Below, in pieces: positions 1 through 64,000 of a DNA stretch of 64,000 nucleotides (the first letter of the stretch is position 1; the number at the start of each line of letters is the position of its first letter). The position numbers and the translations under genes are program-made. Under the pieces are notes generated by a model. It searched no databases. It saw only the letters and a list, made by a program, of their open reading frames with translations, and was not told where the DNA came from. Source of the DNA: Verrucomicrobiia bacterium (GTDB lineage: Bacteria > Verrucomicrobiota > Verrucomicrobiia > Limisphaerales > UBA1319); contig OY760937.1 of assembly GCA_963664225.1 (NCBI GenBank), positions 5,216,001-5,280,000 of the forward strand, given 5' to 3'.

Positions 1-277
1 AGTGGTTGCAGTTGAATACGAATCAGACGGTTCATGCTGTAGTGATGAAATTGGGGATCGGTTGTCTTTTTTGCAAGCTGGAAGGTGCTGAGGTGCATGA
101 AATGAAGGAACATGAGTCACGCTGAGGGACCAGATAGTTCGGATAACGGAGTTGAGGTGTGGAAATCGCGCGTGAAGCGCGGAAAAAACGGGCCAGGAAG
201 CGTTTAACAAGGGGTAAACAACTGAAAAATAGACCAAAAAGGCGTTTTATTGTTACAAAATGCCCAAATCAAGCGGA

Positions 278-293
278 TGGCATGGTTGTTGCT
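278..293 (+). promoter_or_regulatory. sigma54 (-24/-12) promoter
   Basis: TGGCATG-GTTG-TTGCT matches TGGCAYG-N4-TTGCW, with GG and GC correctly spaced. Confidence 0.8.
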
Positions 294-313
294 AAATTAA
301 ACGCGGGAACTTT

Positions 314-412
314 ATGAAAACATCACGTAATACGAGGTGTTTAAATACTTACCGCTTCCGCTTTCAATGGCAGAAGCAAAAAGCCCCTGCTATCCCAAGT
401 CGGGTTGCATAG
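314..412 (+). CDS. candidate 32-aa small ORF / leader peptide (MKTSRNTRCLNTYRFRFQWQKQKAPAIPSRVA)
   Basis: ATG lies ~20 nt after the sigma54 -12 box; stop codon is inside a hairpin; below the ORF-track length cutoff; no recognisable homolog. Confidence 0.35.
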   Translation: MKTSRNTRCLNTYRFRFQWQKQKAPAIPSRVA

Positions 413-441
413 CCCGGCTTTCTTCACAAGCTGTAGGTTGG

Positions 442-477
442 CTGGCGGTTCGCGAAAGCGGGCCGCCAGATTTTTTT
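442..477 (+). terminator. intrinsic terminator
   Basis: CTGGCGGTTCGC-GAAA-GCGGGCCGCCAG, a 12-bp stem (2 G-U) with a GNRA loop, followed by A-T7. Confidence 0.8.
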
Positions 478-901
478 CTGGCTAAAGTATCGTTTAGAAT
501 TCTCAAAGACTCAAGGAAAAAAGGTGTTTGACGCACTGATAATTCTGAGTATTCAAAATTACTTTCAGACTTCGCGCACCCGCATTGTTCCCATTCCGTC
601 CGGATTACGATTGCTTGCTTGATTGGTTTGGCGTGCCAGTCAAGAGCATGAGTTTTTTTTGGATTGGCAACGATGTGTATTGTTTTTGGAGGGTTTGTTG
701 GGAACATGCCGAAAAATGGACGAAATGTAGCGTTAAACTTCAACATACATGTAGAAATAAAATAATAAAAAAAACAATAAAAAGAAATAATTCACTACTG
801 TTGTAACATATTAAAAACAAGCAGTATGTGAATAATATATGAGAAAATATTGTGATCTAAAAAGATGATGATTTCATTAATAACCTCATTATGAATGTGG
901 C

Positions 902-917
902 AGGCAGTGCTTTTGCT
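902..917 (+). promoter_or_regulatory. sigma54 (-24/-12) promoter for 955..2554
   Basis: AGGCAGT-GCTT-TTGCT with GG-N10-GC spacing; preceded by an AT-rich tract (~750-890); ~38 nt before the ATG. Confidence 0.6.
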
Positions 918-954
918 TGAGGCCAGGCATGTCTAAGTCGTTTGACGAAATTGT

Positions 955-1794
955 ATGAAATCGTTTGGCTTGAAGTTAACAGAACTACTGCTGGCGGTTG
1001 GATTATTGGTCGGAGCGGCGAGCGTTTGTTCCGGCGGGCAAAATGTCACCCTGGCATGGGATCCGAACACGGAAACCGGCCTGGCGTGCTACAAGATTCA
1101 TTTTGGGGTGAAAAGCCAGGTTTATACCAACTGCATCACGGTGGGCACAAACGCGACCGCTGTGGTGTCCAATCTAGTGGAGGGAGTCACTTATTACTTT
1201 GTGGCGACGGCGTTCAGCACGACAGAACTCGAAAGCCTGCCTTCCAATGAGGTGAGCTACAGTGTGCCTGTGCTAAACCATGCTCCTGTGGCCAACGATG
1301 ATCATATTTTCGCGGATATGGGTAGTGTTTCGAGGTTTTCGCTGCTGACGTTCTTGCGCAACGACTCGGAACCGGACCACGATGCAATTACGATTAGTGC
1401 AGTCAACGCGAAGAGCGCGATGAATGCCACTGTGGCGCTGTCGGGCAATTATGTATTTTATTCGCCTCCAACGAGTTTTCAAGGGGAGGACAGTTTTGTA
1501 TATACGGTGGCAGATGGCAAGGGAGGATCGGCGCAGGCGACGGTCAAGGTAACGGTTGCTGCCCCCGTGAAACCCGTGCGTAATCCGAGTGGCATCAAGT
1601 CGCTGGCCGATGGATGCAAACGCGTCACGTTCCAGGGATTTCCAGGGTCAAGTTTCGTGGTTGAGGCATCGACGAATCTGGTGAATTGGGCTACAATAGC
1701 CACAGTGCTGGCCGACAGTGTGGGAGGGATTGAGTATTTGGATGCTCAAGCTGGGAAGTACAGCAGCCGATATTATCGGTTAACGGTTCCGTGA
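955..1794 (+). CDS. exported protein: fibronectin type III domain + cadherin/Ig-like domain + C-terminal 'STNLxxW...RYYR' motif
   Basis: Signal peptide; VTLAWDPN...YKIHFG...NLVEGVTYYFVATA...ESLPSNEV (FN3); NHAPVANDD...DSFVYTVADGKGG (Ig/cadherin-like). Confidence 0.85.
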   Translation: MKSFGLKLTELLLAVGLLVGAASVCSGGQNVTLAWDPNTETGLACYKIHFGVKSQVYTNCITVGTNATAVVSNLVEGVTYYFVATAFSTTELESLPSNEVSYSVPVLNHAPVANDDHIFADMGSVSRFSLLTFLRNDSEPDHDAITISAVNAKSAMNATVALSGNYVFYSPPTSFQGEDSFVYTVADGKGGSAQATVKVTVAAPVKPVRNPSGIKSLADGCKRVTFQGFPGSSFVVEASTNLVNWATIATVLADSVGGIEYLDAQAGKYSSRYYRLTVP

Positions 1795-1795
1795 A

Positions 1796-2554
1796 ATGAC
1801 CAATATGAAAAAATATTTGAAGCAATCCCTGTATTTGACCGCCTTGCTCGGGACTTGCGTGGCGGCCAATGCACAGGTGACCATAGAGACCTACACTTTC
1901 GCAGGAATCAACACGCCGATCGATGCGACTTTTGGGACGATAGACTCACACTCGATAGCTTCGTCGATCACCAGCATTACGAGTGTGGAGGTGTTTCTGA
2001 ACATTACGAGCACTGATTTTAACAGCGATTTGAAGGTTGTTTTGTCCCATGGGGCGGATTCGGCGGTGTTGCTCAACCGGGTAGGACGCGACACCAGTTC
2101 GGCGGATCTTAGTTTGAGGAGTTTTGGTTATAACGATAAAGGGTTCAACATCACGTTGTCTGACAGCGCCACGTATAATGATGGCACTGGGGACAAGGCC
2201 AAGGACGTGCATGTTTACCGTGCAATTCTTTATGGAAATAACAGCACCCCGATACCGGCTCCAGGAATTTTGACGGGCACTTTTGCACCTGATGGACGCA
2301 CAACGGATGGGTCATTGGCCACGACTGCGGATCCCCGGACGGCTCTGTTGAGTTCGTTTATAGGGAGCGATGCCAATGGAGCCTGGAATTTGCAGCTCAA
2401 GGATTTCTTTGCGCCATCTGAAACATCGACTTTGGTGAGTTGGGGGATGAACATCTCTGGCGTGCCTGAGCCGCAGACCTACGCGCTCGTGTTTGGGATC
2501 GGATTGATCGGGGTCGCTATGATTCGCAAGAGGTTTATAGGCAATCGTATCTGA
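1796..2554 (+). CDS. PEP-CTERM protein with proprotein-convertase P-like domain (start may be 1805)
   Basis: Signal peptide; ITSVEVFLNIT...SDLKVVLSH...DANGAWNLQLKD...TLVSWGMNI; ends VPEP + transmembrane helix + RKR. Confidence 0.88.
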   Translation: MTNMKKYLKQSLYLTALLGTCVAANAQVTIETYTFAGINTPIDATFGTIDSHSIASSITSITSVEVFLNITSTDFNSDLKVVLSHGADSAVLLNRVGRDTSSADLSLRSFGYNDKGFNITLSDSATYNDGTGDKAKDVHVYRAILYGNNSTPIPAPGILTGTFAPDGRTTDGSLATTADPRTALLSSFIGSDANGAWNLQLKDFFAPSETSTLVSWGMNISGVPEPQTYALVFGIGLIGVAMIRKRFIGNRI

Positions 2555-2577
2555 ATTATTTTATCCAAATCGAAGTC

Positions 2578-2605
2578 AACGCAGCTCTCCAAAGCTGCGT
2601 TTTTT
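2578..2605 (+). terminator. intrinsic terminator
   Basis: AACGCAGCT-CTCCAA-AGCTGCGTT followed by a T-run, 24 nt after the stop codon. Confidence 0.75.
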
Positions 2606-2663
2606 ATGAGGTAAGTGTCCAGCAATAGGACATGTATTTCGATATAACAGGACACTGTGACAG

Positions 2664-2954
2664 GTGTTGAAGGGGATAATGATGTTAAAACGAGGAGAAT
2701 TTAAGGGAAACAGGGCTTTTCTTCAGATGGCATACGTGATGCTTTCTTTATTTTCGATGACAACAGTGCTCTTAATCGTAGGTGGTCTGTGGCTGGTGAT
2801 CGCCTCAGTGTTAGGGATTGGGCTATGCCTGGCGGCCAAGAGGTCGATGCCGGCACCGACACAGGACGCGAAGCGGCCGCAATTTGCCCCCCAGGCTGCG
2901 GAATGCACGCATGAGCCTGCCTATGCGGTCAGCGCTGCCCGGCATCACGCGTAA
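2664..2954 (+). CDS. small hypothetical membrane protein (start uncertain, 2664-2727)
   Basis: Long hydrophobic stretch (1-2 TM helices); flanked by terminators. Confidence 0.5.
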   Translation: MLKGIMMLKRGEFKGNRAFLQMAYVMLSLFSMTTVLLIVGGLWLVIASVLGIGLCLAAKRSMPAPTQDAKRPQFAPQAAECTHEPAYAVSAARHHA

Positions 2955-3007
2955 GTCGTTTCACTAAAAGAATTTACCATTTGTTTGGTGGATTCTGTAA
3001 AATTTAG

Positions 3008-3041
3008 AAGGCTGGAATGAGGTTCATTCCGGCCTTTTTTG
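3008..3041 (+). terminator. intrinsic terminator
   Basis: AAGGCTGGAATGA-GGT-TCATTCCGGCCTT followed by a T-run. Confidence 0.75.
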
Positions 3042-3185
3042 TGTACGTGTTTTTTTTGCGACGGGGCGCCAAAATCAGCGTTCAACCGGTTGACCGTGGG
3101 TGGGGTGCAGGACAAAAATCTTCTTTTGATCGAATTATTGGTTTTTTTGTTGCCAAAGTATATAGTATGCTATACAGTATGCCGT

Positions 3186-3524
3186 ATGAACTCAATTGTT
3201 ACGCCTGAATCGTTGTTGCAGCAGATCGCCCGGATTGAGCCGCTGGAGCGCGGCAAACTCTGCGTCATGCGCCAGGGGCCCCAAGGTCCCTATTACAACC
3301 ACCAGACCTGGGAAAACGGGCATAATGTCTCGCGCTATGTTCCCCAAAACCAGGTGCCGCTCCTGGAGAAGGCGATTGCCGGTTACGAGCGATTCGAGAG
3401 TCTGGTCGAGCAATATGTCCAGATGATGGAGCAAAAGTCCCGGGATCAACGGGCCGCCGGGGTAAAAAAAAAGAGCCCACCCCGGACCTCCTCCTGGCCC
3501 AGGAGCAGGAAATCACGCAGTTGA
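3186..3524 (+). CDS. IS orfA (DUF6788-like accessory / N-terminal part of a frameshifted transposase)
   Basis: Inside the TIRs; GPYYNHQTWENGHNVSRYV; A9G slippery run at 3464-3473; overlaps orfB. Confidence 0.7.
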   Translation: MNSIVTPESLLQQIARIEPLERGKLCVMRQGPQGPYYNHQTWENGHNVSRYVPQNQVPLLEKAIAGYERFESLVEQYVQMMEQKSRDQRAAGVKKKSPPRTSSWPRSRKSRS

Positions 3525-4834
3525 TGGCCAGTTTTGGAGCGCAGACTCCCAATGGGCGGGTCGTCCAGCAACTCGAAATCCTGGTCCGCACGGCCATCTT
3601 CAAGCCCGCCAACGCATTGGTGGGCCTTTTGCTCCAGCAGGCCGCCAACCGGATCGATGCCGCCTACCAGCCCAAACCGGGCCAGGTTCGCAAGGGCCGT
3701 GTGACGGTGGAGGTGCAGGGGATTTTTGGCGTCTTCTCGCTAACCCGGGACTACTACCATCACCAAGGCCGCAAACAGGGGCATTATCCGACGGATGCCG
3801 CCCTGGGTCTGGAAACCGGCTACACACCCGCCCTGGCCCGGCTCGTCTGTCTGGAAGGGGCCGATGAAACCGGTTATCAGAAAGCGGAAAACCATTTGCG
3901 GGAAACCGCGGGCATCGAGATTTCGGCCCGCCAGATACAACGGGTCGCCCAGCGGGTGGGTGTCGACGCCCAGAAGTGGCAGGAACGGGATGTGGAGCCG
4001 GGGGCCTGCTCCACCGAGCCGGTTCCCATCCTGTATGTCAGCGCGGATGGCACCGGACTGCCCATGCGCCAGGAGGAGTTGGAGGGGCGCAAGGGAAAAG
4101 GGCCGGATGGAAAAGCCCTGACCCAGCAGTCCTACATGGGCTGTGTGTTCACCCAGCACCAGACCGATGAGGAGGGTCACCCGGTGCGCGATTACCAATC
4201 GACCACCTACGTGTCGAGCATGGCCGGGATCAAGGAGTTTGGCCCCTGCCTGCGGCGGGAGGCCCTACGCCGGGGCATGGGGGTGGCCCGGAAAGTCGTC
4301 CTTCTCGTCGATGGGGCCGCAGGCTTGGAACACATGGGCTGGGATTGCTTCAAGGGCTGCGTGCAGATCGTCGACTTCTACCACGCCATGGAGCACGGGG
4401 GCAAAGTGCTCGCCGCCTTGCTGGGCAACAAGGATCACCCCGAATACAAAAGGCGCCTTCGCGACTGGGCCAAACGCCTGCTCAAAAACGGAGTCGAAAA
4501 ACTCGTCGCCCAGGCCCGCCAGCAATGCGTCGGTAAATCCCAGGCTGTGGAGGTGGAACAGGAACTGACTTATTTCGTGAACAATATCCAACGCATGCAG
4601 TACGGAGCCTTCCGGGCCCAAGGGTTCTTCATTGGTTCAGGCGTCATCGAAGCGGGTTGCAAAACCGTCATCGGTGCCCGCTGCAAACAATCGGGCATGT
4701 TCTGGTCTCAAGACGGCGCTCAAAACATCCTCGCCTTGCGCTGCATTCACGCCAGCCACCGCCTCGACCAGTTCTGGAAATACCGCCTCAACAATCAAGC
4801 CGCCTGCAATGACGCCCTACCTCTGGCCGCCTGA
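3521..4834 (+). CDS. DDE transposase (ISKra4/ISLre2-like)
   Basis: YVSADGTG, LVDGA, IVDFYHAMEH, IGSGVIEAGCKTVIGARCKQSGMFWS motifs. Confidence 0.9.
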   Translation: MMASFGAQTPNGRVVQQLEILVRTAIFKPANALVGLLLQQAANRIDAAYQPKPGQVRKGRVTVEVQGIFGVFSLTRDYYHHQGRKQGHYPTDAALGLETGYTPALARLVCLEGADETGYQKAENHLRETAGIEISARQIQRVAQRVGVDAQKWQERDVEPGACSTEPVPILYVSADGTGLPMRQEELEGRKGKGPDGKALTQQSYMGCVFTQHQTDEEGHPVRDYQSTTYVSSMAGIKEFGPCLRREALRRGMGVARKVVLLVDGAAGLEHMGWDCFKGCVQIVDFYHAMEHGGKVLAALLGNKDHPEYKRRLRDWAKRLLKNGVEKLVAQARQQCVGKSQAVEVEQELTYFVNNIQRMQYGAFRAQGFFIGSGVIEAGCKTVIGARCKQSGMFWSQDGAQNILALRCIHASHRLDQFWKYRLNNQAACNDALPLAA

Positions 4835-4900
4835 CCGAAGAATTTTGTCCTGCACCCAAGGCACAGGCAAGGGCGCTCCTGAGGTTGCGAATATCTTTGA

Positions 4901-5041
4901 TCATGGGGCATGCTCGTTTGTTGATTTCGTTTGTTCGTCACCGACCACGAGCTTTGATTCTTCGGCGAGAAGCCGCTCGGATTGGGTGGCCGCGCTGAGC
5001 AGTGTCGCTCCTGTGGTTGAGATGAATTCGCGTCGGTTCAT
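4901..5041 (-). pseudogene. 46-aa ORF consisting mostly of a twin-arginine-type signal (MNRREFISTTGATLLSAA...), probable gene remnant
   Basis: RREF Tat motif at the N-terminus; ATGA overlap with a following ORF (MIKDIRNLRSALACAL) that runs into the IS right end. Confidence 0.4.
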
Positions 5042-5155
5042 ATTGCACCCGCTCTAACGGGTGAGCCTTTCCTGTGGCGTCTGACCTTCAGCAATCACCT
5101 GAAGCGACACCGGGGAGCGTCAAGAGCAAGAGAATACAGACAAGCCATTGTTTAC

Positions 5156-5254
5156 GCATAACGTAGAAACCTGAGCCGTCGCCCACTTGCGACGTGAACC
5201 GCGACAGCGAAACAGACCGCGCCAACGGCGGCTGGCTCCGGCGACTTGTCTGGC
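5156..5254 (-). repeat. attC-like integron cassette recombination site (copy 1)
   Basis: Minus strand runs GCCAGAC...GTTATGC (R''/R' cores) as an imperfect palindrome; highly similar to 5612-5713; GTTATG overlaps the ATG of the next short ORF. Confidence 0.8.
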
Positions 5255-5272
5255 AGCATTTTGTGCATCTCA

Positions 5273-5599
5273 CTATAATCTCCGATACCGAAGCACTCTA
5301 GCCAGACAAGCTGCTGACGCAACGACAAACAGCATCCATAACTGAAGCAAATCTGAACCGAGCAAGCAATATGTCTCATCGGGGTCATCAGATGTGGGCA
5401 GAGAAAACGCGCTCCACGGCTGTAACAAAAACCCCGCCAGCAAAACAAGGATGCAAGCGATCACGATTGCAACCAATGAACGCTTCCACCACAACAATGC
5501 GAGCAACCCAGCTGCGACCAAAACAATGCCGCCGATAATCAACAGCCCGTAAAAGATGGCTGCCTCTGCCAAACCCGCAATTGCTAAAAATCCGTCCAT
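5273..5599 (-). CDS. integron cassette-borne small membrane protein (3 predicted TM)
   Basis: Promoterless ORF fills the space between the two attC-like sites; strongly hydrophobic. Confidence 0.7.
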   Translation of the reverse strand: MDGFLAIAGLAEAAIFYGLLIIGGIVLVAAGLLALLWWKRSLVAIVIACILVLLAGFLLQPWSAFSLPTSDDPDETYCLLGSDLLQLWMLFVVASAACLARVLRYRRL

Positions 5600-5611
5600 A
5601 CGCGTGATGCT

Positions 5612-5713
5612 GCCTAACGACGTAAAAAGCTGAGCCGCCGCCGACTCGTGACGTGAACCGCGACTGCGGAACGGATCGCGCCAACGGCGGTTGGCTCCGG
5701 CGACTCGTCAGGC
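5612..5713 (-). repeat. attC-like integron cassette recombination site (copy 2)
   Basis: Minus strand runs GCCTGAC-gagtcgccggagccaaccgccgttggcgc...ggctcagctttttacgtc-GTTAGGC; GTTRRRY core intact. Confidence 0.8.
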
Positions 5714-5964
5714 TGCTGGTCGTAAATCATCTGTGTATCAAGCCAAAGCCCTGCCTTTACTCGCTCGCCACACAGCCCAGGTCAACATAACGAGATACTG
5801 CGCTATCCAGCCGATCAACAAAGCTGGCACCATGCACCTGAACAATGTCTCTATAAAATGCGATTACATTCCCCAAACAAATTGGACAAAGAGCGGCTAT
5901 GGAGTAGGCTGGCTACTGTAGGATATTAGGCAGGTTATATCTGCTGCGCCGACAGGTTCGATTT

Positions 5965-8900
5965 ATGCAAATAAAAGAACAGGGATGTGTCCGGGGCTTT
6001 CCAGTTGCCGCAATCCTCGCATTGGTTCAGATGACTTGCGCATCTGATTTGGCGTCGAATATATCCGGTGCTGAACCGGCCATTGCGAGTGCCGTTCAGG
6101 TCGATCTCTCTCCATCAATGCGGGTCAGCCAATCGCGTGTGTTCGACGTGCCGCTGGTTCCGACCCACCCACCGACGGATGCAGAGAGCCTGGTGCTGAT
6201 TGACTCACTGGAAAAATTCCGGCAGCGAAAGATCCGGGACGATTTTTCCGGGCTCCGGGAGTTTCTGGACAATCATCCAGATTCGGCGTGGTCCCTCGCG
6301 CTGGAGACCCAACTGGGAGGCGAGTATTACCGTGTGGCACGTTATTCCAGGGCGATTCAGGCCTGGCAGCACGCCTGGCAATCGGGAAAAGCCAATTCCG
6401 GGGAGGCCGCGTCATTACTGACCACGCGGGCGGGGAGCGAGCTTGCGATGATGTACGCTTCACTGGGACGCATTCCGGAACTTCGCGCGATCCTGGCAGA
6501 GATCGACAATGGTCCACCTCACGGGTTGATTTCTCGGAGTTTGCGCGGCGCTCGCGACGGGTTGTGGACGATGGAGAATCGTCCGGAGGTGGCCTTCCGC
6601 TGCGGTCCCATGGCCCTTGATCGCATCTGTGCGGCCACGGATCGCTCCAAAGCCGGTAGTCAGTTAATTCAGGATTCGCGGTCCACAACCAGTGGATTTT
6701 CTGCCCGGCAGGTGGCCAGCTTGTCGCACCAATTGGGGATGGACTATCAGGTGGCGTTTCGCAGTCCCGGGGCTGAAATCATTTTGCCCGCGGTCGTCCA
6801 TTGGAAAGTGGGTCATTTCGCGGCACTGACGGCCCGCGATGGGAGTCTGCTTCGTTCCGAGGATCCGACGTTTCCAAACAAAACCTGGTTTTCCAATGAC
6901 GCACTGGACGAGGAAGGGAGTGGTTACTTTTTGGTTCGCCCAGGGCCTTTGCCGTCCGGCTGGCGCGCGGTTCCCGACGCTGAAGCCGATCAAGTCTGGG
7001 GCAAGGGGCCCACCAATCTGAGTTATCGCGATGCCTCGACACAGTGGGATCTCATGGCACATTCGCCTTGCAGGAGCTCCGGAATGGCCACGTGGAACAT
7101 CCACTTGCTGCTTGCGAGCCAGCATGTTGAAGACACGCCCCTGGGCTATGCGCCGCCGCTCGGACCGCCGATTTATTTCACCGTGTCCTACAATTCAGCC
7201 GACGCCCAGGGCCTGGAGGGAGTTACCTATTCCAATATCGCCCCCGACTGGCGCATCAACTGGCTGGAGTATGTGAGCGATGACCCGATGAATCCGGCGG
7301 GCGACGTGCGATTCGCGGCGAATGGCGGGGGAGCGCTTACGTTTACGGACTTCAATTCGACGAACCGGACTTTTCAAAATCTCTTCCGCAACCGGGCCGA
7401 ACTTGTGCGAACTTCGACCAACAGCTACGAGTTGCGATACCCCGACGGTTCGAAAAAAATATTTGACCTGCCCGACGGTTCGGCCGGCACGTTGAGAAGA
7501 ATCTTTATGACGGCCATGGTGGACCCCACGGGAAACGCGGCGACGATACAATTCGAATATCCGGGCAAGATCACGAGCATCACCGACGCCATCGGACAGA
7601 AGACCAGGCTCTACTACGAATTTGGTTTTACCAATTATACCTACATTCCAAACGGAACAACCCTAACAAACGTATCCACCAACACTTACCTTGTCACACG
7701 GGTTGTGGACCCTTTCGGCAGGACCGCGACATTCCAGGCTTTTGCCGGTGGTGCGAACGCCACTTTTGTGCACCTGACCAATATCATTGATGCGATTGGC
7801 CTCAACTCGAGTTTCATCGAGACTGCAAACCAAAATGTCGGGTGGTGGATCAGCGATCTGACCACTCCCTATGGGACGACACGATTTGCAGCCGACTCCT
7901 ACATCCACGGGACCCGGGCCAACTGGATGGAAATAACGAATCCGGACGGGACGAAGGAGCGGGTCGAATTTAACGACGCTGCAGGCAGCGGCGGGGCAAG
8001 CGGGATTCTGACAAGCGATCCACTGGCCGTCGTGCCTAAGGGAGTTCCCGTGCGCAACCTTTTTCTTATGGCGCGCGACAGCTATTACTGGGATCGAAAG
8101 GCCTACGCCGAGAGTTTCAGCCAGAACTATCAGGGCTATACCCACGCCAGGGTTTATCATTTCACCCATGGCTCGGACTATTCCACCGCGTCCCCCATTT
8201 TGGAAAGTTACAAAGCGCCTTTCGAAAACCGCGTTTGGTTCAACTACGACGGACAGTTGAATCCAACCTTCGTCGGCACCTCCGACCAGCCCACGAAAAT
8301 CTCGCGCGTGCTCGACGATGGGACGACGCAGATTTATCAAACTGAATACAACTCCTTGAACAATCCCACCCGGACCATCGATCCGATGGGGCGAACCCTG
8401 AGCTTCCTATACGATTCGAACCAGATTGATTTGAAAGAAGTCCGGCAGACCCGCGCCTCACAAAATGAACTGCTTTTCGCGGCGACCTACAATTCGCAGC
8501 ATCTACCGCTCAGCGCCACCGACGCCGCCCGACAGACGACCGTTTTCACCTATAACTCGCGTGGCCAAATGCTGACCGTGACCAATCCCCGGGGGGAACA
8601 AGATGTCTTAAAGTACGATGCCACGGGCTATCTGATCGCCATCGACGGGCCGCTGCCCGGCACCAACGACACCACGCGGTTCACTTACGACGCAGTTGGG
8701 CGTTTGCAGACTGCGACTGATCTCGACGGTTACACGCTCAGATTCAACTATGACGATCTGGATCGTCTCACGCAGATCACTTATCCCGATGGGACCCATG
8801 AATCAACAGTCTATAAACTTCTCGACCCGGAACTTCTCACTGACCGCGCGGGCAGGGAAACCCGACTGACGTTTGACAGCCTTCGTCAACTGACCGCGGT

Positions 8901-10896
8901 TCAGGATGCGCTGGGCCGTGTGACCCGGTATGAATGGTGCGGGTGCGGCGGCCTGGAATCCATCATCGACGCGATGGGCCACACGACTACCTGGACCCGC
9001 GACATGCAAGGTCGTGTGGTCGCAAAGATTATTCCGGGCGGGTCACAAGTTCTTTATGATTATGAGCCCGGGAGTGGAAACTTGAAGTCGATTCGAGATG
9101 AGCAGGGCCAGATCAAGGTGTTCCGCTATAATATCGACAACACGCTCCGCGAAAAGAGTTATCTCAACGCGGTCATAAAGACCCCAACAGTCAGTTTTAC
9201 ATACGATGCTGATTACCGGCGCGTGCGGAGCATGCAAGATGGAAATGGTCTGACAACCTATGGTTATTATCCGATTACCAGCGCTGCCTCCCTCGGGGCC
9301 GGGCGCCTCGCAACGATTGATGGACCATGGGCCAACGACACGGTCAGCTTTAGTTACGACGAGGTTGGCCGAGTCTCCAACCGCGCAATTAATGGCGTGG
9401 CTGTCCAGCGGGCTTATGATGTGGCCGGCCGGTTGAAGCAAATGACCAACGCACTCGGTGTTTTCACTTTTGCGTGGGAGGGTGGCAGCAAGCGGCTTTC
9501 TTCCGTGCAATATCCGAATGGCCAGCGCACGGATTACGCATTTTATGGAAACGTTCAAGATCAGCTTCTGCAACGCATTACCCATCGACTTGCGAACGAT
9601 GCCATGCTTTCCGAATTCACTTACGCCTATAACACCGTAGGGCAGATCACCAACTGGACCCAGCTCCAGGGAGGCACACTCAAATCTTGGGCGCCCGCCT
9701 ACGATGCGGCGGACCGTTTGCTCGGCGTGGCGGTATCCGAGGGAGGGATACCGGTCCAGTCGTTCGATTACATATACGATGACGCAGATAACCGAACGAG
9801 TGAGCAGACCAATGGATTTCAGCGCCTTTTCTATCACAATGCCCTTAACCAACTCACTGGTATCACCGACAACGCCCTTCCCACGACGACTTACCAATGG
9901 GATGCGGCACATCGCCTCGTGGCGATCAGCAACGGCACACACCGGACTGAACTCAGCTATGACGGATTGGACCGCCGCACCGGCATCGTCGAGAGAGACA
10001 ACGGCGCCGTGGTCAAGGAACGACGCTATCTGTGGGATGGTCTTCAGTTATGCGAGGAACGAGATGCAATTGGCGGTGCCACCCTGACAAGTTATTCCAG
10101 CTTTGGAGTCGCCAGTTCTGCGGGTTCCGACCTGCCGGTTGGTAATTATTGTTTCACGCGCGACCATTTGGCCTCGGTCAGGGAAATGTGTGACCATTCC
10201 GGGAATGTCCGTGCCCAATTTGAATATAGTCCTTACGGCAACCAGCAGAGGTTGGGCGGCGACCTCGAACCAGGGTTTGGCTTCACCGGGCATCCGCTTC
10301 ACGTGCAAAGTTCATTACACCTGGCGCTATTTCGCGCCTATGATGCCAGGCTCGCACGATGGGTCAGCCGGGATCCTGCTGGGGAAGCGCAAGGCCAGAA
10401 TCTTTATGCCTATGTGAGAAATAACCCCATGAACTTCACTGATCCCACCGGGCTTAAAGGAAGAGGATGGACAATAGACCTGCAAAAAGATTTGGTAAAT
10501 TATTTGCAGGCAAATCTTCCCGGAGATACAGACGGGATTCGTCGGCAGCGAACTATACTAAAGGGAATGCAGGAGGACGCCGCGAGAATAGCCTACATGC
10601 GGAGTCATCCCGATCCGAGAGATGGGCAAGCACTGAGGGACCTTATGGCGAGAGATGACACGAAACCGAATCCAGCCATCAATCCCAACGAGCTCGTTTG
10701 TAGAGAAGGTCCTATTCCCAGTGACCTGAGGCGGGCCGTTACACGCACTCAATGGGAACAAGATTGGCACAACATCTATGAAGGACTTCGCCTTTCGTTT
10801 GGAGCTTCTGAAAGGTGGGAAGTTTCTGAAGAATATTTAAGTGCTGACCAGAGGGGCACTGAAGTTTACCGCTATGCTGATGCCTATTGGTACTGA
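5965..10896 (+). CDS. RHS/YD-repeat protein with N-terminal signal, TPR-like region and C39-like cysteine peptidase domain; variable C-terminal domain
   Basis: CGPMAL/GHF/EDP putative triad; many YD repeats; RHS core FGFTGH...RAYDARLARWVSRDP...NLYAYVRNNPMNFTDPTG. Confidence 0.92.
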   Translation: MQIKEQGCVRGFPVAAILALVQMTCASDLASNISGAEPAIASAVQVDLSPSMRVSQSRVFDVPLVPTHPPTDAESLVLIDSLEKFRQRKIRDDFSGLREFLDNHPDSAWSLALETQLGGEYYRVARYSRAIQAWQHAWQSGKANSGEAASLLTTRAGSELAMMYASLGRIPELRAILAEIDNGPPHGLISRSLRGARDGLWTMENRPEVAFRCGPMALDRICAATDRSKAGSQLIQDSRSTTSGFSARQVASLSHQLGMDYQVAFRSPGAEIILPAVVHWKVGHFAALTARDGSLLRSEDPTFPNKTWFSNDALDEEGSGYFLVRPGPLPSGWRAVPDAEADQVWGKGPTNLSYRDASTQWDLMAHSPCRSSGMATWNIHLLLASQHVEDTPLGYAPPLGPPIYFTVSYNSADAQGLEGVTYSNIAPDWRINWLEYVSDDPMNPAGDVRFAANGGGALTFTDFNSTNRTFQNLFRNRAELVRTSTNSYELRYPDGSKKIFDLPDGSAGTLRRIFMTAMVDPTGNAATIQFEYPGKITSITDAIGQKTRLYYEFGFTNYTYIPNGTTLTNVSTNTYLVTRVVDPFGRTATFQAFAGGANATFVHLTNIIDAIGLNSSFIETANQNVGWWISDLTTPYGTTRFAADSYIHGTRANWMEITNPDGTKERVEFNDAAGSGGASGILTSDPLAVVPKGVPVRNLFLMARDSYYWDRKAYAESFSQNYQGYTHARVYHFTHGSDYSTASPILESYKAPFENRVWFNYDGQLNPTFVGTSDQPTKISRVLDDGTTQIYQTEYNSLNNPTRTIDPMGRTLSFLYDSNQIDLKEVRQTRASQNELLFAATYNSQHLPLSATDAARQTTVFTYNSRGQMLTVTNPRGEQDVLKYDATGYLIAIDGPLPGTNDTTRFTYDAVGRLQTATDLDGYTLRFNYDDLDRLTQITYPDGTHESTVYKLLDPELLTDRAGRETRLTFDSLRQLTAVQDALGRVTRYEWCGCGGLESIIDAMGHTTTWTRDMQGRVVAKIIPGGSQVLYDYEPGSGNLKSIRDEQGQIKVFRYNIDNTLREKSYLNAVIKTPTVSFTYDADYRRVRSMQDGNGLTTYGYYPITSAASLGAGRLATIDGPWANDTVSFSYDEVGRVSNRAINGVAVQRAYDVAGRLKQMTNALGVFTFAWEGGSKRLSSVQYPNGQRTDYAFYGNVQDQLLQRITHRLANDAMLSEFTYAYNTVGQITNWTQLQGGTLKSWAPAYDAADRLLGVAVSEGGIPVQSFDYIYDDADNRTSEQTNGFQRLFYHNALNQLTGITDNALPTTTYQWDAAHRLVAISNGTHRTELSYDGLDRRTGIVERDNGAVVKERRYLWDGLQLCEERDAIGGATLTSYSSFGVASSAGSDLPVGNYCFTRDHLASVREMCDHSGNVRAQFEYSPYGNQQRLGGDLEPGFGFTGHPLHVQSSLHLALFRAYDARLARWVSRDPAGEAQGQNLYAYVRNNPMNFTDPTGLKGRGWTIDLQKDLVNYLQANLPGDTDGIRRQRTILKGMQEDAARIAYMRSHPDPRDGQALRDLMARDDTKPNPAINPNELVCREGPIPSDLRRAVTRTQWEQDWHNIYEGLRLSFGASERWEVSEEYLSADQRGTEVYRYADAYWY

Positions 10897-10947
10897 GACG
10901 GTTATCCGAACCGCAGTTACGAAGACACTTTCACCGCCAAACCACCC

Positions 10948-13839
10948 GTGAAGCACGTTCCCACGTCATTGCCCGACATTATTTGTCTTTTGCGCTTGAT
11001 GCTTTTGCTTTGCCAATGCGTTGTGCCGTCGAAGGCTCTATGCCAGCTGACGCAGTTGAAGTACGAGCCGTCTGGAAGCCTTGCATCTATCGCACCAACT
11101 GTTGGGACCGGGCCGATAATGATCGGCCAACCGCAATCCGGAGTCGCTGCCATTGGCGATAAGGTCTCCTGGTCCGTTATCAGCACCGGTTCGCTGCCTC
11201 TCTCCTATCAATGGCAGGTAAACAGCAACAACATTCCAGGCGCGACCGCGGATACGCTGTTGATCCTTGCCGTGGCCCCCGCCGATTTCGGAGCCTATCG
11301 TGTCATCGTCAGCAACGCCTTTGGTTCCGTCACCAGCAGCAACGCACTCTTGCAGTTGGATTCTGACGGCGATAGCCTGGCCGATTCATGGGAGATCACC
11401 TATTTCGGCAATATCACAAACTACACCGGCCTCGACGATTATGATCAGGATCACATCTCCAACCTTGCCGAATTCCACGAAGGAACTGCGCCAAAGTCTT
11501 CTAGTTCGGCAAATCCACGACTAACGATCATCAGCGATCGCGGACAGGTCTTTGTCACCCCGAATCTGCCATTCTATACCAATGGCCAAACCGTTACGCT
11601 CCTGGCCTTACCCGACCCAGGACAGGAATTCCTTGGATATCTCGGGGCGGGGATATTCAGTTCCACCTACAATATTAAAACAAATCCCGCTTCGCTGAAA
11701 ATGACCGACAGCCAGACGGTTCGCGTCATATTCGGACTTTCGATCACGAATTCGCTGGATGTCACCAACGGCTGGCGAATCGATCAGGCCGGCTGGTACG
11801 GCCAGACCAATGTCACGCATGACGGTGTGGCCGCCGTCCAGAGCGCCCGAACCTTTTCTTCAAGTGAGCAAGCGGTACTGGAGTTAACCAACGTCATGAG
11901 CGGCGAAGGAACCATCACCTTTTGGTGGAAAGTAGATGGCACACCAAGAGATAGTCTGTTCTTCTGGCTCAACAACTCCTTGCGATCCGGCCAGATCAGC
12001 TCCAACACGGACTGGCAACTGGCGACCTATTACCTCCCCGCCGGCACAAACAGGATTCGCTGGATATACGCCAAGGGAGGCAACGAAGTCTCGGAATATA
12101 ATGGCCTTCTCTATGCGCCAGTCGATGCCGGATGGGTGGATGAGGTAAAGTTTCAAGTATGGAGCAATCCTTTGCTGGATACCGACCGGGATGGCCTGCC
12201 GGATCTTTGGGAGTTAAAGTACTTTGACAGTCTTGCCGCCAGGCCCGGCGACGATCCCGACGGCGACGGCATTTCCAACCTTGATGAGTATATCGATCAT
12301 ACCGATCCCACGATCAACAGCTCATCGCTGCCCCGCCTGACTGTTACCGCAAGCGGAGGCGCCATCGTGCGCAACCCCGATTTGGCGAAGTATCCTTACA
12401 ATCAGAAAGTCGGTCTAGTTGCCGTACCGGATCCTGACAATTATTTCGTCATATGGGGTGGGGCCGTCACCGGGACGAATATCACAAATAGTTTGAACAT
12501 GTCCCGGAATCAGTCTGTCACGGCAGTCTTTGGCTCGCTACTAGCCGCTGCGCTGGAAACGCCATCGCTGGCCTGGGTGCGCGGAGGAATAATCGGCTGG
12601 TATGGTCAAACGAACGTCACGCACGACAGGGTGGATGCCGCCCAGAGCGGACCGGTCGGTTCCCAGCAGGAAAGCTCGATGCAAACAACGGTCGATGGCC
12701 CGGGAGCACTGACTTTCTGGTGGAAGGTTTCCTCCAGAACAAACTCCGACCTGGCCAGATTCCTGGTCGATGGTGTGGAGCAGCCTGAAAAGATATCCGG
12801 CGAGTTGGATTGGAATCCGCAGGTTTATTATCTCGCGCCCGGAAACCACACGCTGCGCTGGTCGTTCACAAACTCTACCGGAGTCTTCACGTTGACGAAT
12901 GGATGCGCGTGGGTGGATGAGGTTAAATTCACCACCGGGTCGTTCGCGCCGGAGATACTGCAGCAGCCCGGGGATTTGTCCGTGCTTCAAGGCGCCAGCA
13001 TCACGCTCAAAACGGTTGCGGCTGGAAGCCCCGCGCCAACTTATCAATGGTATTTGAACGGGATCAGTCTGGGCGACGCCGGCACTAATGCCACCCTCTC
13101 GCTTGGTAACGCCATCCCTGCACAGTCCGGCATCTACTACGCAGAAGTCCGCAATGCCATCCAAACGAACGCTTCGACGGCCTTCACTTTGACGGTTCTT
13201 CCGGTGCCGCCGGCCAACGACAATTATGAGGATCGAAGCGTTCTCTCCGGTACCACCGAATCGAGTGGCTACGATTTTGGAGCGACCATGGAACCGAATG
13301 AACCCAATCACAACAATCAATACCCCCGCTCCTCGGTATGGTGGAAATGGATGTCCCCGGCAACCGTCCAGTATCGGCTTGTCGCCCGAAGCAGAGGAAT
13401 CATCTCCACGCTTGTCGCCGGTGTTTACACAGGAACCGCCGTTGACAATCTAACGTCGATCGCGAGCTCTTCCCAAAATGCCTCAACGACCAACGGCGAG
13501 TCACTTGCGACGGTCCAACTTCCATTTTCCGCCATCGCCGGAACTGAGTATGCCATCGCACTGGGCCACACTTTTGGGCCTGCGGGTTATTTAAACCTCC
13601 AAATGGAAATCGCATTCCAAGGGCCTTTGCTGGGCAATCCTGGATTTAACTCCAGCGGACAGTTCGCTTTCTCATTTATCGTATCGCCAGACGCCAGCTA
13701 CGCAATCGATACGTCCACGAACTTGATCAACTGGTCCCTTGTCGCCACTGGCACTTCGACTGTGGATGGAACAGTCAACTACGTAGAACCTCCAGTTCAA
13801 CGCGGGACATTGAGAATTTATCGCGTGCGATTGCCGTAA
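10948..13839 (+). CDS. exported multi-domain surface protein (Ig-like, TSP3-like Ca-binding, InlB B-repeat-like, duplicated 'FWWKV' domain, C-terminal 'STNLxxW...RIYR' motif)
   Basis: Signal peptide; PLSYQWQ...GAYRVIVSNAFGSVTS Ig; DSDGDSLADSWE and DTDRDGLPDLWE repeats; internal duplication; PPANDNY module. Confidence 0.88.
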   Translation: MKHVPTSLPDIICLLRLMLLLCQCVVPSKALCQLTQLKYEPSGSLASIAPTVGTGPIMIGQPQSGVAAIGDKVSWSVISTGSLPLSYQWQVNSNNIPGATADTLLILAVAPADFGAYRVIVSNAFGSVTSSNALLQLDSDGDSLADSWEITYFGNITNYTGLDDYDQDHISNLAEFHEGTAPKSSSSANPRLTIISDRGQVFVTPNLPFYTNGQTVTLLALPDPGQEFLGYLGAGIFSSTYNIKTNPASLKMTDSQTVRVIFGLSITNSLDVTNGWRIDQAGWYGQTNVTHDGVAAVQSARTFSSSEQAVLELTNVMSGEGTITFWWKVDGTPRDSLFFWLNNSLRSGQISSNTDWQLATYYLPAGTNRIRWIYAKGGNEVSEYNGLLYAPVDAGWVDEVKFQVWSNPLLDTDRDGLPDLWELKYFDSLAARPGDDPDGDGISNLDEYIDHTDPTINSSSLPRLTVTASGGAIVRNPDLAKYPYNQKVGLVAVPDPDNYFVIWGGAVTGTNITNSLNMSRNQSVTAVFGSLLAAALETPSLAWVRGGIIGWYGQTNVTHDRVDAAQSGPVGSQQESSMQTTVDGPGALTFWWKVSSRTNSDLARFLVDGVEQPEKISGELDWNPQVYYLAPGNHTLRWSFTNSTGVFTLTNGCAWVDEVKFTTGSFAPEILQQPGDLSVLQGASITLKTVAAGSPAPTYQWYLNGISLGDAGTNATLSLGNAIPAQSGIYYAEVRNAIQTNASTAFTLTVLPVPPANDNYEDRSVLSGTTESSGYDFGATMEPNEPNHNNQYPRSSVWWKWMSPATVQYRLVARSRGIISTLVAGVYTGTAVDNLTSIASSSQNASTTNGESLATVQLPFSAIAGTEYAIALGHTFGPAGYLNLQMEIAFQGPLLGNPGFNSSGQFAFSFIVSPDASYAIDTSTNLINWSLVATGTSTVDGTVNYVEPPVQRGTLRIYRVRLP

Positions 13840-14192
13840 AGATCTGGCACACCAGCAATGTCATGCGCGTTCACCATGTTATCCCATTTCGCAGGAAATC
13901 AAATCCAATGTAACGACCTCAACCCAAACTCCAAGTGAAGACATTTGGTGACACAGACCGGAGAATATTGGCTGCCTTAGTTACTTCAGTAAACTTGAAA
14001 CGCTATGCTGTCAGCTCAAATCGGGCAATACACTTATCGGGTATGTGAACACGGCCTGGTCAATGAATGCTTGCAGCGGTGGTGCACCATTAATTTGTTC
14101 GAATATATACTAACATAGTATTATTTGCATTATTCAGCGGTTGTGCAATTGTTGCTGCGTGAGAGGGTGCTAAATAGCGGACGGAGCCCGTT

Positions 14193-14933
14193 ATGGCTGA
14201 TACACACAAAGACTGGACAAGCGTGCAAGAGTTGCCGGTCATCAAGTGCATGGTGCCCTGCGATTGTGGTCAATGGGGTGTCATGGTTAAGCGAATGCAA
14301 TGTGTGACGCCCATAAGTGCCTGGGTAACGACGCGGTTTGTCATTCCCCTTTATTTAATCGTTGGTCTGAGTCTGGCCACGGCCCAGGGCACGGTGACGG
14401 TGCTCAACACTGGCAAAGGCCAACCCCTTGCTACGCAGGTTCGAACGGTTACGATTGACGCGTTCCAGGTCCAGCCCGAAGTGCGATTCAACTTCGGTTT
14501 TGGCACGGACGAAACCGTCACGCCCGGTACCTTCCTGGATTCCTTCACTGTCACGATCCAGGACGCCAGTCAAGTCTTCACCGCCGTTTATCTGACCGCT
14601 GACGCCAGTGGCACGGTTCTCGCGCCACCGACGCCGGGGACGCTTCCCATCGATTCCGCAACGATCGAATCTCACGCCATCGTGTATTCGAGCCTTGATC
14701 CCGTTTTTGAGTTTGAGAATGCCTTTCAGGTCGTCGCGGCGATCCCGCAGCAATTCGTCGGCGGTCAGATTAACGTTTATTTTGATCTTTTCGATAACCT
14801 CGACTCGAAGGCGTCACAAGCATGGTTCAGTGACCCCGAGGTAATGAGCGTTCCCGAGCCGCAGATATGGACGCTGCTGCTGCTGGGGCTGTGTTTGGGA
14901 TCATTCCGATTCACACATGACATCGCCTCATGA
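14193..14933 (+). CDS. PEP-CTERM protein (true start probably 14283 or 14295)
   Basis: Hydrophobic signal-like segment FVIPLYLIVGLSLATAQG; C-terminal VPEPQIWTLLLLGLCLG; overlaps the next gene by 17 nt. Confidence 0.8.
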   Translation: MADTHKDWTSVQELPVIKCMVPCDCGQWGVMVKRMQCVTPISAWVTTRFVIPLYLIVGLSLATAQGTVTVLNTGKGQPLATQVRTVTIDAFQVQPEVRFNFGFGTDETVTPGTFLDSFTVTIQDASQVFTAVYLTADASGTVLAPPTPGTLPIDSATIESHAIVYSSLDPVFEFENAFQVVAAIPQQFVGGQINVYFDLFDNLDSKASQAWFSDPEVMSVPEPQIWTLLLLGLCLGSFRFTHDIAS

Positions 14934-17900
14934 AACCCGGTGGCGGTTACGGCGTTATGTCCCACTCTTAGCCCTTGTGGGAATCAGCGCCGTCGCAGAT
15001 TCCGCAGTGGCAGACGTGAGAACGTTTTCGCTGGGTGAGGCGACGCTGAGCCTGGAGGACGTGACACCGGAGGTGGGCGTGGTCTTCACCTCCTTGCGTT
15101 TCAACCGTGCGCTCAACATTTGGAATGTGGAAGTCAGCTTGACGAACCGTTCGCCCCGTACATTCCAAGGTCCGCTGGTGCTTCTGGTGGAAAACTTTAG
15201 CGGGACCAGTGGGGCTTTGCAGCCTGATGGGGTGGATGAAGTTGCAAAGGCGTTCTACGATTTCAGTGGGACCATTCAGGATGGCGTGCTATCGCCGGGT
15301 GAGCAGTCGCTAAATCGCACGTTGTCACTCGGTTTCACCTCTGGCGCGCCCAAACTAACTCCCCGAGTCTTTGTTAAATCACCAGCCGCTCCTGTGGCGC
15401 TGGGCCTCACGCGCACTCTCAACGACGCAGGCCAGCCGCTGCCTGACGTGCAGGTGGTCGAGACCGGTCCGTTGGGGGTTGTAACAAATCGCTCCGATCC
15501 GGGCTTCGGCGTTGTGACACTCGGTCAGGCGATCGGCCGGCACATCTGGCAATTCAGTGCGCCGGGCTATCTGCCGGTGTGGCGCCAACAAACGCTCGCA
15601 ACCAACGAAGTGACAGTGATTCCTGATCCACGCCTGACGCGGAGTGGTTCTAATGCATTTGTGCTGACGCCGATTTCTGGAGGCCAGATTTCAAATGCGA
15701 TCGGGACGATCCAGATCATTTATCCTCCGGGCACTGTCACGCAAAATACAACGGCAGTATTAACCTCATTGACCAGCCAGACCCTGCCGGGTTTCCTGCC
15801 GATCGGATGGAGCCCTCTCCAAGCCTTTTGGCTGGAATTCGCAGGTGAACCCACGTCGGCGGGTACCGCCACGCTGACGCTTTGGGGTCCTGTTGGAAAC
15901 GGCGAAACTGCGGCCCTGGCACGCTGGAACCCAGTGAACCTGAGCTGGGATGTGTTGCAAGTGCTCGCCGGCAATGGCAGCACCGCGCTTACCACGAGCG
16001 TGCCTGGTAGTGGATCTTACAGTCTGGTGGTGCCCGATGCGGCCCCATTCGCCCCGCCAACTCCCCAGTTGGGTCAACCCTTGGTCGCCGCCAAGGCAAG
16101 TCTGCCAGACCTGTCGGCTTTAAAAGCCAGCGGAGTCGTTGAGCCGAACTCCAGTCCGGCCAGCCGGGTTCCCGAACTGGTCACAGGCACGGCCACTGTG
16201 GTCATCACCAATTCGAGTGGGCCGTTGCCGAGCGGACTGCTCCTGCGCGGCGAAATACAAGAGGAATACCGCCTCCGTGAAAGCAGGGCAGGTATCCCGC
16301 CAGCCGCTTTGGGCACCACTCGTCACCCGCCTCAGTATGAGAACTTCATGGTTGGCTATCAACGGCCCGGTGATGGCAACGACTCCACCTTGCATGCGAC
16401 CTTCCCTCTGCGCCCACTGCTGCTGTTTGGTGCGGAAGAACTCGATCAAGCCACAGTGACCGTGGACGTGCTAACACCAACGCCATTTGCCGGCAGTGTG
16501 CTCGACACCAATGGCGGGTTGATCACCAGTGAAGGCATCCGGGTATTGGGTGGGGTGGGGGATCTTAATGGCAACCAGGCTGCGCAACTGCGGCGGCTCG
16601 ATGCGACGAACTTCACCGATTTCTCCACCAACGGGATAAGCATCACGGCCGCGTTTGAACTTGCCATTGGGGGGGTTGCCTCGGGGAGGCATCTCGTGGC
16701 GCAATGCGATGACCTTCCGACCAACGGCGTTTTCGTGCTCGCCCGCGTTCTTTACGACCAGGGGCTCTACGGACTCCGGCCTGTGGAACGATTGCGCTCC
16801 GACAGCAAGGGTCGCCTGGTGGGCGCGGAACCGGTGGTGGGCGAGCGCCTCGGTGGGTTGGTCAGCGCCGGACAATACTTGCTTTTGCGACTCAACGCAC
16901 CGCAAGGTTTGGTAACTGGCATTGCCCATAATTCCAACGGCCAACCGACCGCTGGGCTGCCCGTCCAAATCACCGGCCAGCCCTGGCTGGCATTTTCGGA
17001 AGCGAATGGCGCGTTCCGTCTGCTCGCACCCACCGGAGCGGTCCAAGTCGCCGTGACCGATCTGGCCAGTGGCGATTCAGGTGCGGCCCAGATCACGGTT
17101 TCCAGCCCGCAAGCCGTCACCACGGCCAACCCCGGCACCGCGTCCATCTCGCCGCAGGTGAGCTCGATCAATCCAACCAATGGTGCGGCAGGAATTGCGA
17201 GGGTAACGTCGATTATTGTGAACTTCAGCAAACCCGTGAATCCGGCCACGCTACAGGGGGGCGGCATTCAATTGTTGAGCACAAATGGCGTGGCTGTGAT
17301 CGCCAGTCTGACTTTGAACCTCAAAAACACGATGGCGACATTGTTGCCCAGCGAACAGCTTGCGCCCAGTACTTTGCATACGCTCCTCCTGTCGACCAAC
17401 ATCACCGACCTAACAGGCCTAAAACTCGCTGGCCCAACGAGCTTCACATTCACCACTGAGAGTGACCAACTCAATCGAGTCAGTGCCCAGTTCATCATAT
17501 ATGAACCCACCAACGGTTTTGCGCCGGTCTTCGGCACGCCAGGAGCGGCGGACCCAGAATCCCCGGTCATTCTGATCAATGAGACAAGTGGCGAGACTGC
17601 GACGATCCTTTCGCGGGTGGACGGAAGTTTCACCAATATTATCGCCGCCGATGTGGAGGATTTTATAAGCGCGACGATTGTCAACAGAAACGGCACGCGG
17701 ACTACGATGCCGGCAGTCCGTCAGGTATTCCGCGACGGCAGCGTCGGTTTGTTCAATGGAGGCGGCGTGATCGCCGTCGATGGCGACCAGGGCCCCATTG
17801 AACTCCGAGTGGAGCCAGGATCCATTGCCACACGGACAGTGCTCCGAATGGCTTCGGTCCCGCTGGCGACAGTCAAGCGGGTGCTGACAGATCCGCCCGG

Positions 17901-31600: not shown

Positions 31601-34600
31601 CGCGGATTCTCGCCGGGTCGGCGCCACCCACAGCGCGGTGAGGACGAACATCACCCTCAGTATTATCGGCGACGCGCCGCCAGTCTCCATGAAGCTGCTG
31701 GGGGTCGGGTCGGTTGCCGGGACCGTGTTATTGAGCGATGGCGTGACTCCCGCCACTGGGGCCGAAGTAACCCTCAAGACTCAGTCTCCGCTTTTCAATG
31801 GCGATGAGGAAACTCAATTTGCAGGTAGTTCCGGACAATTCAGTTTCAGCAACGTGGCGGTTGGTCCCTATACTCTCAGTGTAAAATCCGTCGCGCTGGG
31901 TACCTCGGTTGGCGGCAGCATCACCGCTGATGGTGAAAACGACAACCTAAGCCTGGTCCTGAGCGGCAGTGGCGCGGTCGTTGGTCGATTGGTAAGAGTC
32001 GATGGCAGCCAGGCCGCGTCTGGCATCGATGTGACACTCACGTTTGGTTCGCAAAGCGGACTACCGGGCATCGCCAGCGCCCGCACGGACTCGCAGGGCC
32101 GGTTTAATTTCGCCAACATCCCCGTGGGTGACTTTAATTTCGAGGCCATTGCTCCGGCATTCGACGGCATCGCCCGCTTTGCTTCCCTGGTCGCCGCCAA
32201 TGGCCAGACCAATAACCTCGGCAACGTCTCGCTCGACGAGGAGAATCCGCGCGTGGTTGGTGTGAACCCTCCTCACACCACGGTCGGCGTGCCGATCACC
32301 ACGGCCGTGACCATGGTCTTCAGCGAACCTCTCGCGACGAACAGTCTTAATACCAATGGCATCTTCCTGCGAACCGGTACGAATGTTGTCCGCGCAGCGT
32401 TGCAGTTGCTGCCCGATCCGATCAACGGCCTTTTGCGGGTCGTTCAAATCACGCCCCTGGCCCCGCTTATAAGCCAGAAAACTTACCAGGTGGTCGTGAT
32501 CGATGGCACGCGACTCGACGCGACTGGCGGTGCCGTCGCTTCCGGCCCGACAGACTTGGTGGGCCGACCGTTGTTGGTTCCTTTCGTCTCTGATTTCACG
32601 ACTGCTGATAATGATCCGCCCGTGCTGGTGTCGCAATTTCCTGCCAACGGCGACATTCAAATCGATCCTCTGGCGGTGCTGCGGCTATCGTTCAACGAAT
32701 CCATCCAGTCCTCGAACCTGACCTTTGCCATCACCGGACCGGCCGGGCTCGTCGCGGGAACGACGGCCGTGGGTTTGAACGGTCTGATACTCACCTTCGC
32801 ACCGGCGGCACCGCTCGAGGTCAATGCGACATTTACCTTCGCCCTGAGCGGCGTGCGCGACCTCGCCGGGAACCTCGCCGATCATCAGCCGATCACCGGA
32901 AACTTCGCTACGCTCGACACCCTCGGCCCGGTCATCGCCACCCTGCGCCTGGCCACCAACCAGTCGCCCGTCGCCGGCGCCACGGTCCAGATCGAGGCAC
33001 TGCTGGCTGGCAACGAATCCGGCGCTCGCGTTCGCTTTACCAAGGACTTTATTCCCATTGGTTCCGACAACTCGGCGCCGTTTACGGTAAACGCGACTCT
33101 GCCCTCCGGTGGCAGCACCACCTTGCGGGCTATCGCCACAGACCGTTTCGGTAACGACGGGCCCTTCACTGAATTGGTCCTCACCGTGCAAAGCAACCGG
33201 CCGCCAAACGTCTTCCTCACGCGGGGCCTGCCACTCAGCGGTCCATTGACTAATGGCCAGGCATTCTCTCTGACCGTAAGGGCAATTGATGACGAGGCCG
33301 TGACCAACATCACCGTGGTCGGTCTCGGGATCCTGCCGTTTGCCACTAACTTTACCAGCGGCGCGCCGCAAACCCTGGCCTTCAACGTGTCGTCCAATGC
33401 GTTGCCCGGAGATCTCTTTCAGATCCGCGCACAGGCAACGGATGGATTGGGAATCAAGTCGAGCGAGGCCGTGCTCGATCTTGTGCTGATCGATACCGTG
33501 CCCCCACTAATCTCCATTCTCAGTCCTGGGGTTAACAGCATCTTGAGTCCCGCGCAGCCGTTGAACCTGATTGTCGCTTCTTCCGATAGTGGCAGCAATT
33601 ACACTTTGCAAGTCGTGTTGAGCGGTGCGCTCAGCGCAACGCAGTCCATCAGCGTGGTTTCCGCGCGCGGCGCGATGGTGACCAATATTTTCAGTTTCTC
33701 TCTGGGCAGCGCACCGACAGATGGGGGTGTCTTGATCGCCAGCGTTCACGCGACCGACTCTTCGGGCAACATCGCAACTGCCATCCGGACTTTCCGCCTG
33801 CCGGATACACGCCCGCCGCAACTGCTATCGTCGAATCCCACCAACGGCGCCGTGCGGCAGTCGCTTTGGCTGGGCTCCATCGGGTTTGATTTCGACGAAC
33901 AGCTCGATCCTTCCAGTGTTACCACCAATTCCGTATTGGTGACCGACGGTGCCGGACCGATGTCATCTTTCAGTGTCACCCTGGGCAACGCCAACCAGCG
34001 CGTGTTGATCGCGTTGCCTGGACCGCTTTTGCCCGGCATGACCTACACGAATTTGCTTTTGCCGGTTCTCGCTGACACCTCGAGCAATCAATGGCAGACC
34101 ATCGGAGGTGGGCCCGTTCCACCCGAAGGGATTCCGTTCACCTTCACGACTGCCGCCGTGATGGAGTCCACTCCGACAAACGGAACTCGTGTCATTGCCG
34201 GCCAGACCGTGACGGTAACCGTCAACTACGAAGCCGGATTAGGCGCGAGCTTCTTCCGGTTTCAACTAAACGGCGGCACGCCAATCCAGGTTGCGGCCGG
34301 AGCGACCAATACTTCCGCCCTGATTCCCATTTCCACGAACGCAACCCAGGGAATTATCACTATTACCGCCAGTCCGGACACGTCGTTCATCGAGGCCCTC
34401 GCGCTGGCGCCGGTCCGCTTGCAAGTACTCCCTCTTACCGGCGATACCGATGGAGATGGCATGCCCAACGGTTATGAAATCGCCAACGGGCTGAACCCAT
34501 TTGCTAACGACACCGCACTGGACCCGGATCAGGATGGTTTGACGAACTTGCAGGAGTTCTTGCGTGGCACCAATCCAAACGACCCGGACACCGACCATGA

Positions 34601-37600
34601 CGGATTGACGGATGGAGCGGAAGTCGCGCTGGGCACCGACCCGTTGAATCGGGACACGGACGGTGATGGATTGATCGACGGCGTTGACCCTGACCCGCTC
34701 CACGCTAAAGTGGGCATGCAATTCACCGCCCCCGGGACCTTTGACATCATCGAAGGCACGACGACCAACCTGGTATTACAAGTAGCCTCGACGAACTCGC
34801 AAATCATCTTCTTCGACTATGCGCCCACCAATCTACCGCCTGCCTTCGTCTCGATCAAATCGCACAGTTTCAACAACACCTCCTCGAATGGCGTGGCGAC
34901 GCTCGAATTGGAATTTAACCCCTTGCACGATGCCGCCGGCGAGCATGTGATTAAGCTGCGCGCCGCCACTGCCAGTGGCGAATCCGGTGTGGTCAATATC
35001 CGGTTGGTGGTTGCCGACAATCCCACACTCACATTCACACGCTGGAAAGACCCGGTAAATGGGAATTGGAGCGATGTCGGCAAATGGTCCGATGGTCTGC
35101 CGGGTGCGGGGAAGGTGGCCGTGATTGATGCCGATGGTACCTACACGGTCAACCTGGATACCGCTGTGGCGACGGCTGGCGTAATCTTGAATGCGAGCAA
35201 TGCCGTGGTCACGCCGACTGGCAATCTGAGCATTGACGCCCCAGTGGAACTGCGTCGAGGAATATTCGTAATTTCTTCCTCCGCGACGATTACGCTGAAT
35301 CGGCCCTTGGTCAATCAAGGGACGCTGCGGTGGGTGAGCCGGAACAACGTGTTTAACCTGCGGGGCGGCGGGCGGGTGGAGAATCTCGGTTTGTGGGAAG
35401 TGTTTGCGGACCCGGCCGGCCCTGACAACGGGGCGGAGGCGACGGTCAACGTGCCGGTGAATGTGGCGGCGGGGGGCAAATTGTTGCTCAGCGCCGGGTG
35501 GGTGAATTTCACGGCGCCCTCAAGCCTGACGGTGGCCGGCGAACTGGAAGTGCAGAGTGGCGGGCGACTGCGGGTGGATGGGAGCACTCCTGCGCGGGAT
35601 TTGACGCTGACGGCGGGAAGTCTGCTGAGCGGGACGGGGACCATCCAATTGGAGGGGAACAACCGGCTGGTGGTGCCGGGCAGTTTGGACACGACGGTGT
35701 CGATTGTCTTGAATGGCGGCGGGACGCGGCTGGTGGTGCCGGGGACCTATACGATTCGGAGCAGCGGTACGATGGTGGGCACGGTGGAGGCCGCAGCGCT
35801 GGTGGTGAAAAGCAACGTGGTATTGGAGGCCAGCAGCAGCGGGTTTACCGGTTTGGTGAAGGTGGAGGACGGAGGGGCTCTGAGGCTGGCCGGCGGGGCG
35901 GTGAGTTTTGGAACAAATGTGTGGATCGAGGCCGGGGCGCGGTGGGAGGTGGTGAGTAGTACGACCATCAATCTGAGCGGGGTGTTGACCAATCAAGGGA
36001 CGCTGCGGTGGGTGAGCCGGAACAACGTGTTTAATCTGCAGGGGGGCGGGCGGGTGGAGAATCTCGGTTTGTGGGAAGTGTTTGCGGACCCGGCCGGCCC
36101 TGACAACGGGGCGGAGGCGACGGTCAACGTGCCGGTGAATGTGGCGGCGGGGGGCAAATTGTTGCTCAGCGCCGGGTGGGTGAATTTCACGGCGCCCTCA
36201 AGCCTGACGGTGGCCGGCGAACTGGAAGTGCAGAGTGGCGGGCGACTGCGGGTGGATGGGAGCACTCCTGCGCGGGATTTGACGCTGACGGCGGGAAGTC
36301 TGCTGAGCGGGACGGGGACCATCCAATTGGAGGGGAACAACCGGCTGGTGGTGCCGGGCAGTTTGGACACGACGGTGTCGATTGTCTTGAATGGCGGCGG
36401 GACGCGGCTGGTGGTGCCGGGGACCTATACGATTCGGAGCAGCGGTACGATGGTGGGCACGGTGGAGGCCGCAGCGCTGGTGGTGAAAAGCAACGTGGTA
36501 TTGGAGGCCAGCAGCAGCGGGTTTACCGGTTTGGTGAAGGTGGAGGACGGAGGGGCTCTGAGGCTGGCCGGCGGGGCGGTGAGTTTTGGAACAAATGTGT
36601 GGATCGAGGCCGGGGCGCGGTGGGAGGTGGTGAGTAGTACGACCATCAATCTGAGCGGGGTGTTGACCAATCAAGGGACGCTGCGGTGGGTGAGCCGGAA
36701 CAACGTGTTTAATCTGCAGGGGGGCGGGCGGGTGGAGAATCTCGGTTTGTGGGAAGTGTTTGCGGACCCGGCCGGCCCTGACAACGGGGCGGAGGCGACG
36801 GTCAACGTGCCGGTGAATGTGGCGGCGGGGGGCAAATTGTTGCTCAGTGCCGGGTGGGTGAATTTCACGGCGCCCTCAAGCCTGACGGTGGCCGGCGAAC
36901 TGGAAGTGCAGAGTGGCGGGCGACTGCGGGTGGATGGGAGCACTCCTGCGCGGGATTTGACGCTGACGGCGGGAAGTCTGCTGAGCGGGACGGGGACCAT
37001 CCAATTGGAGGGGAACAACCGGCTGGTGGTGCCGGGCAGTTTGGACACGACGGTGTCGATTGTCTTGAATGGCGGCGGGACGCGGCTGGTGGTGCCGGGG
37101 ACCTATACGATTCGGAGCAGCGGTACGATGGTGGGCACGGTGGAGGCCGCAGCGCTGGTGGTGAAAAGCAACGTGGTATTGGAGGCCAGCAGCAGCGGGT
37201 TTACCGGTTTGGTGAAGGTGGAGGACGGAGGGGCTCTGAGGCTGGCCGGCGGGGCGGTGAGTTTTGGAACAAATGTGTGGATCGAGGCCGGGGCGCGGTG
37301 GGAGGTGGTGAGTAGTACGACCATCAATCTGAGCGGGGTGTTGACCAATCAAGGGACGCTGCGGTGGGTGAGCCGGAACAACGTGTTTAATCTGCAGGGG
37401 GGCGGGCGGGTGGAGAATCTCGGTTTGTGGGAAGTGTTTGCGGACCCGGCCGGCCCTGACAACGGGGCGGAGGCGACGGTCAACGTGCCGGTGAATGTGG
37501 CGGCGGGGGGCAAATTGTTGCTCAGTGCCGGGTGGGTGAATTTCACGGCGCCCTCAAGCCTGACGGTGGCCGGCGAACTGGAAGTGCAGAGTGGCGGGCG

Positions 37601-38291
37601 ACTGCGGGTGGATGGGAGCACTCCTGCGCGGGATTTGATGCTGACGGCGGGAAGTCTGTTGAGCGGGACGGGGACAGTTCGACTAGAAGGTGCGAATCGA
37701 GTGGTGCTTACGGGAGATGTTATTTTGGGCATCGGTCTGCTCGACATGGCGGATGGCACCAGTATTACGGGGGCGTTTACGCTTACTATCGCAGCGGGGT
37801 CAATTCTCCAAATGGATCACTCGTCAACATTCCCCGGTTCAGTTACGGTGGATGGCGCGCTCAAGTTTACAAGTTCATCCGCCACTTTGACGATTATCGG
37901 CTCTCTGGCCCTGAACGCCTCAGGCACCTTGAACAATCCGGGCGCCATTCACGTGGGGTTATTCGTTAATGCCGTGACGGATAACTCCAACGTCATTGGT
38001 AATGTGCCCGTGCTGATTTCGTCCTTCCAGGGCCTGCTCCACATCGCCCTGTTCGGAAGCCCTGCATCCACAGATTCCGGGCTGCGCTCCATCCCGATCG
38101 CTGGTCGTAGCGAGGTCTTGCTGTGGTGGAACGCGCAAGCCCACATGCGGTTTACGGTGGAATCGAGCCTTGATTTGGTGCGCTGGCAGCAAGAATCCGT
38201 GCTGATCGAAGAACCGCTACCCGGTTCCTACCAGACGCATCTGGATCCGGGTAACCATCCCAGGCTGTTCTACCGTGTGCACGAACTGTAA
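25620..38291 (+). CDS. giant exported protein (~4223 aa): many carboxypeptidase-regulatory-like beta-sandwich repeats, Big_5-like Ig, TSP3-like repeats, 226-aa tandem repeats, C-terminal 'SLDLxxW...RLFYR' motif
   Basis: ATG at 25620 overlaps the upstream TGA (ATGA); N-terminal hydrophobic signal; repeated G(T/R)(V/I)xGxV...TDxxGxFxF modules; DTDGDG repeats at ~34440-34700. Confidence 0.9.
35312..37675 (+). repeat. intragenic tandem repeat, 678-bp unit, ~3.5 near-identical copies
   Basis: Units start at 35312, 35990, 36668 and 37346; only a few substitutions between copies. Confidence 0.95.
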
Positions 38292-38580
38292 GAGCCTGTT
38301 TTAAAACTAATGTTTGACCCAGCGATAGAGCATCAGACGGGACATGGCCAGGCAAACCATCTCCTCGACGACATCGGCTCTGTGTGCGTAGTCGCGGATC
38401 AAACGCCGATAGCGGCCCAGCCATCCAAAGGTTCGCTCGACCACCCATCGGCGCGGCAAGACGACAAACTTGGCCAGGGTGTCCGAGTGTTTGACTGTTT
38501 CCAAAACACACCGCAGGGATTGCAGGGTCCATTGGACCAATTGCCCGGCGTAGCCGCCGTCGGCCCAGCTTAACCGGATA
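38292..38580 (-). mobile_element. IS5-family (IS1031-like) remnant: C-terminal transposase fragment and one end
   Basis: WADGGYAG and FVVLPRRWVVERTFGWLGRYRRLIRDY motifs; GAGCCTGTTTTAAAA end abuts the TAA at 38289-38291; N-terminal part absent. Confidence 0.85.
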
Positions 38581-38790
38581 AATACGACCGAGCAGGCAAA
38601 GCGAGCGCTGGCATTGGGCTCCTTGCCTGGCTCATCCAGGCCTGTCCGGGGTAAGCAAAGAGCGTGTCCGCCTCGTGGAATTGTCGAACGGCCCAATTCG
38701 TTTCTGGAGCTTCGGTGGATGCTGGCTGCGATGGTGCGGAAAGTGCACCCGACAGCGTGGTTAACGTAAGACAGGCTTAAAGGTTACTTT

Positions 38791-39801
38791 TCAAGGCGTG
38801 AATCCAAGGTCTTGAGGTGTTTGGCGGGTGATGCCGAAGATGGACGTTTGGCCATCGTGAAACCTCTCTCGCAACTCGAAGTTCTCGAAGGCGATACCCC
38901 CGGGGATTGGTCGTGATGAGCGCCAGTAGGTGTAGCGACCGTTCACCACCACCTGCACGTCATTCCGGAACGAACCGGTGTCCATGGCCCAATACTGAGT
39001 AATCCTGCACCCGGCGTAATGCCACAGCTCCGAATTCGGGAAGGGATAAACGGATGCCGGATCCTCCTCGTCGTTGGTGATGGCAACCAGCACGCGACCG
39101 GTGCTGGTCCGGTGCAAGCGGGACAAAGGATATTCCCGGTGCGGTGCAAATCCTGTGTCCCGGTAATCCGAATAAACCTTCAGGCTGCTCACTACTTCGT
39201 GATTGAGCCAAAGCTGACGGGTCCTGACCATGTTCCCCATCGTGGCAGTAAGGATGCAGTATTCCAGCGGCGCGCTGTCCGGCTCCTGAAAGACGATCAA
39301 TTGGATCTCGTTGGGCCGGTCGGAATGCTGGCGGACCACCAGTCGTACGTGGGCACCGTTTTCGAACTTCTCAACCTGGAGACCGACTTCAAGTTCCTCC
39401 TGCCCGTCGGCCTGCCTCACGAGATGCCCCGAGACCAGATTTGTCATGGAGCCGCCGCCAGCGCCTTGAGGGCAGATGCGTTTGCCGGCCACCCCATCAA
39501 GCTGGCTGCGCTCCAATTCACTGAAGCCACGATGTCCGCCAACAATGGGCTCAATGGCGATGAAGTTAATCAGGTCGTAACGTTTCTCCGGAAGCACCGG
39601 GTAGCCAAGACGGATGAGCCCTCGTGGCTCGCCAGGCCGAAAACCGGCGGGAGCCACGGCCCATAGCAGCCCCCCGCGAATACCCCAGACAGGCTGATTC
39701 GTGTTCATCCCCGGTCGGATCCAATCGCGCTCGGCTGCGACTGAAGACGCTGCGACCAAAAAGAGGAGCATTAAAAGGCGAAGCGCACGACCGCTGCTCA
39801 T
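38791..39801 (-). CDS. exported hypothetical protein (~336 aa)
   Basis: Signal peptide MSSGRALRLLMLLFLVAASSVAA; ATGA overlap with the upstream gene; aromatic-rich beta-type sequence. Confidence 0.75.
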   Translation of the reverse strand: MSSGRALRLLMLLFLVAASSVAAERDWIRPGMNTNQPVWGIRGGLLWAVAPAGFRPGEPRGLIRLGYPVLPEKRYDLINFIAIEPIVGGHRGFSELERSQLDGVAGKRICPQGAGGGSMTNLVSGHLVRQADGQEELEVGLQVEKFENGAHVRLVVRQHSDRPNEIQLIVFQEPDSAPLEYCILTATMGNMVRTRQLWLNHEVVSSLKVYSDYRDTGFAPHREYPLSRLHRTSTGRVLVAITNDEEDPASVYPFPNSELWHYAGCRITQYWAMDTGSFRNDVQVVVNGRYTYWRSSRPIPGGIAFENFELRERFHDGQTSIFGITRQTPQDLGFTP

Positions 39802-40139
39802 GCCGGCACCTCCACACATTGGTCGAGGCCCGCCTTGAGTTCATCCATCAAAGCTGGCTCCCTGTAGCGATAAACTTCTGGAATGCGAAGGCAAATGATT
39901 CTTTTCCACGCCAAGGCGTCAGCGAATTTCTCGGCCAGCGGCCTCCCATGCCTCATCTCTGTCACGAAATTAATGTCAGCCAAACCGATATGCCCTACAT
40001 TAAGGCGCGCCATGGCTCGCGGTGAAGTGTCGGCGAAATTCAATAAGTAATCCATAAAGCCTCGGTACATGTGCTCCGCAGTCATGCTCCGCAACCGGTT
40101 TGGGCTGCATACGAAAAGCAGTTTCTGGGCTTGGCTCAT
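39798..40139 (-). CDS. low-molecular-weight protein-tyrosine-phosphatase-like protein, possibly degenerate
   Basis: LLFVCSPNRLRS (C-X5-R-S) P-loop; usual SAG and IPDDY motifs appear altered. Confidence 0.7.
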   Translation of the reverse strand: MSQAQKLLFVCSPNRLRSMTAEHMYRGFMDYLLNFADTSPRAMARLNVGHIGLADINFVTEMRHGRPLAEKFADALAWKRIICLRIPEVYRYREPALMDELKAGLDQCVEVPA

Positions 40140-40145
40140 TGTCAG

Positions 40146-40182
40146 AATGATTCAGTAATCCGCCAGATCTTCCAAGCTGACA
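40146..40182 (+). repeat. 37-bp direct repeat, left copy
   Basis: AATGATTCAGTAATCCGCCAGATCTTCCAAGCTGACA; 35/37 identical to 50313-50349. Confidence 0.9.
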
Positions 40183-40444
40183 TTTTGGGGTTTGTCCGAC
40201 GAGTATGTCCCTGATGTCATAGTTCACCGTGTATTGGACACTTCGAATGGCTTGGAAGAAAGCGGTTCCTGCGTAAAGGGCTGCAACTGTAATGCTCCGA
40301 CCTTGCTTAGGGCTAAGCCGCTCTGTGCGAGGCTATTCCAAGTGCTTTGGGGCGACAGTCCGCTTGATGTTCTACCTTAAATATGCACTTTCAGGACTTC
40401 TGCCTCTAAGCGCTTTGTAAAACGTGAATTAGCATATTGGGAAT

Positions 40445-40660
40445 ATGCTTCCCGGATGCACCGAAAGCCCTCGGCAGATTGGAGCTGCTGCCGCGTTTAT
40501 TAGCACCCGGATGGTTGCGGGTCGTGTGTCTTTCTCTCTGGCTGATCTGGTCAAAAAAACGGGATTGTCCCTTACGACAGCAAAGAAACAATTGCGCCGG
40601 TTAGGCGGTCGAGTTGTCAGGGTTTCTCGGTTGCGGCAGTTTTTCCTAATTGTTGGCCCG
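40445..40660 (+). pseudogene. N-terminal fragment of an AbiEi-like (type IV TA antitoxin) winged-helix protein
   Basis: GRVSFSLADLVKKTGLSLTTAKKQLRRL...QFFLIV resembles the AbiEi N-terminus; similarity stops at ~40660. Confidence 0.55.
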
Positions 40661-40798
40661 GCTTCAACGTGGTGGATTTGCCGGCGCCGTTGGATCCGAG
40701 AAAGCCGACAATTTGCCCGGCGGAAATTTCAACGAGAGCGAGTTCACCGCCGTCTGGGCACCGAAAGTCTTGGTCAGTTGGTCGATGGAAATCACCAT
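40661..40798 (-). pseudogene. ABC transporter ATP-binding subunit N-terminal fragment with 1-nt frameshift
   Basis: MVISIDQLTKTFGAQTAVNSLS / EISAGQIVGFLGSNGAGKSTTLK (Walker A), truncated right after. Confidence 0.85.
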
Positions 40799-40851
40799 AT
40801 TATTTTGAAGATTTAGCTGAGGATGCTGCAGATATCATTGGCGAACCAATT

Positions 40852-42183
40852 TTAGTTGGGACTGACTCCACGCAACGGTTTATCGCGCGGCTGGACATCT
40901 AAGCCCTCGGGCGCGTCATCGTGATTTGGAGTGAAATGAAACTCGCCCGGTTCCATGATCAACGTCAGGTTGGTAACGTCACCGCTCACTTTGCCGATAA
41001 TTTGATTGTTCAGCCAGTCCAAGCTGGGATTGCGACGCGAGTATTTATAGCCTTTTAATCGTGCGCTCAGGGTCACGGATTCAGTCGGTACAGACTGAAA
41101 CTCAAAGCGACCGTCGGCAGATAAAACAACGTCGGTGTAATCCGAAGCCCCTTGCCGCGACAGCAGCAAATGAGTGCGCGCTGGCATGGGGTTGCCGTCT
41201 GTAAGGAGAATTTGCCCGGAAACGCGGCAACCGGTTTGCAATACCAGATCGCTCAAATCGGTCATTGATTTGTTTTTACCGGAGGTAAATAGCTTCGGAG
41301 ACAGCGCGCCCTTGCCTTGCAGCGAATTCATCGTCCCCGACAGAACCAAGGCTTTTTCCGGTGGTAGATTTGGAATTGAGAAACATCCATTGCTATCGGT
41401 GGCGATTTTGTCGCTGGAAAAAAACTCCCCGAGAGGCCGATCAGCAGGGAGAATTTGGACCACCGCCGCAGATACGGGGGCACCGGCAACAACGAGACGA
41501 CCGGTCACAGTCACACCCGTGTGCAGGCGGACTAAATAATCACGTCCCGGCTTCAATTGAAACGGGCGCGGTGCGGCATCACGCGCCGACGCCATGCCAT
41601 AGATCAGGTCAACTTTTGATTTGCACCGGACCAGAAATCGACCGTTGGTATCGCTGATGGCTGTTTCGTCGACAAACCGGTTCGCTTCGCCCCATTGCTT
41701 ACTACCATTCCCAGAACTGACGCCCTGGGCTTGTATCGTGGCTCCCACGATGGCCTGGCCATCATCGCCGATGACCACACCAGAGATGCGTAATTCCGGA
41801 GGCGTCGCGTTCACATTCAAAACTTTCAGGGTGATATTGGTCACCCCACGCACCGGATTAACTTTATCCATGAATTTACTTTCGTGTTCCGGCGCGAGCA
41901 CAAGTAGTCGGAACATCAGTGTCGGGTCGAGCGAAGAGATCACAAACTCACCGTTCGTCCCAGTGAAAGTCTGTTTCCGGCAATCGGCATAACCCGAAGG
42001 ACAAAGGCTCGAAACTCCCTGTTGCGGCACGGCGGAATAAACCAGAATTGTGGCGTTGGTAATTGCAGAACCATCCGGATTGGTAACGCGACCGACAAGG
42101 TCTGGTCTGACAGGTTCAGCCCCGGCAACGGCGACCGCCAGTGCGGCAACCAACATTAAACAAATATTTCGAATCGTTTTCAT
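40852..42183 (-). CDS. exported carboxypeptidase-regulatory-like repeat protein
   Basis: Signal peptide; four GRV...DGxP...TDxNGxF modules. Confidence 0.85.
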   Translation of the reverse strand: MKTIRNICLMLVAALAVAVAGAEPVRPDLVGRVTNPDGSAITNATILVYSAVPQQGVSSLCPSGYADCRKQTFTGTNGEFVISSLDPTLMFRLLVLAPEHESKFMDKVNPVRGVTNITLKVLNVNATPPELRISGVVIGDDGQAIVGATIQAQGVSSGNGSKQWGEANRFVDETAISDTNGRFLVRCKSKVDLIYGMASARDAAPRPFQLKPGRDYLVRLHTGVTVTGRLVVAGAPVSAAVVQILPADRPLGEFFSSDKIATDSNGCFSIPNLPPEKALVLSGTMNSLQGKGALSPKLFTSGKNKSMTDLSDLVLQTGCRVSGQILLTDGNPMPARTHLLLSRQGASDYTDVVLSADGRFEFQSVPTESVTLSARLKGYKYSRRNPSLDWLNNQIIGKVSGDVTNLTLIMEPGEFHFTPNHDDAPEGLDVQPRDKPLRGVSPN

Positions 42184-42196
42184 GGCGTTTGGCGGG

Positions 42197-45100
42197 TCAG
42201 CGGTGGGGCAGCACGCGACGGAGGGTGGTCGTTAATCGTTCTGCGCTTAAATCCCGCGCATAAATTCGGCCGTCCGGGCCAACCAGCAACACCGCTGGCA
42301 GGGCGGTGATGTCAAATGCTTCGGTGACCGATGCCCGCTCAGCGGTTGAAAGTCGCGCCCACGTGAACCCCTCGCCCTCCGACGCAGCCGTCTGCCGCAA
42401 ACTTTCAGCGTCATCGTCCACGCTGGTGGCCATGAATTGCACGCCTGTCTCCGCCGGAAAATCAGCGCGCACTTTCTGCAAAGCCGCCAAAGTATTTTTG
42501 CTGGGTTCAGACCAGCTTGCCCAGAAAATCAAGACCACATATTTGCCCCTTAGGCTGGCGAGTTGCAGCGTCTGGCCTTCGAGCGTCGTCAAGCTGGCAT
42601 TCAGCAGCAACGCCACCGCGCCTCCCGTTTCTCCTTTGATCGGTACCATTCGCCGACCCAAATCGTAAGACTCTTTGCCTTCCGGTATGGTCACAGACTG
42701 CACCAGCGAACCCAACAATTCGCCTTCGTGCAAATAGGGATCAGGACCAGGCGCAGGCTTCGTCACCTTAATCCGCAGCTCGTAATTTCCCGGGGGGACG
42801 TCCTCCGCTCGGAACGACCCGTCCTCCTCAAATTCGAGATGATAGGAACGTGCGTTGCGCGCCTCTTTCCATCGCTCGGCAGCCGATGTCCCCAATCCCC
42901 AACTATCGCGAACAAACTTTGTCACACTGGTGGCTGCGGACGGACGCACCAATTCCAGCGACTGGCTGTCGTTGAGCCAGTCCACGGCCACGGCGGGATT
43001 TTCAGGTGCCGCCTGACCGGTGACCGATCGGCCATCGCCACCCCATTGGATCTTGGCCGTTTCGCCTGGTTTGACTGAAATGATTTTCTGATGGCTCGGG
43101 TATGATGTAAACCCGCCATCAATGCGGCGACGGGGCATAAAGACACGGTAAAGACGATATTCGCCTGCAACGAGGTTGGTGAAGTGAAATCTGCCATCCG
43201 CGCCACTGACGCCGCTATAAGTGATGTGCAGGCTGCTCCGCTCCCGAAACAGGCTGATGTGAATTTGGGCACCGGGCTTGGGTTTTCCTTCGGACAACAG
43301 CACGCCTTCAACTTGACTAAATGGTTGAAGGCGTACGCGAGTATCTTTTCTCATCTTGCCAGCGGTGCTCACCAGAATGCCAGACGGATGGGTAACAACC
43401 ACCAGCATGTCCTCCGGAACAGCCGGCAACTTAAAATTGCCCGCAAAGTCGGCCAGAAGTTTTTGCATTCCATGCGGATAGAAATCGCCCGGCCTGAAAG
43501 AATCCAGCGCGGGAGTTCCACGCGAAGGGTCTTTTTCCGTCCCAACCCAGACCCAGGCATTAGTGGCAGGAGTCCCGTCCGGAAGCAAAGCGACACATGG
43601 TGGGGAAGTCAGTTGGTTCGCAGCAGAATTATAACTGCGCGATGTGGTCGTTGAATCCTTCTGTGAATGGATTGCGCTCCTGGAAAATTGCACCAGCAAG
43701 ATCACCAGGATCAGCCCTCCAGGACCCGCAGCAATCGGTCGCCATGGAATGTGAGTTTGGCGTTTGCCAGCCAAGCCTGGGTCAATTTCCGGCATGGCAC
43801 CATCGGGAACCAACCAGGTTTGAGCCAGGTGGTCTTGCAAGCTTCGGCGTAAAGCCAGCGAAATCACGGTGATGCTGGCCAAAATTATTGTTGTAGCGAT
43901 CAATGCCCATTCCGCGCCGACGATATTTTCCATCGCCTTTAACAACATCGGCGAAAGCAAAAATGGAAGCCATGCGATGAAATTTCGCCACACGGTGCGC
44001 ATGCGTGACGGTCTTCCGTTTCGCCCGACGACAGCGACGCCCAAACCGCGCATTGCCATTCCTCCTCGAAAAAGAATGGCCGCCACGAAACAAGGGATGA
44101 CGACGAAAAGCAATGTGCTGGCATAAATTATCATCGGCAGCATGAACGGAATTGCGAAGACAGCCTGGGATGTTTGGGCCCTCGGTGGTGGAATGTGAAA
44201 CTGAGATTCGACCGTTGTTTTTGCTTCCGCGAACTCAGCGGGAGTTGTTTTTGGATATGCTTGGACAATTTTCTCGGCGAGTTTCCGTTGCGCGGGCTGG
44301 ATGAACACCTGTGCGGTATAGCCATTCCATTCGACAGAATTGGTTATGAGCGGACGAAAGCGTCCTGCGATGTAGATCTCCAACTGCCGGTCCTTTTCAT
44401 TGGCCGACGATTGGCTCACCGAATTTGTGCCCTTCGTTTCCAGCGGTTTTACCTGGGTCAATGCATTTCGCAGCACTGCAAACTCCGTGCTGTTTGAATT
44501 GCGTAATAAAACACCGGTCACCATTTGGATGAGGACGACGAACACCGGGAAACAAAGGGCAATGACGAGCATGGCCCACCGGCGGCGGCGGGTGATGGCT
44601 GCCACCTTGCCAGTCAGAGGCTTGAGGCGCTCCCAAACTTGCCTGGCGTTCGGCTCGCTTTCGATGCGTTGAAAAAAACTGCGCGCATAAAGCGGCAGCG
44701 GCAGTTCCAGCGTGGAGACATGGGCTTGCTCCACATTTAATGGCTGACCTTCCAAAGCAGAGAGGGCGACCTGCCGAAGAAATGCCTGCGGGTTTGAAAG
44801 CTGCGGCGATTTGGTCTTGTTCGACGAATTGGTTTCCGGAGCCGGAAAGTCCAACAGCTTGGCATGACCGTCAGCGGTGATCCAGACTCGGTCAAGGCTC
44901 AGAACACAAGGAATGGAACCGTCCTTAACGCCCGTTTTCAATTCCTCGGCCAAATCAAGCAACCAGAACCGGATTTTCCCCCAATCTTGTTTGACGGAAA
45001 TGAGGCCAAGCAACGGCTGGCCGGTCGGGGCTTCATAGGCGTCCCAGGAATCATCAACGGATCGTTTGGCGTTCAGCCAGCGAAGACGGCCCGGTCGTCC

Positions 45101-46840
45101 GAGATGGCGCAAAGCCGCGTCCACTGTCGGGGTCGCCGCCGAAACCCGCCGCAGCCAGACCTTGCGCAACAGACGTGAATCGTAGCCAAGCAACACTGCG
45201 GCATCATCACTCTGCCCGAGCTCGGCCAAGACATGATAAGGCCCGATACGCGCCGTTTCACCGGCAAACGGAGGAAGTTCCAGTTGCGGCGGCATCCCGG
45301 GACGAACGGGCTGATCGGATTGAGCCAACACCCGGGTTCGGCTCCACAAATCGTGCAGGCCGGCAAATCCATTCCGCCGACGACAGGGATAAAATATTAG
45401 CAACTGGATGACGGTCGGTAGGAGCCAGGCAAAACTCATTTTGGGGTTGGGTGGATGCTGGGTCAGCCAGTCCGAACTGAAATAGGTCAGTGCCAGTGCT
45501 GGTAAAGATGAAAACCCGGAGAAAATCAGGACTCGCAGAAAGGCCTTCTTCACGTCAGGCGTATTTCCATCCAGATCCACCACTCGCAGCCGGCAGAGCA
45601 TTTTTCCCAGCGAAGCTCCCCGGATGCCTTCCATCAATCCAAAATACAAGATCACCATCCCGAAGGATATGAAGTAGGTGAGCAACCTCGTGCCACCGTG
45701 ATCGGGACTCATCATGGCGGTGAAGCTGCCGAAAACCATGAAGAACACCGCCCAATTCACAAGACTCAAGCCCAGATGATCAATGAGCCAGGCAACGAAG
45801 CGCAAAGACAGAGTCGCCGGCGATGGACTGGAGGATGCATAGGGCAACAAAGCGCGGCGCAATGCGGCATAACTGGCAAATCGCTCAGACGAATCTTTGT
45901 TGAGACAGTGGAGCACCGCCTGCGCCAGCCCCTTGGGAATTCCAGCCCGCAAACCGGCTGGAGATTCAGGCTTCTTTTCAAGGACAGTGACCAACAGTTG
46001 CACGATGTTGGGTGCCTCGAACGGCATCCGTCCAGTTAGCAGATAATACAACGTGACTCCGACAGAATAGATGTCCGAACGGACGGTGAGTTCCTCGCCG
46101 CGCAGTTGTTCGGGAGAAGAAAACGCCGGGGTGCCGAAGAGGGAACCCGATCCAGTCAGATTTGATTCCGTTCGGAGCGTCGTGGTGATGGAAAGACCGA
46201 AATCGCCAATCTTGATCGTCCCATCGGAATCGATGAAACAATTCGATGGCTTGATGTCACGGTGCAGAACACCTGCCTGCTGGGCTGCCTCCAGCCCGGC
46301 GATAATCTGGAGAATCACATCCACCGCCTCGGTGGCTGACAAAGGTCCGGACGCAACCACCCGGTCTCGCAAGGTGCCTCCGGCCACCAACTCCATGGCA
46401 ATCACCGGCGTGCCCGCGATTTCCTCCGTCCCGAAAACATAGACACTATTCGGATGATTGATCGAGGCCGCGATCTGCCCTTCGCGCAAAAACCGTTTGC
46501 GCGCTTCCGGCGAATCCAATGCCTGGCTCAAAATCTTTAGGGCCACACGGCGACCGGTTTCAAGATCATCCGCCTCGAATACCACGCCCATGCCGCCTTG
46601 TCCCAGCAAACGAATCAGCCGGTAATGTCCAAAATCTTCCCCCGGCTGGGGAATGCCTTTTAATGCCGCCGATTGAGGCAGGACGACCGTGTCCTCTGGT
46701 CCTGTTTGTGGTTGAGTTCCAAGGCCGGCTTGGAGCAGGCATTTGGGACAGAGGCTCGCAGGAAGCTGGGGCGGCAACTCCGCGCCGCATTTGGGGCATC
46801 GGCCTGGTTGTTGGTTCTGGCTCATGTTAGTTTCCAACAC
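42197..46840 (-). CDS. membrane Ser/Thr protein kinase with Zn-ribbon, RDD domains, degenerate second kinase-like domain and C-terminal thioredoxin-like domain (start may be 46825)
   Basis: CPKC..CPKC; LGQGGMG, VALK, HRDIKPSN, DFG, GTPAFSSPE; RFVAWLID/SLGKMLCRLRVV/GLHDLWSRTRV (RDD); GKYVVLIFWASWSEPS. Confidence 0.92.
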   Translation of the reverse strand: MLETNMSQNQQPGRCPKCGAELPPQLPASLCPKCLLQAGLGTQPQTGPEDTVVLPQSAALKGIPQPGEDFGHYRLIRLLGQGGMGVVFEADDLETGRRVALKILSQALDSPEARKRFLREGQIAASINHPNSVYVFGTEEIAGTPVIAMELVAGGTLRDRVVASGPLSATEAVDVILQIIAGLEAAQQAGVLHRDIKPSNCFIDSDGTIKIGDFGLSITTTLRTESNLTGSGSLFGTPAFSSPEQLRGEELTVRSDIYSVGVTLYYLLTGRMPFEAPNIVQLLVTVLEKKPESPAGLRAGIPKGLAQAVLHCLNKDSSERFASYAALRRALLPYASSSPSPATLSLRFVAWLIDHLGLSLVNWAVFFMVFGSFTAMMSPDHGGTRLLTYFISFGMVILYFGLMEGIRGASLGKMLCRLRVVDLDGNTPDVKKAFLRVLIFSGFSSLPALALTYFSSDWLTQHPPNPKMSFAWLLPTVIQLLIFYPCRRRNGFAGLHDLWSRTRVLAQSDQPVRPGMPPQLELPPFAGETARIGPYHVLAELGQSDDAAVLLGYDSRLLRKVWLRRVSAATPTVDAALRHLGRPGRLRWLNAKRSVDDSWDAYEAPTGQPLLGLISVKQDWGKIRFWLLDLAEELKTGVKDGSIPCVLSLDRVWITADGHAKLLDFPAPETNSSNKTKSPQLSNPQAFLRQVALSALEGQPLNVEQAHVSTLELPLPLYARSFFQRIESEPNARQVWERLKPLTGKVAAITRRRRWAMLVIALCFPVFVVLIQMVTGVLLRNSNSTEFAVLRNALTQVKPLETKGTNSVSQSSANEKDRQLEIYIAGRFRPLITNSVEWNGYTAQVFIQPAQRKLAEKIVQAYPKTTPAEFAEAKTTVESQFHIPPPRAQTSQAVFAIPFMLPMIIYASTLLFVVIPCFVAAILFRGGMAMRGLGVAVVGRNGRPSRMRTVWRNFIAWLPFLLSPMLLKAMENIVGAEWALIATTIILASITVISLALRRSLQDHLAQTWLVPDGAMPEIDPGLAGKRQTHIPWRPIAAGPGGLILVILLVQFSRSAIHSQKDSTTTSRSYNSAANQLTSPPCVALLPDGTPATNAWVWVGTEKDPSRGTPALDSFRPGDFYPHGMQKLLADFAGNFKLPAVPEDMLVVVTHPSGILVSTAGKMRKDTRVRLQPFSQVEGVLLSEGKPKPGAQIHISLFRERSSLHITYSGVSGADGRFHFTNLVAGEYRLYRVFMPRRRIDGGFTSYPSHQKIISVKPGETAKIQWGGDGRSVTGQAAPENPAVAVDWLNDSQSLELVRPSAATSVTKFVRDSWGLGTSAAERWKEARNARSYHLEFEEDGSFRAEDVPPGNYELRIKVTKPAPGPDPYLHEGELLGSLVQSVTIPEGKESYDLGRRMVPIKGETGGAVALLLNASLTTLEGQTLQLASLRGKYVVLIFWASWSEPSKNTLAALQKVRADFPAETGVQFMATSVDDDAESLRQTAASEGEGFTWARLSTAERASVTEAFDITALPAVLLVGPDGRIYARDLSAERLTTTLRRVLPHR

Positions 46841-46912
46841 TACATAAGCAAAATATGCACAAGGTAACGCGTGCGCGTTCGATTTGTGTGTCTTGGCTCT
46901 GAAAGTTCACAA

Positions 46913-47659
46913 CTAGGAACCAAAACAGGCGAATAGGAAGCGCAATTCCTCGTCGATTTCTTGCGGTGATGAAACTGTCTTGCCAATCTCGCCGCGAAGG
47001 ATTTCACGATAGCGGGCACGCAGGCGGTAAGCGGCTTGTTTCACAGACGCCTCCGTAAGATTCAGTTCCTGAGCGATTTCCGCGTAAGAACCGGCGGATT
47101 CCACCTGAGTGAGGCAGGCGCTCAAATGCTCGAACAGGTTGGCGCGCCCAGTATCGATATACTCCTCGCGCAACTGGGACATGGTGCGTTCGAGCAACAG
47201 CAATGCCCACTGCCGGTCAAATAGGATTTCCGGTGATAATTCCGTTTTCAGCTCCGCATCCAGCCGATCCTCCGCCATGGCCTGATCAATTTCCACGGCA
47301 GTCTGGAAACCTCCGCGCTTTTGCGCATGCTGCCAGTCCCATTCGTTCGCGAGAAAACGTTTTAGCGCCATGAGAAGAAAACTTCGGAATTTACCGCGAT
47401 CCCGCCGGGCATCCGCGACAAAGTTCTTTTCGAGCAGACGGGCAAAGAAACCTTGGGTCAAATCTTCCGCTTCGTGCGGAGTGCGCCCCTGCCGGCGGAT
47501 GAAACAATAAAGCGGATACCAATAAGTTTGGTAAAGTTGATGGAGTGCTGCACCGACTGAGTCCGAATTCGCCTTACCGGCGCGCAGCACCAGGCTCCAA
47601 TGCGTCGTCACGAAACGCCCATTGGCGCCCCAATCAGATTCAGAATCACCGGGTTTCAT
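46913..47659 (-). CDS. ECF sigma-70 factor, Ser/Thr-kinase-associated type
   Basis: FVTTHWSLV, YWYPLY, EAEDLTQGFF, GKFRSFLL, SYAEIAQELNLTEASVKQAAYRLR; directly upstream of the kinase. Confidence 0.9.
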   Translation of the reverse strand: MKPGDSESDWGANGRFVTTHWSLVLRAGKANSDSVGAALHQLYQTYWYPLYCFIRRQGRTPHEAEDLTQGFFARLLEKNFVADARRDRGKFRSFLLMALKRFLANEWDWQHAQKRGGFQTAVEIDQAMAEDRLDAELKTELSPEILFDRQWALLLLERTMSQLREEYIDTGRANLFEHLSACLTQVESAGSYAEIAQELNLTEASVKQAAYRLRARYREILRGEIGKTVSSPQEIDEELRFLFACFGS

Positions 47660-47934
47660 TTGCGAAACATCAATATGCCCGACGTTGGAGTAATCTTTCC
47701 GAGTATCGGGTTGGACAAGCGTATTTCAAAAAATGACGTAAGCAAATGAAAATGGAATCTTCAAAAACCGTCCGCTGGATTTTCATAATCCACAACGGAT
47801 GGTGACAAATACAATGGAATACTTAGCCCCAAGTGGTATCTGTTTCACCGTCGCGATAAAATCTTTGCCGACGGGTTGCATCGTCACTGTCACAATATTG
47901 GTCATGCCCGGAGCAAAGTCGGAGGTGCATCATC

Positions 47935-48639
47935 TCAAACACCCCAGCGCGCCTTCTGCATCAAATCGTCATTGGTTTGCAGGATGGTCCGCCGCACATC
48001 GGGCGGAACATCCTTGAGCATCGAATCACAAAGGCCGGCGTAGCGCTCGTAAACCGGCTGGATTTTCTTAATGCCCTTGGGAGTGATCCGCAGGACGATG
48101 GCCTTGCGGTCCACCTTCGTGGTGGCAGGAGCGATCTCGTGCAGCTTCCGGGTCTCCAGCAGGCCAGCCATGCGCAGAGCAGCCACACGCCGAGATAACG
48201 CGGCTGCGCTGTGTACAAGAGACGCCTTGAGCGCAGCAAAAGCCACGTAACCATCCTTATCGGCGGCGGGATCATCCCAGCCCAGACGGGCCGCCCCGTA
48301 TAAATCGAGCAATAGATCGGCTTCCTCCAAGGTCATGCCGGAACCGGGCAGGACGTGCTTTTTAATCAGCGCCGTCAGCAAGGCCCGGCATGATGAGAAC
48401 AACTCGAAACGGATTCTGGCCCTGACGAAGGTGGCGGCTCCGCTTGGCGCGCGTGTCAACTGCGACGACCGAACCGGGGATGCACGCGCGCTGTCCATCG
48501 ACCGGGAGGGCAAGTTCAGTCTCACGGCCAGTCCATACTGCGAATCCGTGAAGATCGAAATCGAGACGTCACCGGATAATGCCGGGAGGATAGCAGGGCT
48601 GCTGACGGCGCTGTGAACCTTCATCACTGCGCTGGACAT
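47935..48639 (-). CDS. MarR-like winged-helix regulator (start uncertain)
   Basis: GMTLEEADLLLDL...SAAALSRRVAALRMAGLLE...DRKAIVLRITPKG. Confidence 0.7.
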   Translation of the reverse strand: MSSAVMKVHSAVSSPAILPALSGDVSISIFTDSQYGLAVRLNLPSRSMDSARASPVRSSQLTRAPSGAATFVRARIRFELFSSCRALLTALIKKHVLPGSGMTLEEADLLLDLYGAARLGWDDPAADKDGYVAFAALKASLVHSAAALSRRVAALRMAGLLETRKLHEIAPATTKVDRKAIVLRITPKGIKKIQPVYERYAGLCDSMLKDVPPDVRRTILQTNDDLMQKARWGV

Positions 48640-48708
48640 TCCAATGGGCCGGGATGCCAGCGGTTACGGTGTGAATTGTCGGCTTGAATGTACTAACGAG
48701 TTAAAACC

Positions 48709-49866
48709 ATGCATCCAACAATTTTGAATCAATCCACACCGCAGGCTGCGGTCTCAGGGACGGCGCAACTGCCGGGGGCTCTGTTCGGGGGCACCGATGC
48801 ACTGGAGGATCCCGCAGGGGGCGTCTCTCTCTGGAACCGGTATCATCCACGTGAGATCCCGTTCTTCAAGGTGGCGTTAATGGACCAGCTACTGAAACGT
48901 CCCTACCACGCGGTGACGCTGGAAGGCCCATTCAACAATAAGCAGATATCCCGAGATTACCGCGAACAGACGTTCCGTTCTGAGACGTCCATCAATCGGG
49001 CGGGCACTCCATGTATCGAGCGGCTCCTGCTCTGTCTGGGCAATGGGGTGTTTGCCTATCTCGATGAATGCGGTGTCAAAGTTTACGCGCCCACACCACA
49101 GGCGGCGGAAGTGGCGGCTCAGGAATTTAGGCGCTATGTCAGGGCACCTGATGAGCGCAAACCGCATTTCCACGTCATCAGCATGACGCCCGAGGGGCCC
49201 TGTGCTGAATCAGTGCCCATCGAGCGGTCCGCACCCGTCACCACGGAGGACCTGGCCCTGAACTATGGTCAGGATTTTCCATTGTGGGAACAGCAATGGA
49301 GGGAGCGGATGCGCAAGGCTGCGAGTGGTCTGACGATCCTGTTCGGGCCCCCAGGGTGCGGGAAGACCTCGTTCCTCCGGGCACTGATGTCGCGCCTCAT
49401 AGAGACGGCCGTGTTCTATTTCGTCCCGCTTTCGGAAGCAGAGATGCTGTCCAATCCACGCTTCGTCAACTTCTGGATGCGACAGACCGCGCGTAACAAG
49501 GGGAAACAGAAAATTGCGATCCTGGAGGACGCGGACGAACTCCTTCTCATGAGGGACGAGGGCAGCCGGGCCAAGGTCAGCAACCTGCTCAACATCGCGG
49601 ACGGGTTCCTGGGTGAACATCTGAAGTTGCATGTGATCGCCACAAGCAATGAGCCGATCAGCAAGCTGGACCCGGCCATTGTGCGCCCGGGACGCCTGTT
49701 GGGGATGCGCGAGTTCCGGCGCTTGAATCGAGAGGAGGCCATCCGGCTGGCTGAAGCCAAGGGCCTGGTGGTCCCTGAACAGCGGGACTTTAGCCTCGCG
49801 GAGTTGTATTGCGGTCCCAACGACACCGCCCATGTGGACCAGCCGCAACGGATCGGATTCGCATAA
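48709..49866 (+). CDS. AAA-family ATPase
   Basis: GPPGCGKT (Walker A), ILEDAD (Walker B), LLNIADG, LDPAIVRPGRL (second region of homology). Confidence 0.88.
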   Translation: MHPTILNQSTPQAAVSGTAQLPGALFGGTDALEDPAGGVSLWNRYHPREIPFFKVALMDQLLKRPYHAVTLEGPFNNKQISRDYREQTFRSETSINRAGTPCIERLLLCLGNGVFAYLDECGVKVYAPTPQAAEVAAQEFRRYVRAPDERKPHFHVISMTPEGPCAESVPIERSAPVTTEDLALNYGQDFPLWEQQWRERMRKAASGLTILFGPPGCGKTSFLRALMSRLIETAVFYFVPLSEAEMLSNPRFVNFWMRQTARNKGKQKIAILEDADELLLMRDEGSRAKVSNLLNIADGFLGEHLKLHVIATSNEPISKLDPAIVRPGRLLGMREFRRLNREEAIRLAEAKGLVVPEQRDFSLAELYCGPNDTAHVDQPQRIGFA

Positions 49867-49939
49867 GCGGGATGACGGTGAAATTACACTCATTGTGCGG
49901 GCGGTTCGTCCAAAAGGATCGCCTGCGGAAAACGGAATC

Positions 49940-50314
49940 GTGCGTAAAAAGAATCATCAAACCAAAGTAATAACCAGGCAACGCCCGGTGAAGCAGGGTG
50001 TTAACGTGCAAGCGCCGGTCGAGCCTGAACCCTTTGACGCCATGGCCTATCTGGTGTCCATGCCTGAGGAACCACCGAAGCCACCGGAACCACTGGACGA
50101 CTTCGATCCACTGGATTACGCGTGTCCAACGCCTAATTGGCCGCACGATTGGCCTGCACATATCATTCCACAATTCGAAGCCCAGGGATTCACCCGCATC
50201 CGGCTCGAACAGATCGTTCCGCATCCAGCCTGGACACTCCGCATGAAAAGCACTGGCAGGATTCTGACCGACATTGAGGCAAGCCGCGTTGTGCGTGCTG
50301 TTATCGAGCCATAA
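49940..50314 (+). CDS. hypothetical protein, probably truncated at the direct repeat
   Basis: ORF downstream of the ATPase; its TAA coincides with the start of the 37-bp repeat. Confidence 0.4.
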   Translation: MRKKNHQTKVITRQRPVKQGVNVQAPVEPEPFDAMAYLVSMPEEPPKPPEPLDDFDPLDYACPTPNWPHDWPAHIIPQFEAQGFTRIRLEQIVPHPAWTLRMKSTGRILTDIEASRVVRAVIEP

Positions 50315-50349
50315 TGATTCAGTAATCCGCCTGATCTTCCAATCTGACA
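50313..50349 (+). repeat. 37-bp direct repeat, right copy
   Basis: AATGATTCAGTAATCCGCCTGATCTTCCAATCTGACA. Confidence 0.9.
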
Positions 50350-50631
50350 ATTGTGCCGGCGGCTTTGGGCAATTGCGCTAAACGGTCATCGTAAACCGGC
50401 GGCCGACGCGCGCACCACCCGCCCCAATTGACGCCACAGCAGATCGGCGCTCAGGAAAAGCAATGTCACTCCCTCCCCGAACATCAACCTGTCGGACTTC
50501 AAAGGAATAACCCCAGCCCTCAACCCTCCAATCAGTTCTGGAAGGAGGAGTAGGCTTTTCCCGAGGTGGCTTTACGCCAGCGATGCAGAGGGCGAAAAGC
50601 AAATCGTGACAAAAAGCATTCGAGATTAAAT

Positions 50632-51315
50632 TCAATGGCTCGGGGGTGCCAATCCCTCCTCTATTCTGCTCACACCACTTGCAATCGCATAGTGCGTCAG
50701 ACCCGCTATGGAGTGGATGTGCAGTTTATCCATCATGTTCTGGCGATGTTTTTCCGCGGTCTTGACGCTGATGCAAAGGTCGGCGGCGATCTGCTTGTTC
50801 GGAGCGCCTTCGGCGAGGAGTTGCAAAACCTCGATCTCACGACTGCTCAATGAGTCTGTTCGAGTGCATGATTGTGAGCCCTTCAGACACAATTTCCGGA
50901 ACTCTTGACGAATGTGGTTAGGAATGGAGCGGCTTAGAACAACGTGGCCGCTATTGGTTTCGCGTACGGCCGCGAGCAAGTCCTCCGTCGATGAGTCCTT
51001 GAGCAAATAGCCCGCCGCGCCGGCTTCCAACGCCTGCCGAATGGAGGGACCGTCGCTATGTGCCGAGAGTACCAGGACTTTCGCATTGGGAATTTCCCTC
51101 ATGATTTGCCGTGTTGCTTCCAGGCCGTTAAGCACAGGCATGGCGATGTCCATGATCACCACGGACGGCTCAAATTGCTTTGCCATTTGCACGGCCTGTC
51201 TGCCCGTCTCAGCTTCACCGACAACAGCGATGTCGTTCTCGGTTTCGAACAAGGCTCGCAGTCCTTCACGAACTACGCGGTGGTCGTCAACCACAAGTAT
51301 TCGAATTTGTCCCAT
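50632..51315 (-). CDS. NarL/FixJ-family response regulator (REC + LuxR HTH)
   Basis: ILVVDDH, IMDIAMP, GYLLK, LSSREIEVLQLLAEG...ISVKTAEKHR. Confidence 0.95.
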   Translation of the reverse strand: MGQIRILVVDDHRVVREGLRALFETENDIAVVGEAETGRQAVQMAKQFEPSVVIMDIAMPVLNGLEATRQIMREIPNAKVLVLSAHSDGPSIRQALEAGAAGYLLKDSSTEDLLAAVRETNSGHVVLSRSIPNHIRQEFRKLCLKGSQSCTRTDSLSSREIEVLQLLAEGAPNKQIAADLCISVKTAEKHRQNMMDKLHIHSIAGLTHYAIASGVSRIEEGLAPPSH

Positions 51316-51355
51316 AGCAGTCTATTTGGTTTGTTTGTTGCACGCATATTTCCCC

Positions 51356-51371
51356 AGCAGCACCTGTGCCA
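51356..51371 (-). promoter_or_regulatory. sigma54 promoter for the NarL-type regulator
   Basis: Minus strand TGGCACA-GGTG-CTGCT, ~40 nt before the ATG. Confidence 0.75.
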
Positions 51372-51413
51372 AGGCAGCCTGTGGGGCAAAGCCATCGGTT
51401 GAAGTAATCGCCA

Positions 51414-51447
51414 ATGCAATTTGCGATGTTTTGCTCGCAAGATGCAA
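51414..51447. promoter_or_regulatory. paired GCA-N3-TGC boxes (candidate activator sites)
   Basis: ATGCAATTTGCGA (51414-51426) and TCGCAAGATGCAA (51435-51447). Confidence 0.65.
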
Positions 51448-51603
51448 AACTGACGCCGAGCAGGGGGAGCTTTAGCGGCCCACGTGGCGAGCAGCAGGGA
51501 TGAGCCCGCCGCATTCGAGACAGGGTGTGCCAAGGGCTCGAACAATAGGTTGCTACTATTATTGGACCAAATCTGGCGGCAAGTTTCCGGCCGGAATATT
51601 GAC

Positions 51604-53016
51604 CTAAGGAGGCAATGTAACCATCGTCGCGGTCGGTAACGGGGGCCCGACGCTCGATTCCAATTCCCACTTCTTCATTCTGCGGTAAACCGTGGCCTGA
51701 TCGACGCCCAGGATTTGGGCGGCTTCGGCGACGGTTCGCGTCTGCGCCAGCACTCGCCGGATGTGCTGTTCTTCCAGTTGTTCCAAGGTTATGAGACCTC
51801 CGCTCTGATCCGGGCTGCCGCCATTAGTCCCGGGGCTGAGGTTCTGGCGAAGTTCGGTGGGCAGGTCGCCAGGAGTGATCCTGGAATCCCGTCCCAGGAT
51901 GACGGCGCGTTCTATGGCATTACGCAACTCGCGGAGGTTGCCGGGCCAGGCGTAAGAGTAGATGCTCGCGAGGGCTTCGTCGGTGAAACCGTCAAGCTGT
52001 CGCCCGCATCGGGCCGCGAAGTGCTTCGCATAATGTTCGGCGAAGCGCCTCAAGTCGGCGGGGCGTGAGCGCATCGGAGGTATTTGCACCGTGATAACAT
52101 TGAGTCGGAAATACAAGTCCTCACGGAAGGTTCCCTCCGCAACGCGCGCCTTGAGGTCGCGGTTGGTGGCGGCCAGCACCCGCACATTTGCCCTGCGCGT
52201 AACGTTTTCGCCCAAACGCTCATATTCGCGCTCCTGGAGCAGGCGGAGGAGTTTGGGTTGAATCTCCAGTGGGAGATCTCCAATTTCGTCCAGGAAGAGC
52301 GTGCCGCCCTCGGCGGCGGAGACCTTGCCCCAGTGATCTTTGACCGCCCCGGTGAATGAGCCCCGGACATGGCCGAACAGGTCGCTTTCCAGCAGTTCCC
52401 TGGAAAGACTTGGACAACTGACCGTGATGCATGGCTTGTCTGCCAGGTGGCTGTATTGATGAACCGCGCGCGCCGCCACGCTCTTGCCGGTGCCGCTTTC
52501 TCCGAGGATGAGAATTGACGCGGGGGTCTTCGCCGCGCGGAGGAGGATTTCCATGATCTCCTGCATGGCGGGCGCTGTGAAATCAAGGAGGCATTCAGCT
52601 TCTTGCAATTTGGTCTCGGTCACCTCCCGCTCCAGACGTTCTATCTTCTGGCCCATCTGGCTGAGACGCTGCAAACGCGCCAGCACGGTCAGGAACTGCT
52701 CATTCCGGAACGGCTTTTCGAGAAAGTCCGCCGCGCCGCGCCGCATGGCTTCGACCGCCGTCTTTACGTTGCCATCGGCGGTGAACATGACCACCGGCAG
52801 TTCGGGATTTGTTTTCTGAATTTCCGTCAACACATCCAGGCCGTTCTCCGGTCCGAGGTTAAGGTCCAGGAGCACCGCGTCAAATTTTTCCTCTTTCAGG
52901 CGCTTCAAGCCGAGTGGGCCGGAGGCTGCGCCTTCGGCGTAATGCTTCTCCTCTTCGATGAGTAAACAGGTTGCTTCTCGGAAGGTCTGGTCGTCGTCGA
53001 TTATCAGAAAATCCAT
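51604..53016 (-). CDS. sigma54-dependent response regulator (NtrC/AlgB-like; REC-AAA+-Fis HTH), 470 aa
   Basis: Start at MDFLIIDDD; GESGTGKS, ESDLFGHVRGSFTGA, GGTLFLDEIG, FREDLYFRLNV, WPGNLREL, AAQILGVDQATVYR. Confidence 0.95.
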   Translation of the reverse strand: MDFLIIDDDQTFREATCLLIEEEKHYAEGAASGPLGLKRLKEEKFDAVLLDLNLGPENGLDVLTEIQKTNPELPVVMFTADGNVKTAVEAMRRGAADFLEKPFRNEQFLTVLARLQRLSQMGQKIERLEREVTETKLQEAECLLDFTAPAMQEIMEILLRAAKTPASILILGESGTGKSVAARAVHQYSHLADKPCITVSCPSLSRELLESDLFGHVRGSFTGAVKDHWGKVSAAEGGTLFLDEIGDLPLEIQPKLLRLLQEREYERLGENVTRRANVRVLAATNRDLKARVAEGTFREDLYFRLNVITVQIPPMRSRPADLRRFAEHYAKHFAARCGRQLDGFTDEALASIYSYAWPGNLRELRNAIERAVILGRDSRITPGDLPTELRQNLSPGTNGGSPDQSGGLITLEQLEEQHIRRVLAQTRTVAEAAQILGVDQATVYRRMKKWELESSVGPPLPTATMVTLPP

Positions 53017-53024
53017 GATTGAGT

Positions 53025-54191
53025 CTAGGTTGCTGGCTGTGGGAGCCGAATGATGAGAGTGGCACCCTCGCCGGGGATGCCCTCGCACTCCAGTTGTCCA
53101 TTCATCGCTTGCACGAGCTTCAGTGCAATACTGAGTCCCAAACCGCTGCAGGGTTCTCCACCCGTAGGTCGGGCTGAGAGACGGGCGTAGCGTCGAAACA
53201 TCCGCACCCGATCTTGTGCGGTGAAGCCGGGACCGTGATCCCGGATCCGGCATTCGACGTGTCCGGTGCCCGGACGCACGGAAATGATGATCCGTCCGCC
53301 TGCCGGTGAGAACTTTATGGCGTTGGAGAGCAGGTTTCCGAGCGCCTGATCGAGGGCGGACGCATCGGCGAGCACAGTGGTGCCCTCGCTGGCGAGGTCC
53401 CTCTCCAGCACCAACTTCTTGCTTTGAGCAGCCTCTGAGAATTGGAGGAGGGCATGGGCTGCGGCATCTGAAAGCTTAAGTCTCGCCAGGTTAAGAGAGA
53501 CGCAGCGGTCGGCGGCGGCGTTGGCGAGAAACTGGGTTACGAAGGTCAGCAACTGCCCCCCGGAACGCAGGATGTTTTTCGACAGCATGGCGGCGCGCTC
53601 ATCGCCCAGATTCTTGATCCGCTTATCCAATACCTGGGAGCTTATCTGCATGCCGCCAAGATGATTCTTCAAATCATGCGCCAGCATGCCGAGCAATTCA
53701 TCCTTATCCTCGGCCAGTTGCTTAAGCCGGTCGCGCGCGCATTTTAAATCGAGCTGGGTTTTAATCCTCAAGATCAGCTCGGCCTGGTTAAAGGGTTTGG
53801 TGATGTAGTCCACGCCCCCAGCCTCGAGAGCTTGCACCACCAGATCTTTGTCGTCCGCCGCAGAAACAAATATCACGGGAATTTCCCGCCAATCAGGATT
53901 CGCGCGCAGCCGCCGACAAACTTCGCATCCGTCCATCTCCGGCATCAGCAAATCGAGGAGAATTAAATCAGGCATGCGAACCGCCAACCGCTTAAGGGCG
54001 GTCGGCCCATCGAGCGCAGGGATGATTTCGTATCCCAACTTGCCCAGGACTGAACCAACGACCTGAATATTGGTCTGTTGGTCGTCCACCACCAGGATCC
54101 GGGCCAGCGCCAGTGTGCTGGCTTCGGGATTGAGCTGAGTCGTCGGAGCCTGAGGGGACGTGGGCAAAATCATTTCGGCAGGCTCTTGCAT
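53025..54191 (-). CDS. hybrid REC-histidine kinase (cytoplasmic)
   Basis: ILVVDD...LLDLLMP; MLAHDLKNHL H-box; NLLSNAIKFS, DHGPG, GLGLSI. Confidence 0.92.
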   Translation of the reverse strand: MQEPAEMILPTSPQAPTTQLNPEASTLALARILVVDDQQTNIQVVGSVLGKLGYEIIPALDGPTALKRLAVRMPDLILLDLLMPEMDGCEVCRRLRANPDWREIPVIFVSAADDKDLVVQALEAGGVDYITKPFNQAELILRIKTQLDLKCARDRLKQLAEDKDELLGMLAHDLKNHLGGMQISSQVLDKRIKNLGDERAAMLSKNILRSGGQLLTFVTQFLANAAADRCVSLNLARLKLSDAAAHALLQFSEAAQSKKLVLERDLASEGTTVLADASALDQALGNLLSNAIKFSPAGGRIIISVRPGTGHVECRIRDHGPGFTAQDRVRMFRRYARLSARPTGGEPCSGLGLSIALKLVQAMNGQLECEGIPGEGATLIIRLPQPAT

Positions 54192-54192
54192 A

Positions 54193-56340
54193 TTAATTGG
54201 GCTCCGACAATCGTTTCACCAGATCTGGAAACCGATTAACTTGTTCCTCAAGCTCGACCACTTCATAGGCATCGGCCCGCTGAGCCAGAGCCTGAGCGTA
54301 TTCTGCCAGCGCCGGGCAAGGCCAGCTTTCCGCGAGGGCTTTTAGTTTCCCGGCAAAGGCTTTGGTTTCGTTGATCGCCAGATTGTCGCGGATCGTCGGC
54401 CATTCCTCCTTGCTCAGGCGGTGCAGCTCTGCGACGAATTCTGGGGGCGACGGGGACGGAGTGAGCGGGGGCGCGTTCGTGGTCCGTTCCGACGGCTCCC
54501 CCGGCTGTGCGCGGCGGGGCAGGAAGTGCGACACTTCGGTGAACAACTCGTGCTTCGAGAATGGCTTGCGCAAATGAGCATTGAACGTCTCCCGCATCCC
54601 GGCTTCGTCCTGGAGCTGCGTCGAGGCCGTGACTGCGATCACGGGGACCGCTTCCAGGCCGGGCGATTTGCGGATTTGGTTGAAAGCCTCCCGCCCGTCC
54701 ATGCCGGGCATACGGAGGTCGAGCAGGATGAGGTCTGGCCGAAGGGTTCGCGCCTTGCTGACTGCCTCGAGACCATCGCTGCCGAATTCAAGCTTGTGGT
54801 CTGAGCCTGCGAACATACTCGCAATGAGTTGGCGATTCTCCCCGTTGTCATCCACCACGAGCACCAAGGCTGGCTCCAGTTGGTTGAAGTCGCCGCCCGC
54901 CTCCGAGGATTGTGGCTCATTCGCCGGGAGGCGCATTGAGATCGGGATGTTCGGAAATCGCAGATGGAAGGTGGCGCCGTGGCCCAACGTGCTCGTCGCG
55001 AAAATGGTTCCGCCCATGGCCTCGGTCAAGCGCCTGACAATGGCAAGACCCAGGCCCGTGCCTTGCGTCTCTTTCTCGCGATTTGCACCGGCCTGGACGA
55101 ACGGCTTGAAAATGACCTCCAGTTTGTCTGGCGGAATGCCGACGCCGGTGTCCTCCACTTGGATGTTCAACACAATCTGGCTGCTGCTTTCCCCCTTCTC
55201 CCAATCAAGGCGCACATCAATACTACCGCGGTCGGTGAACTTCACGGCGTTGCCCACTAGGTTGACCATGATCTGGCGCAATCGGATGCGATCCAGCAAC
55301 AGGGAGCGGGGCAGATCGTCCGGGACCTTGCACTCCAGCTTAATGTTTTTCCGCAAGGCGGGTTCGGCGAAAATGGTTTGGATGAATTCGCCGATCTCCC
55401 GTGGGTTGGTGGGCTCCGGTTGTATCGTCAGCACGCCCGCCTCGATCTTCGACATGTCGAGAATGTCGTTGATAAGTTGCAGCAGCGAGGAGGCGCTGGA
55501 CCGGATGGATTTCAGATACTGGCGGTGCCTCGGCTCGTGCAGTTCGCCGTCGAGCAGCTCACTGAAGCCGAGAATGGAGTTCATGGGCGTGCGGATTTCG
55601 TGGCTCATGTTTGCGAGGAAGACGGTCTTCTCCTGGCTGTTGCGCTCGGCCTGGAGTTTGGCCTCAACCAGGGCTTGCTCGCGTTCCTTGTGCTGCAACA
55701 TCACACGAGAAAGCCAGAAGGCGAAGACGCCGGCCCAAATCCCCAACATCCCGGCGGCCAGGCTGGTCAAGCTGGCGCGAAGCAGTTCCTTTCGCGTGGA
55801 CTCGAGGTGAATCGCAACCAGGTGCCCCGGCGCCTGGCGAATCTGGCCCAACTCCGTCCGCAAATCGTCCAAGAGGTCCTTGCTCACACCCGTGGCGACA
55901 ATCCCTTTGGCGGCTGTAAAGCCTTGTGTCCTGCGCGTGTTGTTGACACTCTCGAACCGGTCGAGAATTACCGAAATCCGGTCCCGTAAACCAGCCACGC
56001 GCCGGAGCATCTCGGGATCGTTCCGCACAATGTCCACCAAATGGTCAAGCTCGATGGCCAGATTGGTCCGGCCTGCAAGCATCGGTACCAGAAACGCTTC
56101 GTCGCCGGTGATGACAAAACCGCGTTCACCGGTCTCACAATCAACAAGCAATTTCAGCACCTCTTGAGAAGAGACCTCGACGTCGAACGCATGCCGAGAC
56201 GCAGTCAGTCTGCGGGAAAGCTGCACCCATGTAACCAACGCGAGAACCACGCTCCCAATTGAAAGTGACAGCCATAGGACCACCACCGTCTTGTAAACGC
56301 TTCTGTTTGGTTGTCGCGGCATTTTGTTGGTTCCTATCAA
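54193..56340 (-). CDS. membrane hybrid sensor kinase, CHASE3-HisKA-HATPase-REC (start may be 56322)
   Basis: TM-LVDCETGERGFVITGDEAFL-TM; FLANMSHEIRTPMN; NLVGNAVKFT; GTGLGL; VLVVDD...LDLRMP. Confidence 0.93.
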   Translation of the reverse strand: MIGTNKMPRQPNRSVYKTVVVLWLSLSIGSVVLALVTWVQLSRRLTASRHAFDVEVSSQEVLKLLVDCETGERGFVITGDEAFLVPMLAGRTNLAIELDHLVDIVRNDPEMLRRVAGLRDRISVILDRFESVNNTRRTQGFTAAKGIVATGVSKDLLDDLRTELGQIRQAPGHLVAIHLESTRKELLRASLTSLAAGMLGIWAGVFAFWLSRVMLQHKEREQALVEAKLQAERNSQEKTVFLANMSHEIRTPMNSILGFSELLDGELHEPRHRQYLKSIRSSASSLLQLINDILDMSKIEAGVLTIQPEPTNPREIGEFIQTIFAEPALRKNIKLECKVPDDLPRSLLLDRIRLRQIMVNLVGNAVKFTDRGSIDVRLDWEKGESSSQIVLNIQVEDTGVGIPPDKLEVIFKPFVQAGANREKETQGTGLGLAIVRRLTEAMGGTIFATSTLGHGATFHLRFPNIPISMRLPANEPQSSEAGGDFNQLEPALVLVVDDNGENRQLIASMFAGSDHKLEFGSDGLEAVSKARTLRPDLILLDLRMPGMDGREAFNQIRKSPGLEAVPVIAVTASTQLQDEAGMRETFNAHLRKPFSKHELFTEVSHFLPRRAQPGEPSERTTNAPPLTPSPSPPEFVAELHRLSKEEWPTIRDNLAINETKAFAGKLKALAESWPCPALAEYAQALAQRADAYEVVELEEQVNRFPDLVKRLSEPN

Positions 56341-56560
56341 AACTCGTTCGTGGAAATCATCCGCGCGAACAAACTACAACGTCGAAAGCAGAATGTCTAA
56401 TTGGAGCCCCAGCGATTCTCAATATGGCGATTCCCACGGAATCTCCGCTCGCTGAGCCAACAAACTCCCTTTTGCGAAACTGTCGTGCCCTGAATCTGCA
56501 GCAAAGTCGCCCAAAAGCCTGGGGCGCGGACCTCCTGTCTTCCGAAGGTTGTGGTCCTAA

Positions 56561-56848
56561 TTAGAATTCAAATCGAGAGAAGTTCTCCCACCTTGGACAA
56601 ATTGGAGATTCGGTGGCTTTTACGATGACGAGCAGCGGTATCGCCAAAAGCGCGCCGGGCATATCCCAGAGCCCGGCGAAGAGCATCAGCGAAACAAAAA
56701 TCACAAGCGGATTTAAAGCGTGACCGCGGACATGCCGACGATCGATCTAAAACAGGGAATGAAGTTCAGACCAGCGGCGCCCCAGCCACCCATAGCGGCG
56801 TTGGGCTGGCCCAGCAGATGGAGGCTGATTCCGACCACATTTAAGCCT
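56561..56848 (-). pseudogene. AI-2E-family transporter remnant (internal deletion and frameshift)
   Basis: LLGQPNAAM...LNFIPCF followed, in another frame, by LNPLVIFVSLMLFAGLWDMPGALLAIPLLVIVK; N-terminus missing. Confidence 0.75.
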
Positions 56849-56863
56849 CTTTTTAGATTCTTC

Positions 56864-57019
56864 TCAGCCAAGTTTTTTGCCTTGAATCAGATTCACGACA
56901 ATCATGACCAAGGCGACTACCAGAAGGATGTGGATAAATCCCCCTAGCGTGTAAGAGGAGGCCAATCCCAAGACCCACGCAATAATCAGGACGAGGGCAA
57001 CAGTATAAAGGCTATTCAA
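56864..57019 (-). CDS. lmo0937-like small membrane protein (51 aa; not in the ORF track)
   Basis: LYTVALVLIIAWVLGLASSYTLGGFIHILLVVALVMIVVNLIQGKK; TTG start assumed. Confidence 0.8.
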   Translation of the reverse strand: MNSLYTVALVLIIAWVLGLASSYTLGGFIHILLVVALVMIVVNLIQGKKLG

Positions 57020-57090
57020 TTATGGCCAAAGGTTTGAAGAAGTGAGAAAGGAAGTTCCCAGCCGCAGACACACAAGGACGGAACGCTGCA

Positions 57091-57705
57091 TCACGGCGCA
57101 GAATCAATTATTAACCGCCTGCGCGGGGATGAGGAAGCCCCCGCCTTTGGCCATTGGTAGTGCAGGATGTCCCCGACACCCTCTGGAGCTGGGGCCGGGC
57201 ATTCACGGCGGGACCCGATGTCCTGTGCCCCGGCAGCTTTAAAGATTGCCTTGGCCCGCGCTATTTCACGCGCACTCTCGGCATGGACCGAGATGAGGAC
57301 GATGTCGGGCTTGATCTTCCCCGCAAAGCGCGTGGCCTCATATTCAGGGATGCGCGTCCCAATTAGAGCGCCGACGATGCCGCCAATTGCCGCGCCGACG
57401 GCTGCGGAACTCAACGTTGCAAAGGCGGGGCCCACGGCGATGAGTGGCTCGATGCCTGGAAGGGGCAGGGTGCCCACACCAAGCAGCCAGCCCAGCGCTC
57501 CGCCCAGAATCCCCCCGGTCGCCGCCCCAGCGGAAGCTCCTTCCGGGGCTTTGGTGTGTTTTGTATGAGCAAAGTCCCTCGACGTAGTTTTGTCGGGAAA
57601 CATGGTTGAGATATCGTCATGGGTGAAGCCCGCAGCCAGGAGATCTCGTATTAGGATCGCCTGGCTGCGAGTGGTGGCCATACAGAATGCCGAGGTTTTT
57701 GCCAT
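57091..57705 (-). CDS. glycine-zipper general-stress-type membrane protein, paralog of 62174..62836
   Basis: RDFAHTKHTKAPEGA...GGALGWL...GTRIPEYEATRFAGK; start at MAKTSAFC by alignment with the paralog. Confidence 0.8.
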   Translation of the reverse strand: MAKTSAFCMATTRSQAILIRDLLAAGFTHDDISTMFPDKTTSRDFAHTKHTKAPEGASAGAATGGILGGALGWLLGVGTLPLPGIEPLIAVGPAFATLSSAAVGAAIGGIVGALIGTRIPEYEATRFAGKIKPDIVLISVHAESAREIARAKAIFKAAGAQDIGSRRECPAPAPEGVGDILHYQWPKAGASSSPRRRLIIDSAP

Positions 57706-57793
57706 ATTAAGTTCTTTCTTTGGTATTCGCGCTTGATCAAGATCTCGGAGAATTTCGCCGGTCCACATGATTTCAACGCCAAGCTGTTGCTTT

Positions 57794-57809
57794 AGCTAAG
57801 GCTGTGCCA
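57794..57809 (-). promoter_or_regulatory. sigma54 promoter (leftward)
   Basis: Minus strand TGGCACA-GCCT-TAGCT. Confidence 0.7.
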
Positions 57810-57888
57810 TTATTCAGCAATCCATACAAACTATTGCTTCGTAGTGACTTATGTTAATATAACTCACCGGTCCTGCCCATTTTTTAAT

Positions 57889-57931
57889 ATGCATAATGCA
57901 AGTGGCAGAACATTCGTTCCGCAATTTGCGA
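57889..57931. promoter_or_regulatory. paired GCA-N3-TGC boxes
   Basis: ATGCATAATGCAA (57889-57901) and CCGCAATTTGCGA (57919-57931). Confidence 0.65.
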
Positions 57932-58103
57932 GAAACCTGGCGAACCGGCAGAGAAGATTTCCGTTGCCCCGAGCCGTGGCCAGGAGCATGAATAATCACG
58001 CGACGATCTTGGTTATTGTTTGAGCGGAATTTCACCAACTTCCGGGGGACGCCTTCACGAGACCAGGCAGGCTTCCAATCGTCCGTGACTTCCAGCAACG
58101 GAC

Positions 58104-58148
58104 TTGCAAAATGCAATATGCAGCCCTTTAAAGCGCCGCAAAGTGCAA
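58104..58148. promoter_or_regulatory. paired GCA-N3-TGC boxes
   Basis: TTGCAAAATGCAA (58104-58116, with overlapping ATGCAATATGCAG) and CCGCAAAGTGCAA (58136-58148). Confidence 0.65.
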
Positions 58149-58222
58149 GAGATCTACCGCTAAAAACCCACGAAATCATTGCATTTATCGCGTATATGAA
58201 TGGGTTTCTTAAACAAATCCGC

Positions 58223-58238
58223 TGGCACGGTTCCTGCA
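58223..58238 (+). promoter_or_regulatory. sigma54 promoter for the csbD cluster
   Basis: TGGCACG-GTTC-CTGCA. Confidence 0.8.
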
Positions 58239-58299
58239 AAGGCAATTTCAGTTGCGCAAACGTGCGCAATCCAAAGAAACAATAACGAAATCTAAATCC

Positions 58300-58494
58300 A
58301 TGAATACGCTCGAACTGAAAGGTGATTGGAACATTGCAAAGGGCAAACTTAAACAGAAGTATGCTCAACTGACCGATGACGACCTAAAATTCGCGAAAGG
58401 TCAAGAGGAGGAATTGCTGGGACGTATCCAGAAGCGAACCGGCAAGACCCGGGCGGAAGTGGAACGCGCCGTTAAGGATTGTGCCGGGTGCTAA
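58300..58494 (+). CDS. csbD: CsbD/YjbJ-family stress protein (64 aa)
   Basis: KGDWNIAKGKLKQKYAQLTDDDL...GQEEELLGRIQKRTGKTR. Confidence 0.92.
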   Translation: MNTLELKGDWNIAKGKLKQKYAQLTDDDLKFAKGQEEELLGRIQKRTGKTRAEVERAVKDCAGC

Positions 58495-58585
58495 AGCCCC
58501 CGATCCGCCGCTCCCAGGAAAATCTGGGGGGCGGCGAACCTTAAGGTTACGGAAAACCTTATTCGGACATAACATGCAAGAAATT

Positions 58586-58735
58586 ATGAAAACCACACAA
58601 TTCAATCGCCTCATCATCGTAATCCTCGCCGTGGCGTTGTTCGGTCTCGCCACCGCGGGTTGTAAACACACCGCGAACGGTGCGGGGAAGGATATCGAAA
58701 AGGTGGGCGAGAAGATTCAAGAGAAGACCCAATAG
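58586..58735 (+). CDS. entericidin A/B-like small lipoprotein (49 aa)
   Basis: Lipobox TAGC followed by KHTANGAGKDIEKVGEKIQ. Confidence 0.85.
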   Translation: MKTTQFNRLIIVILAVALFGLATAGCKHTANGAGKDIEKVGEKIQEKTQ

Positions 58736-58857
58736 CTTAGGGTCCGAAAATGCGCGAATAGACCAAAGAAAGGCTTGTCGTCCGAACCTGTGCCTCCCCG
58801 ACGGTCGTTAACGGACGCAGGACTGGCAGAATCAGTGAGCATAAGAACAAAACCGAA

Positions 58858-59232
58858 ATGAAACGCACCGGCAACATGGTAGAACCCAAACGTGGGCGAT
58901 CTGCCAGCACATTCAACAATCCCTGCGCGAGGCCACACAGGTATGCTCAGATCGATACCAGCAAAGGCCAGGCCGGGACGCTCATTGAATTCCGGATTGA
59001 GGCGCCGAATGCGCACTCGGTCAAACTCGCTGCGGACTTCACGGATTGGGAGAAAGCCGCGATCAAACTGGTTAACAAAGGCAATGGAATCTGGGGGATG
59101 CAGTTGCCGTTGCCTCCGGGACGTTACGCCTACCGCTTCCTGATTGATGGGGACTGGCACGACGACCCGCGTTGCGCCGGGCGCGTTCCGAATGACTTCG
59201 GCACGAGCAATTCAGTGATTGAAGTTGTTTGA
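58858..59232 (+). CDS. stand-alone glycogen-binding (CBM48/AMPK-beta-like) domain protein
   Basis: APNAHSVKLAADFTDW...GIWGMQLPLPPGRYAYRFLIDGDW...NDFGTSNSVIEV. Confidence 0.88.
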   Translation: MKRTGNMVEPKRGRSASTFNNPCARPHRYAQIDTSKGQAGTLIEFRIEAPNAHSVKLAADFTDWEKAAIKLVNKGNGIWGMQLPLPPGRYAYRFLIDGDWHDDPRCAGRVPNDFGTSNSVIEVV

Positions 59233-59351
59233 ACACGAAGGTGAGTGCAGCAAACCCTGTCGGCTCGGCCTGGATTAGACACGATGCAAAATCCGAAGCT
59301 CACCATTTTGTGGACCCGTGAGCGCCCCGTGTCTGTTCCAGCGTTTCTCTT

Positions 59352-60212
59352 TCACTTTATCGTAAATCTAAAAGTGTTTGTTCGTGCTTCTTCCTTTAGA
59401 ATGACGGTCACGAATTTGCCTGCGGATTCATTGAGTCGGCTCTTGAACGCTGCGTAACTTCTCGCATCGGCCTCGTCGTCGGACACCATTTCCGGGCTAT
59501 CACCCGTTTTACTCGGCATGGGAGGCGGTGCGGGGCGCGCGCTGGCTGCCATTTCCCCCCAAGTCCTTGGCGACAGGGAAGCATTAAGTCCCATGAATTC
59601 CCGGGTTGGAATGGCAAAGCTCACGTTCTGTGCGTCCACCTTGGTCCACGAGACAATGCCGATGACTTCACCACGATTGTTGAGAATTGGGCCCCCACTA
59701 TTTCCCGGAGAAATGGGACAGGAAAGCTGATACTGTAGAAATCCGTTTATGCTCCGAACCTGGCTGATCAAACCGTCGCCGATGCTAAAATCAAAGCCTT
59801 TGGGTGCGCCAATCACGTAAGCCCGAGCCGCCACAGATTGCAGGTCGTTGCATAAAATCGCCTGCCGCCGGGGCAGTTTCTTTTCCAGCTTCAATAACGC
59901 CAGATCGCGGCCGCCGTTATGGTCAATGCACCCGATCACTCTCACGCGTTGTCCGTCAGCGAACACGGCCCAAACGGAACGCGCATCTGCAATGACGTGC
60001 CAGGCTGTCAGCGCCACATCATTTCCGCGGGCAAGCACAGCGCTGCCTACAAACCTCTTCCCGCTCTGGTTTTCCACTTCCAACGTCATCACCGAAGGCA
60101 GCACTTTTTGGTAGAGTTTTTCGGGCTCTAACGCCGCCTGCGCATGCTCCGGAATTCCCGCATGAATCAGCCATAAGCCGAGCCAGACAATTTGATGCAA
60201 CTTACAAGTCAC
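59352..60212 (-). CDS. exported trypsin-like (S1C/HtrA-like, no PDZ) serine protease
   Basis: LTAWHVI, DLALLKL, ISPGNSGGP catalytic triad motifs; signal peptide. Confidence 0.9.
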   Translation of the reverse strand: MTCKLHQIVWLGLWLIHAGIPEHAQAALEPEKLYQKVLPSVMTLEVENQSGKRFVGSAVLARGNDVALTAWHVIADARSVWAVFADGQRVRVIGCIDHNGGRDLALLKLEKKLPRRQAILCNDLQSVAARAYVIGAPKGFDFSIGDGLISQVRSINGFLQYQLSCPISPGNSGGPILNNRGEVIGIVSWTKVDAQNVSFAIPTREFMGLNASLSPRTWGEMAASARPAPPPMPSKTGDSPEMVSDDEADARSYAAFKSRLNESAGKFVTVILKEEARTNTFRFTIK

Positions 60213-60588
60213 GATTGTTATATCGTCACTTCACGCCGTTCCTGAAGTGCGCATTGTTCATACTCCTGGTAAATCTTATCAGGGGGTAGCGGACACGTGA
60301 CAGACGCCCCGCGGCAGATTCACCGCGTGAGTGTGGGTGGAAGGCAGTGAACCGCAGACCCAGACGGTCAGTGCCACCCATGGCAGAACACCGTTCGCAG
60401 CTTATTCGACGCGCCTCCCTTTTTTTCCGAACAAAATGGCATTATTACCATAATGACTCACGAGAACCGATCGCGATCAGGAGTTTCCTTGTGGCCGCCA
60501 GGAAAACGCTTGGTTTCAATGGTAAAGTGCTAGCCCGGAACGAATTGAAAAACCGAACTCGTGCGTGAACTCTCTTTCACTAGAAGAA

Positions 60589-60630
60589 GTGCAGAATGCG
60601 ACACATACTCGGCTTTTTCGCAAATTGCAG
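60589..60630. promoter_or_regulatory. paired GCA-N3-TGC boxes
   Basis: GTGCAGAATGCGA (60589-60601) and TCGCAAATTGCAG (60618-60630). Confidence 0.65.
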
Positions 60631-60719
60631 ATGCTTTACGTTCACCAACATTTCCCCTTGGTGCCTACCGACAGCTTAATCTGCTTATAATCAATAGGAT
60701 AGAGCGCCACACGTTAGGT

Positions 60720-60735
60720 TGGCACTGCGTTAGCT
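60720..60735 (+). promoter_or_regulatory. sigma54 promoter for the PRC/BON operon
   Basis: TGGCACT-GCGT-TAGCT. Confidence 0.72.
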
Positions 60736-60824
60736 AGGAGGAGCGAGGCCAAGCGCATCGGCGTCACGCCGGGGCTTGGAAATGACAAAAACCATCTACG
60801 CAAAAAAGTAAAACAAAAAGAAAT

Positions 60825-64000: not shown

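Follow-up and report, generated by a model that had tools for sequence, protein, structure and literature searches.

Whether a short stretch of a Verrucomicrobiia genome encodes a σ54 regulon of stress-protection genes with its own regulator, and how much of the stress response such a regulon would govern, is the question raised by this locus. The window analyzed here, which is the whole stretch of 64,000 nucleotides from the 5.78-Mb genome of a soil bacterium, carries four σ54-type promoter motifs with paired palindromes upstream, and a gene for an NtrC-type activator lies among them. The initial annotation had inferred that σ54 and this local activator drive the general stress response in this lineage.

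Promoter motifs and paired palindromes

The σ54-type pattern TGGCACNNNNNYWGCW matched four sites in the window, compared to 0.27 expected from 100 shuffles, none of which reached four. These were the −24/−12 sites already proposed, i.e., promoter 1 (TGGCACAGGTGCTGCT, 51356..51371, minus strand), promoter 2 (TGGCACAGCCTTAGCT, 57794..57809, minus strand), promoter 3 (TGGCACGGTTCCTGCA, 58223..58238, plus strand), and promoter 4 (TGGCACTGCGTTAGCT, 60720..60735, plus strand). All four showed the form TGGCAC-N5-YWGCW, were intergenic, and were oriented toward a gene start 26–90 nt downstream; together, they span 9.4 kb. In their layout, these sites match σ54 promoters, and we predict that they are active. 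Genome-wide, 25 sites matched the pattern, which is approximately the number expected from base composition by hand arithmetic. Because the pattern is not enriched genome-wide, a single site is weak evidence by itself, and the case rests on co-occurrence. Matches to σ70-type promoters in the block were at chance level (6 versus 6.8 expected from shuffles), and one weak σ70-like match was seen at 57857..57830.

Two palindromic GCA-N3-TGC boxes had been described upstream of each promoter. They were present at all four, the pairs starting 54–131 bp upstream, and the reported spacings of 21, 30, 32, and 29 bp were reproduced when measured from start to start. Enhancer 1 (51415..51446) consists of TGCAATTTGCG (51415) and CGCAAGATGCA (51436), spaced by 21 bp and separated from promoter 1 by a gap of 43 bp. 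Enhancer 2 (57890..57930) comprises TGCATAATGCA (57890) and CGCAATTTGCG (57920), with a spacing of 30 bp and a gap of 80 bp to promoter 2. Similarly, enhancer 4 (60590..60629) comprises TGCAGAATGCG (60590) and CGCAAATTGCA (60619), with a spacing of 29 bp and a gap of 90 bp to promoter 4. Enhancer 3 (58105..58147; gap to promoter 3, 75 bp) holds TGCAAAATGCA (58105) and CGCAAAGTGCA (58137), 32 bp apart, plus an extra overlapping box, TGCAATATGCA (58112), 7 bp from the first. As observed, all nine instances in the four clusters extend to the 11-mer YGCA-N3-TGCR, whose two TGCA half-sites are 7 bp apart from centre to centre, a spacing tighter than that of the classical NtrC dyad.

Single boxes were not enriched in the whole window (13 versus 8.4 expected), and 9 of the 13 fell within the four promoter-linked clusters. 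Across the 5.78-Mb genome, five box-pair clusters were found (seven pairs, compared to ~1.7 expected), four of which are those described above, and only these 4 of the 25 promoter-pattern sites had a GCA-N3-TGC box within 250 bp upstream. A relaxed scan, in which one box of the pair had to be exact, the other could deviate at a single position, and the −24/−12 element was looser, added one weak candidate only (genome position 4803176). The reversed genome, used as a control, contained one box pair and none with a promoter.

The regulator operon and the predicted target genes

The first gene of the regulator operon (54193..56340, minus strand) encodes a hybrid sensor histidine kinase (Pfam CHASE3, 1.2e-24; HisKA, 1.3e-22; HATPase_c, 7.5e-30; REC, 8.7e-21). 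It is followed by a gene for a REC-HisKA-HATPase_c protein (53025..54191, minus strand; Pfam), probably a second phosphorelay step, and by that of a 470-aa NtrC-type enhancer-binding protein (51604..53016, minus strand; Pfam Sigma54_activat, 1.4e-63; REC, 1.1e-25; HTH_8, 4.3e-08), whose translation contains the Walker A motif GESGTGKS, the GSFTGA loop, and DEIG. An activator had thus been correctly placed in this block and is of the NtrC type (REC-AAA+-HTH_8), but nothing specific backed its description as AlgB-like; on NCBIfam, it scored highest against AtoC, NtrC, and the PEP-CTERM regulator, each time far short of the cut-off (for NtrC, 358 bits versus 558.6). The nearest solved structures, judged by sequence match, are of the NtrC1 type (4l4u/1ny5; E 9.6e-93). 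The genome contains one copy of rpoN and 17 full AAA+ activator genes, 16 besides this one. Four of the five box pairs in the genome lie within 8 kb of the activator gene, and one is 190 bp from its stop codon. This proximity makes the 51604..53016 protein the candidate binder of the boxes.

For comparison, we used 80 loci (1.23 Mb) of other Verrucomicrobiota, each encoding an ortholog of the activator (65–74% identity). The REC residue Asp51, Walker A, the GSFTGA loop, and the HTH were kept across 76 orthologs. The synteny of kinase, REC-kinase, and activator was found in 58–72 of the 80 loci; at a coverage of at least 60%, homologs of the CHASE3 hybrid kinase were present in 58 and those of the REC-HisKA-HATPase_c protein in 72 (median identity, 60%).

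The first gene past promoter 1 (50632..51315, minus strand) encodes a response regulator with REC and LuxR/GerE-type domains (Pfam REC, 1.6e-30; GerE, 1.7e-19), which is NarL/UvrY-like on NCBIfam, under the cut-offs. It may form a second regulatory tier. Matches to it in the 80 loci were at paralog level only; since it is not conserved in relatives, it is ruled out as the conserved box binder. Past promoter 2 lie the gene for a 225-aa glycine-zipper membrane protein (57091..57768, minus strand; Pfam Gly-zipper_Omp, 1.4e-4, below the curated cut-off; alternative start at the second ATG, residue 22), with homologs in 7 of the 80 loci, and downstream of it that for a 51-aa DUF5670 small membrane protein (56864..57019, minus strand; Pfam 1.6e-14), with homologs in 23. 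The LuxR-type regulator behind promoter 1 and the DUF5670 gene had gone unmentioned in the initial annotation.

Promoter 3 precedes genes for a 64-aa CsbD-family protein (58300..58494, plus strand; Pfam 1.5e-12; NCBIfam PRK10428, 2.7e-13; homologs in 26 loci), an entericidin-like small lipoprotein (58574..58735, plus strand; Pfam Entericidin, 5.1e-06 at the C-terminus), and a 124-aa CBM48/AMPK-CBM domain protein (58858..59232, plus strand; Pfam; homologs in 9 loci). The entericidin-like ORF opens at 58481, although its start is probably the ATG at 58574, and the signal in its translation terminates in the lipobox LATAGC. Promoter 4 precedes genes for a 437-aa secreted protein with two PRC-barrel domains and one BON domain (60825..62138, plus strand; Pfam PRC, 2.1e-27 in two stretches; BON, 5e-13; N-terminal signal-like sequence), a 220-aa protein with a weakly YflT-like N-terminus (62174..62836, plus strand; Pfam YflT, 1.9e-3, below cut-off; homologs in 7 loci at 70% identity), and a DUF892 (YciF-type ferritin-like) protein (62847..63509, plus strand; Pfam 1.5e-54; homologs in 12 loci). 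Two further ORFs, one of 85 aa overlapping the stop of the LuxR-type gene (50378..50635, minus strand) and one of 70 aa overlapping the end of the DUF892 gene (63487..63699, plus strand), may belong to these operons; neither gave a Pfam or NCBIfam match or a tblastn match in the 80 loci. The families named earlier, i.e., CsbD, entericidin-like, CBM48, double PRC with BON, glycine zipper, and DUF892, were thus recovered with Pfam. The putative stress role of the targets follows from these family names, with the glycine-zipper and YflT matches lying below curated cut-offs.

Conservation of the arrangement in other Verrucomicrobiota

In the 80 ortholog loci, box density far exceeded background, and 50 box-pair clusters were found, spread over 33 loci. 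Exact pairs within 10 kb were absent from the other 47, including 19 of 47 loci of at least 15 kb. A YGGCAY-N5-NNGCW site occurred 15–190 bp from the cluster on at least one side in 45 of the 50 clusters and on both sides in 21, and 5 had no promoter-like site. Counted by side, this amounts to 66 of 100, compared to 1.5% at random positions, a contrast overstated by the non-independence of related genomes. In 72% of these sites, the base after GGCAY is G, as in the canonical σ54 consensus. Box spacings peaked at 30–32 bp (37 of the 60 spacings of at most 60 bp). Furthermore, the gaps between box and promoter clustered near 43, 54, 65, 76, and 87 bp, with a vector strength of 0.60 at an 11-bp period (61 gaps), which is likewise overstated by the relatedness of the genomes; the gaps in the present genome are 43, 75, 80, and 90 bp. 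Co-occurrence with −24/−12 sites, here and in relatives, and helical phasing with the promoter support the view that the paired palindromes would behave like an enhancer.

The genes downstream were assigned by a crude rule, which took the first ORF (45 aa or longer) whose start lay 25–260 nt past the promoter. The 70 ORFs obtained comprised CsbD (14), DUF883 (8), ferritin-like, i.e., Dps-like (5), DUF5670 (5), CBM48 (2), holin-X-like (2), AI-2E (2), iron permease (2), DUF892 (1), and CHASE3 kinase (1) genes, six singletons, and 22 ORFs without a family.

Among 40 relatives, a box pair was present in 3/3 ortholog-bearing genomes versus 5/37 others. Whole-genome scans of four further ortholog-bearing genomes showed a σ54 site at 8 of 10 box pairs, some of them far from the activator gene, and the boxed promoters preceded genes for CsbD (2), DUF883, HlyD, and a cell-wall hydrolase. 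In more distant Verrucomicrobiota, box pair and promoter precede genes for an ABC ATPase carrying a CBS domain, MdoG, a HAMP sensor, and an activator. An ortholog (E ≤ 1e-100) was not found in a same-genus genome or in eight other same-family genomes, and just 3 of the order's 31 other families had one.

Interpretation, scope, and known systems

We consider it likely that the locus is a compact σ54 regulon in which stress-protection proteins come under a dedicated two-component system. In the mechanism that we infer, the membrane CHASE3 hybrid kinase and its REC-kinase partner would sense a signal, for which an envelope, osmotic, or desiccation stress is a guess, and the relay would phosphorylate the receiver domain of the adjoining activator. 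The activator would then assemble on tandem tTGCA-awt-TGCAa palindromes two or three helical turns apart, the nearer box being 43–90 bp from the promoter and the helical face staying the same, and its ATP hydrolysis would open σ54 RNA polymerase at the four TGGCAC-N5-YWGCW promoters. Unit 1 would deliver the LuxR-type regulator, a possible second tier; unit 2, the glycine-zipper membrane protein and DUF5670; unit 3, CsbD, the entericidin-like lipoprotein, and the CBM48 protein; and unit 4, the PRC-BON, YflT-like, and DUF892 proteins.

That the motifs are chance matches or parts of σ70 promoters, with no σ54 regulon, is extremely improbable. The base-composition level of the 25 genome-wide sites and the match at 57857..57830 would agree with it, but four box-paired, intergenic, correctly oriented sites within 9.4 kb are not expected by chance, the arrangement is kept with its phasing in 33 other loci, and σ70 matches were no more numerous than in shuffles. 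Alternatively, the σ54 promoters may be real and the boxes bound by another protein, such as one of the 16 other activators, a repressor, or an architectural protein, while the adjoining activator acts elsewhere. Boxes and activator are linked by proximity, an exact pair within 10 kb is lacking in 47 of the 80 ortholog loci, two genomes (G041 and G042) have their pairs on different contigs from the ortholog or at a great distance from it, and half-sites as close as 7 bp are atypical of Fis-type HTH dimers. We nevertheless think this quite unlikely, because the pairs accompany the activator gene in this genome, in 33 of the 80 ortholog loci, and in all three ortholog-bearing genomes among the 40 relatives. 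Two other families show the link again with an activator of 51% identity; in one genome (G013) a box pair lies ~900 bp from its gene, and in another (G342) box pair and promoter stand ahead of the gene for an activator that shares GSFTGAVKDxWGK. That the boxes are in helical phase with the −24 element and are used by divergent promoters also fits an enhancer.

A wider version of the preferred σ54 regulon would make σ54 and the 51604..53016 activator the master control of general stress in this lineage, replacing RpoS, SigB, or EcfG, with the LuxR-type regulator extending the response to many σ70 genes. The target families are hallmarks of such responses; YflT, CsbD, and bacterioferritin belong, with KatE, to the B. 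cereus SigB regulon as described in part of PMC9912610. No SigB/F/G type was found among the four region-3-bearing σ factors (TIGR02980, 122.6 and 98.4 bits; cut-off, 234), the transcription factor behind promoter 1 would allow a cascade, and the boxed genes of distant Verrucomicrobiota hint that its part in stress or osmotic responses is broader. On the other side, the module occupies four adjacent promoters and about a dozen genes in 5.78 Mb, a second csbD near genome position 2290949 lacks both promoter and box, and the genome encodes a 364-aa group-2 RpoD/RpoS-like σ factor (scoring 305 of the 378.7 bits that the RpoS model requires) and ~30 ECF-size σ factors. Moreover, no ortholog of the activator was found at E ≤ 1e-100 in the nine same-genus and same-family genomes sampled, the LuxR-type regulator is not kept beside it in relatives, and other genomes hold just two or three exact box pairs each. 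The wider version therefore seems rather doubtful, and the original claim was overstated; its interpretation is partly supported. The module is an accessory unit, patchy among Verrucomicrobiota, and not demonstrably the organism's whole general stress response.

Among known systems, σ54 surveys likewise matched activators to promoters computationally through shared upstream motifs, as in the parts of the D. vulgaris regulome study (PMC4641369) and of a cross-phylum PSSM survey (PMC12316311) considered here. Such surveys include some stress-related targets (chaperones, UspA, and MscS) in other phyla; in the portion of the cross-phylum survey covered, Verrucomicrobiota are mentioned three times, once for motility in Opitutia, and CsbD, Dps, and "general stress" do not occur. 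Our literature search found no published σ54 and CsbD regulon.

In the NtrC-glnAp2 system of enteric bacteria, tandem activator dyads of 17 bp lie upstream of a σ54 promoter. The present locus resembles it in having an activator of the response-regulator class, built of REC, AAA+, and Fis-type HTH domains and under predicted histidine kinase control, at least two palindromes a few helical turns apart and ~50–130 bp upstream of a GG-N10-GC promoter, and face-of-helix dependence. In contrast, the site here is the 11–13-bp tTGCA-awt-TGCAa, sensing would fall to a CHASE3 hybrid kinase and an additional REC-kinase, and the putative targets are stress-protection rather than nitrogen assimilation genes. 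The Aquifex aeolicus NtrC1-type proteins (4l4u, 1ny5) align over the full length (REC, AAA+, and DNA-binding domain), a likeness of sequence only; as far as tested, neither the target genes nor the DNA site of the present protein are related to theirs.

The target families are placed under RpoS, SigB, or EcfG in other bacteria; the E. coli RpoS regulon includes yjbJ/CsbD, ecnB, osmY/BON, yciF/DUF892, elaB/DUF883, and dps. As in the B. cereus SigB system, whose hybrid kinase RsbK probably carries a CHASE3 domain, a hybrid kinase would provide the input. These regulons, the alphaproteobacterial one being that under EcfG (PMC7083833), bring the same protein families together as a set for stress or stationary phase. 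The present regulon, however, would use σ54 and an ATP-dependent activator instead of a dedicated σ70-family factor with partner switching, and it is tiny, local to four promoters, and patchy among relatives.

Promoter-like sites and paired palindromes in the source genome

The four −24/−12 promoter-like sites reported in the initial annotation were found at 51356..51371 (minus strand), 57794..57809 (minus), 58223..58238 (plus), and 60720..60735 (plus) of the window (promoters 1 to 4), and all of them fit the pattern TGGCAC-N5-YWGCW. This pattern occurred four times in the window against 0.27 expected, and none of 100 dinucleotide-preserving shuffles reached four. By pattern match, the GG and GC elements are 10 bp apart in each site, and the −12 regions (CTGCT, TAGCT, CTGCA, and TAGCT) differ from TTGCW. 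All four sites are intergenic, each aimed at a gene start 26–90 nt away. Sigma-70 promoters were considered as a competing explanation and rejected, with 6 matches compared to 6.8 expected. A terminator scan gave 21 hits compared to 17.3 expected.

The GCA-N3-TGC boxes described upstream of these sites were likewise confirmed, with start-to-start spacings of 21, 30, 32, and 29 bp. The palindrome is one base longer on each side, reading YGCA-N3-TGCR in all nine instances, and promoter 3 has one additional overlapping box. As is usual for upstream activator sites, the boxes lie within about 200 bp of the promoter and are phased with it. Single boxes were not enriched in the window (13, compared to 8.4 expected); nine of these 13 form four clusters immediately upstream of promoters 1 to 4. 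The non-random feature is the arrangement of the boxes, not their number.

The scans were then extended to the whole source genome, a single contig of 5.78 Mb with 56% GC in which the window occupies positions 5216001-5280000. The promoter pattern matched 25 times, approximately the base-composition expectation by hand arithmetic, and thus a single match means little. The genome-wide co-location anticipated in the initial annotation was borne out by pattern scan: among the 25 sites, only the four in the window had a GCA-N3-TGC box within 250 bp upstream. Exact boxes numbered 507 in the genome and formed five clusters at 7–45 bp spacing (7 pairs, approximately 1.7 expected), four of which are those upstream of promoters 1 to 4. 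The fifth, at genome positions 5490953-5491002, has a 39-bp spacing, with no TGGCAC-type site listed nearby. A looser −24/−12 pattern matched 1320 genomic sites, of which 22 had at least one exact box upstream (19.8 expected), and at least two boxes were found only at the same four promoters. When one exact box and one box with at most one mismatch were allowed at a spacing of 19–33 bp, the same four promoters and one weak site at genome position 4803176 were recovered, compared to one pair and no promoter in the reversed-genome control. Therefore, the box pair is closely tied to sigma-54-type sites and, in the source genome, confined to this block.

The regulator operon and its putative target units

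The regulator operon lies on the minus strand and encodes a CHASE3-HisKA-HATPase-REC hybrid kinase (54193-56340), a REC-HisKA-HATPase protein (53025-54191), and a 470-aa REC-AAA+-HTH_8 activator (51604-53016). Promoter 1 begins 233 bp past the stop codon of the activator, with its enhancer in between, and its unit is a REC and LuxR-type response regulator (50632-51315). Behind promoter 2, a glycine-zipper membrane protein of 225 aa is encoded together with a member of DUF5670 (56864-57019), and the promoter 3 unit comprises CsbD, an entericidin-like lipoprotein, and a CBM48 protein. Promoter 4 is followed by a gene whose product combines two PRC barrels with a BON domain, one for a protein with weak resemblance to YflT, a DUF892 gene of the YciF type, and a small ORF. 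Hallmark families of stress protection are thus present in the block, namely CsbD, DUF892, BON, entericidin-like, and DUF5670. The nearest relatives of the window's genes were found in Pedosphaera and in Limisphaerales and Verrucomicrobiia metagenome bins.

The activator contains the AAA+ sigma-54 interaction domain PF00158 (1.4e-63, 214 bits, residues 227-389 of the long ORF), with Walker A GESGTGKS, the DEIG motif of Walker B as LFLDEIG, and a GSFTGA loop, which is a variant of GAFTGA. G-x-FTGA is kept, the x position excepted, in at least 95% of 77 aligned sequences (the source genome and 76 orthologs). An N-terminal receiver (REC, 1.1e-25) has a conserved aspartate at residue 51 within LLDLNL, and the C-terminus has a Fis-type helix-turn-helix (HTH_8, 4.3e-08). 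The closest solved structures are of the NtrC1 type. The activator had been labeled AlgB-like, and this label gained no particular support since all NCBIfam equivalog cut-offs were missed by far: AtoC, NtrC, and a PEP-CTERM regulator were the best models (370.9 against 714, 358.1 against 558.6, and 353 against 502.6, respectively), ZraR scored 311.7 against 760, and the AlgB model was absent among the best 25 matches. By its domains, the activator is predicted to be an NtrC-type enhancer-binding protein without an equivalog name. Co-location makes it the candidate to bind the boxes and to open the sigma-54 holoenzyme with ATP. The source genome encodes one rpoN (Sigma54_DBD 1.7e-59, 515-aa open frame) and 17 full activator genes.

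Two activator genes with the same score (248.3 bits) and 548-aa frames were observed at genome positions 1590113-1593828 and 5778493-5782209. Both regions have identical promoter-like sites (TGCG at −12) and a box 146 bp upstream, in mirror orientation, indicative of a large inverted duplication close to one end of the contig. The plus strand contains 1,677,666 G and 1,561,421 C, a net skew of approximately 3.6% that is not common in complete circular chromosomes whose replication arms are equal; very unequal arms or an assembly peculiarity are possible causes.

Conservation of the module in other Verrucomicrobiota

With one genome per species, 80 loci encoding activator orthologs (65–74% identity, 1.23 Mb) were scanned. 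The kinase was syntenic in 58 and the REC-kinase in 72 of them. Box-pair clusters numbered 50 and were present in 33 of the 80 loci; 47 loci span 15 kb or more, and 28 of these had at least one cluster. A YGGCAY-N5-NNGCW site was located 15–190 bp from the cluster on at least one side in 45 of the 50 clusters, and on both sides in 21, which would represent divergent promoters sharing one enhancer. Counted by side, 66/100 had a sigma-54-type site compared to 1.5% at random positions in the same loci; in many relatives the −24 element reads CGGCAC. The symmetrised box consensus was tTGCA-awt-TGCAa, and box spacing peaked at 30–32 bp (37 of the 60 spacings of at most 60 bp), with a minor group at 19–25 bp. 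Gaps between the proximal box and the promoter, which are 43, 75, 80, and 90 bp in the source genome, clustered near 43, 54, 65, 76, and 87 bp. Vector strength at an 11-bp period was 0.60 for 61 gaps. Since orthologous promoters do not count as independent observations, the nominal p-value overstates this result. Such helical phasing is what a looping enhancer would predict.

Next, the genes behind the modules in relatives were classified by a crude rule, which takes the first ORF after each module. After removal of a duplicate and of an ORF that extended past the end of its locus, 70 of 72 ORFs remained. CsbD was the most frequent family (14/70), followed by DUF883 (8/70), ferritin/Dps-like proteins and DUF5670 (5/70 each), CBM48, holin-X-like proteins, the AI-2E transporter, and iron permease (2/70 each), and DUF892 and a CHASE3 kinase (1/70 each); six were singletons, and 22 had no Pfam family. 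Five ortholog-bearing genomes were also scanned whole, and four of them contained 2–3 exact pairs each. The scan of the fifth, G045, was swamped by an unrelated repeat. This GC-rich 34-bp family occurs in 10 places and has two 11-mer copies 12 bp apart; its fit to the loose box-pair pattern is accidental and implies no relation to the enhancer. In the other ortholog-bearing genomes, 8 of the 10 fetched pairs had a sigma-54-type site, some pairs were far from the activator gene, and the genes behind the pair sites encoded CsbD (twice), DUF883, an HlyD-type protein, and a cell-wall hydrolase. Taken together, the downstream families and the whole-genome scans point to a regulon that is real, small, and centered on CsbD and DUF883.

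The boxes were assigned to this activator by proximity and co-occurrence, and the assignment is thus putative. Four of the five box pairs of the source genome are within 8 kb of the activator gene, and in another genome, G013, a pair lies approximately 900 bp from the ortholog. Among 40 taxonomic relatives, a pair was found in all three ortholog-bearing genomes (66, 53, and 51% identity) compared to 5 of the 37 others. Pairs with an 18–22 bp gap were found in 8 of the 40 relatives, and the reversed control gave them in 7 of 41 genomes (source genome included); outside ortholog-bearing genomes, the loose Y/R pattern is near background. Strict TGCA pairs occurred in 20 of 400 other genomes sampled from the phylum, against 6 in the control, and most of these hits are probably unrelated because a sigma-54 site accompanied just 8 of the 24. 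One of these eight modules drives an activator that is 51% identical and shares GSFTGAVKDxWGK. The others precede genes for an ABC ATPase with a CBS domain, MdoG, a HAMP sensor, an alanine-dehydrogenase-like protein, and a baeRF protein; these targets hint at an osmotic flavor, nothing more.

The anatomy of the block and its conservation were read directly from the genomes, and from them we infer the biochemical steps as follows. The CHASE3 kinase would sense a signal, probably envelope or osmotic, and phosphate would pass from its own receiver via the REC-kinase to Asp51 of the activator, which would then assemble on the tandem palindromes and use ATP hydrolysis to open the sigma-54 polymerase at promoters 1 to 4. 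The LuxR-type regulator may pass the response onward.

Extent of the regulon and relation to known stress systems

The block looks like an accessory, rearranging module, given the patchy ortholog, transposase genes on the right flank, and a degraded AI-2E transporter gene, taken together. With at most 39 candidates scored per genome, no activator ortholog (E ≤ 1e-100) was found in the same-genus genome (93% complete) or in 8 other same-family genomes, and of 31 other families in the order, 3 had one. Immediately right of the window, in the extracted locus L082 (L082:1032-4110, genome 5280032-5283110), an intact AI-2E transporter gene precedes IS200-type (Y1) and DDE transposase genes. These genes come directly after the promoter 4 operon and could mark the boundary of the accessory block. 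At window 56516-56838 (minus), two short ORF fragments in different frames resemble AI-2E transporter residues about 238-381, with the N-terminal two thirds absent. They matched the transporter copies that, in relatives, follow this type of enhancer and promoter (E 4e-10, 41–54% identity over 37–41 aa). Thus, a degraded AI-2E gene appears to lie between the DUF5670 and kinase genes. Its derivation as a copy of the intact local gene was rejected, as that gene gave no match and the relatives' copies did. Base composition is unremarkable (51–61% GC in the block against 56% in the genome) and gave no sign of foreign DNA. At the DNA level, the 15-kb block gave only short matches with five same-family genomes, in conserved kinase and AAA+ segments. 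Its flanks gave 0 and 1 match with the same-genus genome, so the absence of the block at this level is uninformative; no empty site was found in this comparison, where the flanks themselves were unmatched.

Several other features were observed left of the block. A 248-aa ORF (46913-47659, minus) is located 3 kb from it, beside an AAA ATPase gene (48709-49866); its matches to sigma-70 regions 2 and 4 are ECF-like but weak and under the cut-offs. A 1547-aa ORF occupies 42197-46840 (minus), and a 4291-aa ORF with internal repeats occupies 25416-38291 (plus), with shadow ORFs of 678-bp period around 36.2–37.9 kb.

The initial annotation proposed that the lineage runs its general stress response through sigma-54 and this activator. 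The narrower part of this proposal, a compact sigma-54 and activator regulon of stress-protein families, is supported by the genomic evidence; its extension to the general stress response of the whole lineage was not borne out and is partly contradicted. Hallmark families of general stress regulons are encoded in the block, and DUF883 and Dps-like ferritin join them in relatives. No large dispersed regulon was found, the module being at four adjacent promoters only in 5.78 Mb. In the 500 bp upstream of a second csbD, near genome position 2290949, no sigma-54 site reached a score of 16.5, and no box was found even with one mismatch allowed. The genome encodes approximately 37 sigma-70-family proteins; one is of the FliA type, and many are ECF-sized. 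Another, a group-2 sigma factor of 364 aa, scored 305 bits with the RpoS model against a cut-off of 378.7. Its gene is at about 5178072-5179166 (extracted locus L095:865-1959), 37 kb left of the window. The protein comes near the RpoS and RpoD cut-offs without reaching either and is a candidate for a conventional sigma factor of stress or stationary phase.

We regard a broader reading as rather unlikely, namely that in many Verrucomicrobiota a CHASE3 phosphorelay, an NtrC-type activator, and sigma-54 form a master switch of stress and dormancy protection. Its signature would be the tTGCA-awt-TGCAa tandem enhancer, and it would reach into osmoprotection genes (ProV-like ABC ATPase, MdoG) in some lineages and into second-tier regulators such as the LuxR-type protein. 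If true, it would add a further general-stress paradigm beside RpoS, SigB, and EcfG, and place a CsbD/DUF883/Dps/DUF5670 core under an ATP-gated, all-or-none promoter class.

For the compact regulon, the architecture is the same as in the textbook NtrC-type enhancer scheme, and what sets it apart is its binding site, its CHASE3 input, and most of all its cargo. The families of this cargo are under RpoS in E. coli, SigB in Bacillus, and EcfG in alphaproteobacteria. To our knowledge, the control of CsbD, DUF883/ElaB, Dps, YciF, and BON proteins outside Proteobacteria and Firmicutes is largely unknown. Verrucomicrobiota are abundant soil bacteria, and we know of almost no regulatory genetics for them. 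The block offers a concrete candidate circuit, consisting of a sensor kinase, an activator, an 11–13 bp candidate site in a tandem of 2–3 turns, and four promoters, which footprints in dozens of genomes appear to support. The motif pair offers a practical means of predicting stress genes in uncultured Verrucomicrobiota, with the caveat that the module is small and patchy.

SigB dependence of YflT, CsbD, and bacterioferritin is described in passages of PMC9912610. A full-text literature search, with subscription journals mostly outside its coverage, found no sigma-54 control of CsbD-type genes or of Verrucomicrobia stress genes, and in the searchable text of a 2025 cross-phylum sigma-54 survey (PMC12316311), CsbD, Dps, and "general stress" did not occur. 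RpoS-type systems act by graded sigma competition, and sigma-54 promoters are silent without their activator; the stress proteins of this block would therefore be under tight on/off control, not graded sigma competition.
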